A stretch of DNA of 61,222 nucleotides, counting the filler. It is 10 parts of 10 records of this genome, joined end to end, with 100 filler letters (N's around TTAATTAATTAA, not from the genome) between each part and the next. Parts side by side here need not be neighbours in the genome. Positions count along the whole stretch, not along the records: positions 4,085 to 10,607 come from SRR20825010_4995; 9 more parts are not named here. One strand, given 5' to 3'. Both the position numbers and the translations under genes were made by a program. Below are positions 1 to 61,222 of the stretch, one piece after another (the first letter of the stretch is position 1; every line of letters begins with the position of its first letter). The notes below the pieces were generated by a model that worked only from the letters and a program-made list of their open reading frames with translations, searched no databases and had not been told where the DNA came from.

Positions 1-280
1 TATGCGACTAAATCAACAGCCTGCTAGGCGTTGGGAGACTTCAAGGGCGTGCGAAGTTTTCGTGTGATGGATCGGCACGTGGTTTGCGAAAGCGTGGAAA
101 CGTGAAATAGCGACGATGACGCTCCCGGTGTGTGCGGTTGTTGGCTGTTTTGGTCGTGGGGCTACTCGAACCCGCGTCGATGTTCCCCACTTGCTACTTG
201 GATGTTGCCATGCAGTTGTTGTCGCTCATCCAATTGGGGTTCGTGGTTGAGTCCGGTGGTCCTGGTTTGCAGGACGCCCG

Positions 281-1468
281 TTGATGTCGCACATCCATCA
301 GTTCCATACCATTCTGACTGGAGCCCGTCCGGAGCGACGACGCGAAAAGTCGGATGAGTTGATGGCCGTCGAGCAGTTGTCGAAGAATGTTCGTTGGGCG
401 TCGTTCGGCATTTGGTTGTGCGCCGGATTTCTGACTTTGTATGCGTTGTACATCGGTCGAAACCTATTCATGCCAATCCTGGTTGCCGGGTTCGCTTATC
501 TGACACTCCGGCCAGTGGTTCGAGCGATGGGCCGAATCGGAATTCCATCCGGTGTTGCCGCCACCACGATCATGCTGGCGATTGCGACTGTTTTCGGAAC
601 GATCGGCTATGTATTGTCTGGTCCTGCGCAAGACATGCTGCAGCAGGTGCCGAGATCCCTGCCCGAAGTCAAAGAAAAGCTGGGTTTCGTTTTTGACCAT
701 TTAGAAACCGTCAACCAAGCCACGGAAGATATCTCGGACACGGCCGACAAGGAAAATATCACGTCCGAGGAGAAACCGGTTCCGGTGGAAATCAAACAGC
801 CGGCTTGGACAACCACGTCACCGTTGATCGCCGGGACGGGAAACGCGGTTTCGTTTGTCTCCATTGCCGCGGCGTTGCTGTTCTTCTTGATGGCGGCGGG
901 TGATTCGTTGATCGTCTCCGTCGTCAGCTCGTTGCCGTCCTTTTCGTCCAAGCGACGGTTCATCGAAGTCTTGGAAGGTGTTCAAGACGCTCTGAGTAGT
1001 TATCTGGCGTGGGTCACCTGCATCAACGCGTGTCTGGGTGTTTGTATAGGAACTGCGATGTGGTTGCTGGGGATGCCCTCGCCGTTGTTGTGGGGAGTTG
1101 CGGCCATGTTTTTGAACTTCATTCCCATCGTCGGCGCAATGGTCGGAATCGCGATGGTGTTCTTCGTCGCTCTGGTCAGCTTTGAACATGCATCGTTCGC
1201 GTTTGTGGTCGCGGGAACTTACGCGACGCTGACCACATTGGAAGGTCAGTTCATCACACCGACTCTGTTGGGCAAATCGATGAAGCTTTCGTCCGTGCTG
1301 GTGTTCATCTCAATCGTGATTTGGGGATGGATGTGGGGAATGCTGGGTGTGTTCTTGGCCGTCCCGATTTTGATTGCGGTCGTGATGGTGATGGAGAAGT
1401 TGGAGGCCACTTCTTCGATGAATGCCATGTTGAACGGCGCCGTTGGAAAGGCCGCAAATCCTGAGTGA
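281..1468 (+). CDS. AI-2E family (PerM/YhhT-like) transporter
   Basis: 395 aa, multiple TM helices; C-terminal LNFIPIVGA...LEGQFITPTLLGK...WGWMWGMLGVFLAVP typical of AI-2E. True start may be 284 or 362. Confidence 0.85.
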   Translation: MMSHIHQFHTILTGARPERRREKSDELMAVEQLSKNVRWASFGIWLCAGFLTLYALYIGRNLFMPILVAGFAYLTLRPVVRAMGRIGIPSGVAATTIMLAIATVFGTIGYVLSGPAQDMLQQVPRSLPEVKEKLGFVFDHLETVNQATEDISDTADKENITSEEKPVPVEIKQPAWTTTSPLIAGTGNAVSFVSIAAALLFFLMAAGDSLIVSVVSSLPSFSSKRRFIEVLEGVQDALSSYLAWVTCINACLGVCIGTAMWLLGMPSPLLWGVAAMFLNFIPIVGAMVGIAMVFFVALVSFEHASFAFVVAGTYATLTTLEGQFITPTLLGKSMKLSSVLVFISIVIWGWMWGMLGVFLAVPILIAVVMVMEKLEATSSMNAMLNGAVGKAANPE

Positions 1469-1554
1469 CCTTATCGCGTCGCTGTTCTGACTTCCCTTTT
1501 TGCAATCGTATCAATTCAAACTCGTTTCTATTCCTCTTCTAGCAAAGAAGTTCT

Positions 1555-3036
1555 ATGTCCGAAGAATCCAAATGCCCGTTTCAAACTCAGCAATTCGGCC
1601 GGGCGGTCGATGACAATCAGCATTCGCAAACCGCTGGACCGCGTGGGCCCGTCTTGATGCAGGACGTTCACCTGGTCGAGAAAATGGCGCACTTCAATCG
1701 GGAACGGATTCCGGAACGGGTTGTTCACGCAAAGGGCTATGGAGCCTTTGGCACGTTCACGGTCACGAACGACATCACCAAGTACTGCATGGCGGATTTG
1801 TTCTCGGAAGTTGGCAAGAAAACGGAAACCTTTGCCCGTTTCTCGACCGTCGGTGGCGAAAGCGGTTCGGCTGACACGGCCCGTGACCCACGTGGGTTCT
1901 CGCTGAAGTTTTACACCGATCAAGGAGTTTGGGATTTGGTCGGCAACAACACGCCGATCTTTTTTATTCGTGATCCGTTGAAGTTCAGCGATTTCATTCG
2001 AACTCAAAAACGCGAGCCGCAGAATCATTTGCAACCTCATTGGCGTCGTTGGGACTTTTGGGGCGAGGTGCCCGAGGCTCTTCATCAGGTGATGTTCCTT
2101 TACAGCGATCGTGGAACACCAAAGAGTGCACGCTTCATGAATGGCTACGGCAGCCACACGTTCAGCATGTACAACAAAGACGGTGTCCGGCACTGGGTGA
2201 AGTTCCATCTGAAGACCGAACAAGGTTCAGAGAACTTCAGTGCGGACGAAGCGATCAAAATGGCCGGCGAAGCGCCAGATTACTCGACGCGTGATTTGTT
2301 TGAAGCGATTGAGAAGGGCGACTTCCCTCGGTGGCGAATGCACATTCAGGTCATGCCAGAGTCTGACGCTGCAGATTACGAATGGCATCCATTCGATTTG
2401 ACCAAGGTATGGCCGCACGATGACTATCCGTTGATTGAAGTCGGCGTGTTTGAATTGAATCGCAATCCGTCCAACTACTTCCAAGATGTTGAGCAAGCCG
2501 CCTTTGAGCCTGGCAACTTGGTCGAGGGCATCGGGATCTCACCCGATCGCATGTTGCAGAATCGCGTGCTGTCTTATCCCGATGCACACCGGTATCGGTT
2601 GGGTGTGAACTATCACCAGATCCCAGTTAACCAACCGCGCTGTCCTTATGCGACTTATCACCGTGACGGGACGATGCGAGTGGACGGAAACGGCGGTGGG
2701 ACGGTTGATTATGAACCCAACAAGATGAACGGTCCGAAGGAAACCGGGCGAACGATGGAGCCGCCCATGCCAGTGCACGGCGATGGCGATCGCTACGACG
2801 AGTTCGCGTGCGATGACAAGGACTACTACGGCCAGCCTCAGATGTTCTGGAACAAGGTGCTGGACGAAGGAGCTCGCGAACGACTTTGCACTGCGATCTC
2901 CAATTCGATGGCCGACAGCCCGGAGAACATCCGCGAAAAGATGTTGGCCCAGTTCGGCAAAGTGCATCCGGATTTTGAAGCGGGTGTGCGCAGTCGCTTG
3001 GATGCTCCCAAGTCACAACCGATCCCAATCGCGTAA
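1555..3036 (+). CDS. katA: Monofunctional heme catalase (small-subunit type)
   Basis: Active-site motif FNRERIPERVVHAKG and heme-ligand motif RVLSYPDAHRYRLG; 493 aa. Confidence 0.95.
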   Translation: MSEESKCPFQTQQFGRAVDDNQHSQTAGPRGPVLMQDVHLVEKMAHFNRERIPERVVHAKGYGAFGTFTVTNDITKYCMADLFSEVGKKTETFARFSTVGGESGSADTARDPRGFSLKFYTDQGVWDLVGNNTPIFFIRDPLKFSDFIRTQKREPQNHLQPHWRRWDFWGEVPEALHQVMFLYSDRGTPKSARFMNGYGSHTFSMYNKDGVRHWVKFHLKTEQGSENFSADEAIKMAGEAPDYSTRDLFEAIEKGDFPRWRMHIQVMPESDAADYEWHPFDLTKVWPHDDYPLIEVGVFELNRNPSNYFQDVEQAAFEPGNLVEGIGISPDRMLQNRVLSYPDAHRYRLGVNYHQIPVNQPRCPYATYHRDGTMRVDGNGGGTVDYEPNKMNGPKETGRTMEPPMPVHGDGDRYDEFACDDKDYYGQPQMFWNKVLDEGARERLCTAISNSMADSPENIREKMLAQFGKVHPDFEAGVRSRLDAPKSQPIPIA

Positions 3037-3195
3037 TCGGCATATCTGTTGCTTTGTACAGCGATGGTCATCCCTAACTCAGGTGGCCGTCGCTTTTTTT
3101 GTGCGTCTCACTCGGTCAAACGCGGGGGATTGCGCGATCTGGGTGACCAGATATTGCCCCACCTCCCCCCCATTTTTGACTCACCGGAGACCAGT

Positions 3196-3984
3196 ATGTT
3201 CGGATTTCGTTCTGCCCGCTTGCTCGATAATCAATCACTTGATCAGCACGACACTTCTCATTCCGAAAAAGAGCTTGGGAAATCTCGGAAACTGAGAGGA
3301 CGCAGAACGAAAACACGCCGTTCAACTCTGAATCGATTGATCGGCGAGCGTCTCGAGGAGCGTCGTGTTCTGGCTGCCTACGTCGTCGACACTGCTTTGG
3401 ACGTCGTCGCCGAAGATGGCATGGTCAGTCTGCGAGAGGCGATCCAGGCGTCGAACAGCAATATGGCGATCAATGCGGATACCGCAGCCGGTAGTCCTAC
3501 CTCGACCGAAATCGACAGCATCAGCTTTGCCGATGGGCTGAGCACGATTCTTTTAAGCAGCGAACTGGAGATCACCGAATCGCTTCGGATCTCCTTGGGT
3601 GATTCATCCGGCCAAATCGTCAGTGGCGACAATTCATCCCGGATTTTTGCGATCAACGCGTCAGGGGATGATGCGGTGAGCGTCGACCTTTCCGGGTTGA
3701 CGCTGCAAGACGGAGTGGCGGAATCGGGCGGTGCCATTTACGTCGGATCGGGGCAATCTCTCTCGCTCACCAACGTCACCTTGACGGGGAACATTGCGAC
3801 TGGTGATGACGCTGACATGGGCGGCGGTGCGTTGGCCAATGATGGCGGAAACGTGACGATCGATGATTCAACGATCGTAGGTAACATCGCAAACGGTGCT
3901 TCGGGCAGCGGCGGTGGCATCCTGAACCTGGGAACATTGACAGTGTCGGGCGGCGAGATCAGCGACAACACGGCAAACCGTGCG
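3196..3984 (+). CDS. Large secreted/adhesin-like protein, N-terminal part (truncated by contig end)
   Basis: Planctomycete-type leader motif LEERRVLA, a DGMVSLREAI (CSLREA-like) motif and GGAI/GGAL/GGGI beta-helix repeats; GGAG upstream of ATG 3196. Confidence 0.75.
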
Positions 3985-4084
3985 NNNNNNNNNNNNNNNN
4001 NNNNNNNNNNNNNNNNNNNNNNNNNNNNTTAATTAATTAANNNNNNNNNNNNNNNNNNNNNNNNNNNNNNNNNNNNNNNNNNNN
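3985..4084. other. Artificial contig linker (N44-TTAATTAATTAA-N44); identical linkers at 10608-10707, 16379-16478, 24807-24906, 29294-29393, 35166-35265, 39720-39819, 49723-49822, 56601-56700
   Basis: The same N-flanked 12-mer, which has stop codons in all six frames, occurs nine times; ORFs are cut at it and composition often shifts across it. Confidence 0.98.
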
Positions 4085-4500
4085 CACACAATGTAACAGT
4101 ATTCTATAAGAAATGGTAATAACCATATAAAACGTAAATACGGTGGAACAAAACAGTCCGAATGATATACGTGTGCTACTTATTTATAATAGGCGTAATG
4201 TACATCACACAATGTAATAGTATTCTATAAAAAATGTTAGTAAACCTGTAAAAACATAAGTAATACAACCGGGACATTGCACCCACATTACGGGCTTTGC
4301 AATAAATAAGACATATAGTGTACAACGGAACAATACCGTACAAGAAATAAGATTAAACCCACAAAAAAAAAATAAGTACGTTTCACTAATACGGTCAGGA
4401 TATTGTACACACACTACTTTAATTTCCGTAAGCATAATATGTAACACCCAACGTAACAGTATTTTATAAGAAATGTCACTAAACATATAAAAACAGAATT
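4085..4500 (+). repeat. Diverged tandem repeat, about 4 units of 113-126 bp
   Basis: Core CAAYGTAACAGTATTYTATAAGAAAT-like sequence starts at 4089, 4210, 4323 (more diverged) and 4449. Confidence 0.8.
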
Positions 4501-4931
4501 ATGGTGACGTAATGCAACCAACATAGTATATCGACAGCAATTCATTTACAATAAACATAACACATGTCAAGCATGTAGTGTAATAGCATATTACCAGGGG
4601 ATAATAATATGCTTTACAGTATTTTGTTATCCTGTGTAACACTTCGTGTATCATACAGGGTGCATAATATAACATAATACTTTAAACCACTGCTAGTACA
4701 CACTTCGTGTAGGTACGTGTTACGTGTTTTTATCAAGTTAAAACCTGGATGAATATATAGTGTTAATAATATTGTTAAATTGTAAGGGTCACGCGCAGGC
4801 GTAATGAGTTCAGTGTGGACGTGCACCATAACGTATAAATAAAGCACTACGTGTAAGCAATTTTAAATTTTCTAATTTAATTTTTTTTATTTGATGTGAG
4901 TGTACACGAACATATACATGTCAGATAAAAT

Positions 4932-7900
4932 GGAAAGGTGTGATATATGGGACACGGTTTTGTGCACAACTTAAAATAATTGCATTGCTATTTATGTATA
5001 CACCTTGTGGTGCCGGTCAGCTACCCGTGGAATATACGTTCTAAAAACATATGGCACTTTATAGGTTATTATACTACACAATAATAGGCTCGTATTATGC
5101 GGTAGCATACGTCACGCGCACACGAACTACATCCGGAAAGGTGTATATATTATGTGGGGTGTTACATTCTTACGTAACTCAATCGTCGATACTTACCCCC
5201 AGGCATGGCCATGTATAACTTACGAGACACATATATGTTTATATAGCAATCACGAATAGAATATGTTTATACATGTATAGATAGGTTACTTCAGTAAAAT
5301 CTGAGCCTACAGTGCTTTGCTGCATATTTCACGTGCACACCTTTCCATAGCATGGCTATATGTGGTATGGTTAAACAACACAAAACACATGATCTGTACA
5401 TTCGTCGCAGGTATACACCCCGCGTAACATATCACGTTTGTATAGTACACCTTTCCAACGAGTACTGTGTATATATATATGATACACAAAAAAAACAAAA
5501 ACAATGTATACCCTGTTAGTCCTACACGGTTGCTTCTGTTTTTTTTAAAAGACCAATTCGTGTATGCCGGTAACTTAGTATGTACAAGATCACATACTCA
5601 CAACATTATGTTACTGAAATATACAGTACGTGGTACATACGGTAAATACACTTTGCTTAAAAAGTATAGTACGTATCCCTGGGGACACCACACCTTTCCT
5701 TGGAGTATGTTGTATATCGTTACATACAAAAAAACTTAAAAAAAGCAAGATCCGTAAGTAATAGTTGCACCTCGGTGTATCTCTCCGATTAATACATGTT
5801 ATGCAAGATCGCTTACGTTATGATATGCAGCGTACACTTACAGTTTTTAATTTACTTACTACGCTTATTTTATAGGTTAATTAAATCAAAAAACTTGTAT
5901 TCACCCGCGGGAATATACGTGTAAGTATTCATAACGTATACCAGTACGGCTTGAACTACACCGGTAGCGTGTACGTTGCTATTTTGGGATTATACCATAG
6001 CGCCTACCGAGGAGGTTTTAACGGAAAGGTACACCTGACATGTATGATATTTTTCAAGGTGTGCATACAGTACGGGAGACGTAGGTCATACGTAACTCTC
6101 ATCGTGTAGTATAACGTTAACCTGATCCTTACTGATGTAATGCACGTACACTCACACCCCTTATTTTATGTTATCCTGCATCCCGTGTACATTACACTCC
6201 GGGAAAAGCGGGGTTTGTAATATACGGTAATACAACTGGTAAGGATTACACAACCACTACGTACATGGTAGGACATACACCTTTCCTGCGTAATCCGGGA
6301 AGCCTATAGTACACCAAATCACAAACAAAAAGTTTAATTGTGATAAGGTTGTTGTACATGGCACGCGGCAGCCGTACACTCCGGAAGTACACCCGCTTAC
6401 ACATGACTTGTATACGCACTTGTATGACATCGCGTAATATCCCGGGTATAATTCATGGCTTTCTACATACGAGTGTATACGAGTATGTTACAGCACTACA
6501 CTCTACGCCGGAAAGGTGTAATACATTACTGCATGGCATTAACATGTACGGAAGAATTTACGCACAACAGTATACACCGACATATATCCGGTGGCATGTA
6601 TGATACTACGCCTCGTGTGCGTGTGTAGCGTACGCGTAAACAAGTATTACAGATTATGTATTGTATCCTTTGTAAGACCGCAGTATAGTACATACCGTAC
6701 TGAAAACACCTTTCCAGTACATATACGTGTGCAGCGTGTAAAACAAAAACACAAAAAAAGGAGGATGTTAACTACAGGCGTATATTATACATACACCGGT
6801 AACGTTCCGGTATGTATGTTGTATACATTGTCAGGCAGTACGTCAGTTACGCGTACTACACATTAATACTATACATATTAATATTTCTGTGTAGTTAAAA
6901 GTTCTTAATACGCGTGGTGTGTTACGCTTACGCAGGAAAGGTGTATTTTACACACGTTAAAACGTCAGTGCACACCCATTATGTAACGTATACGTCGTAA
7001 TTAACCTCATCCATTTCCGGTGTAACGTTGCACACGTACTACGGGGTATGATTATTTTCGGAAAGGCATTCATACCATCTATACATGACCACGTATCAGT
7101 TTTGTATAGGACCGGTAGGTTAATATCCCACGTAGAACGCACACCTTTCCAGTAAGGCTAGCACAGGAGGATAGCAAATATTCACCAAAAAAAAACAGCA
7201 AACGTTATACGATTGTCGCAACTGTATACGTATTATATACCACGTCCAGTATATACGTAGCATTACAATAACCGGAGGTAGTGTACTCACATTTTTTATT
7301 GGTGATGTACTTCCCTAGTGTGTGTGTATTACATGGAAAGGTGTACATGTTATGAACAGTAACATTACCGGAAGACCTCCTCCGTGGGTAAGAACACGTC
7401 TGCGCGTTAATATAAGGTTATTCCCGCACCATCCTGTACGGTGTCAGTAAAATTTACAGCATTACAATAACACCTTTCCTAGAAAATCGTGAGCGGTATG
7501 CTATTACAAAAATAGAGCAGAACAAATTACACAAGTGGGTAGTATATATATATATGCGATTACTTACGCAATAGTAGTGTACTACGTCTTACGTTGTGGA
7601 CATACCTAACCGCAGTACGTGTAAGGTTGTACTTGCTATGTATAAATTAAATATAGTCATATCATTATTTATTTTTTTGTCGATAGACAACTACGTAGGG
7701 ATTAGTAGTTTACTCAGGAAAGGTGTATTATGCGATGTGATTTCTACATAACGTGTACCGGGGAAGGACTACATTATTTTGATATCGCCTGCCGTAAGGG
7801 TATACGTGTACTTATTCATAGTATACTGTCTTACACGAAACAACGGTACATGTTTGATTGCGTAGAATATGTTACCGTTTTTTGTGTAGGTCCTGCAACA

Positions 7901-9915
7901 CTATCTGGGGAAAGGTGTTTACCACATATACAATACATAGCACGGTGTAAACGGTTACTAATCACACCTTTCCGGATTAAACATCGTTCGTTAATGCGTA
8001 CTTCAACAACGAAAATAATTAAAAAAAAATAGGTAACACCAATATGTATCATCTCTGGCGTTAACGGGTCCCGTAAGGGTACCTCGGGAGTTACGTTAGA
8101 CTGCGTTGTAACATATTGTATAGTCGTGCAGTAAACATATACACTATGTAAGTCTGCCGTAATGGATCTTCCGCGGTATGTACGGGGTGTATTACATATA
8201 CGGATATTATTACATGTTAGCCATAAGGCACATGTATGTATTCTTACGTGTATTAAAAAACACCTTTCCAACTAGACTAACATATATGTAAAACAGTATA
8301 AAAACACACCCCAAAATGTATACGCACAGACATATGTATGTTGCGGTATTCCCGGTATTGTGGGTACGTAATTACATCCCATATAAACGTGGTTTACATA
8401 TAGTCCCGGTAATACATATACACGTATACGTCCTACGGTAAGTGGGGTTGTTCATTTTCCTATAAAGGTTTGCTTCATCGTTTTTGAATGTTTACAGTTT
8501 GATATGTCTTACGGCCATTGTTGGAAAGGTGTAATCCCCGGGCATATTATTTCCAATATGAAAAAGTGTGTTACAGTGAACACATACTTTTAAGTACTAT
8601 TGTTTAACATAATCCCGACAGCTATACGATGTATGTCTAGCGCAGCGTGTAGTTCTTACGCAGAAAGTAATTTACGCACAATAATATGTACATGTAATAC
8701 GTACGGTTAGGGCTTAAATAAAAATAAAATTAATCAAACATATTCAGAAGGTTTCTCTCGGTTGCCTAGTGTGCGGTTACAGTAGGTAATGCATAATACG
8801 TATACGTATAGTACACCTTTCCAGATATATACTTGTAAGTAATAAACTATTAGTGAATAATACATCAAAATAGAACCTTACCCCCGTAATGTGGTAGCCT
8901 AGCGCACCCAGAAAAAACGATGTCCCCCGTAAGGTATACGTATATTACGTTTATATCATGTCCGGGGGAGGGTTAATACATAATGTATAATAAAAAGTAA
9001 TTATTATGTTGAACGTGGGTACATTGTACGTATAACAGAAGTGTTTCATTACCGTAATAAACCTATGTTATTTTGCCGATAGGCACATGTACGTATACAT
9101 TGTAGTCATAGTAGGAAAGGTGTGCCGGATATGATCCTGGTGATACCTGTAAGCAACTATGTATGCATATAAGGTGGGTGTACTTTTCCCTGTGGTAATA
9201 AATACTCATCCGGAAAGGTGTGTTTTACAATGTGTCTACAGACCTATATAGTAAACCTATACCCGTAATGTCTACTACTTTTTTTGTTGGGAGCGTAATC
9301 ACAACGGCCTTACTTTTAGGAAAGGTGTTGCCTTACAGAGGTTTAATAAAACTCGGGGTGAACGTGTAAACCTAATATATAGTGTACACTATAAAAGTGT
9401 TCACGTGAAACAATGTTAAACTTCTTTTTTTTATGGTGGGAACAGCACCGTATGTAACATGCAGCTACAGGAAAGGTGTGTATGTAGATAGAGTCCTGCA
9501 CCGCCTATACACTACGGGTTAGGTATGTATCACTGTCCATTACATTTGTGTATGGGTGTTACTGTTACGTAGCTGTACATTAACAGCCATAGGAAAGGTG
9601 TATACCATATATTGTAGGCGTGCGTCTATTGCATGTTTCATTCCATAAAAGTACCCCCCGTGTAATAGTAGGCACTCGTATAGTTACAGAATACAGGTGT
9701 TATATTTTATAAATACCCATATAACGTTACTTAATATCATATTTGGTGTTGCTGTTTTACTTGTGTGTAGTACCATGTAATACCTGACACACCTTTCCAG
9801 TGTTGCTTTTACTATTATGGCCTACACAAAAACAAAAGCAACAACGCCAACAAAATTTAATGTAGATCTCTAGGTATGTATAACACCTCGGGTAGTTTGT
9901 ATAACACACCTTTCC
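4932..9915. repeat. Dispersed array of the 10-mer GGAAAGGTGT (reverse complement ACACCTTTCC), 25 exact copies
   Basis: Plus copies start at 4932, 5135, 6510, 6935, 7335, 7717, 7909, 8523, 9114, 9212, 9319, 9470, 9592. Minus copies start at 5337, 5447, 5690, 6277, 6706, 7141, 7470, 7964, 8260, 8813, 9789, 9906. Partial matches at 6023 and 7060. Counted by eye. Confidence 0.93.
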
Positions 9916-10434
9916 AGTAAAGACATATTAGTCGTGGTATAAAACAACCAAACAAAACCAGGTAACAGTTATAACAAATACACCCGTGCCAAGACACAAC
10001 AGTATGCATGCACACAAATGAAAAAATTTAAAACCGTGTACACTAGGTGGGCTGTCTACGCGTTTTTAGTTATGTTTTGTGTATTCTCGTCAAGCGTAGG
10101 TTCTCGTGCTGTGTTACGTATCACGTATAAGTTATATGCATCACTACTAATACACGCCCGTTAGAGCTATGTCCTAGCGATACGTATCCCACACGTACAC
10201 GGAGTGTGTGGTATACACATTTGTCAATTTACTTTATGTTACGTACTACACTGAACATGACGTACTACAATAGGTAATGCGTCCAGGTAAAGCACATTAA
10301 TAACACACCATAATACATGTGGTATGTGTTTACATTGTTTACGAGTATTGCATGCAATGTGCATAACTATGTCACACATACAACCGTGGGATTGTGGTAT
10401 TGCAAAATAGTCATGTTTTTATCCCATTACTAAT

Positions 10435-10607
10435 ATTTATTATACTATACTGTTACGTTGTGTGGTATACACTACGTTTATTGTAAGCGAAGTACTATGC
10501 ACATATACATATACAATAGCCATGTAATAGTGCAACGCACTTACGTTTTTTACAGATTTAATAATACTTCTTACATTATACTGTTACGTTGTGTGTTATA
10601 CACTACG
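10435..10607 (-). repeat. Two repeat units (period 131 bp) homologous to the left-end repeat, in inverted orientation
   Basis: TACTGTTACGTTGTGTG at 10448-10464 and 10579-10595, each followed by (G/T)TATACACTACG; matches the reverse complement of CACACAATGTAACAGTA (4085-4101) at 16/17. Confidence 0.8.
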
Positions 10608-10707
10608 NNNNNNNNNNNNNNNNNNNNNNNNNNNNNNNNNNNNNNNNNNNNTTAATTAATTAANNNNNNNNNNNNNNNNNNNNNNNNNNNNNNNNNNNNN
10701 NNNNNNN

Positions 10708-10924
10708 TCTCGATACCGGACGCAGGCGCATCTGCAAGGCCGATCTCATCCAGCGCCAGCAGGGCGGTGGCATGGATCCGGTCAACCTGAGCGTCGGTCA
10801 GCGGTCGGAATTTTCCACCGGTCATGCCGGGGCGGACAGGGCGGATGTCATCGGAAAGGGCGGCTGCGCGAGAGGCGACACGGGCGGCGCGGCCACCGCT
10901 GCGGCGGGAAAGGGGGGCGGTCAT
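10708..10924 (-). CDS. Trimethylamine methyltransferase (MttB superfamily) protein, N-terminal fragment
   Basis: RRSGGRAARVASRAA...GMTGGKFRPLTDAQVDRIHATALLALDEIG resembles Roseobacter MttB-family N-termini; truncated at the linker. Confidence 0.75.
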
Positions 10925-11231
10925 GGTCGGAATTCCATTTTTCGGGGGAACGCTTAAAGGCAGGTCAGAGGCAAAAGACATGGTCCGGCCGACCTCGGGC
11001 CGCACGTCCGCGTCGGGCGCCGATCTTGCGCAGGATCAAGGAGATGGTTGCGTTTTCCCAGCACATGAGGGCCAGCGTTCCCGACAGAACAATTCTTGTC
11101 TGTGCCGAAAACGACGCCATGTCGCTTTTGCTCCGGCGTCGAAAATGTATTCAATTTTACAGGTGGTTAAGGACGCATAAATGCGCCGTGCTTAATGTGC
11201 GAGCACCCGAATCCAACACCGGAGATGTTTG

Positions 11232-11801
11232 ATGACTCGCGCTTTTCTTCTTTCGACGGCATTGATTGTGGCGGCGCCGGCGGCCATGGCGGTTGAACCG
11301 CACGTCGCGATGCAGGCCTATGTGGATACCGAAATCATGACCTGGGCGCATGATGATACGATCATTGACGCGATTGCGATCCAGAACACCCTGACCGCGG
11401 GCTACGACGCCGTCCGGATCGATGCACTGGACAAGACTTGGCGCGCTGAGGTCGGCACCGGCTCTGACATGGTGGATGGGGTTCTGACAAACGCCGCAGC
11501 CGATTTCCTGCGCACACAGATTGCCGCCAGCGGCGGCATGATCACAGAGGTGTTTGTCATGGACGCACAGGGGCTGAATGTGGCGTCCTCGGGCGCCACC
11601 TCTGACTATTGGCAAGGGGATGAGGCCAAGTTTCAGGAAACCTATCCCAAGGGCGCAGGTGCCGTACATTTCGGCGAGATTGAATTTGATGAATCCAGTC
11701 AGACCTATCAGGCGCAGATCTCCGTCACGATCACGGACCCGGAAAGTGGCGCGCCGATCGGGGCGATGACGATTGGTATCGATGCCGAAGCGTTGATGTA
11801 A
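11232..11801 (+). CDS. Secreted stand-alone PDC/Cache-like sensor-domain protein
   Basis: Signal peptide; ITEVFVMDAQGLNVA...TSDYWQGDEAKF...IGAMTIGID; GGAG RBS at 11221; immediately upstream of an MCP. Confidence 0.7.
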   Translation: MTRAFLLSTALIVAAPAAMAVEPHVAMQAYVDTEIMTWAHDDTIIDAIAIQNTLTAGYDAVRIDALDKTWRAEVGTGSDMVDGVLTNAAADFLRTQIAASGGMITEVFVMDAQGLNVASSGATSDYWQGDEAKFQETYPKGAGAVHFGEIEFDESSQTYQAQISVTITDPESGAPIGAMTIGIDAEALM

Positions 11802-11843
11802 CACCTCACAACAACAAAATACCAACGGGCAAGGAACGCGAGC

Positions 11844-13598
11844 ATGACACAGGACGGCAAGACGCGGCTTGGGGCCGGGCTGCATTCGGTATTCGTCAGA
11901 TGTGCGGCGATCATGGCTATCACCACAATTGTGGTGGCGGGCGTGATCTCGGTTCAGGCGACGTCGCTGATCAAGGGGCTGGCGGTCAAGGGCGTCGTCG
12001 ACATGGCGGCCAAGACGGTGGAGCGCAACGCCGAGGCCCTGGCCAAGCCGATCAAGTTCAAGGTCATGCCCAAGATTGAGGAAATGACTTCGGCCGCATT
12101 GACTGCGGCCGGAGCGGATGGAAGCGCCATAGCGGTTCTGGATGCAGAAGGCACGTTGCTGGCGACTGCCGGTGACGATCCGGCACTTGTGGATGAGGTG
12201 GCCGCGCTGGCCCGTACCGTACTTGCTGATGGGACGCGGCAGGTGTCGAAACAGGGGTTGATCGTCGCGGAGCCCGTATTGGCCGGGCCAGAAGGGCCAG
12301 TCATTGGTGCGCTTGTCATGGCCTGGAACGCCGATGCGGCGCTGGCGGCAGTTGGTGCCGACAGATTGCGCATTCTGCTGACGGCGGCGGCGGTTTTTGT
12401 CGTGCTGATGGCGGGCACGCTGCTTGTGTTGCAGCGCAGTCTGGGACGCCCTCTGCGTCAAGTGACCGAAGCCATCAACCGGATTTCACGCGGTGACTAT
12501 GAGACCGAAATCGGCATGGCCGGACGGCGGGATGAGTTCGGAGAGATCGTCACGCATATGGGCTCTTTGATTGGTGCGCTGAGTGACGCGCGTACCGCGG
12601 AAGAGGCGCGCGCCGAGAACATGGAACGGCAGGTCGAAATGGTTCACCATCTGGGCGCAGCACTGGACATGCTGGCCGATGGCGTGCTCAACCGTGAAAT
12701 CCAGGCTGAATTCCCCGAAGAATACGCAGCCCTTCGCACCAACTACAATCGCGCGGTCACCAGTCTTCGGCAGGTCATTGACGAGGTGTCTGCCAGTGCG
12801 GGCAGTTTGCTGGACAATGCCAATCAGATCTCCTCCGCTTCGGATGATCTGGCACGACGGACGGAAACTCAGGCCGCCACGCTGGAGCAATCGGCCGCGG
12901 CGCTGGAAGAATTGTTGAGCAGCGTCACCGCCGCAGCAGAAAACGCGCAGAACGCGGATGAACAGGTGCGCCAGACCCGCGATATTGCCGAGCGCAACGG
13001 GCAAGTGATGAAATCCGCCATCGAGGCGATGGGCGCGATCGAAAAATCCTCGGACAAGATCAGTGAAATCACCAATGTGATCGACGACATCGCATTCCAG
13101 ACCAATCTGCTGGCGCTCAATGCGGGGGTTGAGGCGGCCCGGGCCGGGGAATCCGGCAAGGGATTTGCCGTGGTGGCCACAGAGGTGCGGGGCCTGGCGC
13201 AACGCAGTGCTGCGGCCGCCCAACAGATCAAGGACCTGATCGCCGGCGCCGGAGAGCAGGTGACCAGTGGAGTCAGGTTGGTCGAAGAGGCCGGCGGCGC
13301 ATTGGACGATGTACTGGCCCGTGTAGCAGATGTCTCAAAGATGGTCAGCGGCATCGCCAACAGCGCGGGTGAGCAGGCGCAGGGCTTGCAGGAAATCAAT
13401 GTCGGCGTGTCGAACCTTGACCGGGTCACGCAACAAAACGCCGCCATGGTCGAAGAGGCCACAGCTTCGGCGCACATGATGCGTGGGGATGCCAACGCCC
13501 TGAGCGAAACTGTGGGCCGGTTCACCACGCATGGCGAAGGCCCTTCCCACCGGTCCGCCAGAACACCTGCCGCCCGAGCAGTGGAACAAGCGGCCTGA
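11844..13598 (+). CDS. Methyl-accepting chemotaxis protein
   Basis: Two TM helices, HAMP region, signalling hairpin IAFQTNLLALNAGVEAARAGESGKGFAVVATEVRGLAQRS. Confidence 0.95.
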   Translation: MTQDGKTRLGAGLHSVFVRCAAIMAITTIVVAGVISVQATSLIKGLAVKGVVDMAAKTVERNAEALAKPIKFKVMPKIEEMTSAALTAAGADGSAIAVLDAEGTLLATAGDDPALVDEVAALARTVLADGTRQVSKQGLIVAEPVLAGPEGPVIGALVMAWNADAALAAVGADRLRILLTAAAVFVVLMAGTLLVLQRSLGRPLRQVTEAINRISRGDYETEIGMAGRRDEFGEIVTHMGSLIGALSDARTAEEARAENMERQVEMVHHLGAALDMLADGVLNREIQAEFPEEYAALRTNYNRAVTSLRQVIDEVSASAGSLLDNANQISSASDDLARRTETQAATLEQSAAALEELLSSVTAAAENAQNADEQVRQTRDIAERNGQVMKSAIEAMGAIEKSSDKISEITNVIDDIAFQTNLLALNAGVEAARAGESGKGFAVVATEVRGLAQRSAAAAQQIKDLIAGAGEQVTSGVRLVEEAGGALDDVLARVADVSKMVSGIANSAGEQAQGLQEINVGVSNLDRVTQQNAAMVEEATASAHMMRGDANALSETVGRFTTHGEGPSHRSARTPAARAVEQAA

Positions 13599-13840
13599 AC
13601 GCACCCGCCAACTGCCCTTGAGCAAATGCCGCCGCAGCCCTGCGGTGGCGGTCATAAAGCCGGCGGGTGCAGCCCGATTTCCGTTCGACTGCACAAATCG
13701 CGGGCATTTTTCGTCAGATGTCTCTGAGTTGCGGCATTGCTCGTCCGAATGCGCATCGAATTTGGCAACGGGTTTACATCCACGCCCGCGAAGGGTTCTG
13801 TGGAAGTAGGAAAACGCAACTCGGTACAGACGGGAAAACA

Positions 13841-16378
13841 ATGGCGATTACGGCGAGCATTCGGCACCTCACGCACTACAAGTATGACCGTCCGGTCACG
13901 CTGTCTCCGCAGATCATCCGACTTCGTCCTGCACCTCATAGCCGAACGCGGGTTATCAGCCATTCGCTCAAGGTGTCGCCAGAGGGCCATTTCGTAAATC
14001 ACCAGCAGGACATCTATGGCAACTGGCTGGCCCGTTTCGTCTTTCCCGAGCCAGTGACGGAATTCCGGATCGAGGTCGATCTGGTTGCCGACATGACCGT
14101 CTACAACCCGTTCGATTTTTTCGTGGACGATGTGGCGCGCGAATGGCCCTTTTCCTACCCCGAGGACATTGCCGCCGACCTTGCAGTCTATCGCAAGGCC
14201 GTGCCGATCACACCCAAGGTCAAGGCCTGGGTGGAAAAGGTGCCGCGCAAGAAGCAGGTCACCATCGACTTTCTGGTTGAGTTGAACCGCCAGCTGGAGG
14301 AGCAGATCGACTATCTGATCCGCATGGAGCCAGGCGTACAGACACCCGAAGAAACGCTGACCAAGGGCTCTGGCTCTTGCCGTGACACCAGCTGGCTTTT
14401 GATCAACATCTTGCGCCATCTGGGTTTTGCCACGCGCTTTGTCTCGGGTTATCTGATTCAGTTGAAACCGGATTTGGAAGCGCTTGATGGCCCGTCGGGC
14501 ACCGATCATGACTTTACCGATCTGCATGCGTGGTGTGAGGTTTATCTGCCGGGCGCAGGCTGGGTCGGCCTGGACCCGACCAGCGGGTTGCTGACCGGCG
14601 AAAGCCACATCCCTCTGGCCGCGACCCCGCATTTCAGCAATGCCGCGCCAATTGTCGGCGGCTTTGAAGGGCATGAAGACACCAAAACCGATTTCGACTT
14701 TGCGATGGAGGTGACGCGCATTGCTGAACACCCACGCATCACCAAGCCGTTTTCGGAAGAAAGCTGGGACGCGCTGGATGCATTGGGCCAGAAGGTCGAC
14801 GAGGAGATCGAAGCGGTCGACATGCGCCTGACCATGGGCGGTGAACCAACTTTTGTGTCGATCGATGATTTCGAAAGCCCCGAGTGGAATACCGATGCTG
14901 TCGGTCCGCAAAAACGGGCGCTGGCTGATCAACTGATCCGGCGCCTGCATGACAAATTCGCGCCTGGGGGTTTCCTGCATTACGGGCAGGGTAAGTGGTA
15001 TCCGGGCGAAACGCTGCCCCGCTGGACGTTTTCGCTATACTGGCGGCATGACGGCAAACCAATCTGGCGCAACAAGGATCTGGTGGCCCGCGAAACGGAC
15101 AAATCTGCGACCGAGGTTGACGCCGAACGGTTCATGACAGGCTTTGCCAAATCGCTGGAAATTGGCACGGAATATGTCCAACCGGCCTATGAGGACCCCG
15201 CTGTCTGGATACTCAAAGAGGCAGAGCTGCCTGAAAACGTGACACCCGAAGATTCACGTCTGAAGGACCCCGAGGCACGCCAAAGGATTGCGCGCGTGTT
15301 TGAGCGCGGGCTGGACAAGCCCGCCGGTTTTGTTCTGCCGATCCAACGCTGGCAATCGCGTGCCTTTGGCCGCGGCTGGAGGTCGGAACGCTGGCGCGCG
15401 CGGCGCGGCCATCTGTTCCTGATCCCCGGCGACAGCCCGGTGGGCTTTCGTCTGCCGTTGGGGACGCTGCCCTATGTCAGCCCGTCCAATTTTCCTTACG
15501 TCTACCCGGCGGATCCCAATGTGCCGGTCGACGATTTACCTGATTTCCTTGAAATGGACGACAAACGGCAGGCCGTGTTCGAGGAACTGCGCCGCATCGC
15601 CCAAGAAGAGCGTGACACGCTGCCCGAAACCACACCGGGCCGCGAACAGCCGGTGTCGGCCCTGCGCGGCGATGAGCCGTCAGAGGCGCTGCGCGAGCAG
15701 GCCGTCACGCCAGACGGGGCCACGGTGCGGACCGCCATTGCGGTGGAACCGCGCGACGGAAAACTGTGCCTATTTATGCCGCCGGTCGAACAACTGGAGG
15801 ACTATCTTGAACTGATTGCAGCGGCAGAGGCCACGGCCGATGCGCTGGACCTGCCGCTGCACATCGAGGGCTATACCCCGCCACATGATTCTCGTCTGAA
15901 CGTCATCAAGGTCGCGCCAGACCCCGGCGTGATCGAGGTCAACGTACATCCGGCGTCCAGCTGGAAAGATTGCGTCGACATCACCAGCACGGTCTATGAT
16001 GAGGCTCGCCAGTGTCGCTTGGGTGCGGACAAGTTCATGATCGACGGCAAGCATACCGGCACTGGCGGCGGCAACCACGTTGTTGTGGGCGGCGCGACGC
16101 CGATGGATTCGCCCTTCCTGCGACGACCGGATTTGCTGCGCTCCTTGATCTTGTACATGCAGCGACACCCCTCGTTGTCCTATCTGTTCTCGGGCACCTT
16201 TATCGGACCGACTAGTCAGGCCCCCCGGATCGACGAGGCGCGGCACGACACGTTGTATGAACTTGAAATCGCCATGTCGCAGATCCCCAACCCGGATGAA
16301 GGGAGTGCACCGCCGCCATGGCTGGTGGATCGCCTGCTTCGCAACATCCTGATCGACGTGACCGGCAACACCCACCGG
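13841..16378 (+). CDS. Transglutaminase-like protein fused to a DUF2126-type putative amidoligase region (3' truncated)
   Basis: N-terminal IRHLTHYKYDRPV; triad motifs GSCRD, DLHAW, GLDPT; later TMGGEPTFVS and GTGGGNHVVVGG. ATG 13841 is the likely start. Confidence 0.85.
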
Positions 16379-16658
16379 NNNNNNNNNNNNNNNNNNNNNN
16401 NNNNNNNNNNNNNNNNNNNNNNTTAATTAATTAANNNNNNNNNNNNNNNNNNNNNNNNNNNNNNNNNNNNNNNNNNNNCGCGCGCACCGATTGGGCTGTG
16501 CCCGCGCTGATCGCGCTGGCCGCGCCTGACGTGACAACCCATGCGACCGGCTTTGTCGAGGCCGCCAGCGACACCCCTTTTGACGACGTCCAAATCGTCC
16601 CGCCAGTGGATCGCGAAGATCCCTGTGCCTCCCTGACATCCAAATAAGGAACCTTCTT

Positions 16659-16973
16659 ATGTATCTGGCGATGAACCGTTTCACTGTGCCGTTGGAAAAT
16701 GCTGCCGAGTTCGAAGAACTGTGGCTGTCCCGCGAAAGCCGCCTTTCGGACATGGAAGGCTTTGTCGCGTTCCACATGCTCAAAGGCCCAGAGGACGAAG
16801 GGCGAATTCTGTACGCGTCGCACACCGTTTGGGAAAACGAACAGCATTTCCGGGCCTGGACAACCAGTGACGCCTTTCGCGCGTCCCACGCTCGCGCAGG
16901 GCAAACCCGTAAGCTGCATGAGGGCGCGCCAAAGTTCGAAGGCTTTAAGTCGATCCAGAAAATCGACGCCTAG
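16659..16973 (+). CDS. IsdG/HmuQ-like heme-degrading monooxygenase (ABM family)
   Basis: MYLAMNRF...WENEQHFRAWTTSDAFRASH retains the IsdG-family Asn/Trp/His residues; adjacent to a TonB system. Confidence 0.8.
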   Translation: MYLAMNRFTVPLENAAEFEELWLSRESRLSDMEGFVAFHMLKGPEDEGRILYASHTVWENEQHFRAWTTSDAFRASHARAGQTRKLHEGAPKFEGFKSIQKIDA

Positions 16974-17130
16974 GCGGGCAGTTCCATGATGTGTTTGCGA
17001 AAGGCACTCTGCAAAACTTAGTGAATTCATCAGGTATTGATAGCCGTCCTTCCGGGTGGTATTCACGACGCATCCAGCAAGGGTTTCGACCTCAGCCAGA
17101 TCACCGTTCAGGTTATGAGAGGCTGGGGAA

Positions 17131-17565
17131 ATGTCCGCTTACACGAAACTTGCTTGTGCCCTGTGTCTGGCCGCCGCGACGGTGGCCGGACCCAGTATTG
17201 CTCAGGATGCGCAGGGCGCGCATATTTCAATTGAACTCAACGCGCTGGAACCGATCGAAGGGGCCTGCCGGATCAGTTTTCTTGTGCAGAACGGCCACCC
17301 CACGGACATCGAACAAGCCGTCTATGAAGCGGTTTTGTTCGACACCGAAGGCCGCGTCGATCGCCTGACGTTGTTTGATTTCGGTGCCCTGCCCTCCGCC
17401 CGCCCCCGGGTCCGGCAGTTTACACTGACGGGTCTCGCATGTGCCGGACTAGGCCGTCTGCTGGTCAATGGGGCCGAGACCTGCACCGGGGACGGACTTC
17501 CCGCAGCGGCCTGCACGGATGGTTTGGAGTTGCGCAGTCGCACCGATGTTGAGGTGCTGGGATGA
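17131..17565 (+). CDS. Exported protein of unknown function associated with the TonB operon
   Basis: Signal peptide; four Cys in the mature part; stop overlaps the exbB start. Confidence 0.7.
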   Translation: MSAYTKLACALCLAAATVAGPSIAQDAQGAHISIELNALEPIEGACRISFLVQNGHPTDIEQAVYEAVLFDTEGRVDRLTLFDFGALPSARPRVRQFTLTGLACAGLGRLLVNGAETCTGDGLPAAACTDGLELRSRTDVEVLG

Positions 17566-18212
17566 TTGCCACGCTTCAAGACGCTGTTCTGCGCATCGCC
17601 GAGCTTGGCGGCCCGGTTGTCTTGCTGCTGGTGGCCTTGTCCGTTCTGGTTGCAACTGTGGTCCTGTATAAACTGTGGCAGTTCGCCGCCGCGGGTGTCG
17701 GCAGGCACAAGGCTCTGCGGCAGGCTATCGCTGCATGGGACGCGGGCGACAGGGCGGGTGCCCGCAACTATCTCGACCGTTCGCGCAGCTATCTGGTGCC
17801 GGTGATCGCCATGGCGGTTGAGGGCCAGACCGACGCAGACCGGCTGGAAGCCGAGGCAGAAACGCGTTTCGCACAGCTTGAACGCGGGTTTCGATTGCTC
17901 GATTCCGTCGCGCAGCTGGCCCCGTTGCTTGGGTTGTTCGGGACCGTTCTCGGTATGATTTCGGCATTTCAAGCACTGCAAGAGGCTGGCGCACAGGTGG
18001 ATCCCTCCATCCTTGCGGGCGGGATCTGGGTCGCTTTGATGACCACGGCGGTCGGGCTGGCCGTCGCCATGCCCACCTCTGTCGTACTCAGCTGGCTGGA
18101 ATCGCGCATGGATGCAGACCGCGTTTTGGCACATAAAGCACTGCGCACGGTGCTTGCGCCCACCGGGGCGACACCGGCGCAGACGTTTGCCGCAGAACCC
18201 GCCCATGCGTAG
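17562..18212 (+). CDS. exbB: MotA/TolQ/ExbB proton channel protein
   Basis: APLLGLFGTVLGMI...GGIWVALMTTAVGLAVAMP. Confidence 0.9.
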   Translation: MIATLQDAVLRIAELGGPVVLLLVALSVLVATVVLYKLWQFAAAGVGRHKALRQAIAAWDAGDRAGARNYLDRSRSYLVPVIAMAVEGQTDADRLEAEAETRFAQLERGFRLLDSVAQLAPLLGLFGTVLGMISAFQALQEAGAQVDPSILAGGIWVALMTTAVGLAVAMPTSVVLSWLESRMDADRVLAHKALRTVLAPTGATPAQTFAAEPAHA

Positions 18213-18585
18213 GCGAAAACCACGTCGCAAACTGTCGATGACATCGTTGATCGACGTCATCTTTCTGCTGCTGCTGTTCTTTATGCTGTCCTCCACGTTT
18301 ACCCGATTTGCCGAAGTGGATCTGGCAGCTGCCGGTGCCGGAACAAGTGCTGGCACAGATCGGCCTGTCTTTGTGACGTTGGGGATGCAGGCGTTGCGCG
18401 TGAACGGCTCGGACGCAGCATTAGAGGATTTGTCTGATAGCCTTGCCGCGCATCGCGACGGCGATGGTCCGCTTGGGGTGTTGGTGTCTTTGGGCGGCGA
18501 TGTCACGGCGCAACGCCTTACGGATTTGCTGTCGGTGCTAAGGGAAATTGCCGATCTTCAGGTAACGGTGTTGGAGGCAACATGA
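18205..18585 (+). CDS. exbD: ExbD/TolR family protein
   Basis: MTSLIDVIFLLLLFFML motif; ATG 18205 overlaps the exbB end. Confidence 0.85.
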   Translation: MRRRKPRRKLSMTSLIDVIFLLLLFFMLSSTFTRFAEVDLAAAGAGTSAGTDRPVFVTLGMQALRVNGSDAALEDLSDSLAAHRDGDGPLGVLVSLGGDVTAQRLTDLLSVLREIADLQVTVLEAT

Positions 18586-18968
18586 TACGCAAACCCGCCC
18601 GCCAGAAAGGCGAACCAACCATCGCCTTGATCAATATCGTCTTTTTGATGCTGATCTTCTTTTTGGTTGCGGGCACGCTTGCCGCGCCCTTGGACAAATC
18701 CCTGACACTGGTGCGCACCGCGTCGATCACTGGCACGCCCCCGGCGAATGCCTTGGTGGTTCATGCGGATGGTCGCATGACACATAAAGGTGCAACCGTG
18801 GAATCTGCGGCTGAATTTCTGGCAGCATTGCCAAGCGATGCACGGGACCGGGCGCGGATTGTGCCTGACCGGGATCTGCCCGCTGGCACGCTTGTGGAAC
18901 TGGGGCGCGCCCTGCGGAGCGCTGGGGCAGACCGCGTTGTTATCGTTACCGAAAGGGGGTTGGAATGA
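18582..18968 (+). CDS. exbD: Second ExbD/TolR family protein
   Basis: EPTIALINIVFLMLIFFLV; the conserved Asp is replaced by Asn. Confidence 0.85.
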   Translation: MIRKPARQKGEPTIALINIVFLMLIFFLVAGTLAAPLDKSLTLVRTASITGTPPANALVVHADGRMTHKGATVESAAEFLAALPSDARDRARIVPDRDLPAGTLVELGRALRSAGADRVVIVTERGLE

Positions 18969-20122
18969 TCCGATCTTCGCAGGCAGCCAAAGCCGTTGCC
19001 TTGTCGACCGCAATTGCTGTGCATGGGGCTTTGGCGCTGGCGCTGTCCGTGCCCGAAACGGTCAAAACCGAAGGGGCCGACGGAGCGGTGGAAGTCCGGT
19101 TGGGAAATGCCTTTCAGGACATGGCCGCCGGAACCCTGACACCAGATCCCTCCGATACCATCCAACCGGATGACGTCACCAAGGCGGCAGAGCCAGAACA
19201 AACCGATCGCACGGCTGCCGACGTCCCGGACGAGGCGCGCCCCGACCGTCCGACAGACCGTCTGACCGCTGCGCTTGCGAATCCTGTCACCCCAGACCGG
19301 CCGGAAACCGTCACAACCACCCCGCCGCCCGAGGCGGCAAAGCAGGTGACGCCCGTGGCGCTCGCCCCGGACATGGCCGACGGGACATTGGCACGAAACA
19401 CGGCAGAGATCGCAAAACCTCTCCCGCCAGAACGGGCCGACCAAACAACGCCCAAGACGGTCAAACCTATGGCCCCAAAGGCGGCTAGCCCCGTCGCGCC
19501 CGCAACTGTCACCGCCGCCGCCCCCAAAAGCGCGCCGGTTCCGACCAAGCCAGAAAGCGCGACGGCGGTTCGCCCGGAAAGCGCAACACCGCACGCCGAG
19601 GTTCTCCCCGAAAAGCTGTCGTCCAAGGCCCCCGAGAGCGCGGCGGTGACGCGGTCACTGCGGCCCAAACAACGCAGCACTGAATTTGAGAAAGCCCATA
19701 AACCGGCCCCGAAACCCAAACCGGTCAAACAAGCCAAGACCCCCACCAAGCAACCGCAAGGCGGTGCGCCCCACAATGCCCGCGCCGGTTCAACCACCGG
19801 CAAAGCCGCCGCCACCGCCCGCCAAAGCGGCAGTGGAGGCCGGACAAAAGAGGCAGGTAACGCAGCGGCCAGCAACTATCCCGGTCTCGTCATGCGCAGG
19901 CTGTCGCGCGCGGGCAAACCAAACATATCCGCACGCGGGACGGCCGTTGTCACCTTTTCCATCAGTTCTGGTGGCGGGCTGGCCTCGGTCTCGCTGGCGC
20001 AAAGCTCTGGCTCGTCCGCGCTGGACAGGGCGGCCGTTCGCCTTGTGCGCGGTGCTGGCCCCTTCCCCAAACCACCCCAAGGCGCCAGACGCAGCTTTTC
20101 GGTCAGGATCCAGGGGCGTTAA
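18965..20122 (+). CDS. tonB: Energy transducer TonB
   Basis: N-terminal anchor containing His, long Pro/Ala/Thr/Lys linker, C-terminal SSGSSALDRAAVRLVRGAGPFPKPP. Confidence 0.85.
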   Translation: MIRSSQAAKAVALSTAIAVHGALALALSVPETVKTEGADGAVEVRLGNAFQDMAAGTLTPDPSDTIQPDDVTKAAEPEQTDRTAADVPDEARPDRPTDRLTAALANPVTPDRPETVTTTPPPEAAKQVTPVALAPDMADGTLARNTAEIAKPLPPERADQTTPKTVKPMAPKAASPVAPATVTAAAPKSAPVPTKPESATAVRPESATPHAEVLPEKLSSKAPESAAVTRSLRPKQRSTEFEKAHKPAPKPKPVKQAKTPTKQPQGGAPHNARAGSTTGKAAATARQSGSGGRTKEAGNAAASNYPGLVMRRLSRAGKPNISARGTAVVTFSISSGGGLASVSLAQSSGSSALDRAAVRLVRGAGPFPKPPQGARRSFSVRIQGR

Positions 20123-20352
20123 GCCAAGGACCGCCCCGACAAACTGTGATCGCAATGGGCGCACTTTCTCAACCCGGAACTGTGGCCGGACCGGACGACA
20201 GTATTCCTTGATCGCAGTCCGGATACCGGGATTGGTCAATCCCTCATCGTATTGCCTGTGGCACTTCAGGAATGCAGCCGGCACGGCGTGGCCCCGATTT
20301 AAAGCGAGGAGCATATGTTGCTTCTTGCTGCGAATTCGCCAAGGGTTAGCGC

Positions 20353-20820
20353 ATGACACGCAACACGCTCTCCATCCGATTGGCCCGACAGACCGACCTG
20401 CCCGCTCTGATCGCCCTTTATGCCGATGATGACATTGGACAAACGCGGGAAAAGGCCAAGCCCGATCCAGCGTATCAAAGCGCGTTTGACGCCATCGATG
20501 CCGACCCCAATCACTTGCTTGTTGTCGGTGAATTGGACGGCGTGATCGCCGCAACATTGCTGTTGTCGTTTATCCCCGGCCTGTCCCGTCACGGTGCATG
20601 GCGCGCACAGATAGAGGCGATGCGCGTGGCCCGGGCGCTGCGTGGTCAGGGTCTGGGCCGGGATCTGGTCGACTGGGCGGTCGAGGAGGCGCGGCGGCGC
20701 GGATGCTCTTTGGTGCAGCTCACCTCTGACCGTCGAAGATCCGACGCCCATCGATTCTACGAACGCGCCGGATTTGAGCCGACGCATTTCGGTTTCAAAC
20801 TATCACTGGAGACGACATGA
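20353..20820 (+). CDS. GNAT family N-acetyltransferase
   Basis: VARALRGQGLG acetyl-CoA motif; AHRFYERAGF. Confidence 0.9.
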   Translation: MTRNTLSIRLARQTDLPALIALYADDDIGQTREKAKPDPAYQSAFDAIDADPNHLLVVGELDGVIAATLLLSFIPGLSRHGAWRAQIEAMRVARALRGQGLGRDLVDWAVEEARRRGCSLVQLTSDRRRSDAHRFYERAGFEPTHFGFKLSLETT

Positions 20821-21866
20821 CCAAATTTCCGGTCTTTGACGGACACAACGATCTGGTTCTGCGCCTGCTGCGGGGCGATGTGACCGCAGAACAAGTGACC
20901 GAGGGCCTGCACGATGGCCACATTGACAAGCCGCGCGCACAAAGCGGCGGCTTTGGCGGCGGCATGTTCGCGATTTTTGTGCCCAGCCCCGGCAACAAAG
21001 CCGTCCGGCACGAAGAAATGATCAAACCTGCCTATGACATTCCCCTGCCTGAGATCGTGTCAGAAGTTGAAGCGCTGGACTGGACCGATCGCGGGTTCGC
21101 GGCGCTTGAGGATCTTGAGACGGCGGGCGCTGTCCGCCTTTGCCGGACAGCCGCCGAGGTAGAGACCGCCCTGCCCTCACCGGAAATGGCCGCCGTCATG
21201 CATATTGAGGGCGCCGAGGCGGTGGACCGAGAGTTTGAGCGCCTGCACACTTGGCACGCGCGCGGGTTGCGATCACTCGGCCCGGTCTGGAGCCGGGACA
21301 CCGTCTGGGGGCACGGTGTGCCGTTTCGCTATCCGTCCGACCCAGACACCGGGCCCGGGCTGACAGAGGCGGGCAAGGCGCTGATCCGTGAATGTAACCG
21401 GCTGAAGATATTGGTGGATTTGTCCCATCTGAACGAGAAAGGCGTCGATGACGTCGCGCGCATCACCGATGCGCCGCTGGTGGCGACGCACTCCAACGCA
21501 TGGGCCGTTTGTCCGCATTCACGCAACCTGACCGACCGTCAGCTGGACATGATCCGCGACAGTGATGGAATGGTGGGCATAAACTTCGCCAGTGCCTTTC
21601 TACGGCCGGACGGACGAATGGATGCAGAGTTTGAGCTTGACATAATGCTCCAACATTTTGACCATCTGGTCCAAAGACTGGGTGAAGACCGCGTTGGCCT
21701 TGGATCGGATTTTGACGGGGCACTGGTACCCGCACCGATCGGAGACTGCTCAGGCCTGCCCGCTCTTGTCGAGGCACTGCGATCTCATGGTGTGGATGAC
21801 GGCCTGATGGCCAAGATCACACATGGGAACTGGCTGCGCGTCCTAAGGAAAACCTGGGGCGCTTAA
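20817..21866 (+). CDS. Membrane dipeptidase (peptidase M19)
   Basis: FDGHND, IEGAE, VDLSH, ATHSN, GSDFDG motifs. Confidence 0.9.
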   Translation: MTKFPVFDGHNDLVLRLLRGDVTAEQVTEGLHDGHIDKPRAQSGGFGGGMFAIFVPSPGNKAVRHEEMIKPAYDIPLPEIVSEVEALDWTDRGFAALEDLETAGAVRLCRTAAEVETALPSPEMAAVMHIEGAEAVDREFERLHTWHARGLRSLGPVWSRDTVWGHGVPFRYPSDPDTGPGLTEAGKALIRECNRLKILVDLSHLNEKGVDDVARITDAPLVATHSNAWAVCPHSRNLTDRQLDMIRDSDGMVGINFASAFLRPDGRMDAEFELDIMLQHFDHLVQRLGEDRVGLGSDFDGALVPAPIGDCSGLPALVEALRSHGVDDGLMAKITHGNWLRVLRKTWGA

Positions 21867-21889
21867 TAATAAAAACAGGGAGTTACAAC

Positions 21890-23485
21890 ATGAAACGATC
21901 TTTTGTTGCAGCGGTAGTTACCGCAATGCTGGCAGCGGGTGCCGCAGCACCTGTCCTAGCCGAAACGCCGCCGAACATGTTGGTGATCGCCAACCGCATC
22001 GACGACATCAAGACTTTTGACCCGGCCGAAAGCTTTGAGTTTGCGGGCGCTGACGTCAGCCGCAATGTCTACAACAAGCTGGTGAACTTCGATCCGCTGG
22101 ACCTGGATGCCGGTTATCAGCCGGATCTGGCCGAAAGCTGGGATATTTCCGAGGATGGCAAGACCATCACCTTTACCATGGCGGACGGCCATGTGTTTGC
22201 ATCGGGCAATCCGGTGACGGCCAAGGATGCGGAATTCTCGCTGCGCCGCGCCGTGCTGCTGAACAAGACGCCGTCATTCATTCTGACGCAGTTCGGCTTT
22301 AGCGCCGAGAACGTCGAACAGACCATCGTTGCAACCGATGACAAGACACTGGTCCTGACGCTGGACAAACCCTACGCCGTGTCCTTTGTCCTGAACTGCC
22401 TGACCGCCACCATCGGCGGGATTGTCGACATGAAAACCGCCATGGCCAATGAGGTCGACGGCGACATGGGCAACGCGTGGCTGCGCACCAACACCGCCGG
22501 TTCCGGCCCCTACAAGGTCGTCGACTGGAAACCGAATGAAAGCGTCCTGATGGACCTGAATCCGAACTACGGCGGCGAAAAGCCCGCCATGGAACGGGTG
22601 ATCGTCCAGCACATTCAGGAAAGCGCGACACAGCGCCTGCAGCTGGAACGCGGCGACATTGACGTTGCGCGCAACCTGTCGCCCGAGGATGTGGCCGGTT
22701 TGGAAAAGGTCGATGGCGTCAAGATCGTGGACGAACTGCGCGGCCGCCTGATGTATTTCTCGGCCAACCAAAAGAACGAGATGCTGTCCGATCCCAAGGT
22801 GCTTGAGGCGCTGAAATTTGCCACCGACTATGAGGGCATGTCCGGGTCGTTCCTCAAGGGGCAGTACACCGTGCATCAGGCCTTCTTGCCGCTGACCTTC
22901 CTTGGCGCGCTTGAGGACAAGCCCTTCTCATACGACATCGAAGCCGCCAAAGCCGCGCTGGCTGAGTCCGCATTCCCGGAATGCGGTCCGATCAAGATCT
23001 CTGTGCGCGACGCGCAGGAACGCCTTGATATTGCGCAATCTTTGCAAAACACATGGGGCATGATCGGATGCGATGTCGAACTGATCGTCGGCACCGGCGC
23101 GCAGACGCTGGACCGCTACCGTGCGCGTGAGCATGACATCTATCTTGGCGCATGGGGGCCGGACTACCCGGATCCCAACACCAACGCGGGCACCTTTGCC
23201 GTCAACCCCGACAACTCTGACGCGGCGGGGGCCACTGGCCTTCTGGCATGGCGCAATGCCTGGGGTATTCCGGAGATGAGCGAGCAGACCCTTGCCGCCG
23301 TGGTCGAGAACGACACCGATAAACGGCGCGAGATGTATCTGGCCCTGCAGGCCGAGCATCAAAAGGTCAGCCCCTTTGGCGTGATGTTCCAGCAGATCGA
23401 ACAGAACGGCATGGGTGCCAGCGTCGAGAACTTTGTCGCCGGCGGCGCGACGACGGCGGTCTCCTACTGGGTCATTACAAAGTAA
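21890..23485 (+). CDS. dppA: Peptide ABC transporter substrate-binding protein (family 5)
   Basis: Signal peptide; PDLAESW, VTAKDAEFS, GSGPYKV, WGPDYPDP. Confidence 0.85.
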   Translation: MKRSFVAAVVTAMLAAGAAAPVLAETPPNMLVIANRIDDIKTFDPAESFEFAGADVSRNVYNKLVNFDPLDLDAGYQPDLAESWDISEDGKTITFTMADGHVFASGNPVTAKDAEFSLRRAVLLNKTPSFILTQFGFSAENVEQTIVATDDKTLVLTLDKPYAVSFVLNCLTATIGGIVDMKTAMANEVDGDMGNAWLRTNTAGSGPYKVVDWKPNESVLMDLNPNYGGEKPAMERVIVQHIQESATQRLQLERGDIDVARNLSPEDVAGLEKVDGVKIVDELRGRLMYFSANQKNEMLSDPKVLEALKFATDYEGMSGSFLKGQYTVHQAFLPLTFLGALEDKPFSYDIEAAKAALAESAFPECGPIKISVRDAQERLDIAQSLQNTWGMIGCDVELIVGTGAQTLDRYRAREHDIYLGAWGPDYPDPNTNAGTFAVNPDNSDAAGATGLLAWRNAWGIPEMSEQTLAAVVENDTDKRREMYLALQAEHQKVSPFGVMFQQIEQNGMGASVENFVAGGATTAVSYWVITK

Positions 23486-24544
23486 ATGCCCGATACCCAA
23501 GCTCGTAGCGAAGGACGGCAGATGCCGTCCTTCCCTCCGTGGCTGAGAAAGACGCTTGCCACGGTCGCGACCGTGGCGGCGACGATCCTCGGTCTTCTTT
23601 TCGTGACGTTCATGATCGGCCGGGTGATGCCGATCGACCCGGTTCTGGCCGTGATCGGCGAACGGGCGACACAAGAACAATACAATCAAACCTATATCGA
23701 CCTTGGACTGGATCAGCCGCTGCTGGTGCAATTCGGGATCTATGTGAACGACGTTCTGCACGGCGATTTCGGCAAATCGATCCGCACCGGCCAAGAGGTC
23801 ACCACCGACATCGCCCGTGTGTTCCCCGCGACGCTGGAACTGGCCACGCTGGGCACCATCATCGGCATCGTTCTGGGTGTGCCGCTGGGTGTGGTGGCCG
23901 CCGTCCGGCGCGGCAGCTGGATTGACCAACTGGCCCGGTTTGTCGGGCTGATTGGCTACTCCATGCCCATCTTCTGGCTGGGCCTTGTGGGGTTGCTGGT
24001 GTTTTACGGCATCCTTGGCTGGGTAGCCGGGCCCGGACGTCTGGGGATCTTCTATCAGGGGATCGTGGAGCCGATCACCGGCATGTTGCTGATCGACAGC
24101 GCACTGCGTGGCGAATGGACGGTGTTCAAGGACGCGTTTTCGCACATCATCCTGCCCGCCGCCTTGTTGGGCTACTATAGCCTTGCCTACATCAGCCGGA
24201 TGACGCGCTCCTTCATGCTGGAACAGCTGGGCACGGAATATGTCACCACAGCACGGGTCAAGGGACTGAGTGAATGGCAGGTCGTCTGGGGCCATGCCTT
24301 TCGCAACATCCGTATCCAGCTGATCACCGTGATCGCACTGGCATACGCCAACCTGCTGGAAGGGTCCGTGCTGACAGAGATCATCTTTGCGTGGCCGGGA
24401 CTGGGCAGCTACATCACGACCTCGCTGTTGGCCAATGACATGAATTCTGTCTTGGGCGGCACCATCGTGATCGGCACCATCTTTGTCGGGATCAACATCT
24501 TTTCCGACTTGCTCTACCGCTTCTTTGATCCGAGGTCCAAATGA
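23486..24544 (+). CDS. dppB: Peptide ABC transporter permease
   Basis: GDFGKSI, FPATLEL, EYVTTARVKGL, EIIFAWPGLG. Start may be 23522. Confidence 0.85.
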   Translation: MPDTQARSEGRQMPSFPPWLRKTLATVATVAATILGLLFVTFMIGRVMPIDPVLAVIGERATQEQYNQTYIDLGLDQPLLVQFGIYVNDVLHGDFGKSIRTGQEVTTDIARVFPATLELATLGTIIGIVLGVPLGVVAAVRRGSWIDQLARFVGLIGYSMPIFWLGLVGLLVFYGILGWVAGPGRLGIFYQGIVEPITGMLLIDSALRGEWTVFKDAFSHIILPAALLGYYSLAYISRMTRSFMLEQLGTEYVTTARVKGLSEWQVVWGHAFRNIRIQLITVIALAYANLLEGSVLTEIIFAWPGLGSYITTSLLANDMNSVLGGTIVIGTIFVGINIFSDLLYRFFDPRSK

Positions 24545-24806
24545 CCAGCACATCCAGCACACAAGGACTGCGCAGCTGGCTGCTGTCAGAAGAACCCAGT
24601 TCGCGCCGACAGGCCCGGTTTGCCTCTTGGTACAAGGGCTGGCTGACGTTCCGGTCAAACACGCTGGCGATGTTCGGTCTTGCCGTTCTGGCGTTCCTGA
24701 TCCTGGCAGCCATCTTTGCGCCGCTGCTGGCCAGCCATGATCCCTTTGCGCAGGATCTGGGCCAGCGGCTGTTGGCCCCGGGTGACAACGGGCATCTTCT
24801 TGGCAC
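24541..24806 (+). CDS. dppC: Peptide ABC transporter permease, N-terminal fragment
   Basis: AIFAPLLASHDP...RLLAP...HLLG; truncated at the linker. Confidence 0.8.
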
Positions 24807-24906
24807 NNNNNNNNNNNNNNNNNNNNNNNNNNNNNNNNNNNNNNNNNNNNTTAATTAATTAANNNNNNNNNNNNNNNNNNNNNNNNNNNNNNNNNNNNNN
24901 NNNNNN

Positions 24907-26188
24907 CGCGTACGTCGGCACCGTCCACTGCGGCTGCGCGGTCTTTTGCGGTTGTGAAAGGCGTCATTGCCCAGTCCGGCCCTTCGCGGTCCAGCCCGGC
25001 ACGCATTGCAAGCGCCGCGAAACGCAGCCTTGCACTTCGCTTTGGTGCCGGTCCGGTGGCAAAGGCAGCGGCGATACTGTCCCAATGCTGCCCAAGCTGC
25101 GCCGAGATGGCCTTCGGCAGGGCAGGCGGGGTGGCGGCAAGGGTCGGGGGCAGTGCAGCCAGTGCCGCAGCCCAGTTGTTCACAAGGTCCTGGGGCCGTT
25201 CCAGGTGGGCAACCAGACCGTCGAATTTCCGATAGGCAGGCCGTGCAACCAAAAGCCCCGGCACACCATATGCCGCCGCAGCGATGTAGCCGTGCAGGGA
25301 AGAACCTGCATAGGCCCTTGCATGGGCAAGCAGTGCCGCGACATCGCGCAACCCTTCGGGCCGGTCAAGCGCAACTGCCGGGGTGCCCCGGTCGCGGGTT
25401 GCCGCAGCAACATCGCGTGCGATGCGGTCATCGGCATGTGCTGTGCCCAACCCGATCAGGACCGGCGTCAGGTCCAGCGACCGGCAGGCTGCCGCCAGCC
25501 CATCCGCAAAGGACGGGATCGGTTCGCCGCCCAGCGATCTTTGCCGCACATGGACGGCCAGCACGCGATCCTTCCGTTCCAGTCCCAACTGGGCGCAGAG
25601 GCAGGAAAAGTCATCTGCCAATCCGTCCCGAGGCCAGATGCGGTCCAAGCCCAGGATCGGGTCCGGCACGATTGTTGCCGTGGGAGCATTGGCCATACGG
25701 GCGGACCCTGCATCCCGCAGCGACAGGTAATCCGCAGCGGCAAAGGCTGCGGTGGCAAGGGGGACGACACCCTGGCGCAGCGGGTGCGGCGCGCCTGGCG
25801 CGTTCCAGGCGACGGGTACGTCACGCAAGGCCGCCGCCAGGGTCGATCCCAGCCAAACGGAAGGCGCGACCGCCGCACCAATGCCTTGACCGCGATATTC
25901 CCTCAGGGTGTCCATCCGGTGCGTATGCACGATGTAGCCGCCCCCGATCAGGATGCCGGCAAATGACCTGCCGGGATCGAGGGCCGACCAGATCGGACGG
26001 CTCGGAACAGCCTGCTTCAGATTGATCGCGGCCCCGGTTGGCGAAAGCGCCTGCACCTGGTATCCGCGCAGGCCCAGTTCATGCGCCGCCACCACGGGGA
26101 ACATCAGGTCGCCGAAGTTGAGCATGTCGAACATGCCGGAAATCAGAACCTCCCTGGAGCCTTCTGATCCGGGCACATCCGATGTCAT
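24907..26188 (-). CDS. Polysaccharide pyruvyltransferase family protein (3' truncated)
   Basis: NFGDLMFP, ILIGGG, LSLRDAGS, VPDP, SSLHGYIAAAAYGVP; start overlaps the ACP stop. Confidence 0.8.
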
Positions 26189-26472
26189 ACTGTGGCGGAA
26201 CGTTCGCTGATCCGTTGCGCGATATGCGAAGACAGTGCTGCAACGGAAGGGTTGTTGAAGACCTCGCTCGGGCTGACCTCAATCTCGTATTGTTCTTCCA
26301 TCATGCCGCACATGATGGTGATCTCAACGGAATCCAGACCATAATTGTCAAAGCGGTCGTCGACCGGGAAAGAGTCCTTCGGCATGTCGATCACGGATGA
26401 AATATAGTTCACCATCCAGTCGCTAACCGCAGCCGCGCGGGTGGTGTCCTCTGAGGTTCCGTTGGTGTGCAT
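26185..26472 (-). CDS. Stand-alone acyl carrier protein
   Basis: YGLDSVE phosphopantetheine site; FNNPSVAALS. Confidence 0.9.
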   Translation of the reverse strand: MHTNGTSEDTTRAAAVSDWMVNYISSVIDMPKDSFPVDDRFDNYGLDSVEITIMCGMMEEQYEIEVSPSEVFNNPSVAALSSHIAQRISERSATV

Positions 26473-26560
26473 GGACGTCCTTTCGTCGGTGAATTGTAGA
26501 ATAGCAATTGACTTGAAACGCAGTATTCCCTTTCCTCAGACGACAACCAAAAGGATAGCC

Positions 26561-27313
26561 ATGTCAAGCGAATGCGCCCTGAGATTGAAAGAAAGTGACT
26601 ATGATTTCGCCATTCTCCATCCAGCGCTGCGTCGCCTTTTTGGGGCAAGCGATCTGTACAACTATGGCTATTGGCGCGACGCCGATGGTGGGCGTGTCAC
26701 GACGTTGCCGGAGGCCGCAGCAAGGCTGGTCCAACTGCATGTAGAGACCGATCCGGGGCGTGGCAACACCCGTCGTGTACTTGATGTGGGGTGCGGGCTT
26801 GGCGCATGCACCGGGATGTTCGCAGCCGCCTACCCGGATGCAGAAATCACCGGGGTCAACTACTCTGCGCGCCAGATCGCCCATGCGAAACGCTATCATG
26901 GCGGTCCGCGCATCAATTTCCGACAGATGGACGCGACGGCGCTGGATTTTCCGGACCAGAGCGTTGACTGCATTCATGCTGTCGAAGCCGCCATGCATTT
27001 CAACCCGCGCCGCAGGTTTTTCGAAGAGGCGCGCAGGGTTCTTGTACCGGGCGGACGGTTGATCCTGACCGATGTTCTGGCGCGCAGGCCGACGACCTTC
27101 ATTCCCGCCGCCAACAGCGAATCAACGATCAGCGACTATGCCCGGACCTTGGTGGAAACCGGGATGCAGCCCATTGATATTTCAGATATCCTTGCCGATA
27201 CAGCCGCGCCCTTTGCCAAGGCAATGCATGATAATGCGATGCATGCCTACGGGCGTGCCATCGAAGACGATGTTTCAGGCTATCTTCTTGTCCAAGCCGT
27301 GACTCCCGGCTGA
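26561..27313 (+). CDS. Class I SAM-dependent methyltransferase
   Basis: YNYGYW, VLDVGCGLG, DATALDF, RVLVPGGRL; resembles natural-product O/C-methyltransferases. ATG 26561 follows AAGGA. Confidence 0.85.
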   Translation: MSSECALRLKESDYDFAILHPALRRLFGASDLYNYGYWRDADGGRVTTLPEAAARLVQLHVETDPGRGNTRRVLDVGCGLGACTGMFAAAYPDAEITGVNYSARQIAHAKRYHGGPRINFRQMDATALDFPDQSVDCIHAVEAAMHFNPRRRFFEEARRVLVPGGRLILTDVLARRPTTFIPAANSESTISDYARTLVETGMQPIDISDILADTAAPFAKAMHDNAMHAYGRAIEDDVSGYLLVQAVTPG

Positions 27314-27416
27314 CCGCCCAGCAGATTGCTGTCAATTCGCTGGTCCTGTTTTTTGAAAGGCGGTCCATTGCCGGTGCAGTCACTGTCCTTGCCATCGCAG
27401 GAACCTCAGCAGCGGG

Positions 27417-29255
27417 TCACTTTCCCGCCTCTGGCGGCGACGGCGTTTCAACGTACCAGCAACGGTGCCTGTCAAACGGGTATCCCGGCAGGTCGGGTGC
27501 CGCTGGGTCCGCTTCTGTGACGGCGCGGGTATCAAGCGTCGCACCGGCAAGATGCAGTGCAAGCAGGGCTGCCGGGAACTCTCCGGTCGGGGCCGAGACC
27601 CTGACGGCGCCTGTTCCGCCCGCATCTGATGCGACAAGGTCCGGGCAGGCCCGGCAAAGGGCGGCGAACGCGGCTTCGGACAAGGGTTCCGGCGTTTCAA
27701 GCATGACGTGGCCCAAAAGCCGTGCGGGCTTTTGCGCTGGGCCGGAAACGATCCTGCCCGCAGCCGCCCTGGCCTCTGCGATGGTATCGGCCTGAAACCC
27801 GGCGCGCAGGTTCAGACCACCCCACCGGCGCGTTACCGTGGCCGACAGCCTGTGCAAGCAGACCCGCGGATCATCCAGCGCGGCAAGAAGCTGTGTTGCC
27901 CGATGGCGAAGTGCCGCCGGACTGGCGGCAGACAGCAAAAACAGGTGGCCGCCTGATGTCGTTCGGGCAACTGCACCCGGCGCTGCCGCCGCGTGGGCAT
28001 CGGCGCAACAGACGATGGCATGGCAATTCAGCCCGCTCATGCCGAAGGAACTGACGCCAGCAACCCGGCGCTGGCTTTGCCATGCGCCTGTTACCTGCGG
28101 CACTTGGAACGGAAGGGCGTTCCAGTCGATGCGAGGGGAGGGCGTTTCAAAATGTGGCTGTCCCGGCAGGATGTTGTCGCGCACCATCACAATCGCCTTG
28201 ATCAGGCCTGCGATGCCCGCTGCCGCCTCCAGATGACCGACAGCGGCCTTGATCGACCCAAGTGCAGCAGGTGGACGTTTCCGGTCGGCAAAGACCTCAG
28301 CGAGGGCCAGTGTTTCTATCGTGTCTCCAAGCGCTGTTGCGGACCCATGCGCTTCGATTGCGCCGATATCGTCCACTGTGACCCCGGCAGACCGCATCGC
28401 CCCTGTGACGACCCGCACCTGTCCTGCGCGCGACGGGGCGCTCAAGCCGTTGCTGCGCCCGTCCTGGCCGGTCGCCCAGCCCGGCAGGACGGCGTGGATG
28501 CGGTCGTTGTCGGCCAGCGCATCCGGCAGCCGTTTGAGCACCACGATACCGCAGCCTTCGGACCGGACGAACCCATCCGCGCCCGCCTCGAATGGACGTG
28601 TCTGGCCAGTGGGGGACAGGACATTCATTTTCCCCAGCGCCATGAAACCGGCTGGGTTCAGCAGCACATTGACGCCGCCGGCCAACGCAATATCGCAGTG
28701 GTCCAGGCGCAGCGCGTCGCCCGCCAGGGTCACGGCCGTCAGGCCCGAAGAACAGGCGGTATCCACAGTCAGCGAAGGCCCGGTAAGGCCAAGGCAATAG
28801 CTGACCCTGCCGGAAACAGCGGCGTTCTGTACCGCATTTGGCAGATGGGCATTGCTGGCAAAATCCGGGGATCGCGCCATTTGCATCGCATGGTCGGAGG
28901 ATGCCACACCGACGTAAACCCCTGCCGGAGTGCCTTCGAGATTGGCGGGAGACAGGCCAGCATCCTCCAGCGCATGCCAGGCCATTTCCAGAACCAGACG
29001 TTGCTGCGGGTCCAGCAGCGGCGCTTCATTGGCAGAGATGCGAAAGGGATGGCGATCAAAGCTGTCTATGCCGTCCACCAGGCCCATCGCCTGGACCGGC
29101 AGGCGGTCCGCCCCCATCAGCGCCAGACGCGCAGGCGTTACCGGGCCGGTTCCGCTGCGGCCCGTCCGCAGCATATCCGCCAGATCCGCCACAGAGTCCG
29201 CGCCGGGAAACCGGCAGGCCATGCCAACAACTGCAATCGGGACCTGCGACGTCAT
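27417..29255 (-). CDS. Type I PKS-like ketosynthase lacking a full AT domain
   Basis: IAVVGMACRFPGA, DPQQRL, DTACSSG, EAHGSAT, GHLEAAAG, VSSFGMSG; ends with the post-AT linker LPGYPFDRHRCW at only 612 aa. Confidence 0.9.
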   Translation of the reverse strand: MTSQVPIAVVGMACRFPGADSVADLADMLRTGRSGTGPVTPARLALMGADRLPVQAMGLVDGIDSFDRHPFRISANEAPLLDPQQRLVLEMAWHALEDAGLSPANLEGTPAGVYVGVASSDHAMQMARSPDFASNAHLPNAVQNAAVSGRVSYCLGLTGPSLTVDTACSSGLTAVTLAGDALRLDHCDIALAGGVNVLLNPAGFMALGKMNVLSPTGQTRPFEAGADGFVRSEGCGIVVLKRLPDALADNDRIHAVLPGWATGQDGRSNGLSAPSRAGQVRVVTGAMRSAGVTVDDIGAIEAHGSATALGDTIETLALAEVFADRKRPPAALGSIKAAVGHLEAAAGIAGLIKAIVMVRDNILPGQPHFETPSPRIDWNALPFQVPQVTGAWQSQRRVAGVSSFGMSGLNCHAIVCCADAHAAAAPGAVARTTSGGHLFLLSAASPAALRHRATQLLAALDDPRVCLHRLSATVTRRWGGLNLRAGFQADTIAEARAAAGRIVSGPAQKPARLLGHVMLETPEPLSEAAFAALCRACPDLVASDAGGTGAVRVSAPTGEFPAALLALHLAGATLDTRAVTEADPAAPDLPGYPFDRHRCWYVETPSPPEAGK

Positions 29256-29618
29256 GACTGCGGCGCCTTCATCCGGCTTGCCAGTGTTGTTGCNNNNNNN
29301 NNNNNNNNNNNNNNNNNNNNNNNNNNNNNNNNNNNNNTTAATTAATTAANNNNNNNNNNNNNNNNNNNNNNNNNNNNNNNNNNNNNNNNNNNNACAGAGG
29401 AAGCTGAAACACCCTCAAAGAACGCCAGACGTCGCACGAATCGTTGAGGCGATGCGGCGACACCCCATCACCGGGTCACAGTGGCCCGGGCGAACGCCGC
29501 ATTCGCAGGCATGTCCGGGGCCGCATGCCGACGTTCCGCCACATCGCGGCGATTTTTGCCTGACAGTCGTGCGCATTTCGGTTTCGTTGACCGGGCTTTC
29601 ACCCAAAAGGTACCCGCA

Positions 29619-30539
29619 ATGACACCCACGACGGACCGAACCTTCATCACTGCCGCCGCACAACTGGGGCCCATTGCCCGCGATGAGCCGCGTGCAGCGG
29701 TGGTCGCCCGACTGTGCGGTTTGATGCGATGCGCACATGAACAAGGCGCGCGGGTCGTGGTCTTTCCCGAACTGGCGCTGACCACCTTCTTTCCCCGTTG
29801 GTTCATGGAGGACGCTGCCGAGTTTGATCCATGGTTTGAGACGGCCATGCCGAACCCGGTGGTGCAGCCGCTGTTTGATCTGGGCCGCGACCTGAACATC
29901 GCATTTCACCTCGGTTACGCGGAAAAAACGCCTGATGGCCGTTATTTCAATACTGCGATTTTTGTCGAAGGCGGACAAGTGACTGGCAAATATCGCAAGA
30001 TACACTTGCCCGGACATGCAGACCATCAAACGTGGCGCCCCTTCCAGCATCTGGAAAAGCGCTATTTCGAAAAGGGCGATCTTGGCTTTCCGGTCTTCGA
30101 CGGCGCGAGCGGCAAACTGGGCATGTGCATCTGCAATGACCGCCGCTGGCCCGAGACATGGCGGATGCTGGGACTGGGCGGGGCGGAGATGGTCATGCTG
30201 GGCTATAACACGCCGCTGCACTATCCGCCTGCGCCGGAGCACGACCACTTGCAGTACTTCCACAATGAATTGTCGTTGCAGGCAGGGGCCTATCAGAACG
30301 GCATGTGGGTTGTCGCGGCCGCCAAGGCCGGTCGTGAAGAGGGCTGTGACCTGATCGGCGGCAGTTGCATTGTCGCGCCCACCGGAGAGATCCTTGCCCG
30401 CGCCGCCACCGTGGCGGATGAGGTCATCACCGCGCGCGTTGATCTAGACCGCTGCGCCGAAATTCGGCGCAACGTGTTTGATTTTGCCCAGCACCGCCAG
30501 CCCGGCGACTACGGCTTGCTGACCCGGACAGAGGGTTAG
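29619..30539 (+). CDS. N-carbamoyl-D-amino-acid hydrolase-like protein (nitrilase superfamily)
   Basis: E-K-C triad motifs FPELALTTFFPRW, YRKIHLPG, ICNDRRWPE. Confidence 0.88.
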   Translation: MTPTTDRTFITAAAQLGPIARDEPRAAVVARLCGLMRCAHEQGARVVVFPELALTTFFPRWFMEDAAEFDPWFETAMPNPVVQPLFDLGRDLNIAFHLGYAEKTPDGRYFNTAIFVEGGQVTGKYRKIHLPGHADHQTWRPFQHLEKRYFEKGDLGFPVFDGASGKLGMCICNDRRWPETWRMLGLGGAEMVMLGYNTPLHYPPAPEHDHLQYFHNELSLQAGAYQNGMWVVAAAKAGREEGCDLIGGSCIVAPTGEILARAATVADEVITARVDLDRCAEIRRNVFDFAQHRQPGDYGLLTRTEG

Positions 30540-31000
30540 TGTAGTTCCACGACCGCCTCGACCTCGACCAGCGCGAGTTCCGGCAGGGAAGAGACGTTGA
30601 CGGCGGTGCGGGCGTGGCGACCCGCTTCTCCGTAGAGATCCATGAACAGCTGCGATGCCCCGTTGACCACCGCGGGGCCCTTGCCGAAATCCGGGGTCGC
30701 AGCGACATACCCGTTCAGTTTGACGACCTGTGCGACAGAGGACAGCGACCCGGTGACCGCCTTGATATTGTAGAGCAGGTTCAGCGCGCACATCTGCGCC
30801 GCTGCATAGCCCTGTTCGATATCCGACGTGGGCGTCATCGGGCCAAAGTACTTTGGCACGCCTTCCCATTCGCAAATATGCCCCGATAGGAACAGCGTCT
30901 TGCCGGTGATCTTACCGTGCAAATACAACGCCCGTGACGGCGCCGATGGCGGCAGGGACAGGCCCATACCGGCCAGCTTTTCTTCGATAGCGCAGGTCAT
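30536..31000 (-). CDS. RidA/YjgF family protein
   Basis: LFLSGH, VVKLNGYV, VNGASQLF...GRHARTAV, LVEVEAVVE. Confidence 0.88.
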   Translation of the reverse strand: MTCAIEEKLAGMGLSLPPSAPSRALYLHGKITGKTLFLSGHICEWEGVPKYFGPMTPTSDIEQGYAAAQMCALNLLYNIKAVTGSLSSVAQVVKLNGYVAATPDFGKGPAVVNGASQLFMDLYGEAGRHARTAVNVSSLPELALVEVEAVVELH

Positions 31001-32169
31001 TCGACGTCCTTTTGCAATGTCATGGCAAGGCGGATCAGCGACAGGTCGGACCCGCGCGGCCCGATCAGCGACAGCCCGTAAGGCGCGCCATCGACCTTGC
31101 CCGCGGGAAAGACTACTTGGGGCAAGCCCGCCAGCCCCGCTACGCAAAGCAGCCTTTGCGAGACATGGCGGAAGTCGTCGAAAACCTCGACCGGTGCGTC
31201 AAATCGGAACGGCGCGTCATGCACCACCGGCGCAAGGATCACGCCGTCCGCCCCCAAAAGCGCGTCCACATGCGCGGTGAACGCGGCGCGGGCCGCGCAG
31301 GCGGGGGCAATCTCATCCTCGGTCAGCGCCTCGGCGGCAGCGGCGCGCCCGTCGATGCCTCGCACCAACGGCATCCCGGACTGGCGGATGTAAGGCACGA
31401 TATGCTTTTTGGCATCCGCGCCCATGGTGGTCAGGAAGGTCTGATAAACGGTGTCGACCCCCTCTGCATACAGCCCGTCCAACGGCGCGGCGCCCAACTC
31501 GGCAAAGCCCGCGTCGCAGACCGCGCGCTGCGCCTCGCCCAGTTGATCCATCATCTCGACCGGCCACAGCAGGCGCGGGATGTCGGGCAAGGGCGCGTCA
31601 TCGCTTTGCAACACCGAATGCGCTCGCAGCAGCGTCTCACCGTCGCGCGCAAACAGCCCACAGGTGTCATAACTGGGGGCAAGCTCCATCACGCCGTCGA
31701 GTGGAATCCGACCGTGTGTCGGGCGCAGGCCCCAGATCCCGCAGAAACTGGCCGGCGCGCGCACCGATCCGCCGGTGTCCGACCCGATCGCGATGTCGGC
31801 CAAGCCACCCGCCACCGCCGCCGCAGACCCCGACGAAGACCCACCGGTGATCCGTCCGGGTGCGGCCGGGTTCTGCACATAGCCGAAATGCGCGTTCATC
31901 CCGTACATCGACCAAGCCAGTTCATCCGTATGTGTCTTGCCCACAAACGCGGCGCCCGCATCCAGCAGCGCCTGCGCGGCGGGGCAGGTGCTGTCCTTGA
32001 CCTCGGACATGGCCAAGGCCAACGGATTTCCATTGCCGGTGCGATATCCGGCGACGTCGTAGATATCCTTGACCGCCAGACGCAGGCCGCTCAGCGGGCC
32101 GTCGCCATTCGGCACCGCGATGGGCGGATAAGGCATGAAACAATGATAGGGGTCTTTGTCGATCAGCAT
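30997..32169 (-). CDS. Amidase-signature family amidase
   Basis: AVKD, GGSSSGSAAAVA, GSDTGGSVRAPA. Confidence 0.92.
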   Translation of the reverse strand: MLIDKDPYHCFMPYPPIAVPNGDGPLSGLRLAVKDIYDVAGYRTGNGNPLALAMSEVKDSTCPAAQALLDAGAAFVGKTHTDELAWSMYGMNAHFGYVQNPAAPGRITGGSSSGSAAAVAGGLADIAIGSDTGGSVRAPASFCGIWGLRPTHGRIPLDGVMELAPSYDTCGLFARDGETLLRAHSVLQSDDAPLPDIPRLLWPVEMMDQLGEAQRAVCDAGFAELGAAPLDGLYAEGVDTVYQTFLTTMGADAKKHIVPYIRQSGMPLVRGIDGRAAAAEALTEDEIAPACAARAAFTAHVDALLGADGVILAPVVHDAPFRFDAPVEVFDDFRHVSQRLLCVAGLAGLPQVVFPAGKVDGAPYGLSLIGPRGSDLSLIRLAMTLQKDVE

Positions 32170-32173
32170 CGGC

Positions 32174-33151
32174 TCACTCGGCAGCTATGGGTTGGGCGGC
32201 ACGCAGACAGGCCACGCGGCGGCGGTCGCCGGGGGCCAACATCGGCGGCAGATCGGCGCGACAGTCGGGCATCGCCACGGGGCAGCGCGGCGCAAAGGGG
32301 CAGCTATCAGGCCGCACCTCCAGCGCGGGCGGCGCGCCGGGGATCGCGGACAGGCGTTCGCCGCGCGCCACATCGTGCAGGTTCGCGGCCAGCAGCCCTT
32401 GTGTATAGGGGTGGCGCGCGTCTCGGATGATCTCGTGCGTGGTACCCTCTTCGATGATCTGGCCCGCATACATCACGGCGATCCTCTCGGAGATTTCCAC
32501 GGCCACGCCGATGTCATGGGTGACAAAGATCACCCCCATGCCGAATTCCTTTTGCAACTCACGCAGCAACAGCAGGATCTGGATCTGCACCGTCGCATCC
32601 AGCGCGGTTGTCGGCTCATCCGCCAGCAACAGGCGCGGGCGGCAGACCAGCGCCAGTGCGATCATCACGCGCTGACGCATTCCGCCGGACAGTTCGTGCG
32701 GATAGTTATGCAGCCGCCGGTTGGCGGACGGGATGCGCACCCGGTCCAGCATGTCCAGCGCGGTTGACATGGCATTGGCCTTGTCCACGCCCTTGTGCCG
32801 CATGACGGATTCCGCGATTTGGTGACCGATGGTATACACCGGGTCCAGTGCCAGCGCCGGTTCCTGAAACACCATCGACACCTCACCGCCGCGATAGCGT
32901 TGCAGCGCCTTGCCGCGCAGGGACATGATGTCGACACCGTTGACATGGATCGAACCGTCGATCTGCGACCGTTTCGGCGGCAGCAGCCCAAGCAGTGTCT
33001 TCAGCGTTACGGATTTTCCCGACCCGCTTTCGCCCAACAGCGCCAGCGTCTCACCCTGCTCCATTGACAGCGACACGTCATTGATGGCGTGAACCGTGCG
33101 CTTGCCTTTGAAGCGCACGTTAAGGTTCTTCATCTCAAGCAGCTTGGTCAT
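32174..33151 (-). CDS. Peptide-type ABC transporter ATP-binding protein (OppD/DppD-like)
   Basis: GESGSGKS, LSGGMRQR, ADEPT, CPFAPRC. Confidence 0.92.
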   Translation of the reverse strand: MTKLLEMKNLNVRFKGKRTVHAINDVSLSMEQGETLALLGESGSGKSVTLKTLLGLLPPKRSQIDGSIHVNGVDIMSLRGKALQRYRGGEVSMVFQEPALALDPVYTIGHQIAESVMRHKGVDKANAMSTALDMLDRVRIPSANRRLHNYPHELSGGMRQRVMIALALVCRPRLLLADEPTTALDATVQIQILLLLRELQKEFGMGVIFVTHDIGVAVEISERIAVMYAGQIIEEGTTHEIIRDARHPYTQGLLAANLHDVARGERLSAIPGAPPALEVRPDSCPFAPRCPVAMPDCRADLPPMLAPGDRRRVACLRAAQPIAAE

Positions 33152-34197
33152 TCTGGAACCCCCTGCCCCGCCTTGGGATGGCCGGACTGCGCATCATGCA
33201 GATGGCAAGCCACCATGTGATCGCCGTTACGCGCCAGCCCCGATAGCTTCGGCACGGCCTCCTTGCAGACCGCGCTGGCAAAGCGGCAGCGGGTGTGGAA
33301 CCGGCAACCCGAAGGCGGATTGATCGGGTTCGGCGGATCGCCCGCCAAAGGTGGTTCCTTGGTCCGATTGTCCGGGTCCATCGACGGCATCGCCGAGAAC
33401 AGCGAGCGCGTGTAGGGATGCGCCTGCTCTTGCCAGATGCTGTCCACCGGCGCGACCTCGACCACCTCACCCAGATACATCACCAGAATCCGGTCAGAGA
33501 TATAACGCACCACGTTCAGGTCATGGCTGATGAACACATAAGTCAGGCCAAATTCGGCGCGCAGGTCGTTGAGCAGGTTCAGAACCTGCGCCTCGACCGA
33601 TTTGTCCAGCGCGGACACCGCCTCATCCAGCACCACCAGACGCGGTGACATGGCAAGTGCGCGGGCGATGTTCACCCGCTGCCGCTGTCCCCCGGACAGT
33701 TCATGCGGATAGCGGTGGGCAAATCGGTCGGGGTCCAGACCGACGCGGTCCATCATCTTGCGGGCCAGTTCCTCGGGGTTGTCCAACCCCTGCACCTTTG
33801 CCCCGAAGGCCACGGAATCGAGGATCGTCAGGCGCGGGTTCAGGGTGGCATAGCTGTCTTGAAACACCATCTGCACACCGCGGCGCAGATCCTTCAGCGA
33901 CAGGCGTTCTCCCAGCGCATGACCGTCAAAGACGATCTCGCCCTTGTCCTTTTCCACAAGCCCGATCAGCAGCTTGGCGGTGGTGGACTTGCCGCAGCCG
34001 GATTCCCCGACAATGCCAAGCGTCTCACCCTTTTTGACCTCAAAGGACACGCCATCAACGGCCTGCACCTTGGCCTGCGTGCGGCCAAGAATACCGCCAC
34101 GAATGGGAAAGTATTTTTGCAAGCCAGTCACGCGGATCAGCGGTTGCGCCGGGCCGCCGGTGTCCGGGGTTGGCTGGTAGGTGTCAGTCACGGACAT
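33148..34197 (-). CDS. Peptide-type ABC transporter ATP-binding protein (OppF/DppF-like)
   Basis: GESGCGKST, LSGGQRQR, CRFHTRC. Confidence 0.92.
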   Translation of the reverse strand: MSVTDTYQPTPDTGGPAQPLIRVTGLQKYFPIRGGILGRTQAKVQAVDGVSFEVKKGETLGIVGESGCGKSTTAKLLIGLVEKDKGEIVFDGHALGERLSLKDLRRGVQMVFQDSYATLNPRLTILDSVAFGAKVQGLDNPEELARKMMDRVGLDPDRFAHRYPHELSGGQRQRVNIARALAMSPRLVVLDEAVSALDKSVEAQVLNLLNDLRAEFGLTYVFISHDLNVVRYISDRILVMYLGEVVEVAPVDSIWQEQAHPYTRSLFSAMPSMDPDNRTKEPPLAGDPPNPINPPSGCRFHTRCRFASAVCKEAVPKLSGLARNGDHMVACHLHDAQSGHPKAGQGVPE

Positions 34198-35074
34198 TCA
34201 TGGCACTCCTAAGACCGTCGCTCAGCAAGTTCAGGCACAGCGAGGTGACAAAGATCATCACGCCGGGCAGTGCCGACAGCCACGGGTTGATGTAGATAAC
34301 GGACCGCAGCGTGTTCAGCATCAAACCCCACTCCGGCTCTGGCGGGCGCACGCCGATGCCAAGAAAGGACAGACCCGCAGCAAGGATCATGCAAACCGAT
34401 GTCAGCGAGGTTGCGTAAACAAAGATCGGAGACAAAACGTTGCCGATCACATGCACCCGGATAACGGTCCAGGCATTGGCTCCGGTGGCGCGAGCGGCGT
34501 CGATATAGTCCAGCTTGCGCACGCCCGATGTCACCGCCTCGGCCACGCGCGTAATCGGCGGGATAAAGACGATGGTCAGCGACACAAGACTGTTGGTGAT
34601 CCCCGCCCCCAGCGCGCCGGATATGGCGATGGCCAGCAGCACAGACGGAAAGGCAAAGAACACATCAATCGTTCGCATGATGATGGTGTTGGTCAGACCC
34701 CCGACGTAACCGGCGGTGATCCCAAGGATCGAACCTGCGAAGAAGGCGATGACCACCGGCATCAGCCCGATGAACAGCGTCAGCCGCCCACCATAGATCA
34801 GCCGGGCCAGCATATCGCGGCCCTGCTCATCGGTGCCCAGCGGATAGCCGGGGGCGCCGATGGGCTTCAGTCGGGCGATCATCGATCCTTTGTAGGGATC
34901 GGCCAGCCCCAGATAGGGGGCAAAGGCCGCCGACAGGATCAGCGCGGCGATCACTGCAAGGCAGAACATGGTCAAAGGGTCACGGACCAGCCGGTGACCA
35001 ACGCCGGACCAATAGCCCTTGGATTTCTCGACTTTCTCGGGGGTGGGGAGCGTGGTGGTGTCAGCCAAGGCCAT
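34184..35074 (-). CDS. Peptide-type ABC transporter permease (OppC-like)
   Basis: LGTDEQGRD, YIDAARATGA, LSFLGIG...PEWG. Confidence 0.9.
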   Translation of the reverse strand: MALADTTTLPTPEKVEKSKGYWSGVGHRLVRDPLTMFCLAVIAALILSAAFAPYLGLADPYKGSMIARLKPIGAPGYPLGTDEQGRDMLARLIYGGRLTLFIGLMPVVIAFFAGSILGITAGYVGGLTNTIIMRTIDVFFAFPSVLLAIAISGALGAGITNSLVSLTIVFIPPITRVAEAVTSGVRKLDYIDAARATGANAWTVIRVHVIGNVLSPIFVYATSLTSVCMILAAGLSFLGIGVRPPEPEWGLMLNTLRSVIYINPWLSALPGVMIFVTSLCLNLLSDGLRSAMNVRD

Positions 35075-35077
35075 GCG

Positions 35078-35165
35078 TCACGTCCTCTGGATACGGGGGT
35101 CGATGGCGGCCTGCACCACATCGACAATCAGGTTCATCGCCACAAAGAACAGCGCAAGGATCAGG
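35078..35165 (-). CDS. ABC permease (OppB-like), C-terminal fragment
   Basis: Translates to ...FFVAMNLIVDVVQAAIDPRIQRT*. Confidence 0.75.
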
Positions 35166-35265
35166 NNNNNNNNNNNNNNNNNNNNNNNNNNNNNNNNNNN
35201 NNNNNNNNNTTAATTAATTAANNNNNNNNNNNNNNNNNNNNNNNNNNNNNNNNNNNNNNNNNNNN

Positions 35266-35519
35266 GGGACGACCCGCGGGCCCGGCCGTTGGCCGAGACG
35301 GAGTTTGCGGTCTCGGTGGTCTTCCAGTTGGTGCACGAGGACCGTGCGGCGGAGGCTGCGGCGATGCTGGACAGCTTCGCGACCGAACGGAGTGAGATTC
35401 TCCGCATCCTCGGCGCTCTGGAGTCGATGTACAGCCGCATCGGCGCGACCCGGCTGGCCGAGCCCTACGCCGAGGTGGTTCGGGCGCTGACCGAGGAGCC
35501 GGGGCAGGGCCCGCCGTGA
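35266..35519 (+). CDS. Hypothetical protein, C-terminal fragment
   Basis: Open frame from the contig start; stop overlaps the dinB start (GTGA). Confidence 0.5.
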
Positions 35520-36688
35520 CCCGCGCGATCCTCCACGTCGATATGGACGCGTTCTTTGCGTCCGTCGAGCAGCTCGACAACCCCGAGCTGCGCGGCAAAC
35601 CCGTGCTGGTCGGCGGCACCGGGCCGCGCGGGGTTGTCGCGGCCGCGAGCTACGAGGCCCGCAAGTTCGGCTGCCACAGCGCCATGCCCTCGGCCGTCGC
35701 GAGGCGGCTCTGCCCGCACGCGGTCTTCGTGAAGGGCCACTACGACCGCTACCGCGAGCTGTCCGACCGGATCTTTGCGATCTTCGACGACTTCACCCCG
35801 CTCGTGCAGCCGCTCTCGATCGACGAGGCCTTCCTGGACGTTTCCGGTTCGGTGCGGCTGCTGGGCCCGGCGGTCTCGATCGCCGAGCGGATCCGCGCGC
35901 GCATCGGCGACGAGGTCGGCCTGACCGCCTCGGTCGGCGTCGCGCCCAACAAGTTCCTCGCCAAGCTGGCCAGCGACATGGACAAACCCGACGGCCTGAC
36001 CATCATCACCCCCGATCGCGTGCAGGAGATCCTCGACCCGCTCCCGGTTGGTCAGATGTGGGGCATCGGCCCGGCCGCGGAGAAGCGGCTGCACAGGCTG
36101 GGCCTGCGTACGTTCGCGCAGCTCCGCGAGATCGACCCCGCGGCGTTGCGCGCGTCGCTCGGTTCGTGGGGCGAGCGGGCCAGCCGGCTGGCCCGGGGCG
36201 AGGACGACCGGCCGGTCGTGCCCGACGGCGAGGCCAAGAGCATCGGGCACGAAACAACGTTTCATGCCAACCTCACCGACGCCGAGCAGGTGCGGGGTGT
36301 GCTGCTGCGGCTGACCGAGGACACCGCGCGGCGCCTCCGCCGCAAGGGCCGCGGCGCGCGCACGGTGACGTGCAAGATCCGCTTCGGCGACTTTGAGACC
36401 ATCACGCGGTCGCGAACACTCGACCACGCGACGGACTCGACGGCCGAGCTGTGGGACGCGGCACGGGGGATCTTCGACACGTGGGCTGCGCGCAGCTTCC
36501 GCCCGGTGCGGCTCATCGGGGTCGCGACGAGCGGCCTGGCCCATCACGCCGACCCGCAGCTGCCGCTGTTCGGCGACCCGGAGGCGGCGCGGCGCACGGC
36601 GATCGATACCGCCAGTGACGCGATCACGGCGAGGTTTGGCCGCGGCGCGGTGCGTCGTGCGCGCACACTCCGCGACCCGCCCGAGTAG
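35516..36688 (+). CDS. dinB: DNA polymerase IV
   Basis: ILHVDMDAFFASVE, ASYEARKFG, SIDEAFLD, NKFLAKLAS, VRLIGV. Confidence 0.95.
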   Translation: MTRAILHVDMDAFFASVEQLDNPELRGKPVLVGGTGPRGVVAAASYEARKFGCHSAMPSAVARRLCPHAVFVKGHYDRYRELSDRIFAIFDDFTPLVQPLSIDEAFLDVSGSVRLLGPAVSIAERIRARIGDEVGLTASVGVAPNKFLAKLASDMDKPDGLTIITPDRVQEILDPLPVGQMWGIGPAAEKRLHRLGLRTFAQLREIDPAALRASLGSWGERASRLARGEDDRPVVPDGEAKSIGHETTFHANLTDAEQVRGVLLRLTEDTARRLRRKGRGARTVTCKIRFGDFETITRSRTLDHATDSTAELWDAARGIFDTWAARSFRPVRLIGVATSGLAHHADPQLPLFGDPEAARRTAIDTASDAITARFGRGAVRRARTLRDPPE

Positions 36689-37160
36689 CGCGCGACGCGT
36701 GCGCCGGGCGTGTCGGCGTCCGGCGCCAGAAAGAGTTTCTCTATTCAGACTGTGAATAATGTTTCAAAGCACGCCGGATCAGCGCCGCGGCGCGCGCACC
36801 TCGAAGTTGTCGCGGCTGGGCCGGTTGTCGCGGTTGGGCTCACCGACCATCCTCCTATCGGTGTCGGCGTTTCACGCGTGTGCGGCGCTCCCAGGCGGGA
36901 AGACCGTCCGACGAGGGCGTGCGTGCCGGCGGCGTGAAGTGTGCGGCCGGAGTGCGCCCACAACGCGGTGTTTCGCTGCGCACGGCGCGTGAACGGGTAT
37001 GCATTCCCGGAACGTTCCGGAACACACGACGGAAAAACCGACAGAGGCTGGATCAGTTTGCACCCGCGGTCGTACACTCCCGGCTTCTATTTCTTCGCCC
37101 CGCTGCGCGTTCTGCGCATGGGTACACGTTTCGAAAGACATCCAGAAGAGGAGAACCCGC

Positions 37161-37640
37161 ATGGGACTCGTGAAGGAATTCCGGGAGTTCGCGCTCAAGG
37201 GCAACGTCATGGACATGGCCGTCGGCATCATCATCGGTGGTGCGTTCGGGCTGATCGTCAAGTCGTTTATCGCCGATGTGATCATGCCGATCGTTGGTAT
37301 CGCGGGGAAGGCTGATTTCAGCAATCTGTACATCCCGCTCACGCAGGGCGCCAAGGACAAGATCGCCGAGGCGGTCGCCTCGGCGGACCCGGCGGTGGCG
37401 GTGCTGCCGATCGACCAGGCCCGAGCCCTCGGCCCGGTCCTCGCCTACGGCAACTTCATCACCGTCCTGATCAACTTCCTGATCCTGGCGTTCGCGATCT
37501 TTATGATGATCAAGCTCATGAACAACGCCCGCAAGAAGTTTGAGAAGGAGCAGGAGGAGGCCCCGGCCCCCGAGCCGGCACCCGCGGCCGACGTGGTCCT
37601 GCTGACCGAGATCCGCGACCTGCTCCAGGCGCAAAAATAG
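37161..37640 (+). CDS. mscL: Large-conductance mechanosensitive channel
   Basis: KEFREFALKGNVMDMAVGIIIGGAF...YGNFI...LLTEIRDLL; GAGGAG RBS. Confidence 0.95.
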   Translation: MGLVKEFREFALKGNVMDMAVGIIIGGAFGLIVKSFIADVIMPIVGIAGKADFSNLYIPLTQGAKDKIAEAVASADPAVAVLPIDQARALGPVLAYGNFITVLINFLILAFAIFMMIKLMNNARKKFEKEQEEAPAPEPAPAADVVLLTEIRDLLQAQK

Positions 37641-37909
37641 CCGAACACCCCCCCGGCATATTCTGCGGGTAGTTTGTGTCGGAAGGTGAGCAGGACAGGC
37701 CTAGTATTAGGGCCCGGGGGCGGACATGCCGCCCCGGAGGCAGCGAGGACGCGTTCTGTGCCCCGCTGAAGACGCGGGGCCGGAAGGGACTCCACCCGCA
37801 CGCCTGTCTGCATCGTCGCGGGACCATTCCCCCGCTCATCCCGTTTCTGTCCGGAAGTCCGGGCTCGTACTGAATTTCTGATAGCTCTGAACACTGAGGA
37901 GGCTCGCAC

Positions 37910-39583
37910 ATGAAGGTCCAGAATTGGCTTAAAGCAACGGTGGGCGCTGCAGCGATCACCGCCATGATGATGGCGGGGGCGTGTACGTCCGACGGCGGTG
38001 CCGGCAAAAGCACCCACGAGTACTACACCACCGGCAAGTGGCAGTACGGCCGCCAGAAGGGCGTCTCCGCTCCGGCTCCCGCGCCGGTCAAGCAGGCGGC
38101 CAAGCCCGCGGACAAGCCGGCCGACAAGCCCGCGCGTCCCGCGCCGCAGCGTTCCACCCGCGGCTGCAACCCCGACGTCGGTGCCAACGAGACCGTCGTC
38201 AGCCAGGCGTTCCCCACCGGTGAGATGTCCTCCAGCGCGCTGGTCGTCTACACGATCATGCCGAAGGAAGTCCGCCTCAACCAGCCGTACGAGTACCGCC
38301 TGCAGGTGTGCAACCTGACCAGCGGCGAGCTCCAGAACGTTGTCGTGACCCACGAGAACGGGAACAACATGGAGATGGTCAACTCCAGCCCCGCCGCCAG
38401 CCGCGGCGCCGACGGCAGCCCCCAGTGGGTCCTCGGCAACTTGGGTGCCAACGAGAGCGAGATCATCACCGTGACCGCCAAGGCCACCCGCACCGGGCTC
38501 AGCTCCAACTGCGTGGCCGCGACCTTCAACAACCTGCTCTGCGCCGAGACCACGGTCGTCGAGCCGGCCCTCGCGCTCCGCAAGACCGCGACCCCGCAGG
38601 CCCTGCTCTGCGATCCGATCCAGCTCACCTACGTCGTGACCAACTCCGGTACCGGCGCGTGCGACAACGTCGTCGTGCGTGACACCCTCGCCGACGGCCT
38701 GACCGTCAACGGCTCGCGCAACGTCAGCTTCAACGCTGGTGCGCTCGCCGCCGGTGAGTCCAAGGAGTTCAAGGTCGCCGCGAAGGCCAGCCGCACCGGC
38801 AACTTCTCGTCGCCGGCCTCCGCCACCAGCGGCTGCGGCGCCGACGCCAACGCCTCGGCGGTCTCCACCGTCGTGACCCAGCCCAAGCTCACCATCGCTG
38901 CCGAGTGCATCGATCGCGTCTTCCTGGGCCGCAACATCACCTTCACGTGGAACGTCACCAACATCGGCGACGCCGCGTGTGAGAACACCACCATCTCCGC
39001 TCCCGTCCCGGCCGGCTCGACCTTCGTCAGCGCCACCGGCGGCGGCACCCTCAACGGCAACACCGTTGTCTGGAACGCGGGCTCCATCTCCGCCTCGGGC
39101 GGTGAGCGTTCGGTCAGCATGACCGTCGCCCCGACCGGCATCGGCACCATCCGCGCCGCGGCCACGGCCGACTGCGTCTGTGCCGAGCAGGTCGCCGACA
39201 CGTGCGAGACCAAGGTCGAAGGCATCCCGGCCATCCTCCTCGAGGTGGTTGACAGCCCCGACCCGATCCGCGTCGGCGATTCGGTCACCTACACCATCAC
39301 CGTGACCAACCAGGGTTCGGCCATGGGTCGCAACATTGCCATCGTGTGCAACATCCCCGCGCAGCAGACCTTCGTCTCTGCCGGTGGTGCGACCAACGGC
39401 GCGGTCTCCGGCCAGCGCGTCACCTTCGCCACGCTTCCCACCCTCGCCCCCAAGGCCTCCGCGACCTTCACCGTCGTGGTCCGGGCCAACGCGGCCGGCA
39501 ACGTCCGCTTCGGCACCTCGATGACCTCCGAGGTCTTCGAGACCCCGATCGAGGAAACCGAGGCCACCTACATGTACGAGTGA
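37910..39583 (+). CDS. Cysteine-rich envelope protein with DUF11 Ig-like domains, OmcB-like
   Basis: Lipoprotein-like leader (MAGAC), Pro/Lys-rich linker, four Ig-like repeats, 14 Cys; C-terminal GIPAILLEVVDSPDPIRVGDSVTYTITVTNQG resembles chlamydial OmcB as recalled. Confidence 0.75.
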   Translation: MKVQNWLKATVGAAAITAMMMAGACTSDGGAGKSTHEYYTTGKWQYGRQKGVSAPAPAPVKQAAKPADKPADKPARPAPQRSTRGCNPDVGANETVVSQAFPTGEMSSSALVVYTIMPKEVRLNQPYEYRLQVCNLTSGELQNVVVTHENGNNMEMVNSSPAASRGADGSPQWVLGNLGANESEIITVTAKATRTGLSSNCVAATFNNLLCAETTVVEPALALRKTATPQALLCDPIQLTYVVTNSGTGACDNVVVRDTLADGLTVNGSRNVSFNAGALAAGESKEFKVAAKASRTGNFSSPASATSGCGADANASAVSTVVTQPKLTIAAECIDRVFLGRNITFTWNVTNIGDAACENTTISAPVPAGSTFVSATGGGTLNGNTVVWNAGSISASGGERSVSMTVAPTGIGTIRAAATADCVCAEQVADTCETKVEGIPAILLEVVDSPDPIRVGDSVTYTITVTNQGSAMGRNIAIVCNIPAQQTFVSAGGATNGAVSGQRVTFATLPTLAPKASATFTVVVRANAAGNVRFGTSMTSEVFETPIEETEATYMYE

Positions 39584-39637
39584 TCCGCTCGACCTGAGCT
39601 GATCACCGGCGGCCCGGCCGCCGACCTATGACCCACG

Positions 39638-39674
39638 CAGCGGGCCCGGAGCAATCCGGGCCCGCTGTCTTTTT
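39638..39674 (+). terminator. Rho-independent terminator
   Basis: Perfect 13-bp stem CAGCGGGCCCGGA, loop GCAA, TCCGGGCCCGCTG, then TCTTTTT. Confidence 0.88.
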
Positions 39675-39819
39675 GTGCGAGGTACACTGCCCCGACCCAG
39701 CAACGGAGCCAACCCCATGNNNNNNNNNNNNNNNNNNNNNNNNNNNNNNNNNNNNNNNNNNNNTTAATTAATTAANNNNNNNNNNNNNNNNNNNNNNNNN
39801 NNNNNNNNNNNNNNNNNNN

Positions 39820-40401
39820 AACATGGGGATCGAGATCCTTGCGCCGGCCTATTACGGCCGCCGACAGGTCAATGTTGTCGGTGACAGGAAGATCATGACG
39901 CCCGCGGACATGTCCGGCATCAAGCTGCGCATGCCCGGCGGCGAAAGCTGGCAGTTCCTCGGCAAGGCGATCGGCGCCAATCCGGTGCCGATCGCCTATC
40001 CGGAGGTTTACACGGCCTTGCAGACCGGCGTGATCGACGGTCAGGACAACCCGCTTCCCAACGACAGGGCGATGAAGTTCTACGAGGTGACGGATCAGAT
40101 CGTGCTCACCGGACACAATGTCGGCTTCGGCATGCTGATCATGAGCGCGGACCGGTTTGACAGCCTGAGCGAGGAACAGCAGCAGACCCTGCGTGATGCC
40201 GCGGAGAAGGCCTTTACCTGGTCGAATGCGCAGTATCTGAAAGAGGAAGACGAACTCGTATCCTTCTTCAAGGACGAGGGACTCGACGTCTACACGCCCG
40301 ATATCGACGCTTTCCGTACCTATGCACAGAATCAGTATCTCGAGTCGGACATGTCCGAACAGTGGCCGGAAGGGATGCTGGACAAGATCAACGGTCTTTG
40401 A
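39820..40401 (+). CDS. dctP: TRAP substrate-binding protein DctP (5' truncated)
   Basis: GIKLRMPG, EVYTALQTGVIDGQDNP, MKFYEV. Confidence 0.88.
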   Translation, partial: NMGIEILAPAYYGRRQVNVVGDRKIMTPADMSGIKLRMPGGESWQFLGKAIGANPVPIAYPEVYTALQTGVIDGQDNPLPNDRAMKFYEVTDQIVLTGHNVGFGMLIMSADRFDSLSEEQQQTLRDAAEKAFTWSNAQYLKEEDELVSFFKDEGLDVYTPDIDAFRTYAQNQYLESDMSEQWPEGMLDKINGL

Positions 40402-40511
40402 GGAGGAGCAGGTTTACGGACTGAGAAATCATGGGAGCGCGCGATTCTCGCGCGACAATCACGACATCCTGCAACGGGAGATCGGCGGGATGCAAACAGG
40501 AGGAGAAAGAA

Positions 40512-41495
40512 ATGATCAATCGTAGAAATCTTCTGGGTGCCGCAGCATCCATCGGACTGGCATTTGCAAGTTTTGCCCCGGCACTGGCACAGGATGTGCC
40601 GCAGCTTCGTTTTTCCGCGGTGTTTTCCGAGCAGGACATCCGCGCGGATATGATGAAGCAGCTTGAGGAGCAGGTCGCAGACATCGCCGACCTCGAGCTC
40701 TACTATGGCGGCAATCTGTTCAAGCAAACCACCGAGATTATCGCCATCCAGCGCGGCAATCTGGAGATGGGCAACGTCTCGCCGCAGGATATCGCCACGC
40801 AGGTGCCGGCCTTTTCCATTCTGACGTCTGCTTATCTGTTCCGGGATGCCGAGCATCTCAATGCCTTCTTCAAGAGCGATGCCGGGGCCGAGATGAAGGC
40901 CATGGCGGAAGATCAGCTTGGCATCCATATCCTCGGGCCGACCTATTTCGGCACGCGTCAGGTCGGTCTGCGCATCGACAAGGAGATCAATACGCCGGAA
41001 GACATGTCCGGTGTGAAGCTCAGAATGCCCGGCGGCGACGCCTGGCAGTTCCTCGGCCGTGCGCTTGGCGCCAACCCAACGCCAATGGCCTATGCCGAGG
41101 TCTATACCGGGCTTCAAACCGGCGCGATCGACGGCCAGGACAATCCGTTACCCAACGTCGAGAACATGAAGTTCTACGAAGTCATGGACCAGATCGTGAT
41201 GACCTCGCATCTGGTAGGCTATGACCTGCTGGTGATTTCGCAGAAGGTCTGGGATTCCTTCACCGACGAGCAACGCACGGCATTCGAGGCCGCCGCCGAC
41301 GAGGCGATCGCCTGGAGCACGGAGCAGCATCTGGCGCGCGAGGGCGAACTGGCTTCATCCTTCGAGGAACAGGGGCTGAAGATCTACACGCCCGATGTCG
41401 ATGCCTTCCGCGAACATGCTCAGAAGATGTATCTTGACTCCGACCTGTCGAAAGACTGGCCGGCAGGCATGCTTGATCGCATCAACGCACTCTGA
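40512..41495 (+). CDS. dctP: TRAP substrate-binding protein DctP
   Basis: NRRNLL (Tat-like) leader; KLRMPG, EVYTGLQTGAIDGQDNP; AGGAG RBS. Confidence 0.9.
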   Translation: MINRRNLLGAAASIGLAFASFAPALAQDVPQLRFSAVFSEQDIRADMMKQLEEQVADIADLELYYGGNLFKQTTEIIAIQRGNLEMGNVSPQDIATQVPAFSILTSAYLFRDAEHLNAFFKSDAGAEMKAMAEDQLGIHILGPTYFGTRQVGLRIDKEINTPEDMSGVKLRMPGGDAWQFLGRALGANPTPMAYAEVYTGLQTGAIDGQDNPLPNVENMKFYEVMDQIVMTSHLVGYDLLVISQKVWDSFTDEQRTAFEAAADEAIAWSTEQHLAREGELASSFEEQGLKIYTPDVDAFREHAQKMYLDSDLSKDWPAGMLDRINAL

Positions 41496-41506
41496 GCTAA
41501 CCGTCA

Positions 41507-42064
41507 ATGATCGCACCCGGCGCGCCGGGTGCGATCCATTCGAGGCAGAAAACCTTGCAGAAACTGATGCAAACAGGCGCATGGCTGCACCGCAGGGCCG
41601 AGAATATCGCCGCTTTGATGCTAGCGGTCATGTTCTGCGCCTTCATTGTCCAAGTGGCGTTCCGCTACCTTCTCAACCTGCCGGTCGGCGGCGCGTCCGA
41701 GTTGACGATCCTGATGTGGCTTTGGCTCGTGCTCTGGGGCGCGGCTTTCGTGCTGCGGGAGTCGGACGAAATCCGTTTTGATTTCGTGCTGACGCTCGCC
41801 AGTCGCCCGGTCCGGCGCGTGATGTCGCTGCTGGCGGCGGCGGCGCTGCTGTTTCTCTACGGCTATTCCCTGCCGGCCGTGTGGGACTACGTGACCTTCA
41901 TGAAGGTCCAGGAAACGTCCTATCTCGATATTCGCTACGACTATGTCTATTCGATCTACATCATTTTCGCCGTTGCCACGCTTGCGCGTTATGCCTGGCT
42001 GTTCTGGAGCGCCTTGACCAACCGGTATGTCGAGCATGCCGAGCGCGGGGAGCATGAGGAATGA
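41507..42064 (+). CDS. dctQ: TRAP small permease DctQ
   Basis: Four TM helices, QVAFRY...ELT; start uncertain (41507 or 41567). Confidence 0.85.
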   Translation: MIAPGAPGAIHSRQKTLQKLMQTGAWLHRRAENIAALMLAVMFCAFIVQVAFRYLLNLPVGGASELTILMWLWLVLWGAAFVLRESDEIRFDFVLTLASRPVRRVMSLLAAAALLFLYGYSLPAVWDYVTFMKVQETSYLDIRYDYVYSIYIIFAVATLARYAWLFWSALTNRYVEHAERGEHEE

Positions 42065-43356
42065 TGGACCCCTTCACGCTCTGCATCATCTCGATCATCC
42101 TTCTGGCGCTTATGGGCTTGCCGGTCGGTCACGCCATGATCGCCTCTTCGATCCTGTATCTGATGCTTGCCGGCCTCGATATGGGCACGGCCGCCGAGCA
42201 GATCCTGAACGGCCTGTTCTCGAGTTACATCCTGCTCGCCGTCCCGCTGTTCATCCTGGCGGCCGAACTGATGAATTCCGGCAGCATGACGCTTCGCCTT
42301 CTGGCGTTCTGCAATGCGTTCGTCGGTCGGTTCCGGGGCGGGCTGGCGCTGGTCAATGTCGCACAAAGCATCATCTTCGCCGGCATGTCCGGCTCCGCGC
42401 TTGCCGATGCTGCGGGCACCGGCAAGATGATGCAGAAGATGATGACCGAAGGCGGCAAATACCCGCCCGCGTTCGCGGCAGCTCTGACCGCCTCGACCGC
42501 CGTGATCGGACCGATCATTCCGCCCTCGATCCCGATGGTCATCTACGCGCTGGTTTCGGATGCCTCGATCGGCTACCTGTTCCTTGCGGGCGTGATCCCG
42601 GGGTTGCTGATGGGCATTATGCAGGCCGCCATCGTTCTGACGAGCGCGCGCCGCCGCTCCTTTCCGGTCGAAGAGCCGGTTCCGATGCGCAAGCTGCCGG
42701 GCATCGTCATCAAGGCCTTTCCGGTGCTGATGATGCCGGTCGTGCTTCTGGGCGGCATCTATGGCGGCGCCACCACGCCGACGGAGGCGGCTGCGGTCGC
42801 GGCTCTTTACGCTCTGGTGATATCCGCCCTGCTCTACAACAGCGTCACCGCCGGCGCGGTCTATCATTCACTGCTGTCGAGTGCGCGAACCACGGCGTCC
42901 ATCGGCATGCTGATCGCCGGGGCTCTGGTCTTCAATTATGTGGTGACGATCGAGAACGTGCCGACAATGCTGAGCCAGTGGCTTTCGGGCTTCGACCTTA
43001 CGCCGGTGATGTTCCTGCTGATCGTCAATCTCGTTCTTCTGGCGCTGGGCTGCCTGCTTGAAGGCACGACCGTGCTTCTGGTGATCGTGCCGGTGTTCAT
43101 TCCCACGGCCAACGCGCTCGGCATCGATCTGGTGCATTTCGGCGTCGTCTGCGTGGTCAATATCATGCTTGGTCTGATCACGCCGCCTTATGGCCTGTTG
43201 TTGTTCGTCATGTCGAACATATCCGGCAAATCAATGCATGCAATCATCCGCGAAATCATGCCTTTCCTGCTGGCGCTGATCGCCGCATTGCTGCTGATCA
43301 CGCTGGTTCCGGATATCTCGCTCTGGCTTCCGCGGCAGTTCGGTTACAAGGGGTAA
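42061..43356 (+). CDS. dctM: TRAP large permease DctM
   Basis: LLAVPLFIL, GMSGSALAD, IIPPSIP, TPTEAA, ITPPYG. Confidence 0.93.
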   Translation: MMDPFTLCIISIILLALMGLPVGHAMIASSILYLMLAGLDMGTAAEQILNGLFSSYILLAVPLFILAAELMNSGSMTLRLLAFCNAFVGRFRGGLALVNVAQSIIFAGMSGSALADAAGTGKMMQKMMTEGGKYPPAFAAALTASTAVIGPIIPPSIPMVIYALVSDASIGYLFLAGVIPGLLMGIMQAAIVLTSARRRSFPVEEPVPMRKLPGIVIKAFPVLMMPVVLLGGIYGGATTPTEAAAVAALYALVISALLYNSVTAGAVYHSLLSSARTTASIGMLIAGALVFNYVVTIENVPTMLSQWLSGFDLTPVMFLLIVNLVLLALGCLLEGTTVLLVIVPVFIPTANALGIDLVHFGVVCVVNIMLGLITPPYGLLLFVMSNISGKSMHAIIREIMPFLLALIAALLLITLVPDISLWLPRQFGYKG

Positions 43357-43362
43357 CGACAG

Positions 43363-43803
43363 ATGAAAAAACCGGTTTATGTCCTCAATGGTCCCAATCT
43401 GAACCGGCTTGGCCTGCGCGAGCCGGAAATCTACGGCCACACGACGCTGGCCGAAGTCGAGGCGTTGTGCAGGCAAGCCGCAGGGGAGGAGGGACTGGTG
43501 TTTCGCCAGACCAATTCCGAACAGGAGATGATCGAGTGGATCCACGAGGCGATCGACGCCTCGAGCGCCCTTCTGATCAATCCCGCCGCCTTCACCTTCT
43601 ATTCGATGGCGATGATGGATGCGCTGAAGATGTATCCCGGCCCGATGATCGAGTTCCACATTTCCAACGTCCACAAGCGCGAGCCGATGTATCACAATTC
43701 GCTGGTTTCGCCGGTGGCGACAGCGGTGATGGCCGGCTGCGGCGCGCGCGGCTATCCCCATGCGGTGCGCCTGCTGCGGGAAATGGCTGCGGAGACGCCT
43801 TGA
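43363..43803 (+). CDS. aroQ: Type II 3-dehydroquinate dehydratase
   Basis: LNGPNLNRLGLREPEIYG; EFHISNVHKRE. Confidence 0.88.
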   Translation: MKKPVYVLNGPNLNRLGLREPEIYGHTTLAEVEALCRQAAGEEGLVFRQTNSEQEMIEWIHEAIDASSALLINPAAFTFYSMAMMDALKMYPGPMIEFHISNVHKREPMYHNSLVSPVATAVMAGCGARGYPHAVRLLREMAAETP

Positions 43804-44026
43804 GGGCATTGATATTCAGGCCGGGGGCAGGGCGAGGCCGGAGTGCAGCCCTTTGACGCAAGCGGGCGGGGCGAGGGCTGCCGGGAAGCGGGTAGCAACG
43901 CTGCTGGCGCATGCCGAGCCGGACACCCATGGATTGAACCCGGCATCGCATTGCATCGGGTTATGTTTGAGTGCGCCGGCTCCCTGGCCAAAGAGCCGGC
44001 GTCTGTTGTCTATGAGGCCTGACCGC

Positions 44027-44638
44027 TCAGTTGACGGGCGGGGCCGCGGAAAGCGCCGCCTTGAAGCCCTTCATCGAAAGCGGCACGGCCAGTTGCTGCC
44101 CGTTCGACATCTCGAAGGCGACGGATACGGATGCCGACGACTTCAGCGCCTCGACCTGCGCGCCGGAAAGTTCCTTCTCCGCTATGCAGATCTGCGAGCA
44201 TGTCAGAAAGGTGAGCAGGATATCGGCGCCTTCGCCTGCGGCCGATATCGCGGCGCCCTTTGAGGGCTCCGACGGCTCGTCGCTCAGCGTGAGCGCGACC
44301 CCGGTGCGCAGCGCCACGTTGCCGGGCGTCTGCACCACGATCCGGTCGGCATCGCTGTCGGGCAATTTGCCGATGGCGATCGTGAGCAGTGGCTGCACCT
44401 GCCCGCCTTCCTGCTGCACATTCAGCATCTGCTTCACTTCGCAGATCCGTTGCGGCGCGCCGGGCGTCGTCTCACCCTGCTTCTGCACCTGTACCAGCAT
44501 GCAGTGCTGGGACCAGTCGCCATAGGAGACCGTGGTGTCGGATGCCGGAATCACATCCTCGTCCTGCGCCATCGCCGTGCCGGCGGCAAAAAGCCCCGCG
44601 GCGAGCATCGCCGTCCGGATCGCGTTCAATCGGGTCAT
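44027..44638 (-). CDS. Invasion-associated locus B (IalB) family protein
   Basis: Signal peptide; YGDWSQHC...CEV, FLTCSQIC, VPLSMKGFKAAL. Confidence 0.75.
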   Translation of the reverse strand: MTRLNAIRTAMLAAGLFAAGTAMAQDEDVIPASDTTVSYGDWSQHCMLVQVQKQGETTPGAPQRICEVKQMLNVQQEGGQVQPLLTIAIGKLPDSDADRIVVQTPGNVALRTGVALTLSDEPSEPSKGAAISAAGEGADILLTFLTCSQICIAEKELSGAQVEALKSSASVSVAFEMSNGQQLAVPLSMKGFKAALSAAPPVN

Positions 44639-44713
44639 GCTGTCAAATCCTCTTCGATGTTTCGAACGGGGGGTGTTTCGAAAGGGCCGGCAGGTGGCTG
44701 CCGGCCGCCACCC

Positions 44714-45472
44714 TCAGGCGGCCTTCGGTTTCGATACGGCGTCGTTGAGTTCGAGCAGGCCCTGCCAGTTCTGGCTGGACGCCATGTGCAGGACCACCGC
44801 GTCGGTGAAGCCCTTCTTGTGCCACTCAACGATGACCGCTTCCGGCAGCGCGCGGAACCGCTCGGGATCGACGACAAGCAGCCCGTCGAGCCGGTAGCGG
44901 CTGTTGTCGGGAAACGACATGTCTACATGCTTGTCGACCAGCAGGTCGTGCTCCTGCAGCGCCTTGACGAATTCATTGCCCTGCAGGGATTGCTGGTGAT
45001 AGGCGTTGCAGAATTCCATCATCGGCTGCGTTGCCTCGCCGGCGGTGCCTTCGGCGGTAAACAGCGGCGCGCCGTCCTTCGCCTTTTTCGCGGGCTTGAT
45101 CCGGTCGCAGGCCTGGTCGAAGCCGAGCACGGTCTGCGACTTGTCCTCCGACTGGACGAGAATGAAAGGATAGCGCCGCAGATAGGCGGGAATATACGTT
45201 CCCTGCCGCCATTCGCCCTTCTGGGTGACGAACAGGTTCTGCCCCTGTTTCAGCCCGGTGACGGCGACCGGCGCGGGCAGGTCCCCGCCGCGCGCGAACA
45301 CGATCGGGAAGTGGCGAACGGCCGGCAGAAACTCGCCGGGCGTCAGCGGAACGGCATTCGCCGTCGCGGCGAACCCAAAATCGGATGCCTTTTCAAGAAC
45401 GAGATCCTTGTGGTCTTCAAACCGAAGGACCTGCGGATCCCCGTAGAAAAGCGGAAGTGCGTTGACTGCCAT
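44714..45472 (-). CDS. SapC family protein
   Basis: VPLTPGEF...FPIVF...GLKQGQNLFV...YIPAYLRRYPF. Confidence 0.85.
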   Translation of the reverse strand: MAVNALPLFYGDPQVLRFEDHKDLVLEKASDFGFAATANAVPLTPGEFLPAVRHFPIVFARGGDLPAPVAVTGLKQGQNLFVTQKGEWRQGTYIPAYLRRYPFILVQSEDKSQTVLGFDQACDRIKPAKKAKDGAPLFTAEGTAGEATQPMMEFCNAYHQQSLQGNEFVKALQEHDLLVDKHVDMSFPDNSRYRLDGLLVVDPERFRALPEAVIVEWHKKGFTDAVVLHMASSQNWQGLLELNDAVSKPKAA

Positions 45473-45489
45473 GGATGAGTGTTCCTCTT

Positions 45490-45692
45490 GTGGAATTTGT
45501 AGCGGCTTATTTTTTATACAGAGATTTGTCTATCTGAAATATAAGAATCGATATTCATGGAGATAGTCAACAAAAATAGAAATAATTATGTATCACTAAA
45601 TTAATATATATAATATATAAAGTTAAATATCTTTTTATTATTTTATCTAAATGAAATACTACTAGTAATAGTTTCGATAATTTATTTATTCA
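45490..45692. promoter_or_regulatory. Very AT-rich region upstream of the sapC-ialB genes
   Basis: About 200 bp dominated by A/T (e.g. TTAATATATATAATATATAAAG) inside a GC-rich contig; regulatory role is inferred from position only. Confidence 0.55.
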
Positions 45693-46032
45693 AGGCGCCT
45701 CGGTTGCGGCGAGCCTGGTTGTTACGTGCAGAAATCGGGCGTATTGCCGCCGCACGAATTTCCGCCGAAGAGCACGGTCCATCACTATTCAAACGGTTCG
45801 TCGGGACGGGACATGGCGACGCATTCATGGCGCGCTCGATTGCCAAACGCGACAACTGGAGGGTCGCGAAGAGCAGCCGTCATTTGCCATCATCGATAAC
45901 CAATCGGTATCGACAGGCAATCGAAGCGCTATCAAGGTTGTCGAACTGGTCGCGATCTCGGTTGCCAGCACGGTGTTTCGCGCCGAACCGGAGGGGCCGT
46001 ATGGCCTTCCGCGACCGGATGAACGCTCGCGC

Positions 46033-47997
46033 TCATTTCCTGCGTCCGCGCATCAGCATCACCAGGAACGGTGCGCCGATGAGCGAGGCGGCGAGACCGG
46101 CCGGGATTTCATAAGGGAAAATCACGGTGCGGCCGGCCCAGTCGGCCAGCGTCATCAGACCGCCACCGAGAAGGGTTGCGCCGATGATCATGTCGGCGGG
46201 GCGCCTGAGGCCCAGGAGACGGGCGCCATGCGGGGCCATCAGCCCGACGAAGCTGAGCGGCCCGACGCAAAGCGTCGCGGCGGCGCTCATCAGCCCGGCC
46301 AGCAGAAGCAGCACGCCTCGCGCCCGCGCGACATCGACTCCGCGCGCCGATGCCACGGCATTGCCAAGCGGCAGGTAGGTGAGCCAGCGGCGGAACAGCA
46401 GTGCCGGCGGCAGCGTCGTCGCAAGCGCGAGCGCTGCAAGACCGGCGAGCGGCAAGGTGGCGCTGTAGGTCGATCCGCTTAGCCATCGCATCAGGAACAG
46501 CGCCCTCGGATCGCCGCTCGCGCCGAGAAAGCCGATGACGGCATCGGCGAGCGCCGTCAATGCGATGCCGCCGAGCAGGACCCGCTCCGGGGCCAGGCCG
46601 GAACGCAGCGCCAGCAGGAAGATCACGGCGATGACGACGCACGCGCCGGTGGCGGCCATTGCCAACTGCGCCGCAAGCGGAAGCGTCGCGAACACCAGCA
46701 CGCCGGCAGTCACGCCGAGCGTCGCGCCGGCGCCGATGCCGAGAATTTCGGGGCTCGCCATCTCGTTGCCGGTGAGCCGCTGCAGGATGACGCCGGCGAC
46801 CGCGAGCATCGCGCCGGCGAGAAAGGCCACCATGATCCGCGGCGCGCGCAATGGCGCGATCGCGGCGAAGAGGTCCGGCGTCAGCACGGTGACCGCTCCC
46901 GTTCCATCGCGGCCGATGAACAGGGCAAGGGCAAGGACGACGATGCTGAGCAGGGCGGCAAGAAAGAGCCCCATCCTGACGTGACGCCTGGACGGATCGG
47001 CTCGGATAGCGGCATCGGGCCTGCGATGCCGAATCTTCAGGCGTGACAGAAGCCCGATCAGAAGCGGCGCGCCGATGACCGCCGTGACCGCCCCCGTCGG
47101 CACCAGCCCGCCATCGCCGGAGGCAAGCCACGCCACCGCATTGTCGGTAAGGAACAGCAGCGCCGCGCCGATGACGGCCGACCATATCAGGACTTCGCCC
47201 GGCCGCCGCGCTCCGGTGAGCCGGGCGACGGTGGGCGCCACAAGGCCGACAAAACCGATCACGCCGACCGCGCTGGTAACGATGGCGGCAAAGGCCACCG
47301 CCACCGCCATCGCCGCAAGGCGCAGGCCATTGATGCTGACGCCAAGCGACTTTGCGCCGGCGTCGCCGAGATCGATCAGCGTCAGCGGTCGGATCAGAAG
47401 GGCCGTCATGACCGCGAGCACCGCAAATTTGACGGCAAGGCCGAGCGGCGCCGACCAGCTCTGCTGGGCGAGCGATCCCGCACCCCAGATGAAGAGGCCG
47501 GCGAGGTAGCGTTCGTTCAAAAGCAGCAGCACGGCGGAAAGCGCGCCGCACCAGAGCCCGACGATCAGGCCGGCAATCACCAGCGCGAACGGGGAAAAAT
47601 TCTGCCGTGCGCCGATCAGCAGCACGAACCCGGCAGCGCTCGCAGATCCCGCGAGCGCGACAAGATCACGCCCAAGCCCGAGAAGGCCCGGCGCAAACAG
47701 CATGGCGAGCGCCAGCGCCAGCCCGCCGCCGGCGGAAACGCCAAGCGTCGTCGGCGAGGCCAGCGGGTTGCGCAGGACCTGCTGGAAGATCGCTCCGGAA
47801 AGCGAAAGCGCTGCCCCGCACAAGAGCGCGGTCGCCATGCGCGGCAGGGTGGAATACCAGAGCACCATCCGGCCGATATCGTAGCTTTCGCCGGCTACAC
47901 CCCCGCCCGGCGACGCGATCATCCACAAGGCGATCGCAAGGCCAAGGCCGCCAAGAACAAGGCTGACAGCCGCCGGTCCAAGTCTTTCACCCGTCAT
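46033..47997 (-). CDS. fhuB: Fe3+-hydroxamate ABC permease (two fused halves)
   Basis: 654 aa; RNPLASPTTLGV and GNEMASPEILGI; GFVGLVAP and SFVGLMAPH. Confidence 0.92.
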   Translation of the reverse strand: MTGERLGPAAVSLVLGGLGLAIALWMIASPGGGVAGESYDIGRMVLWYSTLPRMATALLCGAALSLSGAIFQQVLRNPLASPTTLGVSAGGGLALALAMLFAPGLLGLGRDLVALAGSASAAGFVLLIGARQNFSPFALVIAGLIVGLWCGALSAVLLLLNERYLAGLFIWGAGSLAQQSWSAPLGLAVKFAVLAVMTALLIRPLTLIDLGDAGAKSLGVSINGLRLAAMAVAVAFAAIVTSAVGVIGFVGLVAPTVARLTGARRPGEVLIWSAVIGAALLFLTDNAVAWLASGDGGLVPTGAVTAVIGAPLLIGLLSRLKIRHRRPDAAIRADPSRRHVRMGLFLAALLSIVVLALALFIGRDGTGAVTVLTPDLFAAIAPLRAPRIMVAFLAGAMLAVAGVILQRLTGNEMASPEILGIGAGATLGVTAGVLVFATLPLAAQLAMAATGACVVIAVIFLLALRSGLAPERVLLGGIALTALADAVIGFLGASGDPRALFLMRWLSGSTYSATLPLAGLAALALATTLPPALLFRRWLTYLPLGNAVASARGVDVARARGVLLLLAGLMSAAATLCVGPLSFVGLMAPHGARLLGLRRPADMIIGATLLGGGLMTLADWAGRTVIFPYEIPAGLAASLIGAPFLVMLMRGRRK

Positions 47998-48899
47998 GCC
48001 CGTGCTTCCATGGCTTCGGTGAGGAGCGTCGCGAAGCGCGCGGCCTCATTGACCATGCCAAACAGCAGCACCGGCGGGATCACCACGCGCCGTTCCCGCG
48101 CCGCAAAAGGCAACGCCCGCCACAGCGGACTGCGCTCCAGCCGCGGCAAGACATCGGGCGCAAGCGGCTCTACGATGACGAGTTGCGTATCGGGATCGCC
48201 GATCCGCGCCAGATCGGCGACGGCGATGGTCTCATAACCCCAGTAATTGGATTGCCCCTGCCAGGCGTTGGCGACGCCGAGCCGGTTCAAGACCGCGTCA
48301 TAGAGCCCGGGACTGGAATAGACCCGCAGATGGCGTTCATCGAGAAAGGAGACGATCGCGACAGGCGGCAAGGCGAGCCGGCGAAGCCGCGCGGCGCAAT
48401 CGTCGAAAAGCGCCTCGGTCTTCTCGAGAAAGGTTTCCGCCGCGGCCATGCGATCGACGGCTTCGCCAAGCCTCAGCGTCGCGGCAGCGGCATTTTCCAG
48501 CACCGGTCCCTCCGCAACGCCATAAACCCCAAGACTGAGAACCGGGGCATAGGGCTCGAGCCGGGGCGTCAGTTGGGCGAGGAACGGCGTCGTCAGGATC
48601 AGATCTGGCTTCAGCCCGGCCACTACCTCGAAGCTGATTTCCCATGAGGAGCCGAGATCCGCGACATTCTCAGGCATCGCCGGCTCGCCGACCCATCGCG
48701 CCCAGCCATCAAGCGAGGCGACGGCGGCGGGCGTTACGCCAAGGGCGAGCAGCGTCGAGGCGCCGGCATAGTCGAGGCAGGCAACCCTCTGCGGCGCCTG
48801 CGCCCGTGCCGGCAGGACCGGCAGCAGCGCGGCGGTCGGCAGCAGCGCCAGCAATGCGCGGCGCCCGATCATGACGGAGTGCATCGGGTCAGCGGACAT
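47994..48899 (-). CDS. fhuD: Fe3+-hydroxamate ABC substrate-binding protein
   Basis: Tat-like GRRALL leader; LLALGVTP, LKPDLIL, NAWQGQSNYWG. Confidence 0.85.
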   Translation of the reverse strand: MSADPMHSVMIGRRALLALLPTAALLPVLPARAQAPQRVACLDYAGASTLLALGVTPAAVASLDGWARWVGEPAMPENVADLGSSWEISFEVVAGLKPDLILTTPFLAQLTPRLEPYAPVLSLGVYGVAEGPVLENAAAATLRLGEAVDRMAAAETFLEKTEALFDDCAARLRRLALPPVAIVSFLDERHLRVYSSPGLYDAVLNRLGVANAWQGQSNYWGYETIAVADLARIGDPDTQLVIVEPLAPDVLPRLERSPLWRALPFAARERRVVIPPVLLFGMVNEAARFATLLTEAMEARA

Positions 48900-49701
48900 A
48901 GGCAAGCGGCACAGACTGGCTCGGATGCGGCAGGACATCCATCTCGACGCCATAAATCTGACGCAGCGTATCGGGCTTGAGGAAGGCGGACGGCGTGCCG
49001 TCGGCGACCAGCCGCCCGCCCTTCAGCGCATAGAGATGATCGGAAAACCGCGCCGCCATGTTGATGTCGTGCAGCACGATGATCACCGACAGGCCGTTTT
49101 CGTGCGACAGCCTTCTGATCAGGCTCAGCACCTCGATCTGGTGGGCGATATCGAGCGCGGATGTCGGCTCGTCAAGCAGGAGGCAGCGGCTGTCCTGGGC
49201 GATCATCATGGCGATCCAGGCGCGCTGGCGTTCTCCGCCGGAGAGCGTGTCGACCATGCGCTCCGCCATTGCCGCTAGCCCGGCCATGACAAGTGCTCCC
49301 TCGACCTTCTCCCGGTCCGCCTCGCTGAAGCGGCCGATGGCGCCATGCCAGGGATAGCGCCCGCAGGCAACGAGTTCGCGCACGGTCATGCCGGTTGCCA
49401 CGCCGGTGTCCTGGGCGAGATAGGCGATGCTGCGGGCAAAGCTGCGCGCCGCGATCGCCTCCACCGGCCCGCCGGCGAACAGGACACGACCGGCCGACGG
49501 CTTTTCCTGACGCGCGAGAAGCTTCAGCAGCGTCGACTTTCCCGAGCCGTTATGGCCGACCAGGGCGGAAACCGCACCAGCGGGAAAGCGGACGGAAATG
49601 TCCGAAAGAAGCGCCCTGCCTTCAACCGAGAATGACAGGTCCTCGGTCGCAAAACCGGTATCCTTTGTCGTCTGAGACGCTGAACTGGTGGCAAAATCCA
49701 T
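48889..49701 (-). CDS. fhuC: Fe3+-hydroxamate ABC ATP-binding protein
   Basis: GHNGSGKST, GRYPWHG, LSGGERQRAWIA, DEPTSALDIAHQ. Confidence 0.92.
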   Translation of the reverse strand: MDFATSSASQTTKDTGFATEDLSFSVEGRALLSDISVRFPAGAVSALVGHNGSGKSTLLKLLARQEKPSAGRVLFAGGPVEAIAARSFARSIAYLAQDTGVATGMTVRELVACGRYPWHGAIGRFSEADREKVEGALVMAGLAAMAERMVDTLSGGERQRAWIAMMIAQDSRCLLLDEPTSALDIAHQIEVLSLIRRLSHENGLSVIIVLHDINMAARFSDHLYALKGGRLVADGTPSAFLKPDTLRQIYGVEMDVLPHPSQSVPLAYVR

Positions 49702-49994
49702 CGGATCATCCTGAATTCCGGGNNNNNNNNNNNNNNNNNNNNNNNNNNNNNNNNNNNNNNNNNNNNTTAATTAATTAANNNNNNNNNNNNNNNNNNNNNN
49801 NNNNNNNNNNNNNNNNNNNNNNTCGGGGGGGTCAAGAGGGGTTTTGGCCAGCGCGTAAATAAACCCAGCAAGAATTGCTCTCACTGGGTTGTATTGCCAT
49901 GACGCCTGCGACAGTTCGACTACGAGCCTCATCTTCGCAGATCTGTTCTTTATCATGGCGGCAGGCACACATGATATTTTAGTTTATCTGAGCG

Positions 49995-50528
49995 TCAAGA
50001 TGCGATTGGTTGTACTTTTTCGAGATGGAACAACTGGTAGACTTCTTTATCTTGAATACCGTCTTTTCTCTTGTAGCGTCGATGCTCTTTTCTCCCGTCG
50101 TACAGGCAGCCTTTCAGGATCGCCAGCTCGCATTCAATTATACACATCTCTCTGGTTATGCGATCTGGTTCTTCATCGATCATTTCGAACAGATCAACCT
50201 CCATCATTGCTTCAAACATCTGCTTGGCGATCGGGTTTTGCTTTGCCCTATAGAGACGACCAACATACGAATCCGCTTCACCACCACTGAAATGATCAAG
50301 CCCTTCGATAACGTTCAAGCCAACCCCTAAGTCAAGGAATCGACCAAGAGACCATCCAGAATTGTGAAGTCGTGTGCACTCATGGATATAAAATGCGGTC
50401 GCAGTATCGATGGTGACACACCACTTCGCAATCTTCTCATTCCGCTGAATTACAGCAGTGTCACTGTAAAGTTCATCTGCTATCTGCTTGACTTTTTTGA
50501 ATTGCTCAATCGATTTTTCCAATTCCAT
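49995..50528 (-). CDS. Hypothetical protein
   Basis: 177 aa ORF with a plausible RBS, co-oriented with neighbours. Confidence 0.6.
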   Translation of the reverse strand: MELEKSIEQFKKVKQIADELYSDTAVIQRNEKIAKWCVTIDTATAFYIHECTRLHNSGWSLGRFLDLGVGLNVIEGLDHFSGGEADSYVGRLYRAKQNPIAKQMFEAMMEVDLFEMIDEEPDRITREMCIIECELAILKGCLYDGRKEHRRYKRKDGIQDKEVYQLFHLEKVQPIAS

Positions 50529-50606
50529 AACCTGCTCCTAGATAAAGCTACCTATACCAAATCGTATCTTCGATTACCCAGTTAATGAATGATTCCCAGA
50601 ATTGTT

Positions 50607-50912
50607 TCATGCCTCACCATCGCTTTCGTCGGCTGACCAATTGAAAACATGGTCGCAGTAGCAGCAGTGGTCTGGGAAAAAGTCATCGTGATTGATGAAG
50701 TAAAACCCATTTTCGCAATCAGGACATACACACCATATCAAGTCATCAAGAGCACCTTTGAGGTAGTATTCTTTCGGGATTTCTTCTTCGCTTCCCGTCT
50801 CCTGATCAACCACAACAACATGATCAAACTTGATTTCAAACACTTGAACGTTGCGACCGTCGATCAGTGTGGCAAAATCGTCTACGTCGCATTGACCTAT
50901 CCGCTTAAGCAT
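50607..50912 (-). CDS. Hypothetical protein with C-terminal Zn-ribbon-like motif
   Basis: CPDC...CCYC. Confidence 0.6.
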   Translation of the reverse strand: MLKRIGQCDVDDFATLIDGRNVQVFEIKFDHVVVVDQETGSEEEIPKEYYLKGALDDLIWCVCPDCENGFYFINHDDFFPDHCCYCDHVFNWSADESDGEA

Positions 50913-50915
50913 AAT

Positions 50916-51230
50916 TCACCTGCAATCCTGACAACGGTTTTTCCCGTTTTTCTGGGCAACCTGATCGTCTCGGAACTGCCCTTTAAATATGGTCCCGCCA
51001 CACCTGTGGCACTCTGTTAAAGGCACCCACTCTTGAGTGATGCGAAGAATTGCAAGGTCCGGGAACGTGTGTTTGAGCCGTTGCGACACACGCGAGATTG
51101 AAATATCTTCAACAATCGCGGCTTCGGTCGGGACATTCGATCCCCTTGGAGCAAGCAGACAGATAAACTTATTTACGCTCATGTGCAAATCCTTTGCGGA
51201 TAAGTTTAGCACGTAAATAATTCCTGTCAT
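50916..51230 (-). CDS. Hypothetical protein with C-terminal Zn-ribbon-like motif
   Basis: CHRCG...CQDC; start may be 51182. Confidence 0.55.
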   Translation of the reverse strand: MTGIIYVLNLSAKDLHMSVNKFICLLAPRGSNVPTEAAIVEDISISRVSQRLKHTFPDLAILRITQEWVPLTECHRCGGTIFKGQFRDDQVAQKNGKNRCQDCR

Positions 51231-51263
51231 GGTTTAAATTCAGTAACTAGTACAAGTATCTAC

Positions 51264-51584
51264 TCAGGCGGTAACAGTGACTGAAATATCCATCACGAAG
51301 TTGTTACCCGCATCGCTCGGGGCTTCGACTCGAATTGAGTAAGTACCCGCTGATACTGCCGTGAGCTTGAACTGTACCACCTGACCGGCAATGCAGTTGT
51401 CTGACAGGATTTTCAAATTGCCTTCATTGATCGCCACGCTTGTTGCGGTCACCCCGTCGGTGTCGCTTGAGACTGCTGTCGGTGAGGACGTAAGGAGCTC
51501 GTCGGTATCCAGTTTGTGCTGAAACGTAATGGAAACCGTCTCTATCGCACCGACTATCAAAGTGATTATTGAATCCGCAGCCAT
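51264..51584 (-). CDS. Putative phage fiber adaptor/Ig-like protein
   Basis: 106 aa, beta-rich, directly downstream of the repeat protein; function inferred. Confidence 0.5.
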   Translation of the reverse strand: MAADSIITLIVGAIETVSITFQHKLDTDELLTSSPTAVSSDTDGVTATSVAINEGNLKILSDNCIAGQVVQFKLTAVSAGTYSIRVEAPSDAGNNFVMDISVTVTA

Positions 51585-51585
51585 G

Positions 51586-52467
51586 TTAAGTCCTCCCTGC
51601 TGTGAATTGAAGCGGCTGTCCGGCTGCTCTGAGGTGTATGTTCTTGCTGGTGGCTGCTAAATGTGTCTGTCTGAGGCTGGATCTTAAATCAATCGGTTCG
51701 CCTCCTGATATGTGATGTTTCACACCAGTTGCCCTGAGTTCAATCCCAGGGACTTCATTAAAAGTACTCACTGCGGCAGAGGTTGGAGTCACCAGCGTTA
51801 CCGTGATTGTGAGCGGGTTAATCGCCACCAGTTGCCCAGCAGTGACCGCAGGAGTCACGACTGACATGGATGTGATTAATGGATCAGGTGTTGCCGTTGC
51901 ACCTGCTGTTACCGTTGGGGTGATCACAGAATACACAAACGACAATGGATCTATAACCAGAGACTGCCCAGCAGACACCGTTGGCGTTACCAGCGAAAGA
52001 CTCAACGTCAATGGCGATGGTGTCACGATTGGCCCGGAAACAACTGTCGGAGTTACTAAAGACACGGTTGCCGATAGCGGATCAGGGGTCAGTATTTGTC
52101 CTGCGTTTACTGTCGGTGCGGCAACAGAGACAATTACCGACAGTGGATCTATGCTTAAGATCGCCCCAGCAGTTACCAGAGGCGACACAACAGACATACT
52201 TGCCGTGATCGGGTCAGGTGTCAACGTGCTCCCAGCGGCCACCACAGGGACCACCAGGGACACAGTGGCTGTCAATGCGTCCAAAGTCACTGCCTGACCT
52301 GCAGAAGCCGCAGGGGCCACCACAGACACCGTTATGACTTGAGCAGGAACTGCAATGGTGGACCCGACCGTCACCGTAGGCGCAACGACAGAGACGCCGA
52401 TTGAAATCGGATCTATCGTGACAACTGTTGACTGTGTCACATCGGCATCTATGAGCAGTTGAAGCAT
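51586..52467 (-). CDS. Repeat protein with ten 22-aa repeats, putative virion fiber
   Basis: Consensus (P/I)DPLxxxxSVVTPTVxAGxxxx repeated ten times. Confidence 0.7.
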   Translation of the reverse strand: MLQLLIDADVTQSTVVTIDPISIGVSVVAPTVTVGSTIAVPAQVITVSVVAPAASAGQAVTLDALTATVSLVVPVVAAGSTLTPDPITASMSVVSPLVTAGAILSIDPLSVIVSVAAPTVNAGQILTPDPLSATVSLVTPTVVSGPIVTPSPLTLSLSLVTPTVSAGQSLVIDPLSFVYSVITPTVTAGATATPDPLITSMSVVTPAVTAGQLVAINPLTITVTLVTPTSAAVSTFNEVPGIELRATGVKHHISGGEPIDLRSSLRQTHLAATSKNIHLRAAGQPLQFTAGRT

Positions 52468-52478
52468 GTCAGTCTCTG

Positions 52479-52958
52479 TCAGTCGATGTTAAACAAACCT
52501 GTTGCAGCAATTGCGATCTGCAAGGCGCCGCCGCCCAAGACAATACCGCCGCCTGTCCGGGCTGAAAATGCACCGGTTGTATCCGTATCAATCCATGCCA
52601 CCAGAACATCGTCTTCAGGTGTGGTATCATCCCCACCAACCTGCTGATAAATCAGGAAGCCTTTGACGGTCTGTCCGGCTGCCGCATTCCCAAAGTTTAT
52701 GTCTGCATAGTCTGCTTCGGCGCGGTCGTCTGTATCGTTTTCAGTTACAGAAGCAGATCCAAGTGTCTGACGTGAGTAGCCAGATGCCGTGATCTCTGTC
52801 AGCACTGCCGATAACAGTTCATCCAGATAGTCGTCGTCTGCGGTTGGTGTGCCTGCGGATGTATCACGTGCTGCCAGAGCGCGAAGCACGGACGTATCGA
52901 GATCCAGAGACCCGTTGGCCAATGCCTGTTTTGCTTTATTGAATATGAAGTTTGCCAT
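52479..52958 (-). CDS. Putative phage structural protein
   Basis: FNKAKQALANGSLDLDT...EITASGYSRQTL...; resembles small proteins seen before phage fiber genes. Confidence 0.6.
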   Translation of the reverse strand: MANFIFNKAKQALANGSLDLDTSVLRALAARDTSAGTPTADDDYLDELLSAVLTEITASGYSRQTLGSASVTENDTDDRAEADYADINFGNAAAGQTVKGFLIYQQVGGDDTTPEDDVLVAWIDTDTTGAFSARTGGGIVLGGGALQIAIAATGLFNID

Positions 52959-53659
52959 TATTTCGACCTGCCTCCTAAGATAATAAATACGTCCCCGTCG
53001 TTCGGCGGTACGGGCATTGTTTCTACGGTTAATTTCAGCTTGTTATTTGCGTTTGTGGTCGTGCCTTCAGAGTCGGTTATGAAGTAGAGACCAACATTCG
53101 CAGGACTGCCGCCCGCGTTGTACCAGCTTCCACCCATGCCGATTAACGTGTCATCTGCGGCAATCGTTCCGTCTGTTTCAAACACTGTCACTTCTGGAGT
53201 GAAAGTCGAATCATCTACAATAACTGGAAGTGCTGAGTCATACAGTTCTTGCATGGCCTCTGCTGCTTCCGCACTGCCGTTGAGTTGTTTGATATTTGCC
53301 GGTAACGCCCTGCAGTCCACACGCAATGCAGTCGGCACCAGATTAGCGGCCCCTTGAATGTAGATCGTCACAAACCCTGCTGAACTCACTACCGTATCGG
53401 GAACGTCGAAGCGGTAAACGCCTGGCATGTTCGTTGAATCGACTTCAACAAAACCACCAGAAGACCATGCGCCGCCTGCCGATTGAGTCGCCAGCGTCAC
53501 TGCTGTTACTGTGCCTGTCGCTCCCTTCCGATAGTAGCAGGTCAACCCGCTGGAGTTATAAACCAAACCAGTCAGACCGCCACCAGTGGTACTGCTGGAG
53601 TCCGCAAGGAAAACATCAATGGTCTGGCTGGTCAATCCAGCGTAAACATATTCGCTCAT
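52958..53659 (-). CDS. Putative phage structural protein
   Basis: IDVFLADSSSTTGGGLTGLVYN...GGFVEVDSTNMPGVYRFDVPD; overlaps both neighbours. Confidence 0.6.
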   Translation of the reverse strand: MSEYVYAGLTSQTIDVFLADSSSTTGGGLTGLVYNSSGLTCYYRKGATGTVTAVTLATQSAGGAWSSGGFVEVDSTNMPGVYRFDVPDTVVSSAGFVTIYIQGAANLVPTALRVDCRALPANIKQLNGSAEAAEAMQELYDSALPVIVDDSTFTPEVTVFETDGTIAADDTLIGMGGSWYNAGGSPANVGLYFITDSEGTTTNANNKLKLTVETMPVPPNDGDVFIILGGRSK

Positions 53660-54447
53660 TGCATTCCACCGTTCATGTTTCCAGCTTTGATTAACCCGCC
53701 ACCACTTGCAGGTATAAGATTAAACTCATCCGCTATCCATGCTGATACCGTTTCAATATTTGAGTCTGACATATACTCCTTGTAGACAAGCAGCATAGCT
53801 ATATCGAACCTGCTCCCATTAGTCGTAGCAACTCCGCTCAAATACCGATTGCCTAATACAATCCCTGTTGGTGTGCCTGCAATATTAATGCTGTCAATAC
53901 CTGTACTTGCCCCCAATTCGCTTATAACCTTAAAACCATTCGTTCCTTGTTGAAGCGAGAATCCAAATAACGACGGTTCACCTATTCCAAGCCATCCGAG
54001 AGGGGTTGCAGTCGGGGCAGTGTAATAAAGTCCAAGGGCCGCTCTTAGGTAAGGGTATCCATGTCCAAACTGAAAGCAGAATGCGCTGGTTGAGTTGTAG
54101 TCAAGTCCAGAGCCGGGATGCATAGATAAAAAACCTGAATAATCTATTGCATTCGCTTCGTTATATTGAGCTAACGCAAATATGGTTACGCCACTGTACC
54201 CGCTCCAACTGCTAGCAAAATTCATGTACAGAGACTTGTCATTCGTTGTGGCAAACCTAACAACTGGATTACTGCCGATGATGTTTGTTTTATAAACTGG
54301 TCTCCTGCCAGAAGTCGCCTGAGTCATATCGTTACCGGCTGCGCTGCTGTCAGTCCATGTTGCCACAGCGTCACCGTCTGAAAGCCCAGTGATATCGCGG
54401 GCATCTAGCTGCAACTCAAGATTAGTTGTATAGGGATTCGCCGCCAC
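53656..54447 (-). CDS. Putative lectin/LamG-like jelly-roll domain protein
   Basis: LQLDARDITGLSDGDAVATWTDSS...PVYKTNIIG...VRF and C-terminal DIAMLLVY pattern; GTG start. Confidence 0.6.
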   Translation of the reverse strand: MAANPYTTNLELQLDARDITGLSDGDAVATWTDSSAAGNDMTQATSGRRPVYKTNIIGSNPVVRFATTNDKSLYMNFASSWSGYSGVTIFALAQYNEANAIDYSGFLSMHPGSGLDYNSTSAFCFQFGHGYPYLRAALGLYYTAPTATPLGWLGIGEPSLFGFSLQQGTNGFKVISELGASTGIDSINIAGTPTGIVLGNRYLSGVATTNGSRFDIAMLLVYKEYMSDSNIETVSAWIADEFNLIPASGGGLIKAGNMNGGMQ

Positions 54448-54986
54448 TATTCACCCCACGCTGCAACAGCGGTTTTGATATCTGCCAGTGATGCAGATTC
54501 TGCTATCAGTGGTTGAATACACTCATTCAACAATGCTGCCGCGTCCTGCTGGTTCTGGTTCAGTTGCCGCGCCGTAGCAACTTCTGCTTCGGTTGGCAGC
54601 TCTGAGAGTCCGTATTTCTCCCACAGTGGCCCCGTATGGATGCCGATATCAAGACAGGCACTCAGAGCCGCTGTTGCTGTCTCGTTTTCGGTCGATGCCA
54701 GAGAATAGGCAATCAGTGATCTGACAGTGGTATCTGTAAAATCAACACCATCTGACCTGAGCATTTCGCGGAAGATATCACAACCAGGCAAGCCCTCAAT
54801 CGCAGCATTCCAGCTCACCAGTTGTTCGTCGGTCAGCCCTTTCGCGCGAAGTTTATTACCCAACCCCTTCCAGTTGTAAGCTGTCTCATCGCGTGAGACC
54901 TCAACGGTCTCACCAAGTGCTGTCACGCATTCGGCATCGGTTAAACCGTCAAACTCACTAGATGCTATTGCCTGCCGTAGTGTCAT
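54447..54986 (-). CDS. Hypothetical protein
   Basis: 179 aa acidic ORF with a GAGGG RBS; overlaps the next gene. Confidence 0.6.
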   Translation of the reverse strand: MTLRQAIASSEFDGLTDAECVTALGETVEVSRDETAYNWKGLGNKLRAKGLTDEQLVSWNAAIEGLPGCDIFREMLRSDGVDFTDTTVRSLIAYSLASTENETATAALSACLDIGIHTGPLWEKYGLSELPTEAEVATARQLNQNQQDAAALLNECIQPLIAESASLADIKTAVAAWGE

Positions 54987-55191
54987 CGATTAACCCTCTG
55001 ATTTCTGTTGTATCGGTAATTGAGTGTTTACACAGTGGTTCTAAGACTCCTGCAGAGTCAGAGCCCACACCTGTTTGATCGTGCCTTTAAAACACTCACG
55101 CTTGAATGCTTTTGCAGGGTCTGTTTCTGGGTGATCTGCGAATGTCTGCAGGCGTTCCCTGTCTTTTTCGGCGTCGATTATTCTTTGTAAT

Positions 55192-55500
55192 TTACGCGAC
55201 TGCATTCTTGCTCCGATCTTCAAGCCACCACTTTATGAACCATTCGATCAGTGTGGGAAGTACCCACCACAGAATCACGGTCCAGTCAATGAATCCGTAG
55301 GTACCGCGTTTCAGTTTGCCGCGAACATCCGACTTCACAAGCTGTTTTAGCTTCCGTTTATCTGTGATGCCTTTGTGGTTCCGTGCCGAATCGAGTGCGA
55401 AAGACAGAATGGTATTGCGGGCATAGACATTTCCGCTGCTGCCGTATGTGATGCCAGCAGCACGTTGCATTCTCAGATTCTGTTCGTCTTCTGGGCTCAT
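55192..55500 (-). CDS. Hypothetical protein with C-terminal Trp-rich membrane segment
   Basis: YGFIDWTVILWWVLPTLIEWFIKWWL; ATGA overlap with the upstream gene. Confidence 0.6.
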   Translation of the reverse strand: MSPEDEQNLRMQRAAGITYGSSGNVYARNTILSFALDSARNHKGITDKRKLKQLVKSDVRGKLKRGTYGFIDWTVILWWVLPTLIEWFIKWWLEDRSKNAVA

Positions 55501-55793
55501 GAGGTCTTCACTTTCTCCCATGGAATGAATGGATCGGCTCTCTCTGGTAACTCCGCAACATCCACGGTAATGCCCTTTACACAGATCTTAAGCCCTTTGA
55601 TTTCGCCCTTAAAAACGAACCACTTCACGACAGGCTTACGATTCGTGAACTGCAGATTAAGATCACCACCATTCTGACTGAGCGTAAAATCCACTTTGCC
55701 ACCACCAGGCAGACTGATAGTGTAATCACCAGCCTGTACTCCGGATCCAGATAAGAATGCGGCAATCTGATTAACTCGTTCCGCCGCTGTCAT
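55497..55793 (-). CDS. Hypothetical protein
   Basis: ATGA overlaps at both ends. Confidence 0.55.
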   Translation of the reverse strand: MTAAERVNQIAAFLSGSGVQAGDYTISLPGGGKVDFTLSQNGGDLNLQFTNRKPVVKWFVFKGEIKGLKICVKGITVDVAELPERADPFIPWEKVKTS

Positions 55794-56503
55794 CTGCATC
55801 TCCCGCTTGAACAACCTGAAGAAAAGAATCGCCTGCCACGTCTGGTAGGCTCGTAGTAGTATTCGACTTGCGGGTCTTCCTGAACGGGCTCGCCCTGGTA
55901 CTGCGATGGGTTCCGCTTCTGGAACTTCCGCTTGAATTCGTTGATATCACCGCTGGCCAGTTGGTACTCTTCGCCGTCATCGCCTACCCAGTGCAGTGTT
56001 GGGAATGCTTCCACCCATGCAGGAGCAGGGTATTCGACAAACCGCACAAACGGTGCTTGATCCATGGTCTGCTTGAGTATTTCGCATGGACGGCAAAAAA
56101 AGTCGGTTGCGAAGTAAACTCGTATTTCTGGCCGGTTATCTGCCACCTTTGGTGCCTCTCCGGACCTCTGGCATTTGCAATTATCGCCGCACGAACAGGG
56201 CACCATCGCCAAGCCATCACCGCTGCGGACCTGCTTCGTGCCTTTACATTCGGTGCATTTGGTTTGCACGTCGGGTTTGCTGTTGGATGGCTGTGGCTCG
56301 TGGAATGCGATCTGAGAAGAGACCAGGGCTTTTATTGTGGTTTCGTCCGGTTCGTAGCCAGAGACGCTGGAGCAGCCGCTCAGGAGCTCTGCCAAGATGC
56401 AAGCTATCGTCGCCAGCAACACGAACGGAATCACAAATATACTACAGTCACCACTGGTGTGATAATCACTTTGTTTGTTTCCAGAGCTATCCAGGTCGTG
56501 CAT
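55790..56503 (-). CDS. Membrane-anchored Cys-rich protein with a thioredoxin-like CxxC
   Basis: TM segment; CTECKG...CSCGDNCKC; FFCRPC...FPTLHW; C-terminal GCSSGRCR; AAGGAG RBS. Confidence 0.65.
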   Translation of the reverse strand: MHDLDSSGNKQSDYHTSGDCSIFVIPFVLLATIACILAELLSGCSSVSGYEPDETTIKALVSSQIAFHEPQPSNSKPDVQTKCTECKGTKQVRSGDGLAMVPCSCGDNCKCQRSGEAPKVADNRPEIRVYFATDFFCRPCEILKQTMDQAPFVRFVEYPAPAWVEAFPTLHWVGDDGEEYQLASGDINEFKRKFQKRNPSQYQGEPVQEDPQVEYYYEPTRRGRRFFSSGCSSGRCR

Positions 56504-56700
56504 AACTTCTCCTTAAACCGCAACAGTAAAGCGGTTGAATATTTTCTTGAAATCAGTCCGGTCACGTCGCCAGTTGAGGTAATCACCGATGGCCCAGCAG
56601 NNNNNNNNNNNNNNNNNNNNNNNNNNNNNNNNNNNNNNNNNNNNTTAATTAATTAANNNNNNNNNNNNNNNNNNNNNNNNNNNNNNNNNNNNNNNNNNNN

Positions 56701-56934
56701 GACCGCAATCCGGTCCTGTGTTGTGTCCAGCAGGTCGCCGCCGTCCTTGGGCGGGTCGATCGCTTCGGCGCCGCGGGCTTTCAGGTCCAGTTCAATCTCG
56801 GCCACCGCGATCAGAATGTCGGCCATCAGTCGTTCCGACGGGTTGATGGTGTCGTCACCGTCTTGGGCTGCGGCCCCTTGGGCCGACAGGAACGCGGCAA
56901 AGACGATCGGCAAATGGCGACAAGGGAACATGAT
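56701..56934 (-). CDS. Secreted protein, N-terminal fragment
   Basis: Signal-peptide-like MFPCRHLPIVFAAFLSAQGAAAQD; truncated at the linker. Confidence 0.45.
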
Positions 56935-57120
56935 GGCGACCTCAAATTGGTATCCGAAATGTAGCCAATTGCGCGGCAAACGCCAAGTCCCGGCCTGCGC
57001 GGGGGCGGTTCCTATGGTCCATCGCTCAGCCTGCGTCATGCTTTGTCCTGAAACAGCGACTGTACGCGCTACCTGACCCACGGTGCGGTTGACGCCCGAC
57101 AGTCATATGCCCTTTACTGA

Positions 57121-57957
57121 ATGCAGAGCGTAGGTGAGCGTGGGAGACATTGCGTGCCAGATACCCCCAAACCGGGTGTGCCAGAATTGGGTCCGGTCAA
57201 CGCGGGCCTGTTGAAAGAGGCGTTGCGGCGCGGTTGGCGTGACCTGAAACGCGCGCCGGGCTATGCGCTGTTGTTTGCGCTGGTCTATGTCCTCGGCGGC
57301 TGGTTCATGGTCTGGATCACATGGATCACCGGGCAAAGCTATTGGCTGGTCTTTGCGGCCATCGGCTTTCCCCTAATCGCGCCGTTTGCGGCAGTGGGAT
57401 TTTACGATGTCAGCCGCCGGATCGAACAGGGCAGGCCGCTGGACTGGATGCAGATCATGGGGGTGGTCAAACGCGAATCCGGGCGGCAGTTGCCGTGGCT
57501 GGGGGCGATCATCCTTGTTGTGTTCCTGTTTTGGTTCTTTTTGGCGCATATGATCTTTGCGCTTTTTCTGGGTCTGTCGACCATGACAAATGTCTCCAGT
57601 TCTCTGGACATCTACATGACCGCGAACGGGCTGACCATGCTGGCGGTGGGAACTCTGGTAGGGGCCGCTTTCTCAACCCTGTTGTACATGATCACCGTGT
57701 TGTCGTTGCCGATGTTGCTGGACCGAGAGATCGATTTCGTAACCGCGATGATCACCTCTTTTGGCTATGTGCAGACGCACCCGTTGCCGATGCTGGGGTG
57801 GGGTGTCTTTATTGCCGTGGTGACGCTGGTGTCGATGCTGCCGGGGTTTTTCGGGCTGTTCATCTCACTGCCCCTGCTGGGGCATGCGACATGGCATCTG
57901 TACGACATGGTCGCCTATGGGCAAAGCCATACCGCAGAGGCGCATGTCGCAGCCTGA
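57121..57957 (+). CDS. DUF2189 family integral membrane protein
   Basis: LRRGWRDL, GFPLIAPFAAVGFYDVSRR, PLLGHATWHLY. Start may be GTG 57154. Confidence 0.85.
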   Translation: MQSVGERGRHCVPDTPKPGVPELGPVNAGLLKEALRRGWRDLKRAPGYALLFALVYVLGGWFMVWITWITGQSYWLVFAAIGFPLIAPFAAVGFYDVSRRIEQGRPLDWMQIMGVVKRESGRQLPWLGAIILVVFLFWFFLAHMIFALFLGLSTMTNVSSSLDIYMTANGLTMLAVGTLVGAAFSTLLYMITVLSLPMLLDREIDFVTAMITSFGYVQTHPLPMLGWGVFIAVVTLVSMLPGFFGLFISLPLLGHATWHLYDMVAYGQSHTAEAHVAA

Positions 57958-57965
57958 GCCCGCTT

Positions 57966-58178
57966 TCAGGCTTCACGGCCCTCAGCCTTGAGCCGGGCGT
58001 GCAACGCGGGTGCGCGCCCGTCACCCAGTTCCAGCGCAAAGACATAGGCGTGTGTCAGATAGAAACAGGACGCATCAAGATCGTTCACAATCTCAGCCGC
58101 CTGCGCGTACAGGGCGATCAGCGCGGCGCGATCGCCCCGCGCGTGCGCTGCGATCAGGCGATCGTCCAGCGCCTTCAT
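57966..58178 (-). CDS. Small hypothetical protein
   Basis: 70 aa containing FYLTHAYVFALELG; ATGA overlap with the Rieske gene stop. Confidence 0.7.
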   Translation of the reverse strand: MKALDDRLIAAHARGDRAALIALYAQAAEIVNDLDASCFYLTHAYVFALELGDGRAPALHARLKAEGREA

Positions 58179-59350
58179 TCGGCAGCCTTGGCCATGTCGC
58201 GGCAGGTTTGCACCTGTGTCGCGACCCAGTCGTGAAAACAATGGGTCGGGCTGTCCATCGCCGGTGAAAAGCGCCCGCCGTCAAAACCGCTGGCATGGCG
58301 TCCGCGCTGCATCCCCTCAACCACAAAGATGTCTTCCTCAAAGACCGTCTTCCACAGTTGCGTATTGCGCTGACGCAGCCCGCTGTCGGTTTTGGGCTGG
58401 GCGTAATATAGGTGAATGTGCTCGACCGTCTTGGCCGGACCTTCGGGCAGCAGGACGATGGCAAAAGCGTGGTCGCGGTGGACGCCCAGCAGCACGTTGG
58501 GATAGACTGCAATGTACTCGGCGGCGGTGTCCCATCTGTCGGAGATGTCATCAAAATCCGGAAACGGTTCATCGTTTTCGTTGGTGACTTGGCGGTAAAC
58601 CTCGGTCCCCTGACCGGAAAAGCGGCCCGGGTGTTCGATGTTGTAGTGGTCCTCTAGCCTCGAATAGGAATTCAGGCCCGGATGGACCCAAGGCAAGTGA
58701 TAGCTTTCGCAGTAGTTTTCCACTGCGAGTTTCCAGTTGCAGGCCACCTCCAGCGTCAGGATGCTATCTGATCCGCCATGATAGAGCGGCTTTTCAAACT
58801 CGGCCCAGCGGGTCATGACGTCGGCCATGGCCTCTTCGAACGCCGGGGCGTCGCCCGAGACATTGATCCAAACCAGATCGCGCCAGATGTGGCTGCGTAC
58901 CTCGATCAGGCCAAGGGTGGCGCGGTCTATGGCGTCATGGGTGTTGTGGCCGGGACCACCCACATGGGGCGTGCTGACAAGGCGGCCATCGGTGCCGTAG
59001 CACCATGAATGATAAGGGCAGCGGATCGCGCCCTCTATTTTGCGCGCCTCGTCGACGAGGATCATGCCGCGATGGCGGCAGATGTTCTGAAAGACCCGGA
59101 CTGCGCCGTCGCGTCCGCGCAACAGCAGCAGAGGCATCCCGAGAAAGGTGATCGGCTTGGCATCCCCTTCTTCGGGCACATCCGCGGTGACGGCCAATCC
59201 GGCCCACTGACGGAACAGCACCGCCTCCCGTTCCTCGGCAAAGACAACCGGGTCGATGTAATGCGCGTTCGGCAGGCCGTTGGCCTGTTCGACAGGGCGG
59301 CGGACGCTGTCAAGATCTGTCGGGGCAAGATCGGTCGGGTGAAGGGTCAT
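58175..59350 (-). CDS. Rieske non-heme iron oxygenase alpha subunit (choline/betaine monooxygenase-like)
   Basis: CRHRG...CPYHSW Rieske motif; NWKLAVENYCESYHLPWVH; EDIFVVEGMQRG. Confidence 0.92.
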   Translation of the reverse strand: MTLHPTDLAPTDLDSVRRPVEQANGLPNAHYIDPVVFAEEREAVLFRQWAGLAVTADVPEEGDAKPITFLGMPLLLLRGRDGAVRVFQNICRHRGMILVDEARKIEGAIRCPYHSWCYGTDGRLVSTPHVGGPGHNTHDAIDRATLGLIEVRSHIWRDLVWINVSGDAPAFEEAMADVMTRWAEFEKPLYHGGSDSILTLEVACNWKLAVENYCESYHLPWVHPGLNSYSRLEDHYNIEHPGRFSGQGTEVYRQVTNENDEPFPDFDDISDRWDTAAEYIAVYPNVLLGVHRDHAFAIVLLPEGPAKTVEHIHLYYAQPKTDSGLRQRNTQLWKTVFEEDIFVVEGMQRGRHASGFDGGRFSPAMDSPTHCFHDWVATQVQTCRDMAKAAE

Positions 59351-59469
59351 CGGGGCGGGCCTTCTGCTGACATGGGACACATTCCCGGTTAGACGCAGAA
59401 GGCGGGCTTGAACCGACAAAACCCGACACAGTTTGTATCACAGCGACCGTAAGTGCATCGGACCGGCGG

Positions 59470-60294
59470 TCAGATAAAGGACTCCGAAGGTTTTAGCAGG
59501 TTGCGTTGATAGGCCAACAGATCCGACTCCGCACAGAACCCGGCGCTGCGCGCGGCGGGCAGCACCTGGGCCATATTCTTGCCCAGGTACTCGTAGACCA
59601 GCCGTTCCACCCGGCGCCCGGCGACGTTTTCGCGCACGGTGCGGGTGACATACCCAACCCAGAAGTTGTTTTCGAACGACGGGATGCGTGCGAGAAAGTT
59701 GAAAGAAGTCGTGGTGGCCCCCCGACGACTGACGAGGGCGGCGATGCCGTCCTCTTGTGGCATCACCGCTCCGCGAAATTCGCGCGTTGCTGGGTCGGTG
59801 GGCAACCCTTGTTGACGCATGGCATCCTTGGCCTCGAACCCCTTCAGGAAGGTGCCTTTGCCACTGCGAAAGACATAGATCAGGCCACGCACGAACATGT
59901 CCTCATCCAGAAAGCTGCGGCGAGCAAAGCGATAGAACCCACTGGGGAATTCCTCTTCGCTGACGGACCGCAGCGCGCCGCCAAGATAAGCGGCGATGGC
60001 GGGGTCGTTCAGAATACCTGCTTCGTTGTTGGTGATCTCTTGAACGGGTTGCAAAAGAATGCGCGCATCGACCTGGAAATATGAACAGATGCGGTGCAGC
60101 ACGTCGGGGCGTGGAAAGCTTTCACCGGCAAGATAGCGGTTGTACTGGGTGCGATTGATCCCAAGGTCGCGGCACAGCGCCGATATGGAGGGTGCGCGTT
60201 GTGACAGCTGGCGCAGATTGGCACCAAGCATACTACGCAATTCGGCCGGCGCTGGACTGCGCCGTGGCGCTTTTGTGGCAGGCTTCTCCGGCAT
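59470..60294 (-). CDS. XRE-family HTH transcriptional regulator
   Basis: NLRQL...SISALCRDLGINRTQYNRYLAGESFPRPDVL. Confidence 0.8.
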   Translation of the reverse strand: MPEKPATKAPRRSPAPAELRSMLGANLRQLSQRAPSISALCRDLGINRTQYNRYLAGESFPRPDVLHRICSYFQVDARILLQPVQEITNNEAGILNDPAIAAYLGGALRSVSEEEFPSGFYRFARRSFLDEDMFVRGLIYVFRSGKGTFLKGFEAKDAMRQQGLPTDPATREFRGAVMPQEDGIAALVSRRGATTTSFNFLARIPSFENNFWVGYVTRTVRENVAGRRVERLVYEYLGKNMAQVLPAARSAGFCAESDLLAYQRNLLKPSESFI

Positions 60295-60516
60295 CTTGTC
60301 CCAATCTTGTCTTGTAGCGCCTTTAGTTTGAAGCATTTTTGCGCGTGTGTCCCTAGTTTCGCCATCATGTGACGCTTGTTCGCATCAGTGTTGATGCTAT
60401 TTGGCGGCAAAGTTGACCTGTCACGTCACAAAAATCAAGACGAAGACACGGAAAATTACCTATTGCATCGGAAAGGTTTCGTTCACGTTCAACTAATAAT
60501 CATCAGTGGGTGCATC

Positions 60517-60837
60517 ATGCAGGATCAGATGTTGGGCGTTGTTTTGTGGGCGGATATCGATGATCGCAAAGCCGTGATCTGGTGCGAAGATCACGGCAAT
60601 CTGGCTTACTACACAGCGGCTGAGCAGAACGTACACGAAGGGATTGATCTGGATGCGGGTGACCTGATCCAGTTTGATCTGCGCGAAGATCGCGATGTCA
60701 GAAGAGCGCGTAACCTGCGCAGGGTGGATGCGGGCTATGCCCCGACTATCGTGCACGAGTTGCGCAACCGGGGGCCACGCGGCAGCAGTACAGCCGAAAA
60801 CGTGGTGTGCTTTCCAGAGGCGCGTCGCGCCGGATAA
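60517..60837 (+). CDS. Conserved hypothetical protein (possible OB-fold)
   Basis: MLGVVLW...KAVIWCEDHGNLAYY...GDLIQF...RARNL; divergent from the HTH gene. Confidence 0.65.
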   Translation: MQDQMLGVVLWADIDDRKAVIWCEDHGNLAYYTAAEQNVHEGIDLDAGDLIQFDLREDRDVRRARNLRRVDAGYAPTIVHELRNRGPRGSSTAENVVCFPEARRAG

Positions 60838-60852
60838 GCACCGTATCAGGAA

Positions 60853-60888
60853 AGTGGCGCGCTACCCGGTGATCGGGTCCGCGCCACT
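60853..60888. terminator. Hairpin between convergent genes
   Basis: Outer stem AGTGGCGCG/CGCGCCACT, inner stem ACCCG/CGGGT; no strong U-tract. Confidence 0.55.
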
Positions 60889-60897
60889 ACCTTGTGT

Positions 60898-61222
60898 TCA
60901 GATGCCGCGCGCCAGGGCGGCAACACCGGTCCGGGCCACCTCAATCAGGCCAAGCGGGCGCATAAGATCGGCAAAGGCATCGATCTTGTCCGGTGTTCCG
61001 GTCAACTGGAAGACAAAGCTTTCCAGCGTCGAATCCACAACATTGGCGCGAAAGATATCTGCCAAGCGCAATGCTTCGACGCGTTTGTCGCCGGTGCCAT
61101 TCACCTTGAACAATGCCAGTTCCCGTTCGACAGACTTTCCCTCGACCGTCAGGTCATGCACTTCGTGTACGGGCACGATGCGGCCCAGCTGTGCCTTGAT
61201 CTGTTCGATCACCTGCGGCGTG
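60898..61222 (-). CDS. ilvH: Acetolactate synthase small subunit, C-terminal part
   Basis: ERELALFKV...EALRLADIFRANVVDST...EVARTGVAAL. Confidence 0.92.
   Translation of the reverse strand, partial: TPQVIEQIKAQLGRIVPVHEVHDLTVEGKSVERELALFKVNGTGDKRVEALRLADIFRANVVDSTLESFVFQLTGTPDKIDAFADLMRPLGLIEVARTGVAALARGI

What the first reader, a model, noticed from the sequence alone, without database searches (positions are those of the whole stretch)
4932..9915. Gene-free 5-kb field of 25 exact copies of one 10-mer (GGAAAGGTGT) in unique sequence: candidate undescribed protein-binding platform
Seen: 13 plus-strand and 12 minus-strand exact copies, plus two partial ones (6023, 7060). The flanks differ from copy to copy, so conservation stops at the 10-mer and these are not copies of a longer repeat. 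At roughly 35% GC, about 0.01 copies would be expected by chance in this contig, and I saw none in the other nine contigs. Inference: exact, sharply bounded, orientation-independent sites in non-coding DNA suggest selection for binding by one sequence-specific protein. Candidates are a regional centromere or partition (parS-like) array, an iteron-type origin of a large virus or plasmid, or a packaging/recombination signal field. The motif differs from the Neisseria DUS, Pasteurellaceae USS, E. coli Chi and DnaA box consensus sequences; I do not recognise it.
Basis: partly seen in the sequence, partly recalled or inferred. Interest (0 to 1): 0.85.

Follow-up and report, generated by a model that had tools for sequence, protein, structure and literature searches.

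The report
Promoter-tagged mini-unit array on gene-free DNA
A 6.5-kb gene-free stray contig in a bacterial bin carries 27 tiny tagged units built like the guide-RNA genes of trypanosome-type mitochondria, and sister molecules with the same tag occur in ocean metagenomes.

Summary
In detail: 25 exact GGAAAGGTGT (13+/12-) lie in 4932-9915, against 0.18 expected. The field is a separate contig (4085-10607, about 37% GC) among nine ordinary bacterial contigs.

It is not one locus. 28 metagenome contigs, 24 from one ocean sample, carry the word at the same density on both strands with no other shared sequence. They yielded no Pfam, Rfam or tRNA hit.

The word is half of an oriented two-part element. 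On the other strand it reads RY-ACACCTTTCC, then about 27-30 unconstrained bases, then a diverse A/C-rich, G/T-poor block of about 19 nt.

This matches Trypanosoma brucei guide-RNA genes, which have a conserved repeat, a start 30-32 nt downstream and an AC-rich anchor. The molecule layout matches the guide-RNA molecules of Trypanoplasma borreli: a unique core, motif-tagged loci on both strands, inverted terminal tandem repeats and uneven copy number.

Best reading (about 0.45): an array of mini transcription units for short guide-like RNAs on a kinetoplast-type molecule of an uncultured marine protist.

Against: no CSB3, no purine-rich guiding region, no RNA data, owner unknown.

The centromere, iteron and packaging readings are not supported.

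The parts
4085..10607 (.). The whole low-GC contig: one molecule, or most of one, of the gene-free multipartite population. It is a binning passenger among bacterial contigs.
   Evidence: N spacers; GC; single 6486-6487-nt records in 3 runs at depth 278/74/299; neighbouring contigs encode ordinary bacterial proteins.
4085..4560 (+). Left terminal tandem repeats. Units of about 113-126 bp start at 4085, 4206, 4319 and 4445. Units 1, 2 and 4 begin with a CACRCAAYRYWAC-type block.
   Evidence: D1; inverted arms I1-I4 against the right end; read depth 2-2.6 times the body; block shared with L022 and L050.
10205..10607 (-). Right terminal tandem repeats, inverted relative to the left end. Units lie at 10416 and 10547, and a 14-mer recurs at 10205, 10459 and 10590.
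   Evidence: D3, D12, I1-I3; 75-77% complementary to the left end; depth 2.7-4.1 times the body.
4887..9960 (.). Field of 27 oriented two-part units (25 exact and 2 variant words) on both strands in otherwise unique DNA with purine-pyrimidine alternation.
4887..4941 (-). Unit read on the - strand: word 4932-4941, A/C block (as T/G on +) about 4887-4902.
   Evidence: A/C fraction 0.81.
5090..5144 (-). Unit: word 5135-5144, block about 5090-5105.
   Evidence: 0.69.
5337..5391 (+). Unit read on the + strand: ACACCTTTCC 5337-5346, A/C block about 5376-5391.
   Evidence: 0.88.
5447..5501 (+). Unit: word 5447-5456, A/C block 5486-5501.
   Evidence: 1.00.
5690..5744 (+). Unit: word 5690-5699, A/C block 5729-5744.
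   Evidence: 0.88.
5978..6032 (-). Variant unit: GGAAAGGTAC 6023-6032 (positions 9-10 changed), block 5978-5993.
   Evidence: 0.75.
6277..6331 (+). Unit: word 6277-6286, A/C block 6316-6331.
   Evidence: 0.94.
6465..6519 (-). Unit: word 6510-6519. No clear block in the fixed window.
   Evidence: 0.44.
6706..6760 (+). Unit: word 6706-6715, A/C block 6745-6760.
   Evidence: 0.94.
6890..6944 (-). Unit: word 6935-6944, weak block.
   Evidence: 0.62.
7015..7069 (-). Variant unit: GGAAAGGCAT 7060-7069 (core position 8 changed). Possibly decayed.
   Evidence: 0.69.
7141..7195 (+). Unit: word 7141-7150, A/C block 7180-7195.
   Evidence: 0.88.
7290..7344 (-). Unit: word 7335-7344, block 7290-7305.
   Evidence: 0.75.
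7470..7524 (+). Unit: word 7470-7479, block 7509-7524.
   Evidence: 0.75.
7672..7726 (-). Unit: word 7717-7726, block 7672-7687.
   Evidence: 0.75.
7864..7918 (-). Unit: word 7909-7918, weak block. It stands back to back with the 7964 unit, the words starting 55 bp apart.
   Evidence: 0.56.
7964..8018 (+). Unit: word 7964-7973, block 8003-8018.
   Evidence: 0.81.
8260..8314 (+). Unit: word 8260-8269, block 8299-8314.
   Evidence: 0.94.
8478..8532 (-). Unit: word 8523-8532, block 8478-8493.
   Evidence: 0.81.
8813..8867 (+). Unit: word 8813-8822, weak block.
   Evidence: 0.62.
9069..9123 (-). Unit: word 9114-9123, weak block.
   Evidence: 0.62.
9167..9221 (-). Unit: word 9212-9221, block 9167-9182.
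   Evidence: 0.69.
9274..9328 (-). Unit: word 9319-9328, block 9274-9289.
   Evidence: 0.75.
9425..9479 (-). Unit: word 9470-9479, block 9425-9440.
   Evidence: 0.94.
9547..9601 (-). Unit: word 9592-9601, block 9547-9562.
   Evidence: 0.81.
9789..9843 (+). Unit: word 9789-9798, block 9828-9843.
   Evidence: 0.94.
9906..9960 (+). Unit: word 9906-9915, block 9945-9960.
   Evidence: 1.00.

Best explanation
The contig does not belong to the bacterium it was binned with. It is one member of a population of small (about 6-12 kb), high-copy, gene-free DNA molecules found in marine metagenomes. Each molecule has a unique core bounded by inverted tandem terminal repeats.

Each GGAAAGGTGT is the conserved half of an oriented element of about 55 bp. 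Read on the opposite strand, the element is RY-ACACCTTTCC, then about 27-30 unconstrained bases, then a diverse A/C-rich, G/T-poor block (median 19 nt).

I infer the following. The 10-mer is a promoter-proximal recognition element, probably for the transcription machinery of an organelle. Transcription starts about 27-30 nt downstream, at the first A of the block. The block is the 5' Watson-Crick 'anchor' of a short antisense, guide-like RNA aimed at U/G-rich (edited-type) mitochondrial transcripts. The contig would then be an array of about 27 independent mini-genes, the equivalent of a kinetoplastid guide-RNA minicircle enlarged to 25-45 units. Its owner would be an uncultured marine euglenozoan, kinetoplastid-like or close to that lineage.

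Shown: the anatomy, the statistics, the molecule layout, the lack of detectable genes, and the wide occurrence.
Inferred: transcription, its direction, the RNA product and its target, and the owner.
For: 1. Two-part oriented element.
- In 442 distinct instances the T/G tract sits at -45 to -30 relative to the word.
- 389 of 615 T/G tracts are followed by the core within 10-45 nt, against 5 of 615 for A/C tracts on the same strand. 358 of 531 cores have such a tract.
- In the ACACC reading (371 instances) A+C rises from 50-52% at d=23-25 to 77-87% at d=30-42, and is back at baseline by d=55-56.
- 425 of 521 units have an A/C run. Its start peaks at d=24-31 and its median length is 19 nt. The sequences are diverse.
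- In the window, 19 of 27 units have at least 75% A+C in the fixed 16-nt window.

2. Same ruler as a known system. In T. brucei the gRNA start lies 30-32 nt downstream of the conserved 18-bp repeat, and the 5' anchor is 'AC-rich and GT-poor' (PMC9202587, passages and section 11). Perkinsela gRNA candidates have a 5' A/C-rich tract (PMC4669381, passages). Its edited mRNAs are T/G-rich (supplementary file 3, part 1), that is, the complement of such blocks.

3. Same molecule layout as T. borreli gRNA molecules (PMC9679448, passages). Those have a unique inner region flanked by tandem repeats in inverse orientation, gRNA loci on both strands each with a short conserved motif (RYAGGCTTT) 20-40 bp upstream, a fivefold coverage range between molecules, and a repertoire mostly not shared between strains. 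Here:
- the terminal repeats are inverted;
- the ends are 2-4 times deeper than the body;
- the depth ratio to a 9,424-nt sister contig changes from 2.7 to 1.1-1.2 between runs;
- there is no homology between molecules beyond the element.

4. Spacing rules fit promoters. Units back to back in the ACACC reading can have words starting 26 bp apart. Same-strand neighbours need about 80-100 bp or more, and facing units about 140 bp or more.

5. No other content was found.
- No Pfam hit: 0 of 73 frames in the window, and 0 of the 150 longest of 674 frames in relatives.
- No Rfam family in 33 related loci covering 112 kb.
- No tRNA in the contig.

6. A distant relative at 25% GC (L022) keeps the core AGGAAAGGTA, the tract and the same dinucleotide bias.
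Against: 1. The kinetoplastid hallmark CSB3 12-mer is not in the contig at 2 or fewer mismatches. The terminal repeats are cut by the assembly, however.

2. Beyond the block (d greater than 55) the composition is the same as everywhere else (A 30, C 19, G 19, T 31%). T. brucei guiding regions have A 40%, G 25% and C falling to 2%. If these are guides, they are short (about 25 nt) or of another kind.

3. A purine/pyrimidine-pattern search for guide-to-anchor overlaps gave no excess over antisense or reversed controls: 3190 matches against 3047 and 3226. The test is weak.

4. No RNA run holds the sequence, so transcription and its direction are untested. The GGAAAGG reading, with an upstream T-rich element and a start at the R after the word, fits the spacing data about as well.

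5. The owner is unidentified. No cryptogene, maxicircle or rRNA is linked, so complementarity to a target cannot be tested.

6. The strong GA/TC and AG/CT depletion and AC/GT excess of all unique DNA is not something I found reported for kinetoplast DNA, and it is unexplained.

7. The unit density of about one per 210 bp is far above the figure I saw for T. borreli, an average of 23 high-confidence loci per central region.
Confidence: 0.45

Rival explanations
1. Same kind of array, but read in the reader's orientation. GGAAAGGTGT would be a phage-type or organellar RNA-polymerase promoter that includes the start site (the R right after the word). The T/G tract 30-45 nt upstream would be an upstream promoter element. 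The transcripts would be the unique sequences downstream of the word.
For: - R follows the word in 86% and Y follows next in 77% of 442 instances. This goes beyond the dinucleotide expectation and resembles the RYAYA start quoted for T. brucei gRNAs.
- The core is nearly invariant, like single-subunit polymerase promoters. That comparison is from recall.
- The spacing rules fit equally well: the upstream 55 bp never overlap a neighbour.
Against: - Nothing downstream of the word is distinctive. There is no strand asymmetry, no folding excess (z 0.01) and no conserved end signal.
- This reading leaves the diversity, G/T-poverty and fixed distance of the tract without a role.
- The known parallels put an A/C-rich block downstream of the conserved element, not a T/G block upstream.
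Confidence: 0.15
2. Protein-binding platform without transcription. The word, with or without the tract, would be bound by one sequence-specific protein that compacts, segregates, replicates or packages these small molecules.
For: - The 8-mer is extremely exact across samples and across a 25%-GC relative.
- The mean spacing is about 210 bp.
- In the ocean-sample scaffolds the shared terminal repeats are built of GGAAA/TTTCC units, as if the same protein also bound the ends.
- The unique DNA between sites shows no sign of sequence-specific function.
Against: - The site is asymmetric and has a partner at a fixed distance whose sequence is diverse but compositionally constrained (A/C only). A pure binding site does not explain this.
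- Orientation is random and spacing is broad, 26-929 bp. This is unlike iterons or parS clusters.
- No par, rep or packaging gene lies on any of the molecules seen.
- The window's own terminal repeats lack the GGAAA units.
Confidence: 0.2
3. Recombination or DNA-processing signals. The element would be a two-part signal (conserved word, fixed spacer, A-rich block) cut or joined by a recombinase, as in heptamer-spacer-nonamer signals or ciliate chromosome-breakage and elimination signals. The molecules would be substrates or products of programmed rearrangement.
For: - The grammar is two-part with a fixed spacer.
- The word is exact.
- Many unrelated unique segments lie between the signals.
Against: - No paired or inverted arrangement is preferred: 119 convergent, 111 divergent and 202 same-strand neighbour pairs, with the convergent class inflated by my search pattern.
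- No target-site duplications or empty sites were seen.
- The only joint in the three runs is a 24-letter chance overlap at the word.
- The A/C block is diverse, not a consensus nonamer.
Confidence: 0.05
4. Selfish or artefactual DNA. This would be a satellite-like junk amplification, a laboratory or amplification artefact, or tiny gene pieces (modules) of a diplonemid-type fragmented mitochondrial genome, with the T/G tracts being sense-strand coding snippets.
For: - The purine-pyrimidine-alternating composition of all unique DNA is odd.
- T/G tracts resemble edited mRNA text.
- Diplonemid relatives have multipartite chromosomes of 2-12 kbp and modules as short as 4 nt (PMC7049700, passages).
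- A marine sister lineage of the kinetoplastids has mitochondrial contigs up to 7.2 kb at 36% GC with similarity only near the ends (PMC6792441, passages).
Against: - Against an artefact: the same grammar with different unique sequence appears in records under five further sample prefixes besides the three runs, and the contig assembles identically in three runs.
- Against a satellite: the inter-word segments are unrelated.
- Against modules: no frame matches any mitochondrial protein family. Very short modules would escape that test.
Confidence: 0.1

Closest known systems
Guide-RNA-bearing kinetoplast molecules of Trypanoplasma borreli ('ScaI-flanked contigs'; PMC9679448, passages read)
   Same: - A unique inner region is flanked by imperfect tandem repeats in inverse orientation.
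- Putative small-RNA loci lie on both strands with no placement pattern.
- Each locus has a short conserved motif at a set distance upstream. Their motif is RYAGGCTTT; ours reads RY-ACACCTTTCC, a loose resemblance (RYA...CTTT).
- Copy number between molecules is unequal.
- The repertoire is mostly not shared between strains.
   Different: - Their assembled contigs average about 70 kb including long repeat arrays, and hold on average 23 high-confidence loci. Here the molecules are 6-12 kb with about 25-45 units.
- Their repeats carry a CSB3-like 12-mer; none was found here.
- Their loci were found by complementarity to edited mRNAs, which cannot be done here.
Trypanosoma brucei minicircle gRNA cassettes (PMC9202587, passages and section 11 read)
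   Same: A conserved flanking repeat is followed by a start site 30-32 nt downstream and then a 5' anchor that is AC-rich and GT-poor. Here the A/C block starts 24-31 nt after the word and is G/T-poor for about 19 nt.
   Different: - The circles are 1 kb with 3-5 cassettes (recalled), and each cassette is bounded by an inverted pair of 18-bp repeats. Here orientation is random and the word is 10 nt.
- The T. brucei guiding region is A/G-rich and C-poor and ends in a T-rich stretch. Here the region after the block is not distinctive.
- The ATATA start is not seen here; runs begin ACA, AAA or AAC.
Multipartite mitochondrial chromosomes of diplonemids and of the marine SAG D1 lineage (PMC7049700, PMC6792441; passages read)
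   Same: There are many small molecules (2-12 kbp), mostly non-coding and in high copy. In SAG D1 the contigs are 36% GC, reach 7.2 kb, and are similar only near their ends. These are marine organisms.
   Different: Those molecules carry recognisable pieces of mitochondrial protein genes; none was detected here. No dispersed 10-mer is described in the passages I read. Namystynia has other motifs flanking its cassettes.
Nematode piRNA (21U-RNA) clusters with an upstream motif per mini-gene (recalled, not looked up)
   Same: Both show thousands of tiny independent transcription units on both strands. Each unit has a short conserved upstream motif at a fixed distance from the start of a unique small RNA, at hundreds of base pairs per unit.
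   Different: - Those are nuclear chromosomal clusters interspersed with genes, and their motif differs.
- Here the units sit on separate small high-copy molecules with terminal repeats, and the transcribed part begins with an A/C-only block.
   Same: Exact short words, highly over-represented, on both strands (DUS/USS).
   Different: - DUS/USS are spread through coding genomes of competent bacteria. Here the bacterial contigs and the nearest genome are at background.
- parS sites are palindromic and few.
- Iterons are direct, regularly spaced and lie next to a rep gene.
None of this holds here.

Membership tests
Kinetoplastid guide-RNA-bearing kDNA molecules (minicircle class in the wide sense) | A heterogeneous population of small, high-copy, protein-gene-free molecules with a shared conserved or terminal region and a unique variable region | tested here: met
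   inverted terminal repeats shared within a sample, unique cores, depth 74-299 with deeper ends, no Pfam hit.
Kinetoplastid guide-RNA-bearing kDNA molecules (minicircle class in the wide sense) | CSB3 12-mer (universal minicircle sequence) in the conserved region | tested here: not met
   no match with 2 or fewer mismatches inside 4085-10607. At 3 mismatches the whole window gives 59 matches against 42.5 expected. The terminal repeats are truncated by the assembly, so absence from the full molecule is not shown.
Kinetoplastid guide-RNA-bearing kDNA molecules (minicircle class in the wide sense) | A conserved element at a fixed distance (about 30 nt) upstream of the small-RNA start, followed by an AC-rich, GT-poor anchor | tested here: met
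   compared with PMC9202587 and PMC4669381. That the block is a start and anchor is inferred from composition and distance only.
Kinetoplastid guide-RNA-bearing kDNA molecules (minicircle class in the wide sense) | A guiding region of about 30 nt rich in A and G and poor in C | tested here: not met
   only a weak A excess to d of about 55, and baseline composition beyond. C stays at 13-21% from d=44 onward with no decline.
Kinetoplastid guide-RNA-bearing kDNA molecules (minicircle class in the wide sense) | Complementarity (with G:U pairs) of the small RNAs to edited mitochondrial mRNAs of the same organism | not testable with these tools
The overlap test between units was uninformative.
Kinetoplastid guide-RNA-bearing kDNA molecules (minicircle class in the wide sense) | Small transcripts with non-templated 3' oligo(U) tails; a euglenozoan owner | not testable with these tools
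   No RNA holder is listed. The records behind the loci are not held for whole-record searches.
Diplonemid-type fragmented mitochondrial chromosomes | Each chromosome carries one or more pieces (modules) of mitochondrial protein or rRNA genes | tested here: inconclusive
   0 of 73 and 0 of 150 frames hit Pfam, and no Rfam rRNA was found. Modules shorter than about 45 codons, or heavily edited ones, would be missed.
parS / centromere-like partition array | Palindromic 14-16-bp sites clustered near parAB or an origin | tested here: not met
   The word is not palindromic, each copy has a one-sided partner block, no gene lies on the molecule, and copies fill the whole molecule.
Iteron-type replication origin | Direct repeats of one orientation at regular short spacing, next to a rep gene and an AT-rich unwinding element | tested here: not met
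   13+/12- orientation, spacing of 26-929 bp, no rep gene.
DNA uptake sequences (DUS/USS) | The word is spread genome-wide, including coding DNA, in the owner bacterium | tested here: not met
   There are 0 copies in the other nine contigs. The nearest genome has 7 copies against 9 for the control word.
Decayed satellite / MITE family | Inter-word segments are homologous to each other | tested here: not met
   pairwise identity of spacers and flanks equals column-shuffled controls (0.284 vs 0.284; 0.272 vs 0.272).: only 4 short hits between the window contig and 39 related loci.

The most novel reading that the evidence does not exclude
These molecules are the guide-RNA (or guide-like) genome of an abundant, uncultured marine euglenozoan lineage and represent a new system. 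It would comprise thousands of promoter-tagged units, each making a short all-Watson-Crick A/C-rich antisense RNA. The RNA would not be a classical U-insertion guide. Instead it would direct another step that still lacks a known guide, such as the joining of gene pieces or the appendage and substitution editing seen in diplonemid-type mitochondria. The authors of PMC7049700 say that the mechanism of that joining 'remains unknown'. In a still bolder version, the molecules are autonomous gene-free replicons of a kind not yet described.
Probability: 0.15. Interest if true: 0.9.

Novelty: new variant of a known kind. Interest (0 to 1): 0.68.

Why it matters
If the reading is right, a bacterial bin has by accident delivered a nearly complete guide-RNA chromosome of an uncultured marine protist. 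It would come with an exact 10-nt handle that fishes out its sister molecules from any metagenome: 28 contigs came from one pattern scan.

A 2026 preprint states that only two nuclear genomes of free-living kinetoplastids were public (passages). I saw guide-RNA molecules described only for a handful of species in the papers read.

An architecture with 25-45 units per 6-12-kb molecule, a 10-nt invariant tag and a 30-nt ruler shared with T. brucei would show two things. First, the repeat-to-start distance is ancient. Second, the origin and turnover of guide repertoires would become directly testable in environmental data.

It is also a practical warning. Such molecules are high-copy, gene-free and easily mis-binned into bacterial genomes.

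Tried and rejected
- Coding under other genetic codes. Long frames appear only when TAA and TAG are read through (tables 6, 14, 27). This follows from the twofold depletion of the GA dinucleotide, which makes TGA rare, so it is not evidence of a code.
- Shine-Dalgarno plus short ORFs after the word. This was considered on reading the sequence. Many copies have no ATG, or a stop comes within 3-10 codons, so it was dropped.
- Fixed hairpin around the word. The best pair z was 3.9 among about 21,000 position pairs, consistent with chance.
- Folded RNA products. Mean z was -0.21 and 0.01 for 120 sampled 70-nt segments in each orientation.
- Sub-families of the element. BLAST similarity spans -55 to +25, but anchored identity equals shuffled controls. 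The span is only the two conserved blocks being bridged.
- A second T-rich tract as a terminator downstream of each unit. Tracts are tied to the next core, not to the previous one.
- Guide-cascade overlap test. No excess was seen, but the test has low power.
- Searches that found no relative:
  - phage and plasmid collections by blastn;
  - viral contigs with three patterns (the 6 loci are one-strand tandem repeats);
  - species genomes of bacteria and archaea (91 stretches, all chance pairs or one-strand coding repeats, none with the dinucleotide signature).
- Rfam at a permissive threshold gave one chance-level match.
- No RNA holder was listed for the contig.
- The whole genome of the window is not held, and the records behind the metagenome loci are not held.
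- Earlier findings of this scan: nothing on this genome or sequence.
- Literature searches for the word:
  - The 10-mer or its complement occurs in 398 papers. I saw the listing of 20; none concerns a genomic motif, judged by title and abstract start.
  - The 8-mer combined with 'minicircle', or with 'mitochondrial/promoter/protist', gave 3 and 5 unrelated papers.
- Perkinsela supplements. The word is absent from the five files that could be read, and flanks there are only 15 nt. File 4 could not be read.
- bioRxiv supplements are closed, and PMC9679448 Table S1 (T. borreli gRNA loci) was not opened. It could bear on the motif comparison.

Full report
**1. The observation**

One search finds exactly 25 exact copies of GGAAAGGTGT, 13 on the + strand and 12 on the - strand. 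All lie between 4932 and 9915. Dinucleotide-preserving shuffles of the window give a mean of 0.18 copies and a maximum of 2.

The window is ten contigs joined by N/TTAATTAATTAA spacers. The field lies in its own contig, 4085-10607 (6,523 bp). Its GC is 0.33-0.40, against 0.47-0.69 elsewhere. The other contigs encode ordinary bacterial proteins: catalase, a chemotaxis receptor, DctM, FecCD, a ketosynthase and a Rieske oxygenase. The nearest genome held has the word at background, 7 copies in 5.3 Mb against 9 for the reversed control word. The low-GC contig is therefore a passenger in a bacterial bin.

The contig is a real molecule. In three runs of one study, single records of 6,486-6,487 nt cover 4122-10607 without a differing letter, at depths 278, 74 and 299. 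These runs may include the source sample and are not independent support.

**2. No detectable genes**

- There is no tRNA.
- There is no Rfam match near threshold.
- 0 of 73 stop-to-stop frames of 45 aa or more reach a Pfam cut-off.
- The longest frame is 146 aa. It is reached by 4% of dinucleotide shuffles under table 11 and by 22% under table 4. It has no relative among about 5.8 billion protein clusters, near lengths only.
- Frames become long only when TAA and TAG are read through. This is a by-product of a twofold depletion of the GA dinucleotide, which makes TGA rare.

**3. A class of molecules, not a locus**

A scan of metagenome contigs for a convergent pair of the word returned 69 loci.

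- 39 loci, from 28 contigs, carry 5-22 copies each on both strands at 0.35-0.41 GC. The 28 contigs are 24 scaffolds of 1.2-12 kb from one ocean sample and 4 contigs under three other sample prefixes.
- One further contig (L022, 25% GC) is a distant relative. It carries the core AGGAAAGGTA, the same upstream tract and the same dinucleotide bias.
- The remaining 29 loci are chance pairs.

In 114 kb of non-redundant related DNA the word occurs 446 times, about one per 250 bp. Including near-variants the figure is one per 210 bp.

The window contig shares nothing with these relatives beyond 33-69 nt around the word. The ocean-sample scaffolds share only their terminal tandem repeats with each other.

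In the three runs, many other records match the contig only around the word. Among them is a 9,424-nt contig whose depth relative to ours changes from 1:2.7 to about 1:1.15 between runs, and the ends of our contig are 2-4 times deeper than its body. Sister molecules with independent copy numbers and shared ends therefore coexist.

None of the related DNA shows a gene. 0 of the 150 longest of 674 frames hit Pfam, and no Rfam family was found in 33 loci covering 112 kb.

No relative turned up in the phage or plasmid collections, in viral contigs, or in the species genomes of bacteria and archaea.

**4. Anatomy of the unit**

I aligned 442 distinct instances on the word.

- A T/G-rich, A- and C-poor tract lies at -45 to -30.
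- G is depleted at -7 to -1, and C stands at -2 in 46%.
- R follows the word at +1 in 86%, and Y at +2 in 77%.

The invariant part is the 8-mer GGAAAGGT. There are 519 intact cores against 13 single variants in positions 1-8, while positions 9-10 vary (GC 38, AT 20, GG 8, GA 6).

The tract is tied to the word. 389 of 615 T/G tracts are followed by the core within 10-45 nt, against 5 of 615 for the complementary tract type.

Read on the other strand, the element is RY-ACACCTTTCC, then unconstrained bases, then an A/C block.

- A+C rises from 50-52% at 23-25 nt after the word to 77-87% at 30-42 nt, and is back at baseline by 55-56 nt (371 instances).
- 425 of 521 units have a clear A/C run. Its start peaks at 24-31 nt, its median length is 19 nt (IQR 15-25), and the sequences are diverse, for example ACAACAAAAACATAACACATCAA.
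- In the window, 19 of 27 units have at least 75% A+C in the fixed 16-nt window.

Everything else is unique.

- Anchored pairwise identity of spacers and flanks equals column-shuffled controls.
- There is no fixed base-pairing.
- There is no folding excess.
- There is no strand asymmetry.

Neighbour spacing (432 pairs) behaves as follows.

- Units that stand back to back in the ACACC reading can have words starting 26 bp apart.
- Same-strand neighbours are rarely closer than 80-100 bp.
- Facing units are rarely closer than 140 bp.
- Orientation is close to random: 119, 111 and 202 pairs, with the first class inflated by my search pattern.

**5. Molecule ends**

The contig starts with four units of about 120 bp (4085-4560). 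It ends with inverted copies of the same unit (10205-10607; 75-77% complementary).

The unit begins with a 13-nt block of the type CACRCAAYRYWAC. This block also opens the terminal repeats of L022 and occurs at the very end of one ocean scaffold. In total there are 7 hits in 118.6 kb, 6 of them terminal, against 1 hit for a reversed control.

The terminal repeats of the ocean scaffolds are different. They are built of GGAAA/TTTCC units.

**6. What it most likely is**

The closest described architecture is that of the guide-RNA molecules of Trypanoplasma borreli (PMC9679448, passages). Those molecules have:

- a unique inner region flanked by tandem repeats in inverse orientation;
- putative gRNA loci on both strands without pattern;
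- a short motif (RYAGGCTTT) 20-40 bp upstream of each locus;
- a fivefold coverage range between molecules;
- a repertoire mostly not shared between strains.

The unit anatomy parallels Trypanosoma brucei cassettes (PMC9202587, passages and section 11). [quoted passage not shown]

In Perkinsela, the only feature shared by gRNA candidates is a 5' A/C-rich tract (PMC4669381). Its edited mRNAs are T/G-rich text (supplementary file 3, part 1), the complement of blocks like ours.

From this I infer that:

- the 10-mer is a promoter-proximal element;
- transcription starts about 27-30 nt downstream;
- the A/C block is the Watson-Crick 5' part of a short guide-like antisense RNA;
- the owner is an uncultured marine euglenozoan.

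Transcription, its direction, the product, the target and the owner are all inferred, not shown.

**7. What speaks against membership**

- The CSB3 12-mer is absent from the assembled part.
- The region after the block is not A/G-rich and C-poor as T. brucei guiding regions are.
- A crude test for guide-to-anchor overlaps showed no excess.
- No RNA data exist.
- No target transcripts are at hand.
- All unique DNA has an unexplained purine-pyrimidine-alternating make-up, uniform at every distance from the word: GA/TC 0.50, AG/CT 0.64, AC/GT 1.56, TA 1.31, CG 1.23.

I therefore file it as working like a guide-RNA gene array, and as a probable new variant of that kind, not as a proven member.

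**8. Rivals**

The same array, with the start at the R after the word. Probability 0.15.
- **Protein-binding platform without transcription.** Favoured by the exactness of the core and by the GGAAA-built ends of the ocean scaffolds. It does not explain the diverse A/C-only partner block. Probability 0.2.
- **Two-part recombination signal.** No junctions and no pairing preference were seen. Probability 0.05.
- **Junk, artefact or tiny gene modules.** Recurrence across samples argues against an artefact, against a satellite, and the Pfam results against all but very short modules. Probability 0.1.

**9. Novelty and limits**

I found no description of the word in this role. One search found 398 papers holding the string; I saw the listing of 20, none of which concerns a genomic motif. 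Searches gave only unrelated papers. The kinetoplastid and diplonemid papers I read describe other motifs.

My relatives were found with an exact-word pattern at one spacing. Lineages with other words are therefore missed, and the habitat picture is incomplete. Supplementary tables of PMC9679448 were not opened, and one Perkinsela supplementary file was unreadable. Either could bear on the motif comparison.

Noticed in passing
window 4085-10607 and loci L017-L078 (related set): All unique DNA of these molecules has a strong and uniform dinucleotide bias: GA/TC 0.50, AG/CT 0.64, AC/GT 1.56, TA 1.31, CG 1.23. This amounts to purine-pyrimidine alternation. It is independent of strand and of distance from the word, and I found no cause for it.
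   Followed up: partly
L059 1-260; L033 2825-2965; L049 3130-3270; L035 3572-3650 and 3990-4064: The shared terminal repeats of the ocean-sample scaffolds are made of GGAAA/TTTCC palindrome-like units (CCGGAAATTTCCCGG type). They reuse half of the dispersed word. The window contig's ends are built differently.
   Followed up: partly
window 4085-4097, 10452-10464 (-), 10583-10595 (-); L022 31-43 and 212-224; L050 13-25 (-): A 13-nt block (CACRCAAYRYWAC) opens the terminal repeat unit in three otherwise unrelated lineages of these molecules. There are 7 hits in 118.6 kb, 6 of them terminal, against 1 for a reversed control. It is a candidate origin or end-processing element.
   Followed up: partly
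L022 (Ga0193963_1003092, 452-4680): This is a 25%-GC relative with 14 copies of the 7-mer GGAAAGG, mostly as AGGAAAGGTA. It has the same upstream tract and the same dinucleotide bias, and it shows that only the 8-mer core is conserved across lineages.
   Followed up: partly
window 1-3984 and 10708-61222: The other nine contigs are ordinary bacterial DNA of about 60% GC: catalase 1555-3036, chemotaxis receptor 11844-13598, transglutaminase/DUF2126 13667-16426, ketosynthase 27417-29255, DctM 42061-43356, FecCD 46033-47997 and a Rieske oxygenase 58175-59419. They share 23% of sampled words with the nearest held genome.
   Followed up: partly
window 3049-3984: The contig end just left of the finding carries a glycine/alanine-rich repetitive open frame (327 aa, running into the spacer). 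It looks like a beta-helical surface or adhesin repeat. It was not examined.
   Followed up: no
L010 (IMGVR_UViG_GVMAG-M-3300023174-208_000001, 6112-9533): A giant-virus bin contig has 7 copies of the same 10-mer on one strand at an exact 52-bp period. This is a tandem repeat unrelated to the finding.
   Followed up: no
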